Under the pieces are notes generated by a model that ran no database searches, was not told the DNA's origin, and saw nothing but the letters and a program-made list of their open reading frames with translations. A program made the translations under genes and the position numbers. A stretch of 64,000 nt of DNA from Macrostomum lignano (taxonomy: Eukaryota), in contig NIVC01000112.1 in assembly GCA_002269645.1 (NCBI GenBank), positions 330,520 to 394,519 on the forward strand, given 5' to 3'. Positions 1-64,000 of the stretch are shown here, piece by piece (position 1 is the first letter of the stretch; each line of letters starts with the position of its first letter).

Positions 1-180
1 TGAAAGGGTTGTAGAGATAATCAATCGTCTATGGCAAATTTAGTTGCTCTCTAAATGAAAGGGTTGTAGAGATAATTAATCGTTTATGGCAAATTTAAAG
101 GACAGTGAAGACAGCTAGCCTGGCTGCCATGAGTTAATTCTCAAGTTGATTTTGAGCTTGAATTAATTCTCCTATTCGGA

Positions 181-516
181 GTGCAAATAGGAAAAGTAGC
201 TATGATTCGCTACGCAAACATTCCTGGCGGAGAAATATGTGGACTCTCCACGGACGAGTTGGCTTTTGTCACCCGAGAGTCGAGCACGCGCTACGTTCTG
301 GAGATGGACAACCTGGATGCGTCGTCCAGTTCCAACGGGCTGCCTGAGCTAGGTAGCGAAGATCTGGAAATGTTGGACCGACTTGAGAGTGACTCAGTGC
401 CGAAATCGACCGAGACGCAACGGAAGCTTCACGTGGCAAGGTTCCGACAGTTCCTCAACGAGAAGGGGCTCTGCCAGGAGTTTGAGCGTGTTCCGGATCG
501 ATTTTTGAACGATTAT
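181..516 (+). pseudogene. 5' fragment of a Crypton-like (DUF3504/KCTD1-ZMYM-type) tyrosine recombinase gene, broken after ...FLNDY
   Basis: DSVPKSTETQRKLHVARFRQFLNEKGLCQEFERVPDRFLNDY resembles, from memory, the N-terminal region of CryptonA/DUF3504 proteins. Similarity stops abruptly at about 516, next to a Gypsy fragment. Confidence 0.55.
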
Positions 517-619
517 CCTTGTTTTGATAGCCAAATACATTCGTCTGAAATCCGGCAACAATCGAAAAAAGCCGACAAACAATTAAATTGTTACCGCAAG
601 TATGAATGCCGGAAACCAT

Positions 620-2400
620 AGACAAAAGGGAACAATGTGCGTAGCGGTGCTGCTTTAGATGACAGATCCGAAATGAATTTGGACAAAAAATTTGCACATC
701 CTAGAAATCGCATAAGTTGCTGCTTTCTCTCATTGCCGGATAGAGTATCTGGTTGGGGCATATCGCGCATTGCTTTTACTTTGTCTGGGTCGACTTTAAT
801 TCCGGTGTGCGAAAGTATGTTGCCGAGGAATTTCAACTCCTTCAATCCGACTTTCCGCTTTTTATAATTCAGGCGCAAATTCTTCGCACGGCACATTTCC
901 ATAAGCTGCTTCACAGCTTCATCGTGTTCTTCAACAGTCTTGCCCCAAACAATGAAGTCGTCAATAAAATTGTTGCAGTTTCTGATCTTGTCCAAGATCT
1001 CCTCCCGAACTCGCTTCTGGTAGACTTCCGATGCGGAACAAATTCCATAGGGCATTCTCAGCCAACGATATCGTCCAAAAGGTGTGTGAAAGCACGTCAT
1101 CAACGAACTTTCATAATCCAATGCAATCTGGTGAAAACTCGCAGTCGCATCAAAAGTTGAGAACAGAGCAGCGTTTCTGATTTCTGCAATAATTTCGTCA
1201 TAAGACGGTATCTGATACTGCTCTCTCATTATGTTGGCATTCAGATGCTGAGGGTCTAGGCAAAGACGTATAGTCTTGTCTGCCTTTCAGACGACGACCA
1301 CATTTGAAACGTACTTCGTGGGCTCATCACACTTGGTGATGAGTCCATCCGAAACCAGGCGATCTAATTCAGCCTTCAAAGGTTGCATTGCTGCAAATTC
1401 TTTGTCATCGCGCAGGCTGATGTGATAACTCCCAGGTAAGCAACCTGTTCCTTCAAAGACATTGGGATACTCTCGAAGAAATCTTTCATCTGTCCACGTG
1501 GACTTAAACCCTTCAGGTTGAACAGAAACTCCGAAGTTGAATTTCACCAGGCCTATCTCTTCTGCAGTTTTCCATCCGATGAGTGGAATGAGCCTCTCTT
1601 TAATCACAATAAATTCATTTTCATGCTTGACTCCTTCATATTCCAGTTTCAATTGTACCTTCCCTGCGACTGTTAGGCGCGACCTTTTATAGCAAAAGAG
1701 TCTACAAGACGTTGCTTGTATCGACGTGTTTGGTGCAATCTGCCTAAGCAGATGTTCAGGGAGTACATTTGCATCCGCTCCTGTGTCGCATTTGCAATTC
1801 ACCAGCTGACCTTCGATTTTGATACCAACAGTTGTTCTACTATCTCTGTCGTTGCCACCCGGTCGCAGAGATGCTGACATGACCCACGAATCTTGACGAT
1901 CAGATTCTGAGCTTTCATTTGTATTTCGATCCAAGGCTCTTACGGTCTTATTCCGACAAACGTTGCTGAATTGGTTTTGCTTTCCGCAAGATTTGCACGT
2001 CTTGCCATATGCAGGGCATGAACCTTTCTTGTGTTTCTTACCACAGAATGAGCAACCCTCCAACTTTCCTACCATCGGCTTTCCATTGGACCCAAACCTT
2101 TTGTTCGGTCGTCTCTCCTTGTACTTGAGATCTGGTCTGCCTGTTGAGCGAGGCTTCACAACAGAATTGACTTCTTTCTGGATGTATTTCGAAATCTCTC
2201 CGGAGGTGTTTCCCGTCATGATCCGCACGTGGGTCTTTGATGATTCACTTGCACGGCAGATAGATATAGCCTTATCTAGCGTCAACTCCTGCTCACGTAG
2301 AAGCCGTTCTCGCAACTCTGTGTCTCTGATTCCGAGGACTATCTGATCTCTGATTATTGATTCGTTCACCGTCAATTCGTAGGCTGGCTTCTCGCTTGCA
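620..2400 (-). mobile_element. Decayed Ty3/Gypsy (Mag-like) retrotransposon fragment: gag C-terminus, protease and RT
   Basis: ORF 1287-2420 has IRDQIVLGI..LRERLLRE, a double zinc knuckle (CSFCGKKH..CPAYGKTCKSCGK), and protease DTGAD. A single in-frame TGA at 1287-1289 is followed in the same frame by KADKTIRLCLDP and RT motifs (RMPYGI, FIDDFIVW, LKFLG). Truncated at both ends; no LTRs found. Confidence 0.92.
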
Positions 2401-2539
2401 ACACACATACACACAGACAAACATCGCGTCAGTTTTAGTGTTAGGAGATATATATATATATATATATATATACAATATTATGATAATTAAAAAGTGCACA
2501 CAAACCATTTTAGTATAATGGATTCAGTTAAATACTATT

Positions 2540-3638
2540 TGTAAAGGGCCCCTCCCGATTTCTTTCTAAAAATAGCTATCGGTTATTACATTTTAAATTC
2601 ACGCCAAATAACTACGACGCATTTTGTTTTACTACTCGTATTTTTGATAATATTTTACGCGAATTAATTTTTGTTAAAAATCTAATAGAATTTTACTATA
2701 AATACAGGCAAATTTGGCGGAGGGAGAAGCAACCTCGCGCATCGCGGTTCGCAATAAGCAATTGATAGCAAATAGAAGAGTTCCGAGAAAATAAGAATTG
2801 AAGAAGTGTTTTCCGTGTTAATTCTTTTTTTAAGAAAGAGTGAAGTAGACGGAAGTGTGTACCGTATATACTACTGAGAAGGAAAGTGTTGAGTAGTAAG
2901 AAGTTGCGAAGTAGATCTGAAGTAATACGTGTAAGAATAACCGGAGGCTGTGACCCTCTGATCTCGGTAACGCCCAAGGACTTGCAAAGTACATGAAATA
3001 CATATACCAGTAAGCCAAAATACCGCTCAGGCCATTATTAAGTAGAACGCTACCAGAATAATAGAACGCTACCAGAATAATTAGAAGAGTTAAATCTCAG
3101 GGCTAACAGTTTTTCTAAGACTAATACTCAGACTAAATACTCAGACTAAATACTCAGACTAAATACTCAGACTAAATACTCAGACTAAATACCCAGACCT
3201 ATTCTAAGAAACATTTCTCGGATTATTCTAAGATTGATAAACTCACAATTTATTAATAGGATAATCCTGGTGGCAGCTACCAACTTAAGAGATTAGTAAA
3301 TTAGCCCTGTGATAGCTTTTGGTGACAGTGTGAAATTATTATTAAGAAGAAAGAATCACCCCTGTTACAACTTTGGTGGCATTTAGTAGGATTCTCAGTG
3401 CACAGGAAACACACCTAGTACAACTTTGGTATCAGCGGTGAGATTAAAATTGATAAAGTAGGAGGTGAAACATCTACGACAACTTGGTGGCATAACGGTG
3501 AAATTCTTATAGAGAGCCAAAAGGCCTACGACAACTTGGTGGCATAACGGTGAAATTCTTATAGAGAGCCAAAAGGCCTACGACAACTTAGTGACAGCGG
3601 TGAAATCATTTGTAGGGACAGAAGTTACCCCTACGACA
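2540..3638 (+). repeat. 5' LTR (1099 bp)
   Basis: TGTAAAGGG...CTACGACA. TATAAATA at 2697-2704, 13-bp tandem (ACTCAGACTAAAT) at about 3124-3200, att/PBS array at 3268-3638. Confidence 0.95.
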
Positions 3639-3641
3639 ACT

Positions 3642-3652
3642 TGGTGGCAGCG
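3642..3652 (+). promoter_or_regulatory. Primer-binding site complementary to the tRNA-Leu(AAG/UAG) 3' end
   Basis: TGGTGGCAGCG(TAAAGGAT) 3 nt after the LTR end. Metazoan tRNA-Leu(AAG/UAG) ends ...AUCCCACCGCUGCCACCA. Confidence 0.8.
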
Positions 3653-3657
3653 TAAAG

Positions 3658-3918
3658 GATCAGAGAAACGGCCAGAATCGAACAGATCAGAGAAACGGCC
3701 AGAATTTCAGAACTAGACAGATCAGAGAAACGGCCAGAACTTCAGGACTAGACAGATCAGAGAAACGGCCAGAATCGAACAGATCAGAGAAACGGCCAGA
3801 ATCGAACAGATCAGAGAAACGGCCAGAATCGAACAGATCAGAGAAACGGCCAGAATCGAACAGATCAGAGAAACGGCCAGAATCGAACAGATCAGAGAAA
3901 CGGCGAAGAACTCCGGCA
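3658..3918 (+). repeat. Tandem array of about 9 copies of a 27/35-bp unit in the LTR-element leader
   Basis: Unit GATCAGAGAAACGGCCAGAATCGAACA; two copies have a 35-bp variant. Confidence 0.95.
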
Positions 3919-3966
3919 ATTGAAAATCATCAGTGAGAAATTTCTTTTAGGAACAGTAGAAGAGAG

Positions 3967-4557
3967 ATGGCCAATGCCAACGATGCAATCGCTAGGCTAG
4001 CTGAAGAGCTGTCAAAGAAGCTAGGATTAGGAACGGAGAAGCAATTAGAGATTGAGAAGTACACACCTGACAAAAACATCAGGCAGTGGATCAATGCATT
4101 CGAGCAGCAATGCAGGATGCAAGGACTGAATGGAGAAAAACGAAAAGTAGCTCTTTTCGCCAATCTGGATATCCCAGAAGAATTGAAGCGGAGGATGAGC
4201 CATAGACAAGACCAGCAGCACTATCAAGACATTAGGCGACAAGTTATTGAGCAGTTCGAAAGGAAGCAGCAGAAGCAGGAGGAGAATGGAGTCCAAGCCC
4301 TAGTCGAGTGCTTGATGACCCTGACGGTCATATTGACAAATCTGAACTTAGAACAGAAATCAGAACAGCAGCAGCAGTACAAGTACCAGACGGCGCCAAA
4401 ATCGCGCCCGCCGCACAGATTTAGTGGCGCCAGACCAGAGCCAAACCCTGGCCACTGCTTTTTCTGTGGTCAGCCAGGACCAATCAGGCCACAGGCAGGT
4501 CATAAATGCAGATTAAACTTAGGAGGAGCTAAACAGCGAGCTCAGGAGAAAGGATGA
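3967..4557 (+). CDS. Gag-like protein (196 aa) with a degenerate CCHC knuckle
   Basis: ATG start after the PBS/leader. EKYTPDKNIRQWINAFEQQC resembles a Gypsy capsid N-terminus. CFFCGQPGPIRPQAGHKC has Pro at the expected His position. Confidence 0.7.
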   Translation: MANANDAIARLAEELSKKLGLGTEKQLEIEKYTPDKNIRQWINAFEQQCRMQGLNGEKRKVALFANLDIPEELKRRMSHRQDQQHYQDIRRQVIEQFERKQQKQEENGVQALVECLMTLTVILTNLNLEQKSEQQQQYKYQTAPKSRPPHRFSGARPEPNPGHCFFCGQPGPIRPQAGHKCRLNLGGAKQRAQEKG

Positions 4558-5099
4558 GAGTAATTTTCTGTAAGCACGAAGCGATTATACATGTATATAG
4601 TATCAATGAAAATATAAAAATTTATAAAAAGCTTCGAAAAGAAAATAAAAAATGACCGTACAGAGTATATAATGCACATAATTACCTAATGGTGCCCCAA
4701 AAGGGCCGTTTTAGCAAAAGACCGCTTATGTAAATCGCTAGCTCATTAAAATGTTTGACATGCATGATTATTATAGTACTGTATTATGTAAATACGTCAC
4801 TATTGCACAAATTTGCTTGAAGTAAAATAGCTCAGAAAGGTTTCCCTAACAAAATACGGTATAGAAGCCTCAGAAGGGCCGTTTTACCGAAGTTTTCGAA
4901 TAGACTCTTAGCATATTTGAAATGACTAGAATTAACATTATGTAACTGTGTAAATATTCACTATGTAAATAGCACACTAAACTACGCAAAATTAAGTCTC
5001 CAGAAGAGCCTTAAAGAATTAGGTGACCCCGAAAAGGGCCGTTTTGACAAAGAAAATTCAGAAAATCAACAAAAACAGGTTTGATTCGGTTAGTTAGGC

Positions 5100-6160
5100 T
5101 GCTCAGAAAGTAAGATAGGAAGTCTACAATAAGCGTCGGAGTAGTGAGAAGCTCTGTGAAGAAGAAATAATTAAAGAATTAATGTAATAAACTCTGACAA
5201 TAGGCAGTAGAGAGAAGAGAATACAGGACGCTGAGAAGTTGAATTGAAGAAGAAGACGAGAATTTGAGAGGAATCGAGAATTAGAGAAGAAAAGGTGTGC
5301 TAAAAGCAAGAGGTAGACTAAAGACTTTTTGTTACCATTGAGTGACGTAGTCTAGTCACACCCTCAAGCGCTAATAGACACCAAGTAGAAGAGAATCAAG
5401 AGTAGTCGAGAAGCGAATTTGAAGAAGTGAATTCAAGAGAAGAATTCGAAGAAAAATCAAGAAGAAGTACATAAGCAAAGTCAAAGAAGTGAACCAGAAG
5501 AATTGAGAGTTTGATAAAGTGAGGAGAAAAATTGTGAGAAAAAGCCAAGAAAGATCCGATCAGCTATCTCATGGTGTCCCTCTTTAGATCAGATATCATT
5601 GCTGTCTAAATGGATGCGATAGTCTGTGAAGAACAAAAATAAGAGAGATGAGAAAAGAAAAGAATTTGTCAGAGAAAATCTAAAAATAGAAAGAACGGAA
5701 ATTTCTTGATCCCGCTTAGGAAGGCACGGCACAGCCATTTTAAAGTCCTTTCTCAAGGATCCTGAAAAATTGGAAAAGAGAAATATGAGAGATGGAATAC
5801 TGGAAGGAGTGCTCACTGTTCTTTTGGAGAAAGCAAGGTAGTCCAATGACAGCCAATTTTAGCCCATTCCTGAGAACATAGCATTTTCGGAAAGTAAAGG
5901 CTTGAAACCAAACTAATCCAATAATTACATAACTAACTATCGAATAGAGAAGGAGAATTTGAGCATGAAGATGAGTCAACAGATAGTGAGAAGACTGAGC
6001 CAGCCGAAACAGATGACGCATTAGAATTAGATAGGAGAGAAAGAAATGAAGATGGAAGGATTGAGCATAGGCCGCATTATAATTTGAGACCAAGAAGTGA
6101 GAGAGTTGTCACCTCAGGATTCGCCCCCCGCAGGCGATACGGCCATTATCTGAAATGATC
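5100..6160 (+). pseudogene. Heavily decayed pol/integrase C-terminal remnant
   Basis: A-rich and stop-ridden. RPHYNLRPR at 6069-6095 resembles the typical Gypsy integrase tail (YNLRPR). Confidence 0.35.
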
Positions 6161-6384
6161 GAATCAAGTATCAAATTGTAAATAGAATTTGCTTAAAATC
6201 AGAAAAATTGCTCTGTAAATAGAAATCTGTTGTAAATAATAAAAATTGACAAAAATATAAAAAGTTTAAAAATATAAAAACACAAAAACATTGCGCATTA
6301 CTAGTAGTAGAAATAAGAGAATTGTGTGAAGGAATCCGAAGTCAATAAATAATCCTAGTAACGCTTAGCAACGGTGCGCCGCTC

Positions 6385-6560
6385 TGAACCAATGAGAGCC
6401 CGCGAAGCGAACGCTAGAAAGCCACTATGGTTGACGAACACGTGACCCCACTAAACCCCTCGAAAGCGAAAGCGCGAACACAACGATGCGGTCCAGTTTT
6501 TCGGCTGGTCGCATATAAATACGAAACCCCATAGAGCTCACAAAACCTCATATTTCACAG
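6385..6560 (+). promoter_or_regulatory. Internal Pol II promoter upstream of the cargo ORF
   Basis: CCAAT at 6389-6393, TATAAATA at 6514-6521, ATG at 6606. Confidence 0.55.
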
Positions 6561-6605
6561 CAATTAGTTCGTTCTTAGGAGACTAGAAATTCTGTTATAG
6601 CGAAT

Positions 6606-7648
6606 ATGAGCCACGTTGACGATATTTTGGAAGAATTGCTGGGCGGAGCCCTGTCAGATAGCGACCTGTCAGAAGACGAAGCACCGAGACAGCCGGCTCC
6701 AGCGCCAAGACCGCCGACTCCGCCGCCCGCTCCTGCTCCAAGACCGCCGACTCCGCCAGCCCGAGCGCGTCAAGCCCGCGAGAGAGACCGTCAGCATCAG
6801 CGGAGATCGAGGCACCATTACGTTGCTCAACACGACCAAAGCTTCCAGGAGACTCCAGCAAGCGGCCGAGGCCGCCATCGCCAACGTCGAGCCAACGACT
6901 GCAGGTGGACGGGCCGACACGGCCGAAGCGGGCAGCCATCCTGCAGGCCGCCGCCGCTGCTCCTGTGCGAGTTTATGCGGCACCTTCGAGTCAAGGATCG
7001 GCAGCCAGCAGCGCAGCATTCGAGCGACGGACAGTTCAGCTCCAGCCCCCAGCAAGTGCTCCACCATCGGGGCGACGCCAGCATGCCGCAGCCGCCGTCG
7101 TTACACCTCGCCAGCAGGCCGCCGCCGCCGCTACACCGCGCCAGCAGGCCGCTGCCGTCGTTACACCGCGCCAGCAGGCCGCTGCTACACCTCGCCAGCA
7201 GGCCGCCGCCGCCGCTGCACCGCGCCAGCAGGTCGCCGCCGCCGCGCCCCGTCAGCAGGCCGCCGCTGCCGCTGCACCACGACCGCCACGACCTGAGCTC
7301 GCAGGAAGCTACCAGGAGGTGGCACAACGCCTCATCGAGACAGGCGAGCCGGTCGAACGAGTTCGTTTCGGCCTGATGCAATATTTGCAGCGCATCGGCC
7401 ACTTGCGCTTAGATCAAGCGCTGCCGCAACGTTCGCAGGCTTGGGCCGCCATCAGAGCGCTGCGCGAACTATGCTCATCAACCGAGGCAGTGGCGCTTCT
7501 CCAGCACATCGCCGAAGAGCTCCAGCGCATCATGAGAGCTGATTCTCAGGTAACCCAGCGACGCCTACTAAACATTGAATTGCGGTGGATTTTTGGCCTC
7601 CTAGGCTGGCCCTATTTTCGCGAACTCCCGAACCCTTGCAAATTCTAG
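6606..7648 (+). CDS. Unknown cargo gene of the LTR element: acidic/Pro-rich N-terminus, PRQQAAA repeats, helical C-terminal domain. Needs splicing or frameshift to join frames.
   Basis: GC-rich island. ATG ORF 6606-7376 starts MSHVDDILEELLGG..SDSDLSEDE. An overlapping frame open from 6662 to 7648 encodes the protein-like SYQEVAQRLIETG...IELRWIFGLLGWPYF. Confidence 0.55.
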
Positions 7649-7996
7649 GCAGGTTTTCTTATTACCGGTGTGCTTTTCCGATCGTTTCCGTCGTATTTTT
7701 CTATGTTGTTTCTAATCTTCCTAATCTAGTTTACTAGTTTTTCTGTTTTATTCAATGGTAATTGCCACACATGATCTATCACTTTACTGCTTATCCGATT
7801 GTTTTGTTTTATGCCTTTATCACATAATTTTGTGCCTAATACTTTGCTCATGACTATTGCACGTAGTATTCACAAATTGTTTAGTTTTTAGCACTTCGTT
7901 TATGCACCTTTTCTTGCATTTTAAAATTTTTGCACTCGCATACTTATAGTAGACTGTAGTAAGCTCGTTTAAAAATTTTTTTTAGGGGAGGCAGGT

Positions 7997-9095
7997 TGTA
8001 AAGGGCCCCTCCCGATTTCTTTCTAAAAATAGCTATCGGTTATTACATTTTAAATTCACGCCAAATAACTACGACGCATTTTGTTTTACTACTCGTATTT
8101 TTGATAATATTTTACGCGAATTAATTTTTGTTAAAAATCTAATAGAATTTTACTATAAATACAGGCAAATTTGGCGGAGGGAGAAGCAACCTCGCGCATC
8201 GCGGTTCGCAATAAGCAATTGATAGCAAATAGAAGAGTTCCGAGAAAATAAGAATTGAAGAAGTGTTTTCCGTGTTAATTCTTTTTTTAAGAAAGAGTGA
8301 AGTAGACGGAAGTGTGTACCGTATATACTACTGAGAAGGAAAGTGTTGAGTAGTAAGAAGTTGCGAAGTAGATCTGAAGTAATACGTGTAAGAATAACCG
8401 GAGGCTGTGACCCTCTGATCTCGGTAACGCCCAAGGACTTGCAAAGTACATGAAATACATATACCAGTAAGCCAAAATACCGCTCAGGCCATTATTAAGT
8501 AGAACGCTACCAGAATAATAGAACGCTACCAGAATAATTAGAAGAGTTAAATCTCAGGGCTAACAGTTTTTCTAAGACTAATACTCAGACTAAATACTCA
8601 GACTAAATACTCAGACTAAATACTCAGACTAAATACTCAGACTAAATACCCAGACCTATTCTAAGAAACATTTCTCGGATTATTCTAAGATTGATAAACT
8701 CACAATTTATTAATAGGATAATCCTGGTGGCAGCTACCAACTTAAGAGATTAGTAAATTAGCCCTGTGATAGCTTTTGGTGACAGTGTGAAATTATTATT
8801 AAGAAGAAAGAATCACCCCTGTTACAACTTTGGTGGCATTTAGTAGGATTCTCAGTGCACAGGAAACACACCTAGTACAACTTTGGTATCAGCGGTGAGA
8901 TTAAAATTGATAAAGTAGGAGGTGAAACATCTACGACAACTTGGTGGCATAACGGTGAAATTCTTATAGAGAGCCAAAAGGCCTACGACAACTTGGTGGC
9001 ATAACGGTGAAATTCTTATAGAGAGCCAAAAGGCCTACGACAACTTAGTGACAGCGGTGAAATCATTTGTAGGGACAGAAGTTACCCCTACGACA
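7997..9095 (+). repeat. 3' LTR (1099 bp)
   Basis: No differences from the 5' LTR seen by eye; the two ORF-track translations inside the LTRs are identical. Preceded by the PPT and followed by the TSD. Confidence 0.95.
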
Positions 9096-11594
9096 TATTT
9101 AAATCTAAAACTTATATAGCATTTATTATAAAAGCAGCTTAATTTAACATGTTTAAAAGTTTTACATAAATTATAGGTAAACAACTCAATTGGTTTTTGG
9201 AAAAATCTTATTTTACATACTTGTTTATATAGGGGAAAAAGTATTTAATTTAAGAATAATAATAGTCCTATTAGTATTTTCAATATAAGAGAAACTATCA
9301 TAAAAAAAGAGATCATTATTATAATTATGACTTGGTATAATTACAATACACATGTAAATATTTGTTAATCAAACTTGCAGTGCCAAATTTGATTTCTATA
9401 TATGTTTTAAATTGTCATTATATATAATACTATATATTTAATATATATACGTTGTTATATAATATATATGTATAATTATAATGTATCTAGATGGCATATA
9501 AATAGAACATATTTTCTCAAAAAATATTGACTTTACAAGAAAATATAATAGAATATTGAGTTTATTTAGGATAAAAAAACTTATATATACAGTTGTTTTG
9601 TTGTTTCATTAGAGGCCTTTAAAATTAAAGCCTTTTTGTCATAAATTCATTTTGTTATTAAGTTAAATAGTAGGAAAGCATAGAGTCTATATGATTTTTA
9701 AGTTTTAATTGAGTGAGATGAATATTCTAGGACAATAATTTGATTTCTTCCTGAATTAAGTCAAAATGTATCAGTAAAGAAACTTTTTTTCTCAAGTTAA
9801 GTGTTCTAAAGAAAAACCATACTATATATATTATATATTAAAAAAGGATTAATGAGCTGTGTTATCATCTACCTTAGGCCTACTTTGAACTTTTGAGTTT
9901 AAAGCTGAGTATAGTCAAAATTGTTTAATGATGATTTGATGACCAAATGTGCAAAACTTAAACATTTAATGTGATGACTTCAACCAAAACTAAAAGCAAG
10001 GGCATCAATATTATAAGATCAATTTATAGCATACAAAACAAATCTGAATTAATTTTAGCGCCCTAGCCTAGCCTGGCAATAAAATATTTGAATTAGAATA
10101 CAAGCTTTTTGTTTTAATTTCTCAGATTGTTGCAGCTATAGGCCTAACTCTCCAAGTTGCAGCTATAACTAGATACATTATTTATTATTATAATACATTG
10201 TTTTTTTAATAAAATAATCGCTCCTTTATAATCGCTCCTATAATATAGCTGAAGAATGACGTTATATAGCTCATATATAAAAACAAATTATGTAGGTGCA
10301 ATTAACAGGGTAGTAGTTACCCATACTACGGCATATCTATAGTTAGTCAAGATGCAATACTTGAATCTAAGAAAGCCAATTACTTTTAATTTTCATTATT
10401 TTTTACTACCACGATATAACAATTACTTTAACTGTATTAAATAAAAAGCTTTAATTTAATGCTATTAGCTATGTATTACGTTTTTAAAACAGTATAACTT
10501 TATATTACCAGTCTAAACTATCTCAAATTTACATTACTCTAGCTTGTGACTGCGGGCCCTTTTGATCGCTGGCCTGACACTTGGTGGCGCGTCCTCAGTG
10601 GGCGAAGCCAAAGTAGTAGAGAAGGACAGAATACACCCACACAGAAGCACCATTCGATCACTCGAAGCAGCTCAAAGCAATTTGGAAGGTCTTCTTTTTT
10701 GACTGGCCTAGGCTACAGTAATTACATGTAAGGCCGCAGACGCACGTGTGTACATGTACACACGTGCACCAAAATTTTTTTTGGAACATGCGGCTTACTC
10801 GTTAGTTTCAGAGTCAAGCAGCGGTGTAGAAGTTTTCGCTTTCTAGGATTTTGATGCTCCAGCTCTATAGCTATCTGAATCGACGTACGGACCATGCAGC
10901 TCCGATCCATGAGCTTACCCCGAACTGCAATATGGTACTGTAACATTAATTAATTGGTAGTAGTAAGAAGTAAAGGAAGGTGCGTGCATGTCCATGTACC
11001 GTGGACATGTACCGTCTGCTTCACGTAAAGCAGTATAAGAGAAACTTCTGTTGGTTCAACCCTAAACAACAATTTGAGTCAACTTCTATAATTCCTCACC
11101 GATTCCACACTAGCGGCCCCAAATTATACTGATGAGGACGCACTTTTTTCCAAATCCCGCGCTAGCACATGGGCTCTAAACTTATTTGCCTACTAACAGT
11201 GGGCAATGGGCATTTTTATCCTTTTTCTGCGAATTTTCATAGAATCTATACTAGATATAATGTCTGGCCATACTACTAGTAGTCATAATAACATAGGCTC
11301 AGCTTTTTGGGTCATAAATCATCGCTTGCGAAGCTGGTCTGACAGCCACCTGCGCCTCACTCAGTGTTGAGGCGGGCGCCAGATGGTCTGAGAGGATGCG
11401 GGCGGTAGCTTTTTTTCAGAGCCTATTGTTCGTGTTCACTCAAGCGTGTGACAGCTTTGACAGCTATGCGTTTTACCCCTAAAAGTACCTTGGGATTAGC
11501 GATTAGCGATTTCTCTTCATTATCTTCACTTTCTATTTAATAAGAGCTTTCTAATGTATATTTTTTCATTAATTTCTGTCAATCCTACGCGAAA

Positions 11595-11840
11595 GGTCAT
11601 AAATCATTTTGTTGCGATTTTGAGTGATTTATGGCCGCACCTGTCATCTTTTTACGACCCTGTGGGAACTGATAGGATCTCTCGGTCACGTGATTCTGGG
11701 TAGCAACAAGCTTAGCCAATCAGAAAATTCGGCGCTCATTTTAACAAAACGGCTCAGCCAATCAGAATCGACGTGTTCCATTATAACAAACTGCGGTCCA
11801 GTTGGCGGCTATTTAAACCGGAGTTTTTGGCCCGCTCGGA
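11595..11840 (+). promoter_or_regulatory. Orphan Pol II promoter: TGATTTATGRCC sites, E-box, two CCAAT boxes, TATA-like box
   Basis: GGTCATAAATCAT at 11595 and inverted copy at 11624; GTCACGTGA at 11685; AGCCAATCAG at 11714 and 11756; CTATTTAAA at 11809. Confidence 0.5.
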
Positions 11841-14050
11841 CTCAACTTTGGCTCGGGCCCAGCGCGCAACTTCTGGTTCCCAGAGCACGACCGTCGTTTC
11901 TTGATCCCCGGATTGCGACTTCCCCCATCATCATCAAGGACGAGTCCCCCGGTCGACAGCAGCGAACATCAAGCAAAGATCATCACCTGCTAGCTAACAG
12001 CGAAGATTGTGACAGCATCATTCCGAATCTACAGCTGCAGAGCATCGAGCCGATTCGGTCGCTGTGGATTACCTGGTCTCCGGCTGTTGAGTTTCTGATT
12101 GGTTGGGTGAGAGGCTACCTAGACTTGCTTGATTGGGTGATCCCTTGTCTGTCCCCTGTTGCAGTAGCTGAATTAGGCGCACACTTTTGCTCATTTTGTT
12201 CAGTGGTGCTGTTACTGAGGCAGAAATCATTCAATAATACTGCCAGTAGTCTGAAACTCCAATTCGATCCGAAGTGTGAAGTGATCTAAGGAGAAGGTTA
12301 AATCTGACAGTTATTTTTATCGGTTTTAGTTCTTTGTTCGCCGAAGGCTCAGATGAGTAGCTAAGCTAGTAGGCGCCGGTCACAGTGGACCAATGGCAAG
12401 GCGGTTCTCAGTCGATCAATCAATCAAATCAGTGAGCAAAACTGCCAGAAGTGCAGAATCGGCGCCAGAGATGTACTTTGTGCACTCTAGGTTAGCCAAG
12501 CGGCTCGGGTAATGAATCATGCGGTCTCTGAAGTTCGAGTTAGTCTATCATCAGCGCTATGAGAGGCTAGTTGGCGCGTTGAAGGCCAAAAGTACATATC
12601 TTCGTATTTAGCAATGTAATAGTACATGTAGCTACCCCATAGACTCGCCACTGCAAGAATCCCCTGCACAAGTCCCCTCTGTACCTGCATGGCCAATGCG
12701 ATCTAGTCCCAGCAGTGTCCCTTATCATCGGCTATGACTTCGAGATTGACAGCAAAAAGACACTAGTTGGCAGGTAAGTGCAAAGCCCCTTCTAGTCGGA
12801 AGCCCGATTTCGAGAGTCCCGGTGTGGTGAGCCAGGGCGTACGGGCTGGTGGCAGCAAGTTAGTTGATCTGCGGATTAGCTAATTTCTACTTTCAAAATT
12901 CTCCCTGCTCATCTCTCGCTGTCCCTCTCTTAGCTATAGGACCTAGACTGCTCGCCACACGATCAAGCTACCATGGGGCTGACCATCTGACAGGAGTGGG
13001 GGCCAGGTCTCTAATTGATTTATTTCTGAGCCTGAGGCTCGAAGGCTTCCCTAACAAGGAGCCCGAAGGTCGAAACCCATCAATACATTTACATGTACAT
13101 GTAGCACATAATTTATCAAATTGCGCAGTCATTGTGGGAGTCATTCAATATCAGTGTAGGTTTTGCAAGTGACTTTTTCCAGCTTTGGAACAAATGAAAT
13201 TCTCACCCAAATCCCGCAGCTGCCTTTGATATGATCCCGACTCCACAATCGTACATGTACATGTAAAAAACCCATGCACTGTGCCCTTCTCACCTGTAGC
13301 TAGCCTTTTTATTAGAGCCAGGGGGCTGTGTGCACCCTGCCACACTAATTTAAGCGACATTCAAATGGTAATTCATCAAAAAATTATAGTTAAGACACGT
13401 CAGTCCCGGCAGTTGCGGGGGACACATGAAGTTGCCCAAAAGTTCACCAAAGCAGTCACACATTGACGCATACATACGACAGCATGTGCAGTCGGCATTA
13501 CATGTACATGTACACCAGAGCACGACACGGTAAAGCAACCTCCCAAGAAATTCTATCATAGAAATAGTACAAAATTACCAAAATTAGCAATTGACGGGAA
13601 ATTTATCAAAGCACAGCAATAATTCGAAAATTGTTTTACCTTTGTCTACAGCAAGACCATAGCTAAATTGCAACAGTACTCAAAGTAGTATGTGGTCTAC
13701 ATGTATAATATACATTTGGAGAAAAACAACACGGCTTCACACTAAATAATTGCATGCATTTTCGAATTGCTTCCCCAAACACGATTAATGACGAATCTAT
13801 GCATGAAAAATTGCAGAGCACCGCAAGCACGCGCATCCGTGATGACAGAGAGCACTTTCCTGGAGCTCCTTTCGGCAGAAAAAACAGTGCAAAACATTCT
13901 GTGGCCTTGGCCTTAAATTACAAGGAATTTGTTCGCATGAAGTGAAAACAGAAAAAAGTAGTGCCTGAAAATTTAAAAGGAGGACTAGCTTCATGACCTT
14001 AATGAGAATTGCTCTATTAAGCTGCATCTGACAACGGATCAATGGCGTCA

Positions 14051-14860
<810 letters not shown>

Positions 14861-15583
14861 ATGGACGAACAGACAACAGACAGAGACTGACCTACATAGT
14901 CAGACACTAGCACAACAATTCCTAAAGTCTGCTTGTGCCCGACCATAAGTACATGCGTCCACATTGCGCATATCTATCTGATCTATGCATTTCACACCTG
15001 CGCGCAGAGAAGAGCTTCCTAATTGCTAATTTCATAGCCAGCCGCGGGCCACCTTCAAGACCAGCTGTTTGACAGAGCAGGCGCAGACTGTCGCACCGTT
15101 TTCCTGGGACTCGGGAATCAAAGCAATGCCATCACAAAGGCCAGCCGGTTTGCAGTTTTAAGCATTTATATCATCACAGACATCAAATTACTGCGCCTCC
15201 TGGGCTGGGTGATTCTCATTTCTGCTTTGAGCAAATTACCTAATTAACAGCGCTGATTTCCGATACCTGCTGCTTTCTACTTGAGTTCCGGCTTCAAGAA
15301 TGTCCTAGCATTGAAGTAAAGTATCACTCGCGAAAGTGGGAATCGAGTAAGGGGTTGCTAATCGGGGGTTGCTAGTTCCTGGTTCCTGGTAATTGCTAGG
15401 CTGGGGTCCTGGCTGTGCTTGGCCTGGCGGGTCAGCCTCCTGCAGCAACAACCGCAGCGGGAGGGCAGCAGTGCAGGATGAGCATCTTTTTTGAGTGCTC
15501 AATGGAAACACTAAGAGAAGCGATGCTTTGCTAAGAGCGGCTGAACTAGCGTCCGCTGTGGGGTGAGTTGAGGATCATGGTAG

Positions 15584-16060
15584 CATCATCATCATCATCA
15601 TCAACGACAACCTCATCTTCAACAACAAAAACATCATCAACAACAACAAAAGCAACAACAACAACATCCTCATCAACAACTAAAAAAACAACAACATCCT
15701 CATCTACAACTAAAACAACAACAACAACAACAACAACAATATCATCATTAACAACAACAACAACAAGATCATCATCATCAACAACAACAACAACAACAAC
15801 AACAACATCATCATTAACAACAACAACAACAACATCATCATCATTAACAACAACAACAACAGCATCATCATTGACAACAACAGCAACAACATCATCATCA
15901 ACAACAACAACATCATCATCATCAACAACAACAACAACAACATCATCAACAACAACATCATAATCATCAACAACAACAACATCAACATCATCATCAACAA
16001 CAACAATCACATTTTCAACAAAAACAACAACAACAACAACAGCAACAACAACAGAAACAT
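15584..16060. repeat. (AAC)/(ATC) trinucleotide low-complexity array
   Basis: Direct inspection. Confidence 0.95.
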
Positions 16061-16455
16061 CAGCAGCCGTGAATTTAGTAATGCTGACAGTTTTTGGCAC
16101 TAACTAGTTAAATAAAATTTACTGTTAATCTTCTTCATTAAAACTTTTACAACTCATTTGCAGCGATTTCAGTGCTGTACGGTAAGTTGCTGACTAAGTC
16201 AGATTTACAATTTACGATTTAGAATTTCCAAAAAGCTGTTTTTAAGGAATTAACCGACTCTTACATTTAGGGTTTCAATTCTTTTTTGGTGTCGCAACAG
16301 TTGTAAATACCACACGCAAAGAGGCAAGAGCCACAAGGTGATCCCCTTAACTGCATGGGGATAGCATCGTAAATTCCCATTCAGCATTATCCCCCTCTGC
16401 ATCATCCCCTCAGCATTGCCCTCAGGATCATCCCCCTCAGCATCATCCCCTCTCA

Positions 16456-16794
16456 CCCAAGTGAGGAAGAAATACGGTCTGCACTCTATGGCCGGACTCA
16501 AGTGAGGAAGAAATACGGTTCTGCACTCTATGGCCGGACCCAAGTGAGGAAATACGGTTCTGCACTCTATGGCCGGACCCAAGTGAGGAAAAACGGTTCT
16601 GCAGTCTATGGCCGGACCCAAGTGGGGAAAAACGGTTCTGCAGTCTATGGCCGGACCCAAGTGGGGAAAAACGGTTCTGCAGTCTATGGCCGGACCCAAG
16701 TGGGGAAAAACGGTTCTACACTCTATGGCCAGACCCAAGTGAGGAAGAAATACGGTTCTGCACTCTATGGCCGGACCCAAGTGAGGAAGAAATA
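16456..16794. repeat. 39-42-bp minisatellite, about 8 copies
   Basis: Unit CCCAAGTGAGGAAAAACGGTTCTGCAGTCTATGGCCGGA. Confidence 0.95.
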
Positions 16795-17199
16795 CCACCT
16801 TGAGCAAGCTGTACTTACAATGCCATAATTCGGTTAGCTTTAAAGTGCAAGCGAAATCTGTGACAAAAAGCGACAGCAACAGCAAAATCAAAGACAGAGA
16901 GAGAGAATGCAAAGCCGTGAATTCTGTTTGGACGGTGCCCAAATTACAGTCATTAACATGCAATGCCGCCTAAAAGCACTGTGCCAGAGCAGCTCGAAAA
17001 GCTTTTAAATGTAAAAGCTTCATTCCTGATTAGAAGGCATGACGTCATGCAGGCTCAATCTGATTTCACACGTGCCTGACTGGCTAATCTTGCGCATAGT
17101 TGTCGACCTTTGCTTAGCGACTCGGATCCTGAGCCTCCAGTCTTGAGTAAAGTCGAATTTACTGTGTTCAAGCAAGACTATCCTCAGTTGCTGGTGCCC

Positions 17200-17720
17200 C
17201 CTCAAATAAAATGGCACCCTCTCAAAATGAAATAGCGCCCTCTCAAAATAAAATGGCGCCCTCTAAAAATGAAATAGCGCCCTCTAAAAATGGAATGGCG
17301 CCCTCTCAAAATAAAATGGCGCCCTCTAAAAATGAAATAGCGCCCTCTAAAAATGGAATGGCGCCCTCTCAAAATAAAATAGCGCCCTCTCAAAATGGGA
17401 TGGTGCCCTCTCAAAATAAAATGGCGCCCTCTAAAAATGAAATAGCGCCCTCTCAAAATGGAATGGCGCCCTCTTATAATGAAATAGCGCACCTATAATG
17501 AAATAACGCCCTTAAAGTGAAATGGCGCCCCTCAAAAGAAATGGCGCCTCCCAAAAGTAAATGGTAGCCTCCTCGAATGAAATGGTGCCTCCCCTCAACA
17601 GAAATCGAGCCCCCTCAGATAAAATGGCGCCTCTCAAAATAAGATGGCTACCCCTCAAATGAAATGGCGCCTTCGCAAAATTATGGCGCCCACTCAAAAT
17701 GAAATGGCGCCCCTCAACAG
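17200..17720. repeat. About 21-bp minisatellite (AAAATGGCGCCCTCTCAAAAT-like)
   Basis: Direct inspection; 7-aa period in the ORF track. Confidence 0.93.
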
Positions 17721-18232
17721 AAAAAGCGCTGCCTGCATAAATCTGCATAAAATCCATCCCAGTAATCTCCGCATTTCGACAGCTGTAGCCCTTCTCTGTC
17801 TTGTCAGATTGTCAGGATCAAAGGTCACAGGATCCGCAATACCTTATGAAAGAGGCGAGCAAACCAGAGCTTTAGTGCCATTCGAACGCCGCAGGACAAA
17901 GATCTGGGCATAGAATTTATACAGCCTCTTTAAGCCGGAAACCCTCAATCAGGACCAAAGTCCCTGAAGACAAGATGCAACCCTATAATTAAATTTGAAG
18001 CAATTACGGGCACAAACAAAACTTTCATTGCGATGGCTGAGTCTTGCGCGCAAGTTATGCGACCCTCGAGTCCCAGGACCGCGTCTCTCTGAAAGCGAAT
18101 AAACGAATTGGATTCTCAGAACTGAACGCTGCCTTCTTCGTGCTGCGCTAGCCGGATTGTGAGTTAATGCACGGGCTGTCAAATGCATTTAGAGGCGAAA
18201 AAGTTTACTGAGCACACTCTAATTAGCGTTAC

Positions 18233-22754
<4,522 letters not shown>

Positions 22755-23074
22755 TTTGCAACAGGCAAAACAAAAGAACTTGGCAGTTTTTTTTGCAGAA
22801 AACACATTTTTTATATTTGCAAATCGGGTGAAGAACTTTATCGGCGCGCTGACATTGCAGTCGGGACACTTTCTAAACCTACTGTAATTGTTATTTTAAT
22901 TCGAATGAAAAAACAGCTCTCCATTGCTATCTATTTATTTGAAGCGGTTAAAATGTAACAAAAATTATTTGACAAGGTACGCGTGTGTTACAAGCTATGA
23001 ATACGGTTATTGTTTTTTTCTTATTTCAGTTCAATAAGGTCTCTAACCTTATTTTTTATCATAAATTTTGTAGT

Positions 23075-23345
23075 TCACTCCTGGAGCTGCAAGAGGTTCA
23101 CTCCTACTGTTCTTGTAGTTCACTCTGACTATTCTTGTAGTTCACTCTGACTATTCTTGTAGTTCACTCTGACTATTCTTGTAGTTCACTCTGACTATTC
23201 TTGTAGTTCACTCTGACTATTCTTGTAGTTCACTCTTATTATTCTTGTAGTTCACTCTGACTATTCTTGTAGTTCACTCTGACTATTCTTGTAGTTCACT
23301 CCTACTACTCTTTTAGTTCACTCCTTCTTGCAGTTCACTCCGCCA
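23075..23345. repeat. 22-bp minisatellite (TTCTTGTAGTTCACTCTGACTA) in the GPCR 3' region
   Basis: Direct inspection. Confidence 0.93.
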
Positions 23346-23358
23346 GTTATTAAGCAGT

Positions 23359-24639
23359 TCAATTTCCCCGCCAGGACTTCACTCTCTCGGTCGTGGCTGC
23401 TGCTGCATGCTGCTGCTGCTGCATTTCGTTCCGGCTGCTGAAGTTCCAGCTCTGCAGCGCCACCAGCTCGCCGCAGCTGCCCCGCCTCGACTGTCCAAGT
23501 CCGCCGCCGCCGCCGTTTCCGTTGCCTCCAGCGGTGCCACCAGCAGTGCCATCAGCCGCCGGGGAGCTGTTCAGCTTGCTGCAGCCGGCGCGCAGAGCCC
23601 TGCGGAAGCTCCTGCTGTACCGCGTCAGGATGAGGAAGTTCAGGCAGGAGTCCACGGGGACAAAGGCCAGGCCCAAGTTCGCCAGGCACTCCATCCACTC
23701 CAGGTCCACCTCCAGCTCGGGCAGCGGTCTCGAGGTGCACAGGATGTACACCACGGTGACGATGTGCATCACGGCGAACGGCAGCTCGCAGACGACGAAG
23801 CCGAGCGACAGCAGCAGGACGAGCTTGCAGGAGCGCCTGGCCGCGGCCCGGTTGAACGCCCGGCCCAGCAGCGCCGCGGCCATCCGAGCGCCCATGCCCG
23901 CGATGAAGGCGCCCGGCAGGATGCTGCCGAGGAACATCACGACGGCGTAGCGGATCAGCGTCGGCCGCAGCGCCTCACGAAGCGCTCGGCCCTCGGCGCG
24001 GCCGAAAGCGTCCGCCGGCTGAGACCGGTTGACGACTTGCTCAACAGCGGCGGCAGCGGCGGCGGTGGCGTCGGGAGCCAACTGGATGACGCTCTGGTTG
24101 ACCAGCTGCACCGGCATCTTTCCGGGGGCGGTGGCGGCGGCGCTCAGCCAGACAACGGCGGTAACCATGACAACGATGCCAATCAGGGTCTGTGCTTGGC
24201 GACGGGCGCCGAAGAATACGCCGGCCTGAGCGGCACGGAACGGCTGCACGATGACTATGAGGCGGCAGGCCGTGATGGCCAGCAGCCAATAGTTCCTGAT
24301 GGCGTGCAGCGTGTGGAAGCCGGACTCCAGGTGCAGCCGGCCGGAGGCGCGGTACACGATGAGGAAGCAGACCAAGAAGAGGCTGAGGGCGATCTCGGAG
24401 CCGGTGAGCACCAGCAAGCTGTTCGTCTTGCCGTGCCGCGACGCCTGGCGCTTCTGCGTGAGCGCCCGCAGCAGGTAGGCGTTGAGCAACACGGCGAACA
24501 GGGCGAAGGCCAGGGTGAGGCTCCAGGTGACTTCTTCGAAGGGCGGAGTGGATGGCCGCGGGTCGAACAGACTCTGACCGGTCGAGTTGGCGAGTTGCTG
24601 TCCCATCGAGAGCAGCAGCTGCTCGGGTGCCTGCTGCAT
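23359..24639 (-). CDS. Intronless class A (rhodopsin-like) GPCR, peptide-receptor-like, 426 aa from the first ATG
   Basis: About seven hydrophobic segments; TM3 AITACRLIVIVQPF, TM6 GFVVCELP, TM7 DSCLNFLI followed by helix-8 SRSFR. The ORF-track start is TTG; the first ATG is at 24639, downstream of a CTCTTCAG acceptor (exon start 24674). Confidence 0.85.
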   Translation of the reverse strand: MQQAPEQLLLSMGQQLANSTGQSLFDPRPSTPPFEEVTWSLTLAFALFAVLLNAYLLRALTQKRQASRHGKTNSLLVLTGSEIALSLFLVCFLIVYRASGRLHLESGFHTLHAIRNYWLLAITACRLIVIVQPFRAAQAGVFFGARRQAQTLIGIVVMVTAVVWLSAAATAPGKMPVQLVNQSVIQLAPDATAAAAAAVEQVVNRSQPADAFGRAEGRALREALRPTLIRYAVVMFLGSILPGAFIAGMGARMAAALLGRAFNRAAARRSCKLVLLLSLGFVVCELPFAVMHIVTVVYILCTSRPLPELEVDLEWMECLANLGLAFVPVDSCLNFLILTRYSRSFRRALRAGCSKLNSSPAADGTAGGTAGGNGNGGGGGLGQSRRGSCGELVALQSWNFSSRNEMQQQQHAAAATTERVKSWRGN

Positions 24640-25305
24640 AATCAGTTTTGCATCAGTACTTCCGGGATGCGAAGCTGAAGAGCGGCTTGAAGAGGGGACG
24701 GCGCAGCAGGTGACGACTTTTCCGTCTATATTTGGGCTTTTAAGGCTCAGAACCAATTCCTTCTGATTGGCTGCTCAAGCCCTTCTCCCTGTTCTCTGAG
24801 AAACCAGACAAGTAGACGTCGGGACAGAGAGTCTCTACGCCTCTACCGTTTGTTCTGTAATCAATCGTATTGACAGGTGGATACCTAGAGACAGCTCATT
24901 TTTTAGTTTATAGGATTTTATAGGATCTCTAAACTTCACAAATATTCCCCCAATGTAACTTTTCCAATCTTAGAAATAAAAAATTATTTGGGTTTTGATG
25001 GCTGTGAAGTTTGGGGACGGTGACAGCACCGATATAGTTATGGCAGACTTGCTACCGACAGCTCAGCCGCAGCTATTGAGCAGCGCAACCAAAGGCTGCG
25101 CACGGCTCTTCAGTCCAAGGACCAGGGAGTCGCCACACACCCTCAATTACCCCAGTTAATGCTGGTACCCTTTTACAGCTGGTTGAGCTGTAAAATGCAA
25201 TGTGAGATTTAAATGTCTTGCTCAAAGAAACAAATTGTTCCGAATGGATCGAGAAACGAATCTCAGGCCTTTCTGTCATGAGTCCGACGCTCTGCCCACT
25301 TGGCT

Positions 25306-27115
25306 ACAACCCTCACTAGGCTACAACCCCACACTAGGCTACAGCTACAGCCCCTCACTAGGCTACAACCCCTCACTAGGCTACAACCCCTCACTAGGCT
25401 ACAACCCCTCACTAGGCTACAACCCCACACTAGGCTACAGCTACAGCCCCTCACTAGGCTACAACCCCTCACTAGGCTACAGCTACAGCCCCTCACTAGG
25501 CTACAACCCCTCACTAGGCTACAACCCCACACTAGGCTACAGCTACAGCCCCTCACTAGGCTACAACCCCTCACTAGGCTACAACCCCTCACTAGGCTAC
25601 AACCCCTCACTAGGCTACAACCCCTCACTAGGCTACAACCCCTCACTAGGCTACAACCCCTCACTAGGCTACAACCCCTCACTAGGCTACAGCTACAGCC
25701 CCTCACTAGGCTACAACCCCTCACTAGGCTACAACCCCTCACTAGGCTACAATCCCACACTAGGCTACAACTCCCCCATTAGGCTACAACTCCCCCATTA
25801 GGCTACAACTCCCCCATTAGGCTACAACTCCCCCATTAGGCTACAACCCCTCACTAGGCTACAATCCCACACTAGGCTACAATCCCACACTAGGCTACAA
25901 CCCCTCACTAGGCTACAACCCCACACTAGGCTAAAACCCCTCACTAGGCTAAAACCCCTCACTAGGCTACAACCCCTCACTAGGCTACAACCCCTCACTA
26001 GGCTACAACCCCTCACTAGGCTACAATCCCACACTAGGCTACAACTCCCCCATTAGGCTACAACTCCCCCATTAGGCTACAACTCCCCCATTAGGCTACA
26101 ACCCCTCACTAGGCTACAATCCCACACTAGGCTACAATCCCACACTAGGCTACAACCCCTCACTAGGCTACAACCCCCCATTAGGCTACAACCCCTCACT
26201 AGGCTACAATCCCACACTAGGCTAAAACCCCTCACTAGGCTACAACCCCTCACTAGGCTACAACCCCTCACTAGGCTACAATCCCACACTAGGCTACAAC
26301 TCCCCCATTAGGCTACAACTCCCCCATTAGGCTACAACTCCCCCATTAGACTACAACTCCCCATTAGGCTACAACCCCTCACTAGGCTACAACCCCTCAC
26401 TAGGCTACAACCCCTCACTAGGCTACAACCCCTCACTAGGCTACAACCCCTCACTAGGCTACAACCCCTCACTAGGCTACAACCCCACACTAGGCTACAG
26501 CTACAGCCCCTCACTAGGCTACAACCCCTCACTAGGCTACAACCCCTCACTAGGCTACAATCCCACACTAGGCTACAACTCCCCATTAGGCTACAACTCC
26601 CCATTAGGCTACAACCCCTCACTAGGCTACAATCCCACACTAGGCTACAATCCCACACTAGGCTACAACCCCTCACTAGGCTACAATCCCACACTAGGCT
26701 ACAACCCCTCACTAGGCTACAACCCCACACTAGGCTAAAACCCCTCACTAGGCTAAAACCCCTCACTAGGCTACAACCCCTCACTAGGCTACAACCCCTC
26801 ACTAGGCTACAATCCCACACTAGGCTACAATCCCACACTAGGCTACAACCCCTCACTAGGCTACAACCCCCCATTAGGCTACAACCCCTCACTAGGCTAC
26901 AATCCCACACTAGGCTAAAACCCCTCACTAGGCTACAACCCCTCACTAGGCTACAACCCCTCACTAGGCTACAACCCCTCACTAGGCTACAATCCCACAC
27001 TAGGCTACAACTCCCCCATTAGGCTACAACTCCCCCATTAGGCTACAACTCCCCCATTAGGCTACAACTCCCCCATTAGGCTACAACTCCCCCATTAGGC
27101 TACAACCCCTCACTA
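25306..27115. repeat. 18-bp minisatellite (CTAGGCTACAACCCCTCA) with variant units
   Basis: Direct inspection. Confidence 0.97.
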
Positions 27116-27834
27116 GTCACCCCTTAGCTACTGTATTAACGGACTGTCAGGATATTTTGAACAACCGCAAACTTTTTTCAAGCATGGGACACATGGGGCT
27201 GAATGAAGCCATGCTCAGAGTGGGTTACCGAGGAGCTTCTGGCTAAGAAATAAAAGTGAGAGAAAGCCTTTAAGACAAACAAGCATTTGACACAATAATT
27301 TCCTGTTGTTTGCGTGTTGACAACTCTTCTCCGCAATTCTAATTACAAAGCAGAAGCCGCTTAGAATTCCTAGGAAATTTCCACAATAAATGGAAATTCT
27401 TTGAGTTTTCCTGACTGCCGTGCATCTCCTTTCAGCGCGCGGAAGCAAGGCTCAAAAATTGACACTTCTGTAGCTGTGTAGGCAACCTACCCTCCGCGCC
27501 GCCATGCTTAACGGCCAGTCCGATTCGAGGTCTCTCAAAATATCAGGAATCAGAACGTGACAAACAGCGATACTGCTTTTTTAAGCTGAATACAAAAAGC
27601 AGCGTTTTAAAATTCAAAATGAAACGAGGCTGCCCAAACAGAAGGACAAAGGGAGACAGGAGCGCCCAAAGTCCCTAAAGCTCCACCGCTGCCTTCCGCC
27701 AAACCGGATATGAATTTTCAATAATTCAGTGAAATTGCTTTCTCTGAATTGTGAAACATGATAACTGGCTGCTCCATGCCTCACTTCCATTGTTAATTAA
27801 CATGCACATCTCATTCCAAGCGAAACAATGAAAA

Positions 27835-28019
<185 letters not shown>

Positions 28020-28370
28020 AACTCTGTAACTCATCAGAACAGAAACTGTAAGCATGTGAAGTTTGTCTGCTTTTTCTGTTGTTTGTGCCACTCACTCACT
28101 CATTCCCCCCAGAGCCAGACCAAGGGTTAGCGATAGGGCTGAATGTACATGGCAATGTACAGTGTTTTGGAAAAGCTTTATTTATAGCCTTCTCTGTAGC
28201 CCGTTTAGAGGCTACGCTTAGCCATGACAGTTAAGTGAGAAATTCTAACCACTGTCCTCTGTATGGGCAAGCTCTGCAGCAGTTTAACAAAGAATTGCAA
28301 TTTGCAAATCAAGGCAGCATGGTTTGTAAAAGCGAAATATTTATAAAAAAGCGATGCAATGGGGGGTTAA

Positions 28371-28586
28371 CTGGAAGAGAGAACTCCAGGCAACGGCCAA
28401 AGCCACGTTTCTATGGCACTTGATTTGAATGGTTCTTCACAAGCTGTTGCGACTCCATTGCGTGAGAGTTCACCGGTGCCAGTACCTGTGTCGTCTTCCG
28501 TGCAGATCACCGGCATCAGTCATGACAATCCGTCGGTCAGGTACAGTTTCCACAACTGTTCATTCAATGGCTGCAAATTTGAGTAA
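28371..28586 (+). pseudogene. Possible C-terminal remnant of a Crypton/DUF3504 recombinase
   Basis: Stop-bounded frame ending ...SMALDL...VRYSFHNCSFNGCKFE*. An F-x-N-C-x-F-x-x-C tail is typical of these proteins (from memory). Confidence 0.35.
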
Positions 28587-29199
28587 TGGACTCAACCGTC
28601 GTATTTTCTGGACTTTCTCCTGCTGTCGTGATGAGAACATGACCATAGGTTAGACTTGCACTCAATTGACTAAGCAGTGTTATTGTTGGAACATTTTTTG
28701 TTGGACAAAAAAAAATATAAGAATTTCACGCTTCGTGTTACTTTTTTCGCCTATGGTATTGTTGTCCAGTCTTGTTTTTTTACCTCCAGAAAATGGCCGG
28801 TCATTGTCCGGAGGTCATTGCCATGAACAAATATTTCGGGCAATGCAATACAACCCTACTAAATTAGTCACACCATGGAAATGGAAATTTTAACATTAAG
28901 TTTCACTCAAAGGTACTTTAAAATTTACATGGCCTTTTACGAAATGCGCATTTCCTTGGTTGTTAGACCGATGAAGACTGCAGTGGAGCTGGAGATACAC
29001 AAATTTCTCCTTGGGCTGCAAATTGGCCAGAAAGATGACGTGATCAAAGCATGAGATTGAGAACAACCATGGAGTACTAAGTTTCACAAGCTGGCTTTCG
29101 TATCAGGGATGGGCAGAATTTTACCTCAAAGGCCAGATAAAGAATCCAACTCATGGCTGCGGGCCAGATGAGACTGGAAAGGAGACGAAAAAGACGATT

Positions 29200-30660
29200 C
29201 GAAAAGAGGAGAGGAGAGAGACGGGATATAAGAAAAGATAAAAGACAGAGGGGAGAAGGGAGAGAGTGGTGATAAGAGAGTGGAGATACTCAGATGAGCG
29301 AGCAGAGAGGAGAGAAGAGATAAGACAGGAGAGAGGAGAAAGGATAAATGAGAGAGTAAATGGAAGAGGAGGAGAGAGAAGAGATAAGACAGGAGAGAGG
29401 AGAAAGGATAAATGAGAGAGTAAATGGAAGAGGAGGAGAGAGAAGAGATAATATTGTAGAGATGAGAGAGATGAAGGGAGAGATGAGAGAGTAGAGATGA
29501 GAGATGAAGGAAGGGAGAGGAGAGAGAAGAGAGGAGAAGGGGGAGAGTATAGAACAGGGAAGAGAAGAGAGAAGAGGAGAAAGGAAAGAGAAGAGTCAGA
29601 AGAGGGGAAAGAGAAGAGTACACATGAGAGAGGGGAGAAGAGAGATGAGAGGAGAGAGAAGAGAGGAGGCATGAGAGAGGAGAGAGTAGAGAGAAGAGAT
29701 AAGAGAGGAAAGATTAGAGAGCAGAGGGGTGAGAGGAGAGAGCAGAGACAAGAGAGGAAAGATGAGAGAGCACAGAGAGATAGAGAAGAGAGGAGAGACG
29801 AGAGACAAAGGGAGAGAGAAGTGGAGTGAGGACAGAGGAGAGGAGAGAAGAGAGAAGATGGGAGAGAGAATCGTGAGGACAAGGGAGAGGTGGAGGAGAG
29901 AGAGGAAAGAGAAGAGGGAGAGAGTAGAGGGGAGAAAAGAGAGATGAGAGGACAGAGAGATAACATGATAGATGAGAGAGTAAGGAAGAGAAAGTAGAGA
30001 GAATAGAGAATAGAGAAGAGATGAGACAGGAAAGAGTAGAAAGGAGAGAGGCTCAAAACAAGAGTGGAGAGAGTAGAGAGATGGTAGGAGAGAAGAAAGA
30101 GGAGAGAGGAGAGAAGAGGGAAGTGTTAAGAGAAGAGAGAGTCAGGTGTGAGAAGAGGGAGAGAGAAAAGAGAGGAGATAAGAGAGCAGAGATAAAAGAG
30201 GAGAAAGGAGAAATGAGAGAGCAGAGACGAGAGAGATGAGAGAGAAGAGGGAGAGATGAAAGGAGAGAGGAGAGAGGAGAGAGGAGAGGAGAGAAGAGAG
30301 GAGAGAGAGAGAGAGAAGGGAGAAGAGAGGAGAGAAGAGGGGAGAGATGAGAGGAGAGAAGAGAGGAGAGAGAGAGAGAGAAGGGAGAAGAGAGAGAGAA
30401 GAGGGGAGAGATGAGAGGAGAGAGAAGAGAGGAGAGAGGAGAGGAGAGAAGAGAGGAGAGAGAGAGAGAAGGGAGAGAGAGAGGAGAGAAGAGGGGAGAG
30501 ATGAGAGAGAGAGAGAGAGAGAGGAGGGGAAAAAGACGAGGGAAGAGGGGAGAGAGGAGAGAGAAAATATGAGAAAAGAGATAAGATGAGATGAGAGAGC
30601 AGAGACGAGAGGGAAGAGAGGAGAGAGAAGACATGAGAGACGAGAGGAGGGAGAAGAGAG
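29200..30660. repeat. GA-rich polypurine low-complexity tract
   Basis: Direct inspection. Confidence 0.95.
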
Positions 30661-31399
30661 GAAACAGAAGAAAATATAGAAGTTTCAAAGGATCCAAGGG
30701 ATATAGAGAGAGGCAGAGGCAGATGCCAGTTGCCAATGCACGTTTTAAACAGACATTGCCTGACATACTGCCAACAAGATCAATGCTTGTCTCAAAATTT
30801 AATTTTACACGAATTTACTCCATTTTATGTTTTCCTCTATCTTAACTATTAACAGGTTTTTGTTTGAGTATGGCCTCAGATTTCAGAATACATGCAAAAA
30901 TAGTTCCAGGGATTGGAATTCCGCCGGGTTCAAAATCCGCGTGTTTCAACAGCTTGTCTTACAACTAATAAAAGTGCACACGCATCCTATCACTGACCCA
31001 GTAATGCTCGACTATATTTTAGCGAATGTAGACTTTATAGTGTTGAATTGACTCTACCTGCGTTGACAGATGAGAAAGTTCGAGATCACGAAGCGCCATG
31101 GAAGGTAGAGTCTAATTTATTACCTGTAATTTGCAAAGGCTCAGAAACCTTAAGGTCAACCTATTTATTTTATCCACCAAAATAGACTGAATTCCAAGCA
31201 ATGGTTGAAATCAGGGAAATACCAGAGAGCCTGCAGTTACTTAATTATAACTGTTGCAAGTTGAGAGGCCACGTGCTACACACCTCGGCAAAAGATTTGC
31301 AAGATTTTGTTTTCAAAGCTGCTATTTATGGCTCAAAACCATGTCTGATGTCTAATTAAGGACTGAAGATTGACACTTTATATCATAACTTGCCCTCAG

Positions 31400-34348
31400 C
31401 GCTCCCATTTCTCTTGCCATTCCTCCCATCCGCCCCTCTGCGTCCCAGCTATCAGCCCTCATTCCTCCCAGCTATCTGCCCCATTCCTCCTAGCTATCTG
31501 CCCCATTCCTCCCAGCTATCAGCCCTCATTCCTCCCAGCTATCTGCCCCATTCCTCCTAGCTATCTGCCCCATTCCTCCCAGCTATCAGCCCTCATTCCT
31601 CCTAGCTATCTGCCCCATTCCTCCTAGCTATCTGCCCCATTCCTCCTAGCTATCCGCCCCCATTCCTCTCAGCTATCCGCCCCATTCCTCCCAGCTATCT
31701 ACCCCATTCCTCCTAGCTATCCGCCCCCATTCCTCCCAGCTATCTGCCCCATTCCTCCTAGCTATCCGCCCCCATTCCTCCCAGCTATCTGCCCCATTCC
31801 TCCTAGCTATCCGCCCCCATTCCTCCCAGCTATCTGCCCCATTCCTCCTAGCTATCCGCCCCCATTCCTCTCAGCTATCCGCCCCATTCCTCTCAGCTAT
31901 CCGCCCCATTCCTCTCAGCTATCCGCCCCCATTCCTCTCAGCTATCCGCCCCCATTCCTCCCAGCTATCTGCCCCATTCCTCCTAGCTATCCGCCCCCAT
32001 TCCTCTCAGCTATCCGCCCCATTCCTCCCAACTATCTGCCCCATTCCTCCCAGCTATCCACCCCCATTCCTCCCAGCTATCTGCCCCATTCCTCCCAGCT
32101 ATCTGCCCCATTCCTCCCAGCTATCTACCCCATTCCTCCTAGCTATCCGCCCCCATTCCTCCCAGCTATCTGCCCCATTCCTCCTAGCTATCCGCCCCCA
32201 TTCCTCCCAGCTATCTGCCCCATTCCTCCTAGCTATCCGCCCCCATTCCTTCCTCAGCTATCTGCCCCATTCCTCCAGCTATCTGCCCCATTCCTCTCAG
32301 CTATCCGCCCCATTCCTCTCAGCTATCCGCCCATTCCTCTCAGCTATCCGCCCCATTCCTCCCAGCTATCTGCCCCATTCCTCCTAGCTATCCGCCCCAT
32401 TCCTCCAGCTATCCGCCCCATTCCTCTAGCTAGCTATCCGCCCCATTCCTCTCAGCTATCCGCCCCATTCCTCTCAGCTATCCGCCCCATTCCTCTCAGC
32501 TATCCGCCCCCATTCCTCTCAGCTATCCGCCCCATTCCTCCCAGCTATCTGCCCCATTCCTCCTAGCTATCCGCCCCCATTCCTCAGCTATCCGCCCCAT
32601 TCCTCCCAACTATCTGCCCCATTCCTCCCAGCTATCCACCCCATTCCTCCCAGCTATCTGCCCCATTCCTCCCAGCTATCTGCCCCATTCCTCCCAGCTA
32701 TCCCCCATTCCTCCTAGCTATCCGCCCCATTCCTCCCAGCTATCCGCCCCTCCGCTATCCGCCCCATTCCTCCTAGCTATCCGCCCCCATTCCACCCAGC
32801 TATCTGCCCCATTCCTCCTAGCTATCTGCCCCATTCCTCTCAGCTATCCGCCCCATTCCTCTCAGCTATCCGCCCCATTCCTCTCAGCTATCCGCCCCAT
32901 TCCTCTAGCTATCCGCCCCATTCCTCCAGCTATCTGCCCCATTCCTCCTAGCTATCCGCCCCATTCCTCTCAGCTATCCGCCCCCATTCCTCCCAGCTAT
33001 CTGCCCCATTCCTCCAGCTATCCCCCCCATTCCTCCCAGCTATCTGCCCCATTCCTCCCAGCTATCTGCCCCATTCCTCCCAGCTATCTGCCCCATTCCT
33101 CCTAGCTATCTGCCCCATTCCTCCTAGCTATCTGCCCCATTCCTCCCAGCTATCCGCCCCATTCCTCCCAGCTATCCGCCCCATTCCTCCCAGCTATCTG
33201 CCCCATTCCTCTCAGCTATCCGCCCCATTCCTCTCAGCTATCCGCCCCCATTCCTCCCAGCTATCTGCCCCATTCCTCCTAGCTATCCGCCCCCATTCCT
33301 CTCAGCTATCCGCCCCATTCCTCCCAGCTATCTGCCCCATTCCTCCCAGCTATCCACCCCCATTCCTCCCAGCTATCTGCCCCATTCCTCCCAGCTATCT
33401 GCCCCATTCCTCCCAGCTATCTGCCCCATTCCTCCTAGCTATCTGCCCCATTCCTCCTAGCTATCTGCCCCATTCCTCCCAGCTATCTGCCCCATTCCTC
33501 CAGCTATCCGCCCCATTCCTCCAGCTATCTGCCCCCTTCCTCCTAGCTATCTGCCACATTCCTCTCAGCTATCCGCCCCCATTCCTCCCAGCTATCCGCC
33601 CCCATTCCTCCTAGCTATCCGCCCCCATTCCTCCCAGCTATCTGCCCCCTTCCTCTCAGCTATCCGCCCCATTCCTCTCAGCTATCCGCCCCATTCCTCT
33701 CAGCTATCCGCCCCCATTCCTCTCAGCTATCCGCCCCCATTCCTCCCAGCTATCTGCCCCATTCCTCCTAGCTATCCGCCCCCATTCCTCTCAGCTATCC
33801 GCCCCATTCCTCCCAACTATCTGCCCCATTCCTCCCAGCTATCCACCCCCATTCCTCCCAGCTATCTGCCCCATTCCTCCCAGCTATCTGCCCCATTCCT
33901 CCTAGCTATCTGCCCCATTCCTCCCAGCTATCTGCCCCATTCCTCCCAGCTATCTGCCCCATTCCTCCCAGCTATCTGCCCCATTTCTCCCAGCTATCCG
34001 CCCCCATTCCTCTCAGCTATCCGCCCCCATTTTTCTCAGCTATCCGCCCCCATTCCTCCAGCTATCCACCCCCATTCCTCTCAGCTATCCGCCCCCATTC
34101 CTCTCAGCTATCTGCCCCATTCCTCCCAGCTATCTGCCCCATTCCTCCCAGCTATCAGCCCTCATTCCTCCCAGCTATCCACCCCCATTCCTCCCAGCTA
34201 TCAGCCCTCATTCCTCCCAGCTATCCACCCCCATTCCTCTCAGCTATCCGCCCCCATTCCTCTCAGCTATCCGCCCCCATTCCTCTCAGCTATCCGCCCC
34301 CATTCCTCTCAGCTATCCGCCCCCATTCCTTCCAGCTATCCGCCCCAT
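31400..34348. repeat. About 22-23-bp minisatellite (CCCCATTCCTCCCAGCTATCYGC), about 3 kb
   Basis: Direct inspection. Confidence 0.97.
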
Positions 34349-34978
34349 GCGCCCCAGCTTATTGTGTATACTTTAAGTAGAATAGAATTGAATATCGGAT
34401 TATTATATGAATATAATATTCCGACTCTATGACGTCAATACATGACTCGAAGCAAAGGTCACGGACAAAAAAATGAGGCAAGAGGAACAGAGGGTATTTG
34501 CACAGTACAAGATTCGCAAACAAGTGTGTTAGTAGAAGTTCATGAAGCAAAGAAGCCCCAACACACATCTGCTTCCGTAGCCGTGTGAGCAGTGAGAACA
34601 GTTTTAAAAACGTAGCTTTAGATGAAGCCGCATCTCACAGGTGAATTTCATGCATCCAGCGGGCAATGTTGCCTCCCCACCTCTCACTCGCCTGTCCTAC
34701 AGAAATTCGCTATCTTTCAAAGCAAGAGGCGGCTGAGATTGTAGCGAAGGAAACCTCGGGTCGACTGCTCCGTTGCTCAATCTGCAAGTTGCGTGCGCGA
34801 CAGACGGAAGCTTCTGGCAGCATGAAGATGGGCAGTTGCTGAAGACGTCACAGACAGCTAGCATTAGCTTTAACTAGATGCAACTGCTGTTCATGTGTGC
34901 AATATGATGTTTTATTTATCATATTTTGCAAGACTTTATGACAACGCTCTATTTCATTTAAATTAAAAAATTAAAAAC

Positions 34979-35298
<320 letters not shown>

Positions 35299-36287
35299 GT
35301 AGGGCACGGTCACAATTCAGACATGCTCTGCGCATTTTTTGCAACAAAATCATTAAATTTGGAAGCGCAAAAGTGAACTGGAGATGCGACAAAATATAAA
35401 TAAGATAATTTTTCTTATCGAGATTATACGGTAGTCGGTTTCGCGGCATGCTACTCAAGCTACTTGGCAAAGTAGTCTAAATGGAATAGCTTATGAAATA
35501 TTTTTGAAAACATACTATTTATTTCACCATATTTAATCATGCCTTTAGTTTCAACTTAAAAAAATTGTTTTAATTCGTATGATTTCAATGGTCCTTGACT
35601 TTCAGATTGAACGTCCTGTTTTATCTGACATGAGCTAATCATCAGTCTTCCCTGAGCACAGCGCTGAGTAGAGTTTCGCCATAGACAAAACTTTGGTCGG
35701 GAAAAAACTGCGACCGCGACTTCTGACTGTTCTGCCAGCTCAACGACGTCATCAGCCTCCTAATGCAACGCTATTCCCCATTTTTTTGCTCTAAAATATG
35801 TGAAAGACACAGTGCCGTGTCCAGGATTATCCATTGGGGGATCCATTCCATATCCATATCCATCCAAGGACCTTATTTGGGGTTGCAACAAAGTTCGCCT
35901 CTGCGAACGCCACTGAAAAGAAAAAACCCCCTCTCGTACACCCGTTGCTATACGGTTTGCGAAGCGGCCTAGGTTGTATTGCATTTTCTTTGTACATGTG
36001 CCTTAAGTTAGTGTAGTAGCGCTGAATGTGTTTGTACATTTAAAAAAGAGAACTTCAGTTTTTACGCTAGGGAGTGTACTGTGCCAAGTGTACACTTTAC
36101 TGTCCGACCGCATATACTACATGTACTTCTCTATTCCCGCTCTGCTCTCCCTTCCCCCCTCCCCCCAGTTCGTGTGTACACTGCACAGTGCATAAAACCC
36201 GGCCCTTCATGGAATTGCCGCGGGTTTTCCTTCGTTTAATAAAACCGTAGCAAGAATTAAGCTTTAATATTATTAAAAACTGCTGAT

Positions 36288-37034
36288 ATGGCTTCGCCTC
36301 TGTCAGGCCATGAGATCCAAATGGACTATTCTCAATGGGAGAATCGGCTGCAGTCCATCGCAGCTCACTGGTACCCGCAGTACATTCAGCCATGTCAGCT
36401 GGCTGACAGCGGCTTCTATGCTCTTCCCAACAGCCAGGGCGAAGCCACTTGCTTCAGTTGCGGCTGCAGTATCAGCGACTGGTCCCGCCACACCAACGCC
36501 TGGCTGCCACACGCCCTGCGGTCTCCTCAGTGCCAGCATCTCCGCCTGCAGCTGGACCAACGGCCTGACATCCTGCTGGAGTTCATCGTGCGCCCGATGC
36601 TGCAGCAGCCCCGACAGGACCAGCTCATCTGGTCCCTGCTCGCCGGTCTAAGCACCGAAACAGCTCAGACTCTGGCGGCGAACCCTCGGGCTGCCGAGCT
36701 GCTGCAGCTCCGTCAACAGCCCACAGAGGCTCAGCGGTTGCGAAGCCTCGGAGATGAGCAGCTGCCGCAGCAGGCCAGAGACCTAGCGGCGAAGTGCGCC
36801 GTCTTCAACCGGCCAGCCCAGTTTCCCGGCTTCGAAACCGCGGACGAAGTCAAGATGCCCGCCGGTCTGGAATGTCGGATCTGCTTCGCCCAGCCGCTGC
36901 AGGTTCTCCTGCTGCCGTGCGGGCATCTCTGCTGCTGCCGGAGCTGCTTCGGCCGGATCAGCATGGAACAGCGGGCCAGGTGTCCGATCTGCAGAGCTCA
37001 CCTGGATGCTCACCTGAGTGTCCGAATCACCTAG
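36288..37034 (+). CDS. Inhibitor-of-apoptosis (BIRC/IAP family) protein, 248 aa, one BIR plus C-terminal RING, intronless
   Basis: BIR has RLQS, LADSGF and C-x2-C-x16-H-x6-C (CFSC...H..RSPQC). C3HC4 RING: CRIC..PCGH..C..C..CPIC. Confidence 0.93.
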   Translation: MASPLSGHEIQMDYSQWENRLQSIAAHWYPQYIQPCQLADSGFYALPNSQGEATCFSCGCSISDWSRHTNAWLPHALRSPQCQHLRLQLDQRPDILLEFIVRPMLQQPRQDQLIWSLLAGLSTETAQTLAANPRAAELLQLRQQPTEAQRLRSLGDEQLPQQARDLAAKCAVFNRPAQFPGFETADEVKMPAGLECRICFAQPLQVLLLPCGHLCCCRSCFGRISMEQRARCPICRAHLDAHLSVRIT

Positions 37035-37989
37035 GAATTATATCTCTGTACACAAAACATTTTTGTGTTTTTTGCAAAGCATAAATATAAAGGTGCAGAT
37101 TTGTAAATACCGATTCAATTTTTACATAATGTTGTTGTTTTTAAAATTTTATTGAAAAAAAATGAAATGCAGACTATATTATATAAAATAATATTTGTAA
37201 AAGTTGAGTTGATAGGTCAATCTGAATTGCAGGCTGCAGGAAAGCAAGCTTCAAAACTTCTAGTACCTTGTAGACAGACGAAGCAATTCAAGCAGTGAAA
37301 GAAAGACAGGCAGCCCTGCAATGGCATAGAGAGAGAAAAACCTCAATTCGCATACATTGGGCTACGTTAGATCAACGTATATTGCAGCTAAACTATACCA
37401 CGCAAAAATAACAAAAAATAGAAGTCCCGAGACTTACCGCGTGACTCAGTTGGTAGGCAGAACCGGTTTAAACCGGTTTCGCTGTCTGAGTTTTCAGTTT
37501 GCCATGCAGACAAGAGCAGCTACAAGGTAGCACCGATTTAGAAAGTGCGTGAGCTCTCTGGGCATTTCAGCTGCCCTGCACCACTTCTGTCTTCTGGCCT
37601 GGCTCACAATTCCGCGGCAGGTTTTATGAATAGTTGTCTTAGCTGGCTTAGCCATGGAACTGCCTCGGGAAAGCCTCCGGTTGCACGCTTCAACCCGTAC
37701 TAACCAAGGCTGATTTTCCGCGGCAATTCCATGGCAATTCCGGCACATAGCTCGTACAATTAATTACCTGGTATTACTGAAAAATATATAAACCTTCTTT
37801 CCAAAAGGGAACCCGTGGAATTGCCTCGGGAATAACGTGACTCGTGCAATGCATACGTTGGATGCAACTTTCTGCGCGAAAATACAATTTGCAGTTCATT
37901 TCGAGCACTCCAGACCCCACGCTCCACATCAGATGATTTGCTAACCATCAAGCAAGAGCTTACCTTACAGCTTACCTGCTCACTTGCTC

Positions 37990-38223
<234 letters not shown>

Positions 38224-38224
38224 C

Positions 38225-38478
38225 TCAGACACGCAGGGCTCCCGGACTGTCCAGCCACCAGCCGCTGCTGCCGTTGCCGGAGCCCCGGCTGCAGTTCAGC
38301 GTCACCGCGGCGGACTCGCTGCCGCAGCCGGAGAACCGGAGTCCGGGCCGGCAGCCGAGCCGGTAGTGCCGGCCAGGCAGGGAGAATTCTGGAACTCGGC
38401 CAGCTGCGGATTGTCGGACAGGTCCAGCCCTGCCGACAGCAGCCAGCTGGCCTGGGAGCCCCGGCAGGCGGAGGCCTC
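38225..38478 (-). CDS. Probable exon 6 of the lectin/sushi gene (sushi-like), phase unresolved
   Basis: GC3-rich island encoding [14 protein letters not shown]...VTLNC...GWW (sushi/CCP-like). The 5' half reads better in a different frame. Confidence 0.45.
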
Positions 38479-38504
38479 TGCGATTTTTTGCTTTTGATTG
38501 TGTT

Positions 38505-38975
38505 CCCACACTATCAATCCCACACTATCAATCCCACCCTATCAATCCCACCCTATCAATCCCACCCTATCAATCCCACCCTATCAATCCCACCCTATCA
38601 ATCCCACACTAGCAATACCATCCTATGAATCCCACCTACCTTACTAGGTTACTAGCATTCTGGTGCTAAAGCCATTTGGTGCTAAAGCCCCTTGGAGCCA
38701 AAGCCCCTTGGAGCCAAAGCCCCTTGGTGTTAAAGCCCCCTTGGTGCTAAAGCCCCTTGGAGCCAAAGCCCCTTGGTGCTAAAGCCCCTTGGTGCTAAAG
38801 CCCCTTGGAGCCAAAGCCCCTTGGAGCCAAAGCCCCTTGGTGTTAAAGCCCCTTGGTGCTAAAGCCCCTTGGTGCCAAAGCCCCTTGGTGCCAAAGCCCC
38901 TTGGTGCCAAAGCCCCTTGGAGCCAAAGCCCCTTGGTGCTAAAGCCCCTTGTAGCCAAAGCCCCTTGGAGCTACA
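38505..38975. repeat. Two adjacent minisatellites: CTATCAATCCCAC(C) and 16-bp AAAGCCCCTTGG(AGCC/TGCT)
   Basis: Direct inspection. Confidence 0.93.
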
Positions 38976-39599
38976 ACCCCCTAAAACGGCGTCCCCAAGA
39001 TGGCGAGCCCTAGTTGGTTACTGGCGCCCCTCTAACCTGACTCAGCTGCGGGGGGGGGCTCGGGCATCGGACTCTGACCATGACTTGACGCCACAATTAA
39101 AGAATACTGCTGTGTTAAATGGTCTAATTCAGGCAACAAAATAAAGCTTCACAGATTTCAGAGATAGGTATGTAAATATTAGATGAAGATAGCTGCAGCT
39201 AGAAGCATTCGCAAGCCTACTGCCAGAATAGAAGTGAAACCATAAGGCCACAAGAGAGACGTAGTTGCAAATGTTTTGCTTAGAAAAAAAGTAAAGATAG
39301 AATCGCTGCAAACTTGTTTTAGTCTGCTTTCATGCGCCACTTGCTTCTCCGACTTACCAGGCTAAAAATAGAAATGACGCTTTTTTAGAATTTTTGGCAC
39401 AGTTTAAGTGAAGTTTGGCTGAACTAAACAGCTCATTTACTTTGGAAATGAAAATTTACTACATACGAGACTACTGATACTAGTATGTATGGTATTATAT
39501 TTGAGATTTCCATGTCTTTTCCAAAGCAAGGAGTCAAAAATTATGGAATGATCAAAATATCTCCTACCACCTTGGAAAGGAGGATAGAGGAAGAGAGTT

Positions 39600-40330
39600 G
39601 TAGATATAGGGAGACAGGGAAAGGTAGAGAAAAAGAGAAGGACAGAGGGAGAGAGGGAGAGAGAGGGAGAGGAGAGAGGAAAAGGGAGAGGGAGAGAAGG
39701 AGAGAAGGACAGAGGGAGAGGAGAGAGGGTGAGGAAGAGAAGGAGAGAGGGTGGGGGAGAGAAGGAGAGAGGGAGAGGGAGAGAAGAGGGGGAGACGGGA
39801 GACGGGAGAGGGGGAGGAGAGAGGGAGAGAGAGAGGGGAGAGGGAAAGGGGGAGAGGGAGAGAAAGAGAGAAGGATAGAGGGAGAGAGGGAGAGGGAGAG
39901 AGAAAAGAGGGAGAGGAGAGAGGGAGAGGGAGAGGGGGAGAGGTAGAGGGGGAGAGGGAGAGGGGAGAGGGAAAGGGGGAGAGGGAGAGAAAGAGAGAAG
40001 GACAGAGGGAGAGAGGGAGAGGGAGAGAGAAAAGAGGGAGAGGAGAGAGGGAGAGGGAGAGGGGGAGAGGGAGAGGGAGAGAAGGAGAGAGGGAGAGAGA
40101 GAGAAAAGAGGGAGAGGAGAGGGAGAGGGAGAGGGAGAGGGAGAGGGAGAGGGAGAGGTAGAGAAGGAGAGAGGGAAAGGGAGAGAGGAACAACAAAATA
40201 GTGAAAGGGGAGGGGAGAGGTAGAGAAGTGGAAAGATGAAGAGCCAAAGGACTAGACGGAAAGGAGAGAAGGGTGAAAATAGATAAAGGGAAGGGAAGGA
40301 AAGAAGGGTGGGGAGGGAGATGGAACAGGG
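39600..40330. repeat. GA-rich polypurine tract
   Basis: Direct inspection. Confidence 0.95.
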
Positions 40331-40418
40331 AAGGCAAGCATACCATAGGCTTGTAAACAATGCTAGAAATTCTATCGAGTTTCTATGGGAGCATTCAAAA
40401 GTACATTTTTCTACTCAC

Positions 40419-40692
40419 AATAACGCATAAATAGTGAGCCGTGAAGAAGTCGCACGGATGCTCAAGGAGCAGCGGGCTGGCGATTTGCCCGAGGGCGGTG
40501 CTCAGAGAGACGCAGAGCTGCCCGGAGATCAGCGAGTTTCCCAGACTCGGATAGTAGGGGTTCGAGACATTCGACATCGTCAGGAGAGTCAGGGAGGCTG
40601 CCAGGCCGGGCGGGGGTTGCTGGTCTGGCCAGGTGGTGCGAAGGTGCAGAACGGCTCCGGTGAACAGCGTGAGAGTGTGAATGCTGCTGGAG
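40419..40692 (-). CDS. Lectin/sushi gene exon 5 (second half of a CTL-like domain)
   Basis: Acceptor ctccgcag, donor gtgagt. Phase 2 in matches exon 4. Encodes ...GQLCVSL...EHPCDFFTAHYLCVI. Confidence 0.72.
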
Positions 40693-40699
40693 CTGCGGA

Positions 40700-41730
40700 G
40701 TGAGTGAGTTTATGAGTGAGTTTATGAGTGAGTTTATGAGTGAGTTTATGGAGTTTATGAGTGAGTTTATGAGTGAGTTTATGAGTCAGTTTATGAGTGA
40801 GTTTATGAGTGAGTTTATAAGTGAGTTTATGAGTGAGTTTATGAGTGAGTTTATGAGTTTATAAATCAGTTTATGAGTTTATGAGTCAGTTTATGAGTTT
40901 TTAAACCAGTTTGTGAGTTTATGAGTCATTTTATGAGTTTATGAGCCAGTTTATGAGTTTATGAGTCAGTTGATGAGTTTATGAGTCACTTTATGAATTC
41001 ACGAGTAATTTGTGAGTTGGTTTATGAGTTTATGAATCTGTTTATGAGTGTGACTCCGATCATTTTATGTGTTTATGAATCAGTTTATGAGTTTATGAGT
41101 CACTTTATGAGTTTATAAGTCATTTTATGAGTTTATGAGTCAGTTTATGAATCAATTTATGAGTTTATGAGCCAGTTTATGAGTTTATAAGTCATTTTAT
41201 GAGTTTATGAGTCAGTTTATGAGTTTATGAGTCAGTTGATGAGTCACTTTATTAGTTTATAAGTCATTTTATGAGTTTATGAGTTAGTTTATGAATCAGT
41301 TTATGAGTTTATGAGCCAGTTTATGAGTTCATAAGTCATTTTATGAGTTTATGAGTCAGTTTATGAATCAGTTTATGAGTTTATGAGCCAGTTTATGAGT
41401 TTATAAGTCATTTTATGAGTTTATGAGTCAGTTTATGAGTTTATGAGTCAGTTGATGAGTCACTTTATTAGTTTATAAGTCATTTTATGAGTTTATGAGC
41501 CAGTTTATGAGTTTATAAGTCATTTTATGAGTTTATGAGTCAGTTTATGAGTTTATGAGTCAGTTGATGAGTTTATGAGTCAGTTGATGAGTTTATGAGT
41601 CACTTTATGAATTCACGAGTAATTTGTGAGTTGGTTTATGAGTTTATGAATCTGTTTTTGAGTTTATAAATCAGTTTATGAGTGTGACTGCGATCATTTT
41701 ATGAGTTTATGAATCAGTTTATGAGTTGTA
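40700..41730. repeat. Intronic (GAGTTTAT)/(GAGTCA) satellite
   Basis: Direct inspection. Confidence 0.95.
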
Positions 41731-41766
41731 ACACAGTACTGGTATTGATCCAGGTTCCACACTCAC

Positions 41767-41959
41767 AGGTTGAGCTGCTGTTGCAGCAGTGCAGCCGCGG
41801 CCACCGCCTCAGACAAGTTTTCAGGGCGCCACAAACCGGCCCCATCCGCAGAGCAGGTCAGTTTCCGGTTTGCCAGGCTCGTGTTCGACTGCAGCAGCCC
41901 CCTGATGCACCGGCTGGAGTCTGCAACCCTGCAGTAGGCTGGGGAACCGGTGGAGCAGC
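41767..41959 (-). CDS. Lectin/sushi gene exon 4 (sushi-like)
   Basis: Acceptor ccttccgcag, donor gtgagt; phases 1 and 2 consistent with neighbours. Encodes CSTGSPAYCRVADSSRCIRG...LTCSADGAGLWRP. Confidence 0.72.
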
Positions 41960-42289
41960 CTGCGGAAGGATGCAACGGGTCGGGGACGAGCACGCATCAG
42001 GTCTGGGCATTGCAAGAAGTTCTTTTGTTGTTCTACCAAATCCCCACCTTCTTTGAATGGGGAAGAGTCGAATTTGCCGGGAGAAAAATTCTTCTCTATT
42101 TCCTGTAGTGACACGATTCGTGCTTTCATTGAAAGCTCTGCTTCTGGGGCCAATGGTACTGTTCTCAAATAGACTTCTGTCTTTGTGAGCAGGTCAACTG
42201 TCTTTCATGAGGCTGGGACTCTCATGCTGGGGGTGGGTTCTCATGCTCAGAAGGCCGCTTTCTGAGAAGTCTCATGTCGCGAAGGTGGT

Positions 42290-43445
42290 AGGGTGAGTGA
42301 GAGTCTCATGGCGGTAGGGTGAGAGTCTCATGGTGGTAGGTTGTGAGTCTCACGGTAGTAGGGTGTGAGTCTCATGGTGGTAGGGTGTGAGTCTCGTGGC
42401 GGTAGGGTGAGAGTCTCATGGTGGTAGGGTGAGAGTCTCATGGTGGTAGGGTGTGAGTCTCATGGCGGTAGGGTGTGAGTCTCATGGCGGTAGGGTGTGA
42501 GTCTCATGGTGGTATGGTGGTAAGGTGAGAGTCTCATGGTGGTAGGGTGAGAGTCTCATGGTGGTAGGGTGAGAGTCTCATGGTGGTAGGGTGAAAGTCT
42601 CATGGTGGTAGGTTGTGAGTCTCACGGTAGTAGGTTGTGAGTCTCATGGTGGTAGGTTGTGAGTCTCACGGTAGTAGGTTGTGAGTCTCATGGTGGTAGG
42701 GTGTGAGTCTCATGGTGGTAGGGTGTGAGTCTCATGGTGGTAGGGTGAGAGTCTCATGGTGGTAGGGTGAGAGTCTCATGGTGGTAGGGTGAGAGTCTCA
42801 TGGTGGTAGGTTGTGAGTCTCATGGTGGTAGGGTGAGAGTCTCATGGTGGTAGGGTGAGAGTCTCATGGTGGTAGGGTGAGAGTCTCATGGTGGTAGGGT
42901 GAGAGTCTCATGGTGGTAGGGTGTGAGTCTCATGGTGGTAGGTTGTGAGTCTCACGGTAGTAGGTTGTGAGTCTCATGGTGGTAGGTTGTGAGTCTCACG
43001 GTAGTAGGTTGTGAGTCTCATGGTGGTAGGGTGTGAGTCTCATGGTGGTAGGGTGTGAGTCTCATGGTGGTAGGGTGAGAGTCTCATGGTGGTAGGGTGA
43101 GAGTCTCATGGTGGTAGGGTGAGAGTCTCATGGTGGTAGGTTGTGAGTCTCATGGTGGTAGGGTGAGAGTCTCATGGTGGTAGGGTGAGAGTCTCATGGT
43201 GGTAGGGTGAGAGTCTCATGGTGGTAGGGTGAGAGTCTCATGGTGGTAGGGTGTGAGTCTCATGGTGGTAGGTTGTGAGTCTCACGGTAGTAGGTTGTGA
43301 GTCTCATGGTGGTAGGTTGTGAGTCTCATGGTGGTAGGGTGAGAGTCTCATGGTGGTAGGGTGAGAGTCTCATGGCGGTAGGGTGCGAGTCTCATGGTGG
43401 TAGGGTGAGAGTCTCATTGTGGTAGGTTGTGAGTCTCATGGTGAC
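42290..43445. repeat. Intronic 22-bp minisatellite (GAGTCTCATGGTGGTAGGGTGA)
   Basis: Direct inspection. Confidence 0.97.
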
Positions 43446-43484
43446 AGGCAGGCAGGCCTCGTGAGAACAGTCGCTCCTGCTCAC

Positions 43485-43774
43485 TCGTGGTGGCGGCAGA
43501 CCAGTCCGTCTGGCAGACTGTGAGCAGCTGGTGCTGCGCTGTGCTCAGATAAATCGCCGAGTCAAAAATGCAGGACAGGAAGATGCTTGAGCAGTCGAAC
43601 TCGTCGTGGCCGATGCTCTTATAGCAGCTGATCGCCAGGCAGGAGTCCGCGTGTGTCGGCTGCTTTTCGGGATAGATATCCTGTGCGACAGAGCTCAGCG
43701 GCTTCCGTGAGGCGTCAATCAGCCACTCCAGAGACCAGCTGACGTTGCGGCGGAGCCCGCCTGCCAAAATTGGA
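43485..43774 (-). CDS. Lectin/sushi gene exon 3 (second half of CTL domain 2)
   Basis: Acceptor cattccag, donor gtgagc. Encodes GGLRRNVSWSLEWLID...QPTHADSCLAI...FDCSSIFLSCIF. Confidence 0.72.
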
Positions 43775-43819
43775 CTGGAATGATGGCGAGTAAGTACGTT
43801 GTGTTTCGAATTTGTGAAG

Positions 43820-44665
<846 letters not shown>

Positions 44666-44686
44666 TGCCAGCTCAGAAGCCCTCAC

Positions 44687-45241
44687 AAGTTCCTCCGGCG
44701 CAGCAGCCAGTCGGCCGCACCGCAGGCCGCCGCGGTGGCCTGAGCCAGCGAGTTGAACCGAGCCAGCCGGCCAGCAGTGGCCCCAGCCGCGCAAAACTGG
44801 CGAGCAGCTCCGTCAGTCCCGCCGCTGCCTGCAGGTCTCTGGCGCACGCACTGGTGTCCGCCACCTGTGTCCTGCCGTCGCCAGCCGTCTCCGGCCGGAC
44901 AGCCGGACAGTCCGGTGGCCGAGCCGGTCGTTGAGCAGAGAGCTCGCCAGCCGTGCGACACCGCAGAGGACTGGTTCACAGCAACTCGGATGAGGCTCAG
45001 CGAAGTGCTTGGCGACGCTTGGCAGGCCGTGACGCTGGCAAAAGAGTCGGCGTTTGGGTTTGGATTTAGCGAGATTAGAAGCGCGAATGACGTGGACGAG
45101 TTGCTGGCTGATGAGTTGGCGTTGGCCAGCTGGATCGGGTCGCCGTTCTCCCACACGTAGGTGCCGTTGAGCCCCACGGAAGCATTGAAACGGTAAAGCA
45201 GGCGCTTCTGCCAGCCGTTGGGACCGAATTCGTCATAGATG
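44687..45241 (-). CDS. Lectin/sushi gene exon 2 (end of CTL1, start of CTL2)
   Basis: Acceptor ctcaccag, donor gtgagg. Encodes LNGTYVWENGDP and CPAGDGW..HQCV..ARQFC..GRLARFNS. Confidence 0.78.
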
Positions 45242-45344
45242 CTGGTGAGGGTTTGAGACGATTAAAAAATAAGTATGATGATGTCATAGGCAGGAGGCTA
45301 GGTGGCACTGTAACAGCTAACAGGTACAGAAGTACTGGATGGGA

Positions 45345-46540
45345 CTGTGACAGCTACAGAGAGACCGGTGGGACTGTGACAGCTACAGAGAGACCGGTGG
45401 GACTGTGACAGCTACAGAGAGACCGGTGGGACTGTGACAGCTACAGAGGGACCGGTTTGATTGTGACAGCTACAGAGGGACCGGTGGGACTGTGACAGCT
45501 ACAGAGAGACCGGTGGGACTGTGACAGCTACAGAGGGACCGGTGGGACTGTGACAGCTACAGAGAGACCGGTGGGACTGTGACAGCTACAGAGGGACCGG
45601 TGGGACTGTGACAGCTACAGAGGGACCGGTGGGACTGTGACAGCTACAGAGGGACCGGTGGGACTGTGACAGCTACAGAGGGACCGGTGGGACTGTGACA
45701 GCTATAGAGGGACTGGATGGGGCTGTGACAGCTACAGAGGGACCGCGGTGGGACTGTGACAGCTACAGAGGGACCGGTGGGACTGTGACAGCTACAGAGA
45801 GACCGGTGGGACTGTGACAGCTACAGAGGGACCGGTGGGACTGTGACAGCTACAGAGGGACCGGTGGGACTGTGACAGCTACAGAGGGACCGGTGGGACT
45901 GTGACAGCTACAGAGGGACCGGTGGGACTGTGACAGCTATAGAGGGACTGGATGGGGCTGTGACAGCTACAGAGGGACCGCGGTGGGACTGTGACAGCTA
46001 CAGAGGGACCGCGGTGGGACTGTGACAGCTACAGAGGGACCGCGGTGGGACTGTGACAGCTACATAGGGACCGCGGTGGGACTGTGACAGCTACAGAGGG
46101 ACCGGTGGGACTGTGGCAGCTACAGAGAGACCGGTGGGACTGTGGCAGCTACAGAGAGACCGGTGGGACTGTGGCAGCTACAGAGAGACCGGTGGGACTG
46201 TGACAGCTACAGAGAGACCGGTGGGACTGTGACAGCTACAGAGAGACCGGTGGGACTGTGACAGCTACAGAGGGACCGCGGTGGGACTGTGACAGCTACA
46301 GAGGGACCGCGGTGGGACTGTGACAGCTACATAGGGACCGCGGTGGGACTGTGACAGCTACAGAGGGACCGGTGGGACTGTGGCAGCTACAGAGAGACCG
46401 GTGGGACTGTGGCAGCTACAGAGAGACCGGTGGGACTGTGACAGCTACAGAGAGACCGGTGGGACTGTGACAGCTACAGAGAGACCGGTGGGACTGTGAC
46501 AGCTACAGAGGAACCGGTGGGACTGTGACAGCTACAGAAA
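45345..46540. repeat. Intronic 29/31-bp minisatellite (GAGACCGGTGGGACTGTGACAGCTACAGA)
   Basis: Direct inspection. Confidence 0.97.
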
Positions 46541-46584
46541 GGCTTAAGTGACTGCAAAATCATTCAATAAAAAGAAATTCACAC

Positions 46585-46856
46585 CTGCTATTGCCAGCAA
46601 AGTAGTTGAGGTAAGCCTGAAGACCGTCATCTTCCAACGCAGAGGCTGGCGTGCCGTTCACCGCGGAACAGTCATTAATTACGTCCTGCTCTGTGTTGGC
46701 GATGGATCTGAGATAGGCGTACAAGAAGACCGAGCCATTCGGACTGACCAACGACTCAAGTTCGCTGTCAAACTCGTTAACAGCAGTAGCAGTGGCGAGT
46801 GAGCTCAAAATTAAGGCTAATATTTGGACAGATCTTACTCCTATTTTCAGGTTCAT
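46585..46856 (-). CDS. Lectin/sushi gene exon 1: signal peptide plus start of a C-type lectin-like domain
   Basis: MNLKIGVRSVQILALILSSLATATA is a signal-peptide-like leader. Donor AG|gtgtga; phase 2 joins exon 2 (AG+C = Ser). Confidence 0.78.
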
Positions 46857-46999
46857 CCCTCTGAGCGCTGCAAAATCAGACTTAGAAAAACTCTTGGAGC
46901 TCTGCTGCTCGCTAACGTTCAGAAAAGTTGTGGTTCTGATGACTTAAAGAGTGACTTACATTCATTCTACGCAACCAATGGCTGCCAACCATGAGACAT

Positions 47000-48622
47000 C
47001 AGCTGGATATAGCTGGATTAGCTGGATTAGCTGGATTAGCTGGATTAGCTTGATATAGCTGGATTAGCTGGATTAGCTGGATTAGCTGAATTAGCTGGAT
47101 TAGCTGGATTAGCTGGATTAGCTGAATTAGCTAGATTAGCTGGATTAGCTAGATTAGCTGGATTAGCTGGATTAGCTGGATTAGCTGGATTAGCTGAATT
47201 AGCTAGATTAGCTAGATTAGCTGGATTAGCTAGATTAGCTGGATTAGCTGGATTAGCTGGATTAGCTGGATTAGCTGGATTAGCTAGATTAGCTGGATTA
47301 GCTGGATTAGCTGGATTAGCTAGATTAGCTGGATTAGCTGGATTAGCTAGATTAGCTGGATTAGCTGGATTAGCTGAATTAGCTAGATTAGCTGGATTAG
47401 CTAGATTAGCTGGATTAGCTAGATTAGCTGGATTAGCTGGATTAGCTGGATTAGCTGGATTAGCTGAATTAGCTAGATTAGCTAGATTAGCTGGATTAGC
47501 TAGATTAGCTGGATTAGCTGGATTAGCTGGATTAGCTGGATTAGCTGGATTAGCTAGATTAGCTGGATTAGCTGGATTAGCTGGATTAGCTAGATTAGCT
47601 GGATTAGCTGGATTAGCTAGATTAGCTGGATTAGCTGGATTAGCTGGATTAGCTGGATTAGCTGAATTAGCTGGATTAGCTGGATTAGCTGGATTAGCTG
47701 AATTAGCTAGATTAGCTGGATTAGCTGGATTAGCTGAATTAGCTAGAATAGCTGGATTAGCTGGATTAGCTGAATTAGCTAGATTAGCTGGATTAGCTAG
47801 ATTAGCTAGATTAGCTGGATTAGCTGGATTAGCTGGATTAGCTGAATTAGCTGGATTAGCTAGATTAGCTGGATTAGCTGGATTAGCTGGATTAGCTGGA
47901 TTAGCTAGATTAGCTGGATTAGCTAGATTAGCTGGATTAGCTGGATTAGCTGAATTAGCTAGATTAGCTGGATTAGCTAGATTAGCTGGATTAGCTGGAT
48001 TAGCTGGATTAGCTGGATTAGCTGAATTAGCTAGATTAGCTAGATTAGCTGGATTAGCTAGATTAGCTGGATTAGCTGGATTAGCTGGATTAGCTGGATT
48101 AGCTGGATTAGCTAGATTAGCTGGATTAGCTGGATTAGCTGGATTAGCTAGATTAGCTGGATTAGCTGGATTAGCTAGATTAGCTGGATTAGCTGGATTA
48201 GCTGAATTAGCTAGATTAGCTGGATTAGCTAGATTAGCTGGATTAGCTGGATTAGCTGGATTAGCTGGATTAGCTGAATTAGCTAGATTAGCTGGATTAG
48301 CTAGATTAGCTGGATTAGCTGGATTAGCTAGATTAGCTGGATTAGCTGGATTAGCTGGATTAGCTGGATTAGCTGGATTAGCTAGATTAGCTGGATTAGC
48401 TGGATTAGCTAGATTAGCTGGATTAGCTGAATTAGCTAGATTAGCTGGATTAGCTAGATTAGCTAGATTTGCTGGATTAGCTAGATATAGCTGGATTAGC
48501 TGGATTAGCTGGATTAGCTGAATTAGCTAGATTAGCTGGATTAGCTAGATTAGCTAGATTAGCTGGATTAGCTGGATTAGCTTGATTAGCTGGATTAGCT
48601 GGATTAGCTGGATATAGCTGGA
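47000..48622. repeat. 9-bp satellite (CTGGATTAG; variants CTAGATTAG, CTGAATTAG)
   Basis: Direct inspection. Confidence 0.97.
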
Positions 48623-48628
48623 TGCACG

Positions 48629-48790
48629 GGGTTGCTTTCACAAACGCAAAATTTCACAACCGCTAAAAAGACTGCAGTATATGAAATTAAGTGCGAAAAT
48701 ATTAGCGGTTGTGAAGTTATGAAGGTTATGAAAGCTATGAAAGCAATTGCTTTTAGCGGTAGTGAAATTTCACGTTTGTGAAACCCACTT
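48629..48790. mobile_element. MITE-like element, about 160 bp
   Basis: Inverted repeats TTTCACAAACG-AAATTTCAC-ACCGCTAAAA, flanked by the 8-bp direct repeat GATGCACG (48621-48628, 48791-48798). Confidence 0.6.
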
Positions 48791-49969
48791 GATGCACGAG
48801 ACTACGAGCTTGCGACTTTGAGTGAAGCGTAAAATTAATGAAATTTTATTGTCCAGTATGCAATTGAGCCTAGCCTGAGGTTAAAACAGTCATGGACAGC
48901 CTAAGTAGGAAGACACTACAATCGGTTTTCTTAGAAATGAGCTGTCGGCAGGTAAGGAACGGATATTTGTGGTATCGCTGGTGCATCGCTAAGGCGTTTT
49001 ACAATGAGGCAAAATCATTTTACGTCAGAGAAAAGCAAGGGTAGCGGTAAAGGAGGTCAAATTGAGCTGGTTTCGTTGTCACAATATAATAATATAGACT
49101 GGCTGTTGAGGACTGAAATGAACTGAAACGCCGAGGTGTGTAGCGCCATAGTGTTATGGGTAGGCTGAAGCGCGGACGCACAACGCGGTTTCACGTCCAC
49201 AGAAACTGTCTATGGTTGAAAAAGCTTTAGCTATATGCTTAGTGGCGGTTTCGCAGTCCGCGGAGACTGTCTATGGTTGAAACCCAAATAGAGTTTGAAG
49301 CATTCTTCTCCTGGTGGGTGGGAGAGAAAAATAAGATTTAAACAGCTTTAAAGGTTCGGAACTAGCCATGTTTCACTGGGAATCAATACTAGAGGAAGAT
49401 ATTAGCGGTTTAGAAATGAATGAGATTGTGTTTCTGCAGCAACTTGGACATCGTGATCCTGGTGAAGAAGTTAGTCAGTGGACTGGTCTGAGCGTAAGAC
49501 AGCAGCAGTTGATTGACGCAGAATTGTCCAATCGAAGCGCATTCAACATTACACCACGCTAGACAGATGTGTCGTGGATTGCAGTTTCAAACTACGACCA
49601 TGTATTTGAGGTAACTATTGATGAACTACGCAACCACGTTAACCACGTTATTTACTGAATTCTTTCGTTTATTTCGTGTTTCATTCATGTTGTGTTTGCT
49701 CTCTCAGTGAAATATACTGAGACGAAAAGTTATCCAATTTTACCCATGCTTAAATCAGTCGTGAGCAGATTTGCTTTGACCATAGACAGTGACGGCGGAC
49801 AAATGTAGAGCGTTTCAATCGCGTTTCAACTCAGGCAGCCTACCCATAATATAGACTGGGCAAGCAAAGTCATATATAAAACTTTGCGAGGAATCACACA
49901 GCATGATTATATCATGGATGGATAAAACCCATGGATGCTCATCTGCCTTAAATTGGGGGTGCAGTTGCA

Positions 49970-50092
49970 GCACTGATTGGCTACTGAAGATCCCTTAGTT
50001 GTCTATGGTAAAAACGTTTTAAGCTGCAGTGCTGCATGGAAAGTTATTTTATACCATAGACAACTAAGGGATCTTCAGTAGCCAGTCGGTGC
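49970..50092. mobile_element. Foldback/MITE-like hairpin: 41-bp arms, 41-bp loop
   Basis: GGCTACTGAAGATCCCTTAGTTGTCTATGGTA and its perfect reverse complement. Confidence 0.7.
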
Positions 50093-51588
50093 GAACGGGG
50101 GCTTCGCGTATTGGCACATTAGCACTAATAGTACATTAAAGTAAGTTTGACTTCTGCAAGCGGGCTTAAATGTAGTCTATGGCATTAAAAGGCAAGAATA
50201 AGTGCCCAGCGGGCACAAAGGTCATGGTACAATTTTGATTTGAAACGATAGGAAATCATGCATGGATTCTGGAAACTAAAGAAGCAAGCATACAAAACAT
50301 AAAACTTCAGAACATTTTCAACTTTTTACTCTTAGTAGCGTGTTGTGCTGTGAACTTTAAAGACTGTAGTTGGTTGCTAGTACGTACTCATACAGTTAAA
50401 CAGCGTATAACACATGTAGTATCAAAGCACTTGGAAAGGAAGGAAACTTGTAAAACAAAAGAAGACGAACTTCAACAGGTGAAGCGGCTAATTATAGCCA
50501 CCAATCGTCACCTGCTGGGGCAGACTACATGTATGCTGCAGAACAACATCTCATTTACTTAGGCCCCGGTTATATATAGACTGTCTACTCAAAGCAGAGT
50601 TGAACGAAGCTTATAACGAGATAGATGGCAGAGCTTAAATTATTTTTAAATGAATTAGGAAGGATATAACTCCTCATTTAACAGGGTTGCATAGTGTCAC
50701 AGAACAACACTACTCATGCGTCATATGTTGAAGGTGTAATAAAGACGTTAGACTCCGGCTTGAACGCTAAACATGGACTACAGAGTCCATGCAGTTGGAC
50801 TCAGTTTAACTACCTCAGCGTCACCTTGAGCCCCATCTGTTTGCCTAACAGCCAATGGTGGCTGTCTCAAATCGAGTCTCTCTGTACACCAACCAGTATT
50901 CACCCCGAAGCAAACTATCGACCTTTTTATTTAAAAACGAGAGTTGAAATACGGAGTGGAAGAGATCGCTCTCGCACCTGTGCCTTGATTGTACTTGCCT
51001 GTACAACCAGGCTCAGTCCTGCGCGCTCTCTTCCCTGCACGCATTCTCCCTGCTCCCTGTTGTTTACAGTGTCGCTCCGTTGTCACAGAGACCGCGCGCG
51101 GCCATCTCACTCACTCACTCACTCAATGTGAGGTCTCAGGTGTATGCAACCTTGCAGCGAGAGCTCCAATCGCCCACCCTCTCCAGTACTGGACTTGATG
51201 CCTACACAGCAGTATACGGCCAATGCATACACGCGAAACCCCCCCCCCCCTGCCTTCCATTCTGTCAACTAAAGCTCTAGTTGTAGCTGCCCCACCAAAA
51301 CCCATAGGTAGGCCGGCTGTCTATCCCATAGTTCCCTTGCTCCCCTGTCTCTTTCTACCTTCATTCATTTAGTATAGAATAGTCAAGTCAGTCAGTCAGA
51401 CAGCTGTTTATTCCCGCGAGTAATCTTCCTATTGGCCTGGCTTCCGGGAGTGCCATACCTATATACTTAGACAGGCATTGCGAAGCCAATCCAGCTAAAA
51501 AGCTCTGCAGCATGAAAGAATAGAAACACAGCTATAAGCATAACGGTCTCAAAGAAAACTAACAATCCTGCAGCGCATAGCTACCGGC

Positions 51589-52326
51589 ATGAGACTGCTC
51601 ATGGACGACGGCGAGGTGTGGACTTCAGCGTCGCTTCAACGTCGATTCGTCAGAAGTCCGGGCGACAGAGACAAAGACTCGGACAGAGACCCCGACGTGA
51701 GCCGCAGCTACTATTGCTATGCCAACCCGAACGATTTCGGCTGCAATCCGGCCTACATCGCAGCGGCAGTGATGAGCAGCCTGCTCATTGTCACCGCTCT
51801 CCTTGGCGTCATCATTTTCCTATGCGTCCGGCACGCCAATGCGAAACGGATGCTCAGGGTGCAGGCCCAGCTGGGCGCTCACGAGCGGGCGATATTCACG
51901 GTTCAGCAGCAGCAGGAGCAGCAGCAGCACGGCAGCTACCCGATGTCTTTGATGTTCCCGCCCGAGCCGCCGCCGTACAACTGCGAGGACTACACCCTGC
52001 CGCCGGAATCGCCACAGGGCGCTGGTCCGCCTCCGCCCTACGAGGAGCACCCGACTGGAGTTGTGGGCTCGGTGACGTCATTGTTCAACAGATTGTTCAG
52101 TGGGAGAAGGAACAGGCCGCAGACGGCTGGAGCTGGGCAGCAGGAGCAACAACAACAAACAACAGCGTCAGGCAATTCAGTTGCTAGCATTGCAGCAGCG
52201 GCCGATATTGTTGAAGATTCGGCAGCCTCGGTAGACCCCAACAAGCCTCGTCAGGCCGGACTGCATCAAGTCGCCCGACTGCCAGACACTGGCGGGAGCA
52301 GAGATGACATGCCACCAGTGAGCTAG
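51589..52326 (+). CDS. Single-pass membrane protein with two PPxY (PY) motifs, 245 aa
   Basis: TM segment YIAAAVMSSLLIVTALLGVIIFLCV followed by a basic stop-transfer sequence. Cytosolic EPPPY and PPPPY. GC3-rich codons. Confidence 0.8.
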   Translation: MRLLMDDGEVWTSASLQRRFVRSPGDRDKDSDRDPDVSRSYYCYANPNDFGCNPAYIAAAVMSSLLIVTALLGVIIFLCVRHANAKRMLRVQAQLGAHERAIFTVQQQQEQQQHGSYPMSLMFPPEPPPYNCEDYTLPPESPQGAGPPPPYEEHPTGVVGSVTSLFNRLFSGRRNRPQTAGAGQQEQQQQTTASGNSVASIAAAADIVEDSAASVDPNKPRQAGLHQVARLPDTGGSRDDMPPVS

Positions 52327-52439
52327 CCGAATGAAAAGAACAGGCTGCGATGGTATTAACATGTTTGCCTTAATCATAGATCTTTATACAGTATACATGT
52401 ATACAGTAGTATATAGTGTACTGTATATAAGATCTATGG

Positions 52440-52615
52440 CATCAATGACCGATGGGGAATCCAGTTATGCACCCCAATGACGGATGGGGAAGCCAGTTAT
52501 GCCGCAATGACCGATGGGGAAGCCAGTTATGCACCCAATGACCGAAGTAGAAGCCGGTTATGCACCCAATGACCGATGGGGAAGCCAGTTATGCACCCAA
52601 TGTCCGAAGTGGAAG
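52440..52615. repeat. About 32-bp minisatellite (AATGACCGATGGGGAAGCCAGTTATGCACCC-like)
   Basis: Direct inspection. Confidence 0.88.
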
Positions 52616-54199
52616 CGTTACACTGCAGTGGCTGAGAAGTCATCATCTGAATCACTGATAGGGATGCCAACATAAAAAGTCACCATTTCACAGTGAATAA
52701 TCTGCACCCATATATAAACGCATTGCTCACATCAATTCTACATTTGCGCTTATACATTACATTTCGCGCTTATATCCATAGTCGACATATGACGCAAGTG
52801 TGGGTCCTTCTTCGCGATCGCAGTCTTTCTGTGAGTTGTCCTTAAATTACTGCTCAAAGTCGCGCTCGACTGCGCCACAAACTTACACGGCAAACCTCAT
52901 AAATTATGCGATAAATCAACTTCTTAAAGCTGTTATGCGCAATTTGTTTCTTTGCAAAGTGAAAACACGAATTCACTCTTTTCTTTCAGCGTGAAATTGA
53001 AATTTCTGTTTGACAAAATAGCTCAACAGTTTTCTGACAGTGGGTGGATTACATTGCTTTCCTAACTTTCATGACTGCTTTTGTGTCATTAAGCATTTCT
53101 GCGCACTTCTGCTCTCTCTAATGCGTCTTGTCTGTGGTGAAGTCATTGCGTCAATTGTCCAACCTTTTAAAAGTGAAGCATAATTATTCAATTAATTCTG
53201 TTACTGTGGCGCTGTATTGTAAACACTAATAGTTTAAATTTAAATCAAATAAACACTTTCTGTGACAATTTTCTATTTTACTAACTGACTGATTTAGTGC
53301 ACGTATTTGAGTACTGATTTATGAAAAGTATTACTAGAAACCATAACAGAATTAAAAAATAGTTTACTCAAGATGATAACTGGCTCAAGGTGATTACTGA
53401 CTCAAAATAATAATTGACTGAAGATGATAACTGACTCAATATCCAAACTGACTCAATATCCAAACTGACTCAATATCCAAACTGACTCAATATCCAAATT
53501 CCAAACTGACTCACGTAGACAACTGACAATGTATACCTACCGAGGCTCGTAAAAAAGCCAAAGCAGCACCGGTATAAGCCTCTTCCCAAATTAAACTGAA
53601 GACGAGATCACGCAGACAAGCCCATTCCCAACAAATCCCAAATAAGGTTATCGTATATTCTGAGCACTCAGGAGAGCGCACAGGTGAGCACACAGGTAGA
53701 GACAGCCCGGTTATAACCTGACATACTCGCAGTCCGTCCGCCTGAAACAATAGACCTCAGATAGACCAGTCTGCTAAATTCCAAAAGCCATTGCTACTTC
53801 CCGCACCAGGCCCAACGAATTCATTAATTTCCCCGCCGCACTAAATGCTAAGCTTCCAGGGAATTCAATTCAATAATTGGCAGCAAAATTACTGGCACAA
53901 AGCACCATGGAAAGTTTATTGAGACACAATTGTCAAACGCTCTAATTGATTAACCATGCAGCGTAAGTGACTTTGGTGACTTCATGATACTAAAGTGGAT
54001 CGATTGGTACGTTAATTGGTCTTAATCAATTTCCAATTAGCTATAGAGAACAAAGCAGTTGTACTGTTTTGGACATTAGCCGCTGAAAAATCCGTATTCC
54101 AATGTCCAATCATTTCCTTATCCCTGCCGTTTCAAGTTCGCACTTTACTTAATATATAACACAAAAATTAAATGTAGCAAACCTTTAAAGAAACTGGCA

Positions 54200-54950
54200 A
54201 CCGCCTCAACCCGTCCCTCCCCACCCCTCGTCCCTCTTCAATTCCGCACTCATCTCATTCCTACCCCCCCCATTGACCGCCGCTTCAACCCCCATTCCCC
54301 CCACCCCTCGTCCCTCTTCAACTCCGCACTTAATCCTACCCCCACTGACGGCCGCTTCAACCCACAGTCCCTTCCTATTCCTTATCCCTCTTCAACACCG
54401 CACTCATTCCTACCCCCCAATGACCGCCGCTTCAACCCCCATCCCCCCCACCCTTCGTCCCTCTTCAACTCCGCACTCAATCCTACCCCCATTTGACCGC
54501 CGCTTCAACCCTCATTCCCCCCACCCTTCGTCCCTCTTCAACTCCGCACTCATTCCTACCCCCCCCCCCATTGACCGCCGCTTCAACCCTCATTCCCCCC
54601 ACCCTTCGTCCCTCTTCAACTCCGCACTCATTCCTACCCCCCATTGACCGCCGCTTCAACCCCCATTCCCCCACCCTTCGTCCCTCTTCAACTCCGCACT
54701 CATTCCTACCCCCCATTGACCGCCGCTTCAACCCTCATTCCCCCCACCCTTCGTCCCTCTTCAACTCCGCACTCATTCCTACCCCCCATTGACCGCCGCT
54801 TTAACCCTCATTCCCCCCACCCTTCGTCCCTCTTCAACTCCGCACTCATTCCTAACCCCCCACTGACCGCCGCCTCAACCCCAGTCCCTCCCCAACTCCC
54901 ATCCCTCTTCAACTCCACACTCATTCCTACCCCACCACCTAAAACCCGTG
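54200..54950. repeat. About 72-bp C-rich minisatellite, about 10 copies
   Basis: Unit ...ATTGACCGCCGCTTCAACCCTCATTCCCCCCACCCTTCGTCCCTCTTCAACTCCGCACTCATTCCTACCCCC. Confidence 0.93.
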
Positions 54951-55294
54951 CCCCTCCCCGACCAATTAACTTTCTTCAATACTTTTCTTCGTTGATATGA
55001 TTCCTCTGGCCAATCATTTAGGACGAGTTCCAAAACTAAAGAACTAACAGTAAAGCCAGTGTTCAAATCAAAATCTTAATCAAGCATATCGTCGGGAAGA
55101 CATGAAGGAGAACTAAATTTTTTTTAATTCGAATGTAAAAACAGTTTAATTTTGTTTCTTTTGAGCTATTGTTAAAAGATGAGAAATATTTGCAAACCGG
55201 CCACAGACTTCAATCTCTTATCAAGGCTAGCCCAAACAAAGATGCAGTTGCACACTGGAATAATACTTAGTTCAACATCTAAGTCTGGGCTAAT

Positions 55295-55375
55295 TTATCA
55301 ATCAGCAATCGATCTCCAATCAATTTTAGCAATCGATTTTTTCAAGATCGCGCTTCATCGAGTGCTCTTAATAAG
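55295..55375 (-). promoter_or_regulatory. Form-2 SECIS element in the GPx 3' UTR
   Basis: Minus strand reads ATGAA(55358-55354) GCGCGATCTTG AAAAAA TCGATT-GCTAA-AATTGA TT GGAGATCGATTGC TGAT(55304-55301). This gives the kink-turn quartet, an 11-nt helix II, apical A-run and mini-stem, about 110 nt after the stop. Confidence 0.88.
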
Positions 55376-55466
55376 AGTTTTGAGAGTCTGAGGTCAAGCC
55401 AAGTAATTTGATTTATAACGAGTAATAATTAAATTGTATCAGTAAAATTACTCTCAACATCAACTT

Positions 55467-55514
55467 CTACAATTCGTCCTTGTTGAGTAGCTCAAGGATG
55501 TCCGCCTCCATGTC
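55467..55514 (-). CDS. GPX4: Sec-GPx exon 4 (DMEADILELLNKDEL*)
   Basis: Acceptor attttgcag, phase 0, TAG stop at 55467-55469. Confidence 0.88.
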   Translation of the reverse strand, partial: DMEADILELLNKDEL

Positions 55515-56224
55515 CTGCAAAATAGTGAATGAAACGTTTAAAACAAGATGTGATAATGTGATTGTACAATTTTCGTCTCCAGTCCAGATGCTAGCTAGGG
55601 AAATAACAAAATATCCACTGGCTTGATAGTAATTGTGTTGTCAATGGTCAATACTACAACTTGGATGCTCTCATTTATAATCGAATACTTCTATCTATAA
55701 AGCTATAAATCTATTTATAGAACTCCTCTGTCCCATTATAAATGCAGGTTAAAGGCGATATGTCCAGTTTTGCTGACCCTGAGCACACAACACGCATAGG
55801 TACGCCGGCAAGCACTAACACAGGATGTACAGTGGCATTGACTTGAAATTCTCATTGTCACACAGTGTCTTTAGGGTTGACTCTATGAATCAATAGTGCA
55901 GCTACTGCATTTGTGTAATTAAATTAATTAGCCACGACTCCCTGGAGTCAATTAGCGTTGCTATGCCAACCCGAAGAGCTGTTTGCACGGATTGAGTGTT
56001 GACACAAATAGATAATTAGTTAGGTAAAGGTTTATGTCTACAAAATTTGCCACCTCTATTCAGTATTTAGGGATCAGATTGTTACTATAGTTACAATAAT
56101 ACAGAGTGAGGAGTCACTGCTTTGTTGTTGCTGGGAATCTGATAAATTTGAGGATTAGTACTGAAGTAAAAACTGCAGGCTCAGAGAGGGAATAAAAAAG
56201 GAGAGGGCCTAGAGATTGGGACTA

Positions 56225-56550
56225 TAAGAGCGGGACTTGTAGAGTGGGACTTGCAGAGTGGGACTTGCAGAGTGGGACTTGCAGGATGGGACTTGCAGAG
56301 TGGGACTTGCAGAGTGGGACTTTCAGAGTGGGACTTGCAGAGTGGGACTTTCAGAGTGGGACTTTCAGAGTGGGACTTGTAGAGTGGGACTTGCAGAGTG
56401 GGACTTGCAGAGTGGGACTTGTAGAGTGGGACTTGCAGAGTGGGAATTTCAGTGGGACTTGTAGAGTGGGACTTGTAGAGTGGGACTTGTAGAGTGGGAT
56501 TTGCAGAGTGGGACTTGCAGAATGGGAATTTACAGAGTGGGATTTACAGA
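56225..56550. repeat. 14-bp intronic minisatellite (AGAGTGGGACTTGC)
   Basis: Direct inspection. Confidence 0.93.
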
Positions 56551-56648
56551 ATTTATTATATAGAAGATATAGAGCCCTTAGAACGTTAGAGTGACTTATA
56601 CTTCGAGAGTTCACCAGCCCACTATTGTCCCACATCCCAGCAGCTTAC

Positions 56649-57027
56649 CTTGGGCGCCACATTGGGCCCGTATCGTTTCACTGGCACGCCTCGCCTGTCA
56701 ATCAGAAACTTGGTGAAATTCCACTTGATGAAATCCATGAGCGTGCCGGGCAGCTGAGCTTTCAAAAACGAGAACAACGGATGTGTCCCCTCGCCATTGA
56801 CGTCAACTTTGGCATACAGGTCGAATTTAACGCCGAAACGGCTAACAACGAACTCTTTGATCTGAGCCTCGGGCCACGGCTCCTGACTGCCAAACTGGTT
56901 GCAGGGGAACGCGGCGATGGAGAGACCCCGGCCCGCTAGTCGAGTGTGCAGGTCGACCAGCTGGGCGTAGTTGCTCTCCGTGGCACCTCAGAGGCACGCC
57001 ACGTTGGTCACGACAAGGACGCGACCT
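56649..57027 (-). CDS. GPX4: Sec-GPx (PHGPx/GPx4-like) exon 3, with in-frame TGA = selenocysteine at 56988-56990
   Basis: TNVACL-U-GAT, AFPCNQFGSQEP and IKWNFTKFLID give the Sec/Gln/Trp/Asn catalytic tetrad. Acceptor ctcgcag, donor gtaagc. Confidence 0.97.
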
Positions 57028-57106
57028 CTGCGAGCGGGATTTGCGGTGGGGTTGGGTGGGGAGGGGCATTGGGAGGCTTGCCCAGCACATTGTCATCGCG
57101 GGTCTC

Positions 57107-58480
57107 TGTCTCCCTTAGCATCTCAGTCTCCCCTAGCATCTCTGTCTCTCCTAGCATCTCAGTCTCCCCTAGCATCTCTGTCTCTTCTAGCATCTCTGTC
57201 TCTCCTAGCATCTCTGTCTCCCCTAGCATCTCTGTCTCTCCTAGCATCTCTGTCTCCCCTAGCATCTCTGTCTCTCCTAGCATCTCTGTCTCCCCTAGCA
57301 TCTCTGTCTCTCCTAGCATCTCTGTCTCCCCTAGCATCTCTGTCTCTCCTAGCATCTCTGTCTCCCCTAGCATCTCTGTCTCCCCTAGCATCTCTATCTC
57401 TCCTAGCATCTCTGTCTCCCCTAGCATCTCTGTCTCTCCTAGCATCTCTGTCTCTCCTAGCATCTCTGTCTCCCCTAGCATCTCTGTCTCCCCTAGCATC
57501 TCTGTCTCTCCTAGCATCTCTGTCTCTCCTAGCATCTCTGTCTCCCCTAGCATCTCTGTCTCTCCTAGCATCTCTGTCTCCCCTAGCATCTCTGTCTCCC
57601 CTAGCATCTCTATCTCTCCTAGCATCTCTGTCTCCCCTAGCATCTCTGTCTCTCCTAGCATCTCTGTCTCTCCTAGCATCTCTGTCTCCCCTAGCATCTC
57701 TGTCTCCCCTAGCATCTCTGTCTCTCCTAGCATCTCTGTCTCTCCTAGCATCTCTGTCTCCCCTAGCATCTCTGTCTCTCCTAGCATCTCTGTCTCCCCT
57801 AGCATCTCTGTCTCTCCTAGCATCTCTGTCTCTCCTAGCATCTCGGTCTCCCCTAGCATCTCTGTCTCTCCTAGCATCTCTGTCTCTTCTAGCATCTCTG
57901 TCTCCCCTAGCATCTCAGTCTCCCCTAGCATCTCTGTCTCTCCTAGCATCTCAGTCTCCCCTAGCATCTCTGTCTCTCCTAGCATCTCTGTCTCCCCTAG
58001 CATCTCTGTCTCTCCTAGCATCTCTGTCTCCCCTAGCATCTCTGTCTCTTCTAGCATCTCTATCTCCCATCTTCTTTAGCATCTCTGTCTCTCCTAGCAT
58101 CTGTCTCCCCTAGCATCTCTGTCTCTCCTAGCATCTCTGTCACGCTAGCATCTCTGTCTTCCCTAGTATCTCAGTCTCCCCTAGCATCTCTGTCTCCCAT
58201 CTCCCTTAGCATCTCTGTCTCCCATCTCCCTTAGCATCTCTGTCTCCCCTAGAATCTCTGTCTCTTCTAGCATCTCTGTCTCTCCTAGCATCTCTGTCTC
58301 TTTTAGCATCTCTGTCTCCCATCTCCCTTAGCATTTCTGTCTCCCATCTCCCTTAGCATCTCTGTCTATCCTAGCATCTGTCTCTCCTAGCATCTCAGTC
58401 TCCCCTAGCATCTCTGTCTCTAATCTCCCCTAGCATCTTTATCTCCCATCTCCTCTAGCATCCCTGTCTCTCATCTCTCT
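57107..58480. repeat. 18-bp intronic minisatellite (CTAGCATCTCTGTCTCYC)
   Basis: Direct inspection. Confidence 0.97.
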
Positions 58481-58946
58481 ACGCACAACAATAAAAACGG
58501 TGCATTCATCTGTCAAAGGCAAATTCTCCAGCCACTATAGATGTACAGATATAATCTATAGCAGAACCCGCTAATAGTCAGCACACAGTTCTAATGCAAT
58601 CTACTTGATTTGCGAGTGATACCATGGTAACGAGGAATCGAAGGCAAAACTGATAGGTAGAGCAATCACACTGCAGTTATGAATACAAAGGCATGGGACA
58701 ATGCAATTGCTACTCAATTAATCAGTCAACGCAGGCCTTGAATAAACATAATATTCAGCTTACTCCTGTATCCAGGGATGTAGAAGAGTGCGTTTTATTT
58801 GCTCGCACGGCCCATTGCTATCCACGCTTACTACATTGAGTCATCATTGCAAAACACTACTTAGAAATTCCCAACAGTAGTATGCAAAATATTCTTAGGT
58901 TATTTATCGAAACAAAAAGGAATAGATAGCAAAAATATTCACTCAC

Positions 58947-59026
58947 TTGTACTTGCTTAGTGAAACCATGTCTCCATCAATGGTTTTGGCAGAGAAGTCA
59001 TACACTGTTCCTGAAGCAGATGAGGC
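58947..59026 (-). CDS. GPX4: Sec-GPx exon 2 (ASSASGTVYDFSAKTIDGDMVSLSKYK)
   Basis: Acceptor ctttcag, donor gtgagt. The phase-2 end AA+A joins exon 3. YDF..K.IDG..VSL..Y motif. Confidence 0.93.
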
Positions 59027-59155
59027 CTGAAAGCAGTTATGAAATTATTCATTTTTAATATCAGTTTTTCATAGCTTGATTTATCTAAAAAAACATAGAA
59101 CAACATAAAATAAATTAGACTTAACCTATAAAGACAGAGTATAAAACATGCTTGG

Positions 59156-59314
59156 GCGCAACCTAGGGATTCACCCAGCCATTCTATTGGCAACACACAC
59201 ACATGTAAGTCACTATTGGATGGAATAGTAGTCACATGACTGCTCTCAGCCAATAGCAACTTACATGTACATGTGTTGCCAATAGAAATGTCTGGGTGAT
59301 TCTAAAGGTTGCGC
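59156..59314. mobile_element. MITE-like foldback element in GPx intron 1
   Basis: Imperfect inverted repeats of about 55 bp: GCGCAACCT...CTATTGGCAACACA...CATGTAAGT. Confidence 0.7.
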
Positions 59315-60228
59315 ATGTAGGATATAAAAACAAGATATATTACTAAGAATAACAAAACAAGCTAAATAAAAACTTTTTATTTAATTTATTATAGATCACT
59401 AAGCCTGAAGTAAATTAATAAAGAATCAAAAACTAAATATCAACTTATTATATGGTATAGATTAAAATCACATCATTTAATATTAAATATAAGTAATAAA
59501 AAATCTTCATAAAGTTAAATAAAAGAAAACTTTTTTTAGATTGATGTAGTCATGATTGTTTAGCAATAGTTATTTAATATCATTCATTACTGCCTTATCC
59601 TACTTGCCTTAGTAATAGCTGCATTACTTGTTAAATAAATTGTGCAAATCATATATTCCTTTACATTTTTTCATCCTATTATGCATGCAACATATATATT
59701 TCTTGCTTATGTTTGTTTAAGTCTGTCTGCCATTTTATTAAAATTGCTATATATACAAGAAAATAAACCTTGAAAAGAGCTAACCTGTCTCTGGCCTCTC
59801 CCGCCTGGCCTTTGCCTTTTGGCCTATTGAATAGTTGTTCTAAAAATAGACCTGATTCAGCATTCAGCAGATTCTAGAGGGTGAAGTCCCAAGAGGGGGT
59901 GGAGGGGTGGCTCTGTTTTTGGCAAAAATTTGCTTGGTCCCCCCTTTGATTTTTTTGGGTCTCCAACAAAGAGAAGGAGACAACCCTTCATTTGCCATGG
60001 CTAAACTTGCATAAAAAAGGATAGGATTATAAGCCCAAAAAGTTGGCTCAATCTGCTTCTCCCTCTATATTAAAAATCTTAGATCTGCCAGTGATTCTAT
60101 CCTAAGTTACCACATTATGAAATCACCCTTTTAAATGATAAAATGCAAAAAAACACATTTTAAAATTTTAGAATAATATAAAAATGAAATACTTTAGCCA
60201 AGTAAGTAAGCAAATTTCTTAAAAATTA

Positions 60229-60834
60229 CCACACTCAGGAAGGTGTATATTATGGCGGAAAATTCTGGCGCACATCAATGAAAAATGTGCGCAAAGTGGT
60301 GCACATGGCATACAACAAAGGCTTAGCAGAAGTTTTTAGCGCATATTGGCGCATAGCAAAACCTGATCAGAAAAATTTAGCTCACAATGAGTCACCTAAA
60401 TGTATAATCTGCATATGCAGTGCGTAAAATATGCTTTTTGATTACGTTTTTTCCAAGCATATCAATAAAAAAAATTGTTTCTTGGTAAGTGAAACGAATA
60501 ATAAAATTCAAAATAAATGGGATTTTACCATAAAGATAAAGCTATTTCTTTTGAAAATTTTCTATGTGAGCTAAAATAAAGCAAAAGTTTTGAGTTGAAA
60601 AAAGCCTATATAAGGTACAAAAATTTAAGCGTGTTTTTAGTTTTGTTTTAAGTGGAATTTTACCAAGTTTTTAGTGCTATGGTGTATTAGTACTCTAGCT
60701 ATGTATTTGTCAATAAACGAATGTAGACCTCAGCGCACAAATTCATATTTTAGGCTTAGCTTCGCGCATAGCGCACACTCCAAAATTACACTGAAATATA
60801 TTCCTGCGCACATGTGACACCTTCCTGAGTGTGG
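60229..60834. mobile_element. Non-autonomous DNA transposon (606 bp) with 18-bp TIRs and 8-bp TSD, in GPx intron 1
   Basis: Perfect TIR CCACACTCAGGAAGGTGT (60229-60246 and 60817-60834). AAAAATTA on both flanks. Confidence 0.85.
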
Positions 60835-61408
60835 AAAAATTATAGGCCTAATTATAATATTGTATTGCATTCATGGGCAGTAGGAGCTTGTGGCACTGGG
60901 GGCATATGCCCTCTCCCTCCCTAGAAAATGAGTCCATACAGTAATTTTTAGTGCTTTTTCTGATTTTAAGCTCTAATTAGCAGTTACGAAGGTACATATG
61001 CCCCTATTGCCCTGTGCACAGTGCCCCCCTAAAATATTAGTCTCTGCTGTCCCTGATTGCATTAAAAATAGAGATTATTCTAAAAAACTGTTAAATTTAA
61101 AACTAAAATGAAATAAACAATTTAATATGATTTTGAATTTTACATAATCTTTGGAAATAGATTTTTTAAGTAAATAGGCCCTATAGCTAGGCATACTAGG
61201 CTATCAATTTAATGCAGTAAAGTAATATATTGCCATTGCCAACTTGCCATATATTTGTTATTTAGCCTTGTTGTAAAATTAAAAACATTAGATATGTAGA
61301 CTAGATAGGCCTGCAATGTAATAAAAATTCAAACATTAATATAAGAACTAACCTATAATTACATTATTATCATTAAACAATGACATCATATTGTTTTTAG
61401 CGTCTTAC

Positions 61409-61492
61409 CATTGCCCTAGACACAGGTTGGCGCATACACAAAGAAGAAAAGAGCAGCGGAAGCTGCATTACAAGTCCTTTGCGATAAAGCAT
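61409..61492 (-). CDS. GPX4: Sec-GPx exon 1 (MLYRKGLVMQLPLLFSSLCMRQPVSRAM): targeting leader ending in ATG
   Basis: Donor ATG|gtaag in phase 0, as in human GPX4 exon 1. Upstream acceptor ttttgcag|aa. Total CDS 84+80+379+48 = 591 nt = 196 aa plus stop. Confidence 0.75.
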
Positions 61493-62949
61493 TTCTGCAA
61501 AACTTAATACTGTTTCGTTAACCAGAAATTAATTTTATTATTAGTAAAGAGTGCAGTGAAAACTAGAAACGTAAATGATTAACTGGTAAAATTTCCGTGG
61601 CTAGTGCTCACTGTAAGTTTATAAGATTCGCGGAAAACAGTTTTTTTAAATAATTCACGTGATTGTCTTTGCTGGTAATATCAACTATAACTATGTTTTA
61701 TTCTATACAAAATAGGCAAATAGCATAAGCCTTTTGATAGTTTTACTCCATTTTGATTACTATCAAGCAATCAAATACTACTTGTGTCTACAACACAATT
61801 TGTTGTATTTGACTCGATTGTCAAGCTCTTAGCGAATTGCGATTAGGACCAACTTCCTTGCTCACTTGCAATGCTTTAGTCACTCAGCTTAGACAGGCGT
61901 CACGGCGCTATTTTCGGCGCTCCCAAACTAAATACCCAAATCCGATTGTCCAAAAGACAATAGAGCATTTTCGAAATTTTCGCAAACAAATCCCCTCGAT
62001 TAGATTTCCTGTGAGAAAATAATTATTTAATGCAAATAAAAAATTATGATTTAAATTTCAATACCAAAATTCATTTCAAAAACTCAACAATACAAGCATT
62101 TACAGCGGTAAATAACGGGTTATGTATTTTTATTTAGATAAAGCGACATTGTATCAGAAAAAAATTAAGCGATAAATACTTTTTTGAAACAACAAAATAT
62201 CAATAACCTGACAGAGTTTCTACATGTATTTTCGGAAAACTGGAACTGGAAAAAATCATAATTAAGGTATTACACACGGCAACCAGGAAAATAAATAGCC
62301 CGTGTGAATTGGGTATATCCTAGAGATGTGTAAAACATGCAATAAATTAATAACACAAAGTCTTATGTAAATAGTAAATCAAGTAGACACAAAGACATTA
62401 TTGAGCATCCTTGGCAAAGGAAGTCGGTGGAATTGAAGGAATAAATACAGCGGCTGGAACAGCAAGCTTAACAAACTGGTTTATCATGCCAACAGACAAA
62501 CATTAGGGGGAATGATCTCAGTGAAGACCTGTAAGCCAAACAGTGCATTATTACAAGGATTGCACAGTTAAATTTTGTATTTGCTGATTTTTGTAAAAAC
62601 GAAATTTCATACTTATACATGACTACTAACGGCTGCAACTAGAAGTACAATACGCGAATATTATAACTGTAATTTGCTTATCAGTTACAGTGCAACTATA
62701 TCAATAATTGCGGATGAGTTGCACAATGCGACTTCATTAAAAAGATGCTTAATATTTCGACTAGACTCTGAGGTGGACCGAGTTGTAAGAAAAAATTGGA
62801 CCAAAATCTATAAAAAATAAATAAGTATTACGCATTCTAAATAAATTATTTTAATCTGGTTAAGCTGAGATGTCAATTTGACGGAATCATGAGATGAGAT
62901 TATGGTGAATCATTTAGTTGGGCTTCACAACCGTTAAAAGTTTTATATT

Positions 62950-63305
62950 TAGATGCGAGATTTGCGGTGTAAGGATAAGGGATTTGAGGCGTCAGAGAGA
63001 GGGATTTGAGGCGTCAGGATGCGGGATTTGGAGTGTCAGGATGCGGGATTTGAGGTGTCAGGATAATAAGGGATTTAAGGTGTCAGGGTATGGGATTTGA
63101 GGCGTCAGGATGCGCTATTTGAGGTGTCAGGATGCGGAATTTGAGGTGTCAGGATGCGGGATTTGAGGTGTCAGGATGCGGGATTTGAGGTGTCAGGATG
63201 CGGGATTTGGAGTGTCAGGATGCGGAATTTGAGGTGTCAGGATGCGGGATTTGAGGTGCCAGGATGCGGGATTTGAGGTGTCAGGGAGAGGGATTTGAGG
63301 TGTCA
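62950..63305. repeat. About 22-bp minisatellite (TCAGGATGCGGGATTTGAGGTG) in the LZTS-like 3' region
   Basis: Direct inspection. Confidence 0.92.
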
Positions 63306-63316
63306 GAATCCTTGAG

Positions 63317-63538
63317 TCAGCGCTCGGACACCCCTCCTGACAGAGCCGCCTGCCCCCGCAGTCGCATCAGCAGCGTCTCCTTCTCAGCCAGCTCGGAGTT
63401 CAGCTGCTCAACATCGGCTGCTAGGCGGGTGGTTTTGGAGCGCAGTTGAACCAGGTTGAGCTGCAACTGCTTCTGGTAGGCCAGCACCTGCCGCTTCTCG
63501 TAGAGCCAGCGGTGTCGCTCCGCGCTGAAGCCGCGGAT
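63317..63538 (-). CDS. Terminal coding exon of an LZTS/Fez1-family coiled-coil protein; upstream exons lie outside the window
   Basis: Acceptor cattctcag. FSAERHRWLYEKRQVLAYQKQLQLNLVQL matches the Fez1-domain consensus F..ER..W..EK.KVI.YQKQLQ.NY.QM. Confidence 0.82.
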   Translation of the reverse strand: MRGFSAERHRWLYEKRQVLAYQKQLQLNLVQLRSKTTRLAADVEQLNSELAEKETLLMRLRGQAALSGGVSER

Positions 63539-63824
63539 CTGAGAATGTTAAAAGGACAGCGACTGAGGATGCAAACTAGCTCGTAGTTGCTAAGGGTTTC
63601 GAGTAAGACAAAATAATCAGAATTTCCACTTTTATGAGTCAGAGAAATATCCATGAACATACTAAATTGTCTGGGGAATCCCTATTAAGATATTGAAACG
63701 GGAAATCCCTTTCGAGATTCTGAAACAGGGAGTCCCTATCAAGATTCTGAAACGGGGAATCCCTATCCAGATTCTGAAATGGGTAATCCCTGTCCAAATG
63801 TTGAAACAGGGAATCCCTATTCCT

Positions 63825-64000
63825 TCCTATATACTAAAAATGAAATGTCTGTAACTAGCTATGCGATAGATTTTCAGAATCCTATATACTAAAAATGAAA
63901 TGTCTGTAACTAGCTATGCGATAGATTTCAGAAAAAATGGCTCAACCGATTTTCTTCAAACTTGCACCATTCGATCAGAAATTTTCCTGGGACGGTACAT
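63825..64000 (+). mobile_element. Possible 5' end of a non-autonomous Helitron-like element, with a 55-bp tandem duplication
   Basis: TCCTATATACTAAAAATGAAATGTCTGT...AAATGGCTCAACCGATTTT..AAACTT resembles invertebrate Helitron-N 5' ends (from memory). Confidence 0.4.

Follow-up and report, generated by a model that had tools for sequence, protein, structure and literature searches.

The window, a 64,000-nt stretch of the Macrostomum lignano genome, contains an LTR retrotransposon with an extra open reading frame, ORF3, ahead of its 3′ LTR. As judged from sequence comparisons, ORF3 is a real and conserved gene that defines a Ty3/Gypsy clade in M. lignano. It is read in one frame, is found in elements with and without pol, and may encode a nuclear trans-acting activator.

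The window element

The element occupies positions 2540–9095. Its paired LTRs, TSD, and PBS-like and PPT sequences class it as a Ty3/Gypsy LTR retrotransposon. The two LTRs are 1099 bp long, begin and end with TGTA..GACA and display no mismatches. The features are:

2540–3638, + strand: 5′ LTR, 1099 bp, TGTA..GACA, with TSD TATT on its 5′ side
3639–3652, + strand: PBS-like TGGTGGCAGCG, immediately after the 5′ LTR, a putative tRNA-Leu match
3967–4557, + strand: short Gag-like ORF of the pol-less lineage, ~197 aa, 35% identity to autonomous Gag over aa 4–155
4558–5830, + strand: purine-rich non-coding middle, common to pol-less copies, no pol remnant detected
5950–6158, + strand: integrase tail, last codons and start of the 3′ module; 95.8% identity to L046 from 5949 onward
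6389–6393, + strand: CCAAT box, upstream of ORF3
6490–6500, + strand: GGTCCAGTTTT motif, upstream of ORF3, conserved in relatives
6514–6521, + strand: TATA box TATAAATA, predicted internal promoter, conserved in relatives
6606–7648, + strand: ORF3, one gene, intact in three siblings; window copy frameshifted near 6759
6606–6680, + strand: acidic amphipathic N-terminus, candidate activation domain; predicted helix at residues 4–13
6790–6960, + strand: linear motifs APLRxxTRP, KRPR (candidate NLS) and KRAAIL helix, conserved and coding
7310–7645, + strand: folded five-helix C-terminal domain of no known family (predicted fold, selection)
7983–7995, + strand: polypurine tract (PPT), preceding the 3′ LTR
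7997–9095, + strand: 3′ LTR, followed by TSD TATT

In run X1, position 2535 is directly linked to 9096 in one contig, which represents the empty site; the insertion therefore looks very young and is probably polymorphic. In ORF3-bearing relatives the pol order is PR-RT-RH-IN in 4/4 pol ORFs; the window copy itself has no pol. The nearest unnamed RT-RH relatives show 47–50% identity.

One reading frame

The original prediction described a GC-rich island in which the protein signal moves through frames 0, 1 and 2. The island is present (GC 63–71% at 6601–7500 vs 33–45% on both sides), three plus frames are open together over 6662–7293, and the peptides quoted are all found in the window translation. 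However, the movement between frames is not seen in related copies. A DNA search of the M. lignano genome gave 14 matches. The three closest siblings (L001/L045, L003/L046, L004/L047) are 96–99% identical to the window and carry one open reading frame of 347–358 aa, from MSHVDD to PCKF. This single ORF is intact in 3/3 siblings. The siblings differ from the window by one common single-base indel near 6759 and 4–6 substitutions; L046 displays in addition an in-frame 33-base repeat difference. In four runs, every contig covering site 6759 (2, 1, 1 and 2 contigs) agrees with the siblings and none with the window. The frameshift of the window copy is either an assembly error or a fresh mutation (contigs drop rare variants).

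Substitutions over 6760–7100, counted at codon positions 1/2/3 of the C-terminal frame, are 3/4/34, 5/4/29, 22/20/49, 18/19/52 and 26/14/53, a third-position excess in 5/5 comparisons. Thus the frame-1 peptide is an off-frame reading. Overlapping ORFs, also suggested originally, are at variance with the third-position excess and with the one ORF of the siblings. The three-frame appearance of the window copy is, on this sequence evidence, a single-base break in one gene.

Alternatives in which the gene is spliced, spans several overlapping frames or was captured from the host are hardly credible. A GT..AG pair of 146 bases does exist at 6790–6935, where an intron joining frames 0 and 2 had been proposed, and its removal would restore the frame. 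However, the siblings do without an intron, and the supposed intron codes for APLRxxTRP, KRP and KRAAIL, which are conserved and under selection. The 6790–6935 joint is absent among the 11 joints listed from run contigs, which show presence and not absence. As the three siblings display a single frame, a three-frame or intron model is unneeded.

Distribution of ORF3

Two ORF3 protein searches of the genome gave 150 and 151 matches, with only 150 candidates scored in each; a hand count of the overlap leaves ~250 places in what is a redundant assembly. Sixty-nine elements, picked mostly for long frames, were examined and 37 of these contain RT. A script test for intact ORF3 is passed by 28 of the 37, L092 being a false pass. 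The deep groups of the RT tree and the ORF3 tree agree, which indicates that ORF3 is ancestral to the clade. By these sequence criteria ORF3 is a clade-wide feature, pol-carrying elements included. The earlier idea that the gene was retained while pol was lost does not fit this distribution, and the pol-less lineage gains ORF3 as a 3′ cassette.

A profile search of 1.84 billion representatives gave 9 hits, consisting of 5 named Macrostomum lignano records, 1 Logan cluster and 3 that were rejected. The rejected hits (P0007–P0009) are repeat-driven. In this search named relatives of the C-terminal domain are found only in Macrostomum lignano. NCBI lists three family members as named gene models, and three named ORF3 proteins are identical, letter for letter, to translations from the genome. 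The M. lignano annotation that holds these models is described as built from transcripts (PMC5730564). Word-index searches gave no ORF3 homologue; known members were missed as well, so these searches are insensitive. One metagenome scan showed no homologue.

A sister Gypsy clade (RT-RH 64% identical) carries an ORF of 240–290 aa in the ORF3 slot (L131:5956–6780, L133, L135, L137). Its end aligns weakly with the ORF3 domain over 90–94 columns (hhalign E = 0.034 and 0.0066), and 0, 0, 3 and 42 of 500 shuffles reach the four scores. On these alignments it is a probable, unproven homologue of ORF3. The acidic stretch of the sister-clade ORF is internal. The ORF begins 4–5 bases past the pol stop with no intergenic promoter, a position that suggests re-initiation or another promoter. 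In a more distant Gypsy element, too, pol is followed by a third ORF, whose sequence is of low complexity and whose start is acidic (L136:6078–6998); it gives no significant match to the ORF3 profile.

Literature searches showed no paper describing ORF3, nor one combining Macrostomum, retrotransposon and ORF3, and they likewise turned up no account of the protein family, of the cassette exchange or of the truncated host copy. In a term search of an M. lignano LTR survey, "ORF" is absent from the main text (PMC12801592). Four ORF3 gene-model ids were not found in those published supplements that were searched.

The pol-less lineage and exchange of ORF3

The original prediction placed ORF3 downstream of a decayed pol. 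In the window the pol profile matches the integrase tail only (~5830–6155, E = 3e-11), with nothing significant over 4558–5830. The window element is, by sequence, a member of a pol-less lineage in which pol is replaced, not decayed. The short Gag-like ORF has 44 matches in the genome with dN/dS of 0.14–0.25, and ends in CFFCxxPGPIRPQAGHxC, a zinc-knuckle-like motif of longer spacing. The middle of the element is common to pol-less copies, and the 3′ module is 95.8% identical to that of the autonomous element L046. Such pairing of pol-less and autonomous 3′ modules recurs in L072/L101, L099/L078 and L092/L080. ORF3 is intact in 13 of 15 short-Gag elements, a sample chosen by ORF3 hits from which L085 and L090 were dropped as decayed autonomous copies. 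In contig C1833 three short-Gag units are found in tandem.

The autonomous elements L070, L072, L074, L075 and L076 show RT dS values of 0.02–0.06. Their C-terminal ORF3 domains are 46–75% identical with dS >1.2 or saturated. The RT-RH protein is identical among L068, L077, L092 and L099; C-terminal domain identity is 47% for L068/L077 and 66% for L077/L099. In five pol-carrying pairs with near-identical cores, a DNA identity of 94–96% stops at the ORF3 promoter or start. Near-identical cores with diverged ORF3, together with the point at which identity ends, indicate that ORF3 and U3 behave as an exchangeable module: as read from these alignments, near-identical gag-pol cores exchange ORF3 plus U3 as one cassette. 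Because the two lie next to each other, joint exchange is no proof that they act as a pair. The cassette exchange illustrates how elements could renew a promoter and a regulator with the enzymes kept.

Diversity of this kind is what would be expected if ORF3 were a silencing suppressor that protects its own family against silencing by piRNA or chromatin. Many deeply diverged ORF3 + U3 types are found on near-identical cores, as in an arms race, and tandem repeats are present in LTRs and leaders. VANC of the VANDAL DNA transposons is a precedent for blocking the silencing of one's own family, and VANC proteins and their tandem-repeat targets are reported to diversify together (PMC5735166). However, purifying selection acts on the C-terminal domain, where dN/dS does not exceed 0.26 in any pair, and the universal acidic N-terminus suits direct activation at least equally. 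A role as a silencing suppressor is considered unlikely; it would overlap with activation if derepression were the mode of activation.

The predicted ORF3 protein

The C-terminal domain gives dN/dS values of 0.06–0.26 in 8 of 14 pairs, with dS saturated in the remaining 6, and a significant synonymous excess in 13/14. A ratio near 1 was to count against the gene in the original prediction; the values found point to purifying selection. AlphaFold predicts five helices for this domain with pLDDT 91 and pTM 0.84. In the model of the whole protein there are two more helices, a short one at the N-terminus and one in the centre, the rest being disordered. The predicted fold of the domain is confident; searched against PDB and BFVD, Foldseek returned nothing at E ≤ 0.001. 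The VIA structure search returned generic helical bundles (best Z 7.3, none at 8 or above), Pfam and PDB-sequence searches with ORF3 were blank, and an Atlas search gave no usable feature match. The modelled domain belongs to no known family; blank searches do not make a new fold. Duplication of Gag as its origin was tried and rejected (hhalign vs the element's own Gag, E = 0.24). A J-domain is not indicated, with no HPD in the family alignment and a DnaJ match in 0/22 members.

The first 25 residues carry a net charge of −5 to −9 in 27/27 element proteins, and PhixxPhiPhi is present in this acidic segment in 19/27. Among control windows from protein middles, 3 of 205 are as acidic. A dibasic pair or KP(K/R) is found in the protein middle in 26/27 (a loose test), PxRxxTxP in 22 and the central helix motif in 23 of the 27. 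The middle and the C-terminal domain are net basic, and the last 110 residues contain 0–2 cysteines. The highest Kyte-Doolittle 19-mer is 0.63–1.03 in 13/13 family members, and the original view that the protein has no TM anchor and is not env-like is borne out. The envelope hallmarks of signal peptide and transmembrane anchor are likewise not displayed, hydropathy being ≤1.03 in all 13 and the N-termini acidic.

Two further alternatives bear on these features. As a Rev- or CERV-like factor, ORF3 would bind and export unspliced genomic RNA. This is in keeping with its place in the env slot, with the lack of a homologue beyond the genus-level host group and with the net basic charge of its middle and C-terminal domain; an animal Gypsy element offers a precedent, CERV of Cer1 (PMC10309623). 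However, ORF3 has its own start, 0–2 Cys and an all-helical model, whereas CERV is spliced with a cysteine finger and a G-like domain, and an acidic N-terminus is not expected of such a factor. RNA export is given a small chance only. A similarly small chance is given to a protein that stays in the cytoplasm, plays no part in transcription and serves in host manipulation or exclusion, as an adaptor, particle co-factor or incompatibility factor. Adaptors typically combine short linear motifs in a disordered chain with a small helical bundle, as is seen in ORF3, and many co-existing ORF3 types could mean mutual exclusion, but NLS-like basic motifs and the acidic helix are conserved and the domain is unlike the element's own Gag (hhalign E = 0.24).

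Sequences upstream of ORF3

CCAAT at 6389 and TATAAATA at 6514 are present where the original prediction placed them. TATA, CCAAT and GGTCCAG are conserved upstream of ORF3 in the branch of the window element. TATAWAW is found at −125 to −60 in 13 of 28 ORF3 representatives (shuffle expectation 1.9%), GGWCCAGYTT (the GGTCCAGTTTT motif) within 200 bp upstream of the ATG in 14/28, and CCAATSA, i.e. CCAAT(G/C)A, upstream in 10/28; because the representatives are related, these counts are not independent. TATAWAW is absent in 15/28, the entire L089 branch among them; AT-rich control windows taken further upstream contain it in 23 of 112 cases. In six members that carry GGTCCAG the TATA box is degenerate, and the L089 branch displays neither TATA nor GGTCCAG in the interval tested. 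A conserved splice acceptor ahead of the ORF3 ATG was looked for and not seen. The internal promoter and the element's own U3 have no longer GC-containing word in common than the promoter has with other U3s, a comparison for which 4 of 21 elements were testable.

Run X5, which was selected through ORF3 itself, covers ORF3 and not 4710–6557. For L099, four runs cover parts of gag-pol and none covers 7261–7874 of ORF3, with no DNA control; two of these runs stop at 6991, near an A-rich stretch. On the motif evidence ORF3 likely has its own internal TATA promoter. The original prediction of an independently transcribed, accessory, non-env gene therefore stands in part: accessory and non-env are upheld by conservation and purifying selection, and a promoter of its own is probable from the motifs kept with the gene.

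Copies lacking LTRs or lacking ORF3

A 118-aa ORF3 homologue is found at L111:7713–8069 (contig C846; also L113 and L114), one locus on three near-identical contigs, with no gag, pol or LTR within the 10 kb examined. The truncated copy is annotated as a gene. It is without the acidic start, the linker and the last residues, and the locus keeps the GGTCCAG and TATA of the element promoter, the GGTCCAGTTTT motif lying further upstream. Synonymous/non-synonymous coding differences are 4/1, 3/2 and 1/1, too few for judging selection. The sequence makes domestication possible. One LTR-free homologue could also be taken as a sign that the gene was captured from the host, as was suggested originally. 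However, this sole copy is truncated at both ends and bears the promoter of the element.

In the pol-less L142 and L143 (2 loci), ORF3, TATA and GGTCCAG are lost together; a GC-rich minisatellite is found in place of ORF3 and TATA. Some pol-less copies have spread after the joint loss of ORF3 and TATA. Among L080-type frameshifted copies, 5/7 share one single-base break. These common breaks, with the two ORF3-less loci, indicate that ORF3 is not needed in cis.

Possible function of ORF3

LTR retrotransposons are generally thought to depend on host factors for transcription. The acidic start, basic motifs, helical domain, separate promoter, U3 linkage and dispensability in cis of ORF3 are together best fitted by a nuclear trans-acting activator of the element, like foamy-virus Tas; this analogy is put forward tentatively, at somewhat less than an even chance. 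ORF3 would be transcribed from ~6545 by its own internal TATA promoter, and the protein would enter the nucleus through the KRP motifs. The acidic helix may recruit co-activators and the C-terminal domain may target the element's own LTR or chromatin, such that ORF3 would act in trans to turn on the promoters of the element. Pol-less copies would be activated by their own or a relative's ORF3 and would borrow the enzymes. Counted against this are that TATA is not universal, that the sister clade has no intergenic promoter, that the 4 testable elements revealed no word linking promoter and U3, and that the U3 linkage follows from adjacency. Acidic amphipathic helices bind partners besides co-activators too.

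A more elaborate form is quite unlikely as a whole. Here each ORF3 type would be a foamy-style transactivator matched to its own U3, the pair would move as a switch exchanged among autonomous cores and a parasite lineage that has only Gag, and the host would have kept the truncated copy, without the activation domain and with the same promoter, as a dominant-negative repressor.

Dozens of natural ORF3 variants are intact, some insertions are young, one domain is modelled with confidence, a truncated copy has probably been kept by the host, and the animal is amenable to RNAi. Thus whether simple retrotransposons carry their own regulators becomes directly testable in M. lignano, for which transgenesis is described as established (PMC5730564).

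Related systems

Extra ORFs with their own promoters are already known in LTR elements, as are pol-less Gag elements in plants. The functions of extra ORFs of LTR retrotransposons are described as mostly unknown (PMC7264820). Tas, an acidic transactivator that acts in the nucleus, is expressed from an internal promoter (PMC517496). Like ORF3, Tas/Bel1 is an accessory gene near the 3′ LTR with an internal promoter, that of ORF3 being predicted (PMC517496, PMC7828637). Tas/Bel1 proteins are nuclear activators of the acidic class with little homology between lineages, and ORF3 is likened to them by sequence features. However, Tas belongs to a retrovirus with env, its activation domain is C-terminal and its binding to DNA is proven (PMC517496, PMC7828637), whereas ORF3 lies in an env-less Gypsy element and has an acidic N-terminus. 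A Tas-type family is not among the matches listed in sequence and structure searches with ORF3, and no homology was detected.

Gene23 of maize Grande and TRP28 of Retand are conserved extra ORFs between pol and the 3′ LTR, with their own promoter and, in Grande, a nuclear protein (PMC7264820, PMC11963269). These are antisense plant ORFs; ORF3 is an animal gene in sense orientation, is not related to them by sequence and is exchanged with U3. Like ORF3, CERV of C. elegans Cer1 is a lineage-specific non-env protein that takes the env position in an animal Gypsy element, but it is spliced to gag exons, carries cysteine-finger and G-like domains and acts in RNA export (PMC10309623). The CERV hallmarks of a cysteine finger and a Rossmann-type G domain are not found in the all-helical ORF3 model with its 0–2 Cys. 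In Oikopleura, the env of Tor3b and Tor4b is a third ORF on an internal promoter, which in Tor4b is situated in the pol-ORF3 intergenic space; the Tor ORF3 is a transmembrane glycoprotein (PMC4402516), whereas the flatworm ORF3 is soluble. Bdelloid rotifer LTR elements likewise carry family-specific non-env third ORFs in an invertebrate, but these are recognisable captured enzymes or membrane proteins and are typically spliced (PMC5408684). Plant TR-GAG elements resemble the window element in being mobile and pol-less with two LTRs and a Gag ORF kept (PMC8704663). Unlike TR-GAG, the window element has a Gag-like ORF of only ~197 aa, which constitutes a conserved lineage of its own, and carries a second gene.

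Other repeats in the window

The window LTR contains five earlier "LTR end + PBS-like" units, at 3367, 3420, 3479, 3531 and 3583 (3367–3650, and likewise in the 3′ LTR). These junction units, with varying PBS-like words, precede the true junction at 3636. By sequence, the LTR seems to have grown through accretion of old U5/PBS junctions. The leader between the PBS and the short gag (3655–3905) contains tandem 21-bp repeats. Window positions 2540–2705 and the U3 regions of L065, L068, L069 and L099, although of unlike LTR types, have repeated TTTGTTTTAA-like words in common and display CGCG words upstream of the LTR TATA; the CGCG words are presumably E2F-like.

The window element is inserted into the flank of a fragment of a different Gypsy element (gag, protease and RT) situated on the minus strand at 591–2477. 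Long arrays of an 8/12-bp unit are found in both orientations at ~13900–14700, 21200–22750 and 43800–44670.

What the first reader, a model, noticed from the sequence alone, without database searches (positions are those of the whole stretch)
55467..61492. Selenocysteine GPx4-like enzyme with a signal-peptide-like leader and a C-terminal KDEL
Seen: a 4-exon, 196-aa gene missed by the ORF track because of the in-frame TGA (56988-56990). It has a canonical form-2 SECIS, a CxU active site (ACLUG), a 27-aa leader (basic MLYRK, hydrophobic GLVMQLPLLFSSLCM, S-R-A cleavage-like site) before Met28, and ends ...LLNKDEL*. Established: the ER-resident GPx7/GPx8 of vertebrates are Cys enzymes, while Sec-GPx4 is cytosolic, mitochondrial or nuclear and lacks KDEL. 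As recalled, Schistosoma PHGPx is very similar (NVACKUGAT) but lacks KDEL. Inference: this may be an ER-luminal selenoenzyme GPx, with a cytosolic isoform from Met28. The leader could instead be mitochondrial, since human GPX4 also has 27 residues before Met28.
Basis: partly seen in the sequence, partly recalled or inferred. Interest (0 to 1): 0.72.

Follow-up and report, generated by a model that had tools for sequence, protein, structure and literature searches.

The report
Selenocysteine GPx4-type peroxidase ending in KDEL
This is an intact flatworm-type selenium-containing glutathione peroxidase gene that carries an N-terminal targeting leader and a textbook ER-retention tail (KDEL), which would make it the first selenocysteine GPx of the endoplasmic reticulum if localisation experiments confirm it.

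Summary
On the minus strand lies a four-exon, 196-codon gene with GT..AG introns. It has one in-frame TGA at the catalytic position (VACL-U-GAT), a form-2 SECIS-like hairpin 109 nt after the stop, a 27-residue leader before Met28, and a C-terminal KDEL.

The protein is a GPx4/PHGPx-type monomeric peroxidase, not a GPx7/8. Its nearest relative is the Sec-GPx of the flatworm Macrostomum lignano (65% identity overall, 71% in the core) with the same intron positions. That gene has neither the leader exon nor the KDEL.

The ER reading is plausible but unproven. For it:
- An exact KDEL is expected by chance about 2e-4 times, given this family's tail composition.
- In the wider family, -[DE]L tails occur only with hydrophobic leaders (8 of 27 against 0 of 20).
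- Leader and KDEL appear together here.

Against it:
- The leader is only weakly hydrophobic, has four basic and no acidic residues, and resembles the GPX4 mitochondrial leader.
- No close orthologue could be found to test conservation.
- No transcript confirms exon 1.

My estimates are ER-retained long isoform about 0.5, mitochondrial or cytosolic with an accidental KDEL about 0.3, and leader not expressed about 0.12. The short form from Met28 may arise by spliced-leader trans-splicing.

The parts
61409..61492 (-). Exon 1. ATG1 is at 61492-61490. Codons 1-27 (61492-61412) encode the leader MLYRKGLVMQLPLLFSSLCMRQPVSRA. The Met28 codon is at 61411-61409 and is followed directly by the donor GTAAGA.
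   Evidence: An in-frame TAA lies 39 nt upstream. GC is 0.46 against 0.19-0.31 in the flanks. It is the only ATG|GTR site upstream of exon 2 with a long open frame that contains ATGs. No transcript evidence.
58947..59026 (-). Exon 2: ASSASGTVYDFSAKTIDGDMVSLSKYK(1-2). It begins at the acceptor ...ctttcag|GCC and has no start codon of its own. It is a possible spliced-leader acceptor.
   Evidence: It matches the M. lignano exon SSAEPSTVYDFEAVDIDGNNVSMDKYK, which has the same boundaries.
56649..57027 (-). Exon 3: the catalytic core, from GRVLVVTNVACL-U-GATES to GPNVAPK. It holds the tetrad residues Sec68, Gln103, Trp157 and Asn158.
   Evidence: 68.5% identical to the M. lignano exon, including its TGA.
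56988..56990 (-). In-frame TGA, the selenocysteine codon 68.
   Evidence: Same column as the TGA in M. lignano (NVACK*GAT), in the transcripts L001, L002 and L013, and the position of Sec in GPX4 and the S. mansoni GPx structures.
55467..55514 (-). Exon 4: DMEADILELLNKDEL plus TAG. The KDEL codons are at 55481-55470 and the stop at 55469-55467.
   Evidence: DMEAD..LL aligns with the M. lignano last exon DMEADVVKLLDEIGK.
55299..55361 (-). SECIS-like element, form 2. ATGA is at 55358-55355. Helix II has 4+7 bp with a 2-nt bulge. Unpaired A-run, then an 8-bp mini-stem with a 5-nt loop. The 3' GA is at 55303-55302. Helix I is weak (3 bp).
   Evidence: Not reported by Rfam, which also missed the control.
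55128..55155 (-). Two ATTAAA poly(A)-signal-like hexamers (starting at 55150 and 55128). These are the likely 3' end of the mRNA.
   Evidence: Pattern only.
57103..58420 (.). 18-bp minisatellite (about 74 copies) that fills most of intron 2. It creates long spurious ORFs that overlap exon 3.
56227..56550 (.). 14-bp minisatellite (about 23 copies) in intron 3.

Best explanation
This is a functional selenoprotein gene for a monomeric GPx4/PHGPx-type peroxidase of the flatworm Sec-GPx clade. The source is probably a Macrostomum-related flatworm.

UGA68 is read as selenocysteine with the help of the 3'-UTR SECIS. Sec68, Gln103, Trp157 and Asn158 form the usual catalytic tetrad, which reduces H2O2 and lipid hydroperoxides.

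Two N-termini are likely. A short form starts at Met28 (MASSASG...) and is cytosolic. It would be made by internal initiation, or by spliced-leader trans-splicing onto exon 2. A long form includes exon 1.

The long form's 27-residue leader most probably acts as a cleavable signal peptide. Its parts are n = MLYRK, h = GLVMQLPLLFSSLCM and c = RQPVSRA, with possible cleavage sites SRA|M or AMA|S. The C-terminal KDEL then retrieves the enzyme from the Golgi to the ER lumen. There it would remove Ero1-derived H2O2 and membrane hydroperoxides, using GSH or PDI-type thiols. That is the job done by the Cys enzymes GPx7/8 and by PRDX4 in vertebrates.

Shown: the gene model, the family, the Sec codon, the SECIS-like fold and the KDEL. 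Inferred: use of exon 1, ER import, KDEL function and the reductant.
For: Gene and family:
- S. mansoni GPx 2.4e-64, human GPX4 about 1e-53, GPx7/8 about 1e-28 to 1e-30.
- It is sister to Macrostomum inside the flatworm clade.
- The M. lignano gene has identical intron positions and a TGA in the same column.
- SECIS.

ER reading:
- The exact KDEL has probability 2.4e-4 under the family's own tail composition and 2e-5 under generic composition.
- Among 47 homologues with N-terminal extensions, -[DE]L tails (KDEL, KVEL, KGEL, KHEL, RQEL and others) occur in 8 of 27 with hydrophobic leaders and in 0 of 20 without (Fisher p=0.007).
- KVEL-type variants are proven ER signals (PMC2140024).
- An insect GPx4-type Cys enzyme has a signal peptide plus KDEL (P0040).
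- The closest relatives have neither leader exon nor KDEL (M. lignano L011/L012 and the transcript L013). The two signals therefore appear together in this gene.
- The leader has a signal-peptide layout with Pro at -5 and small residues at -3/-1 (sequence).
- Phyla reported to lack GPx7, among them Platyhelminthes, Nematoda and Hexapoda, would have a vacant niche (PMC8614756).
Against: - The leader's hydrophobic core is weak for a signal peptide. Its best 9-residue KD mean is 2.11, against 2.7-3.5 for clear signal peptides in the family. The core is interrupted by Q, P and SS.
- The leader carries +4/-0 charge, including R21 and R26 after the core. It fits R-2/R-3 processing motifs (R-A|M, R-A-M|A).
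- It has the length, the position and the Met28-at-exon-end architecture of the GPX4 mitochondrial leader.
- A trematode relative has a similar leader plus Met and no KDEL (P0004).
- Flatworm GPx leaders have been read as mitochondrial/non-mitochondrial variants (PMC2679728).
- No orthologue exists to test KDEL conservation.
- No transcript shows exon 1 joined to exon 2.
- An open frame of 39 codons has roughly a 5% chance per site in DNA of this composition (inference).
- No SignalP or TargetP was available.
Confidence: 0.5

Rival explanations
1. GPX4-like dual mitochondrial and cytosolic enzyme. The leader is a mitochondrial presequence cleaved near Met28, the short form is cytosolic, and the KDEL is a neutral accident that never meets a KDEL receptor.
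For: - The leader statistics match those of GPX4 leaders: +4/-0 charge, KD9 of 2.11 against 1.8-2.6, and 27 residues before Met28 as in whale and platypus GPX4.
- R at -2/-3 of Met28/Ala29 fits matrix-peptidase motifs (sequence).
- The trematode relative P0004 has the same layout (..APRSM|STSSG) without KDEL.
- Published work reads flatworm GPx leaders this way (PMC2679728).
- Tails after the last helix are variable and rich in K/D/E/L.
Against: - It requires a chance KDEL (about 2e-4).
- The amphipathic moment is low (0.36 against 0.65-0.70 in mammalian GPX4 leaders).
- A 15-residue uncharged core and Pro at -5 are more typical of a signal peptide.
- Leader and KDEL are both absent from the closest relative and both present here.
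Confidence: 0.3
2. Exon 1 is not part of the mature mRNA and its open frame is fortuitous. The mRNA starts by spliced-leader trans-splicing, or from another small exon, onto exon 2. This gives only the cytosolic MASSASG... enzyme, and the KDEL has no function.
For: - In M. lignano the homologous exon begins right after ...tttag|GCT TCA AGT, with an in-frame TAG just upstream.
- No leader exon lies within 10 kb upstream.
- The database model nevertheless starts MASSA, and the M. lignano SL ends ...TTGCATG (PMC8629364).
- Window exon 2 begins in the same way.
- A 39-codon open frame is not very rare in AT-rich DNA.
Against: - Exon 1 is a GC island with a consensus donor exactly after an ATG in phase 0.
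- Its peptide has a targeting-peptide composition with no acidic residue.
- It is the only such site in the 5 kb upstream.
- This reading again needs a chance KDEL.
- No SL sequence or SL gene of the M. lignano type is in the window. This says nothing about the rest of the genome.
Confidence: 0.12
3. Broken or non-Sec gene. The TGA is a true stop, giving a pseudogene or a truncated 67-aa product, and the downstream hairpin is coincidental.
For: Rfam reports no SECIS. Helix I of the hairpin is only 3 bp.
Against: - 128 codons after the TGA stay open and are conserved.
- All four splice junctions are intact.
- The TGA is in the same column as in M. lignano and in three independent transcripts.
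- The hairpin has ATGA/AA/GA with canonical spacing, and such hairpins are rare in the window (4 per 128 kb).
- Rfam also misses the control SECIS.
Confidence: 0.02

Closest known systems
Flatworm Sec-dependent PHGPx/GPx4-type enzymes (S. mansoni GPx, PDB 2v1m/2wgr; M. lignano A0A1I8I0I2; Clonorchis and Paragonimus GPxs of Bae et al. 2009, PMC2679728)
   Same: - 57-71% identity and the VAC-x-U-GAT active site.
- No resolving Cys and a monomeric type.
- An ATGA_AA_GA SECIS.
- The same three intron positions as M. lignano.
- Many members carry a hydrophobic N-terminal extension.
   Different: None of the members seen here or in that paper's text supplements ends in KDEL. The M. lignano gene has no leader exon. 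The SECIS here is short and AT-rich, whereas the M. lignano type has a long apical region.
Vertebrate GPX4 (mitochondrial long form and cytosolic short form)
   Same: - About 51-59% identity and a Sec enzyme.
- 27 residues before an internal Met28 encoded at the end of exon 1.
- A leader with basic residues and no acidic ones.
   Different: GPX4 ends ..DLPHYF or ..CYL with no retrieval signal. Its leader is experimentally mitochondrial, whereas the leader here is untested.
GPx7 and GPx8, the ER-luminal GPxs of animals
   Same: Monomeric GPx fold. N-terminal secretory signal plus a C-terminal KDEL-type tetrapeptide (REDL and KEDL). This is the proposed working analogue: peroxide removal in the ER.
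   Different: A different clade (E about 1e-28 to 1e-30, against 1e-53 to 1e-64 for GPx4-type). GPx7/8 are reported to be Cys enzymes without exception (PMC8614756). This gene has Sec.
GPx4-type Cys enzymes with a signal peptide and a KDEL-like tail (for example Belonocnema kinseyi XP_033217197, ...KKDEL; nematode-like P0148, ..KVEL, and P0128, ..HVDL)
   Same: The same two-signal architecture on a GPx4-type core, in phyla said to lack GPx7.
   Different: They are Cys enzymes, lie in other clades of the NJ tree, and have much more hydrophobic leaders (KD9 2.7 or higher).
PRDX4 (the ER form uses an exon-1 signal peptide; the testis form uses an alternative exon 1 and is cytosolic, PMC7577974)
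   Same: A peroxidase whose compartment is set by which first exon is used.
   Different: An unrelated fold (peroxiredoxin) with no Sec and no KDEL.

Membership tests
Glutathione peroxidase family (Pfam PF00255) | GSHPx domain above the Pfam gathering score | tested here: met
   137 bits against a cut-off of 27, E=2.3e-40, residues 36-144.
Glutathione peroxidase family (Pfam PF00255) | Catalytic tetrad: Sec/Cys, Gln, Trp, Asn | tested here: met
   U68, plus Q103, W157 and N158 as invariant columns in alignment A1.
GPx4/PHGPx-type (monomeric) subfamily | Closest to GPx4-type sequences, with no oligomerisation-loop insertion | tested here: met
   S. mansoni GPx 2.4e-64 and human GPX4 about 1e-53 align end to end with only 1-2 residue indels. 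GPx1 and GPx3 score 1e-32 and 1e-24. It falls in the flatworm GPx clade in the NJ tree.
GPx4/PHGPx-type (monomeric) subfamily | No resolving Cys of the thioredoxin-dependent CysGPx type | tested here: met
   The aligned region reads KEFVVSRFGV, with no Cys (A1). The location of the resolving Cys is recalled from yeast and plant GPx literature, not taken from a tool.
Eukaryotic selenoproteins | In-frame UGA at a position that is Sec or Cys in homologues, with conserved coding sequence downstream | tested here: met
Eukaryotic selenoproteins | SECIS element in the 3' UTR (ATGA quartet, unpaired AA, GA, helix II of the right length) | tested here: inconclusive
   Manual and scripted criteria are met at 55358-55302. 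No Rfam model reported it, but Rfam also missed the SECIS in the control Sec-GPx transcript L001. SECISearch3 was not available.
GPx7/GPx8 family | Membership of the GPx7/8 sequence clade | tested here: not met
   GPx7 1.5e-29 and GPx8 about 1e-27, far weaker than GPx4-type hits.
GPx7/GPx8 family | Peroxidatic Cys (never Sec) | tested here: not met
   TGA at the peroxidatic position. The rule comes from PMC8614756.
KDEL-retrieved soluble ER residents | C-terminal KDEL-type tetrapeptide at the extreme C-terminus | tested here: met
   ...LLNKDEL followed by TAG.
KDEL-retrieved soluble ER residents | Cleavable N-terminal ER signal peptide | tested here: inconclusive
   An n/h/c layout and -3/-1 sites are present, but hydrophobicity is marginal (KD9 2.11) and basic residues follow the core. 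No trained predictor was available.
KDEL-retrieved soluble ER residents | Actual ER-luminal localisation | not testable with these tools
   Needs cell biology.
Mitochondrial long form of GPX4 | Presequence upstream of an internal Met in the first coding exon | tested here: met
   27 residues plus Met28 at the end of exon 1. Whale and platypus GPX4 have the same count.
Mitochondrial long form of GPX4 | Import into mitochondria | not testable with these tools
   The charge pattern fits, but the amphipathic moment is low (0.36).

The most novel reading that the evidence does not exclude
A flatworm has turned a GPx4-type selenoenzyme into an ER-luminal peroxidase by adding a signal-peptide exon and a KDEL tail. 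It thereby fills the GPx7/8 role while keeping selenocysteine. The choice between cis-splicing of the leader exon and spliced-leader trans-splicing onto exon 2, where the SL donates the AUG, decides whether the same catalytic core goes to the ER or stays in the cytosol.
Probability: 0.25. Interest if true: 0.72.

Novelty: new variant of a known kind. Interest (0 to 1): 0.5.

Why it matters
All ER glutathione peroxidases described so far (GPx7, GPx8 and their invertebrate orthologues) are cysteine enzymes. Loss of Sec has been proposed to tune them towards PDI rather than glutathione (PMC8614756). A Sec-containing, KDEL-retained GPx4-type enzyme would be a natural counter-example. It would also give a direct test of whether Sec is compatible with oxidative folding chemistry in the ER.

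It would add to signs that lineages without GPx7, such as insects and nematodes and possibly flatworms, re-create an ER GPx from GPx4 stock. If the isoform switch runs through cis- versus trans-splicing, it would be a tidy example of spliced-leader AUG donation controlling protein compartment.

If the KDEL is an accident, the gene is simply one more flatworm Sec-PHGPx.

Tried and rejected
- **Rfam scans.** The region, the 3' UTR alone and the whole window gave no SECIS. I discounted this after Rfam also missed the SECIS in the control transcripts.
- **Naming the organism.**
  - Exact look-ups of the BIR-RING ORF and the 7TM-like ORF found nothing.
  - A homology search with the 7TM-like ORF found nothing at E<=1e-5.
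  - The LTR gag-pol query gave only hits of 37% identity or less across Metazoa.
  - There were no tRNA or Rfam genes.
  - The only lead is the GPx tree plus a 59-nt transposon end that is 91.5% identical to an M. lignano scaffold.
- **Close orthologues for testing KDEL conservation.** Three searches found none above about 65-71% identity: 5.8 billion clustered proteins, 1.84 billion representatives queried with exon 3, and JGI metagenome contigs.
- **The NFT sequon at the catalytic Asn as a marker against ER residence.** Rejected, because clear signal-peptide GPx4-type proteins keep WNFTK.
- **Synteny with the M. lignano GPx loci.** No shared neighbours were found, so orthologue versus paralogue stays open.
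- **M. lignano SL sequence in the window.** Absent.
- **Look-ups of the spliced N-terminal fragments (M1-L67 and M28-L67) in public assemblies.** The tool turned these away and I did not try them elsewhere.
Full report
**1. What is there**

Reading the minus strand of 55000-62000 and assembling the proposed exons gives a clean gene.
- Exon 1 is 61492-61409, exon 2 is 59026-58947, exon 3 is 57027-56649 and exon 4 is 55514-55467.
- All three introns (2382, 1919 and 1134 nt) are GT..AG, with consensus-like donors (GTAAGA, GTGAGT, GTAAGC).
- The 591-nt CDS has one internal TGA (56990-56988, codon 68) and ends AAG GAC GAA TTG TAG, which is KDEL-stop.
- The ORF track missed the gene because of the TGA. 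In addition, the 18-bp minisatellite in intron 2 generates long spurious ORFs that overlap exon 3.
- tblastn finds no second copy in the window.

**2. What family it belongs to**

- Pfam GSHPx scores E=2.3e-40.
- Against solved structures the best matches are the S. mansoni Sec-GPx (2v1m, 2.4e-64), then human GPX4 (about 1e-53).
- GPx1 (1e-32), GPx7 (1.5e-29) and GPx8 (about 1e-27) are far behind.
- Q103, W157 and N158 are invariant in alignment A1, and the TGA sits in the peroxidatic column.

So this is a GPx4/PHGPx-type monomeric enzyme, not a GPx7/8.

**3. Selenocysteine**

- The 113 codons after the TGA are strongly conserved.
- The M. lignano homologue has TGA in the same column (NVACK*GAT). 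So do three independent transcripts (L001, L002, L013).
- At 55358-55302, 109 nt after the stop, there is a hairpin with these features:
  - ATGA, then a helix of 4+7 bp with a 2-nt bulge.
  - An unpaired A-run starting 12 nt after ATGA.
  - An 8-bp mini-stem with a 5-nt loop, then the 3' GA. This is a form-2 SECIS layout.
- Helix I is weak (3 bp).
- My crude scanner finds only four such candidates in both strands of the window, and this one is the cleanest.
- Rfam reported nothing here. It also reported nothing for two control Sec-GPx transcripts, in one of which my scanner finds a GTGA..AA..GA SECIS. The Rfam negative is therefore uninformative.

**4. Source organism and nearest relatives**

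No near-identical protein exists in the searched collections. Other ORFs of the window gave no named close hits.

The nearest GPx is from the free-living flatworm Macrostomum lignano, at 65% identity overall and 71% in the core. In an NJ tree the window protein is its sister, inside a clade with schistosome and paramphistome GPxs.

I fetched the two M. lignano loci (L011 and L012, GCA_002269645.1).
- They have the same intron positions (KYK|G and APK|DME) and the Sec TGA.
- Their genome texture is similar: GC 0.45 and many short tandem arrays.
- A MITE-like inverted repeat in intron 1 of the window (59140-59312) shares a 59-nt end at 91.5% identity with L011.

I infer a Macrostomum-related flatworm, but not M. 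lignano's annotated gene set. Synteny is not conserved. A transcript from another species (L013) is about 90% identical to the M. lignano gene and keeps its ...LLDDIGQ tail. The window gene is therefore either a paralogue or a distant orthologue.

**5. The leader**

- ATG1 (61492) follows an in-frame stop at -39 and has G at -3.
- Met28 has a stronger initiation context (GCAATGG after splicing).
- Exon 2 cannot start translation on its own. There is a stop 18 nt upstream in frame, and the first internal Met would remove strand beta-1 (read from the sequence).
- Upstream of exon 2 there are only three ATG|GTR sites in the window. Only the one at 61411 has a consensus donor, 39 open codons and in-frame ATGs.
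- Exon 1 is a GC island (0.46 against 0.19-0.31 in the flanks).

I rate exon 1 as probably real, but no transcript shows it.

Its peptide, MLYRKGLVMQLPLLFSSLCMRQPVSRA, can be read in two ways.
- **As a signal peptide.** The n-region is MLYRK, followed by a 15-residue uncharged core. Pro is at -5, and small residues sit at -3/-1 (SRA|M or AMA|S).
- **As a mitochondrial presequence.**
  - It has four basic and no acidic residues.
  - R sits at -2/-3 of the likely cleavage site.
  - The length and the Met28-at-exon-end architecture match those of GPX4.

In numbers, its best 9-residue Kyte-Doolittle mean is 2.11.
- GPX4-type leaders in the hit lists give 1.8-2.6, and the trematode homologue gives 2.23.
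- Unambiguous signal peptides of the family give 2.7-3.5.
- One likely secretory member (P0174) is also low, at 2.16.
- The helical moment is low (0.36).

These crude measures do not decide the matter.

**6. The KDEL**

- Exon 4 is confirmed by homology up to ...LL (DMEADILELL against M. lignano DMEADVVKLL), and NKDEL follows in the same exon.
- The closest relatives end DEIGK, DDIGQ, LEKK or LKEQ.
- With the family's own composition over the last eight residues, the chance of a terminal KDEL is 2.4e-4. With generic composition it is 2e-5.
- Of 268 homologues, only one other ends in KDEL. It is an insect Cys-GPx with a strong signal peptide (P0040).
- Seven more with hydrophobic leaders end in -[DE]L variants (KVEL, KGEL, KHEL, RQEL, EAEL, EREL, HVDL).
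- No protein with a non-hydrophobic extension does so (8 of 27 against 0 of 20, Fisher p=0.007).
- Variants such as KVEL are experimentally valid retrieval signals (PMC2140024).

ER-type GPx4 derivatives therefore recur. They sit in other clades, so a KDEL here would be an independent acquisition.

**7. Weighing the readings**

The rarity of KDEL, and the joint appearance of leader and KDEL relative to the nearest gene, favour a functional two-signal ER protein. The GPX4-like look of the leader and the lack of conservation or transcript data argue for caution. There is also a selection effect, since this gene was flagged because of its KDEL.

| Reading | Estimate |
|---|---|
| ER-retained long form | about 0.5 |
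| Mitochondrial or cytosolic with an accidental KDEL | about 0.3 |
| Leader not expressed | about 0.12 |
| Other (secreted or dual-targeted long form, or a broken gene) | remainder |

**8. An addition on the short isoform**

In M. lignano the first coding exon starts immediately after ...ttttag|GCT TCA AGT (A-S-S), with an in-frame TAG just upstream. No leader exon lies within 10 kb. Yet the database protein begins MASSA. The M. lignano spliced leader ends ...TTGCATG, and about 30% of its genes are trans-spliced (PMC8629364). The simplest reading is that the SL donates the initiator AUG.

Window exon 2 starts in the same way (cag|GCC TCA TCT GCT, which is A-S-S-A). Exon 1 ends ...GCAATG|GTAAGA, which puts a Met in the same place. 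If the source species has a comparable SL, cis- versus trans-splicing could choose between the leader form and the cytosolic form. This is inference only.

**9. Comparison with what is known**

- Flatworm Sec-PHGPx genes with hydrophobic N-terminal extensions and ATGA_AA_GA SECIS elements were described in 2009. Their leaders were interpreted by analogy with mitochondrial GPX4. No KDEL appears in that paper's text supplements (PMC2679728).
- A 2021 survey states that all GPx7/8 lack Sec and that GPx7 is absent from Platyhelminthes, Nematoda, Rotifera and Hexapoda (PMC8614756).
- The 2009 paper, however, reports a GPx7-like gene in a planarian.
- My literature searches found no description of a Sec-containing ER-retained GPx.

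The gene is thus a member of a known kind (flatworm Sec-GPx4-type). Its one new feature is the KDEL, which, together with a leader, suggests a new compartment for a selenoperoxidase.

**10. Verdict**

Novelty is 'new variant of a known kind', conditional on localisation. Interest is moderate (0.5).

Noticed in passing
window 59140-59312 (intron 1 of the GPx gene); L011 6641-6699: A MITE-like inverted repeat of about 175 nt (41-nt and 28-nt arm pairs). It gave weak, sub-threshold miRNA-model hits. Its 59-nt end is 91.5% identical to a stretch of M. lignano scaffold NIVC01000025.1. This is the best clue to the source organism.
   Followed up: partly
L011 9700-9830 and L012 9700-9830 (M. lignano GPx loci): The M. 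lignano Sec-GPx first coding exon begins at an AG acceptor with no ATG and an in-frame TAG just upstream. Yet the database protein starts MASSA, and the species' spliced leader ends in ATG. The initiator Met is probably donated by the SL. NCBI annotates only a 115-aa post-Sec fragment.
   Followed up: partly
protein P0174 (from; sequence): A public GPx4-type protein has a signal-peptide-like N-terminus and the tail ...KKKHEL, with Trp at the catalytic position (VNVASAWG). This is most simply a TGA read as Trp by the gene caller. It may be a second Sec-GPx with an ER-type tail from an unknown eukaryote. Several other hits also show W at this position (P0016, P0023, P0024, P0038, P0069, P0180).
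   Followed up: no
window 2539-2838 and 7996-8295: Two 100% identical direct repeats of at least 300 nt lie 5457 nt apart. They flank a gag-like CCHC ORF (3967-4557). This looks like a young LTR retrotransposon inserted next to an older gag-protease-RT remnant at 591-2420 on the minus strand (RVT_1 E=2.9e-18).
   Followed up: partly
window 23359-24639 (-): A 426-aa GC-rich single-exon ORF with only a faint 7tm_1 signal (E=0.006). It has no homologue at E<=1e-5 among 5.8 billion clustered proteins. It is either an orphan receptor-like gene or not a gene.
   Followed up: partly
window 36288-37034 (+): A single-exon 248-aa ORF with one BIR domain (1.2e-10) and a C-terminal RING (1.5e-12), i.e. 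an IAP-like protein. The exact product is not on record in public assemblies.
   Followed up: partly
window 51589-52326 (+): A 245-aa ORF with one transmembrane-like segment and two PPxY motifs (PPPY). It has no Pfam match above threshold. It lies convergent with the GPx gene.
   Followed up: no
window-wide, e.g. 18232-22754, 25297-27116, 31428-34359, 45320-46538, 47001-48623: Tandem-repeat load is very high. Examples are a 4.5-kb (CTGT)n array, further ACAG/AGAC arrays, and many minisatellites of 9-29 bp. These produce dozens of long spurious ORFs on both strands.
   Followed up: no
window 55200-55470; L001, L002: Rfam release 15 returned no SECIS hit, even at E<=10, for the window's 3' UTR or for two metatranscriptome Sec-GPx transcripts with in-frame TGA. 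A negative from this library should not be used against a eukaryotic SECIS.
   Followed up: yes
window 60531 (-): A second ATG|GTAAAA site lies in intron 1, with 10 open codons and no upstream ATG. It could serve as an alternative mini first exon supplying only the Met of the short isoform. Pattern only.
   Followed up: no
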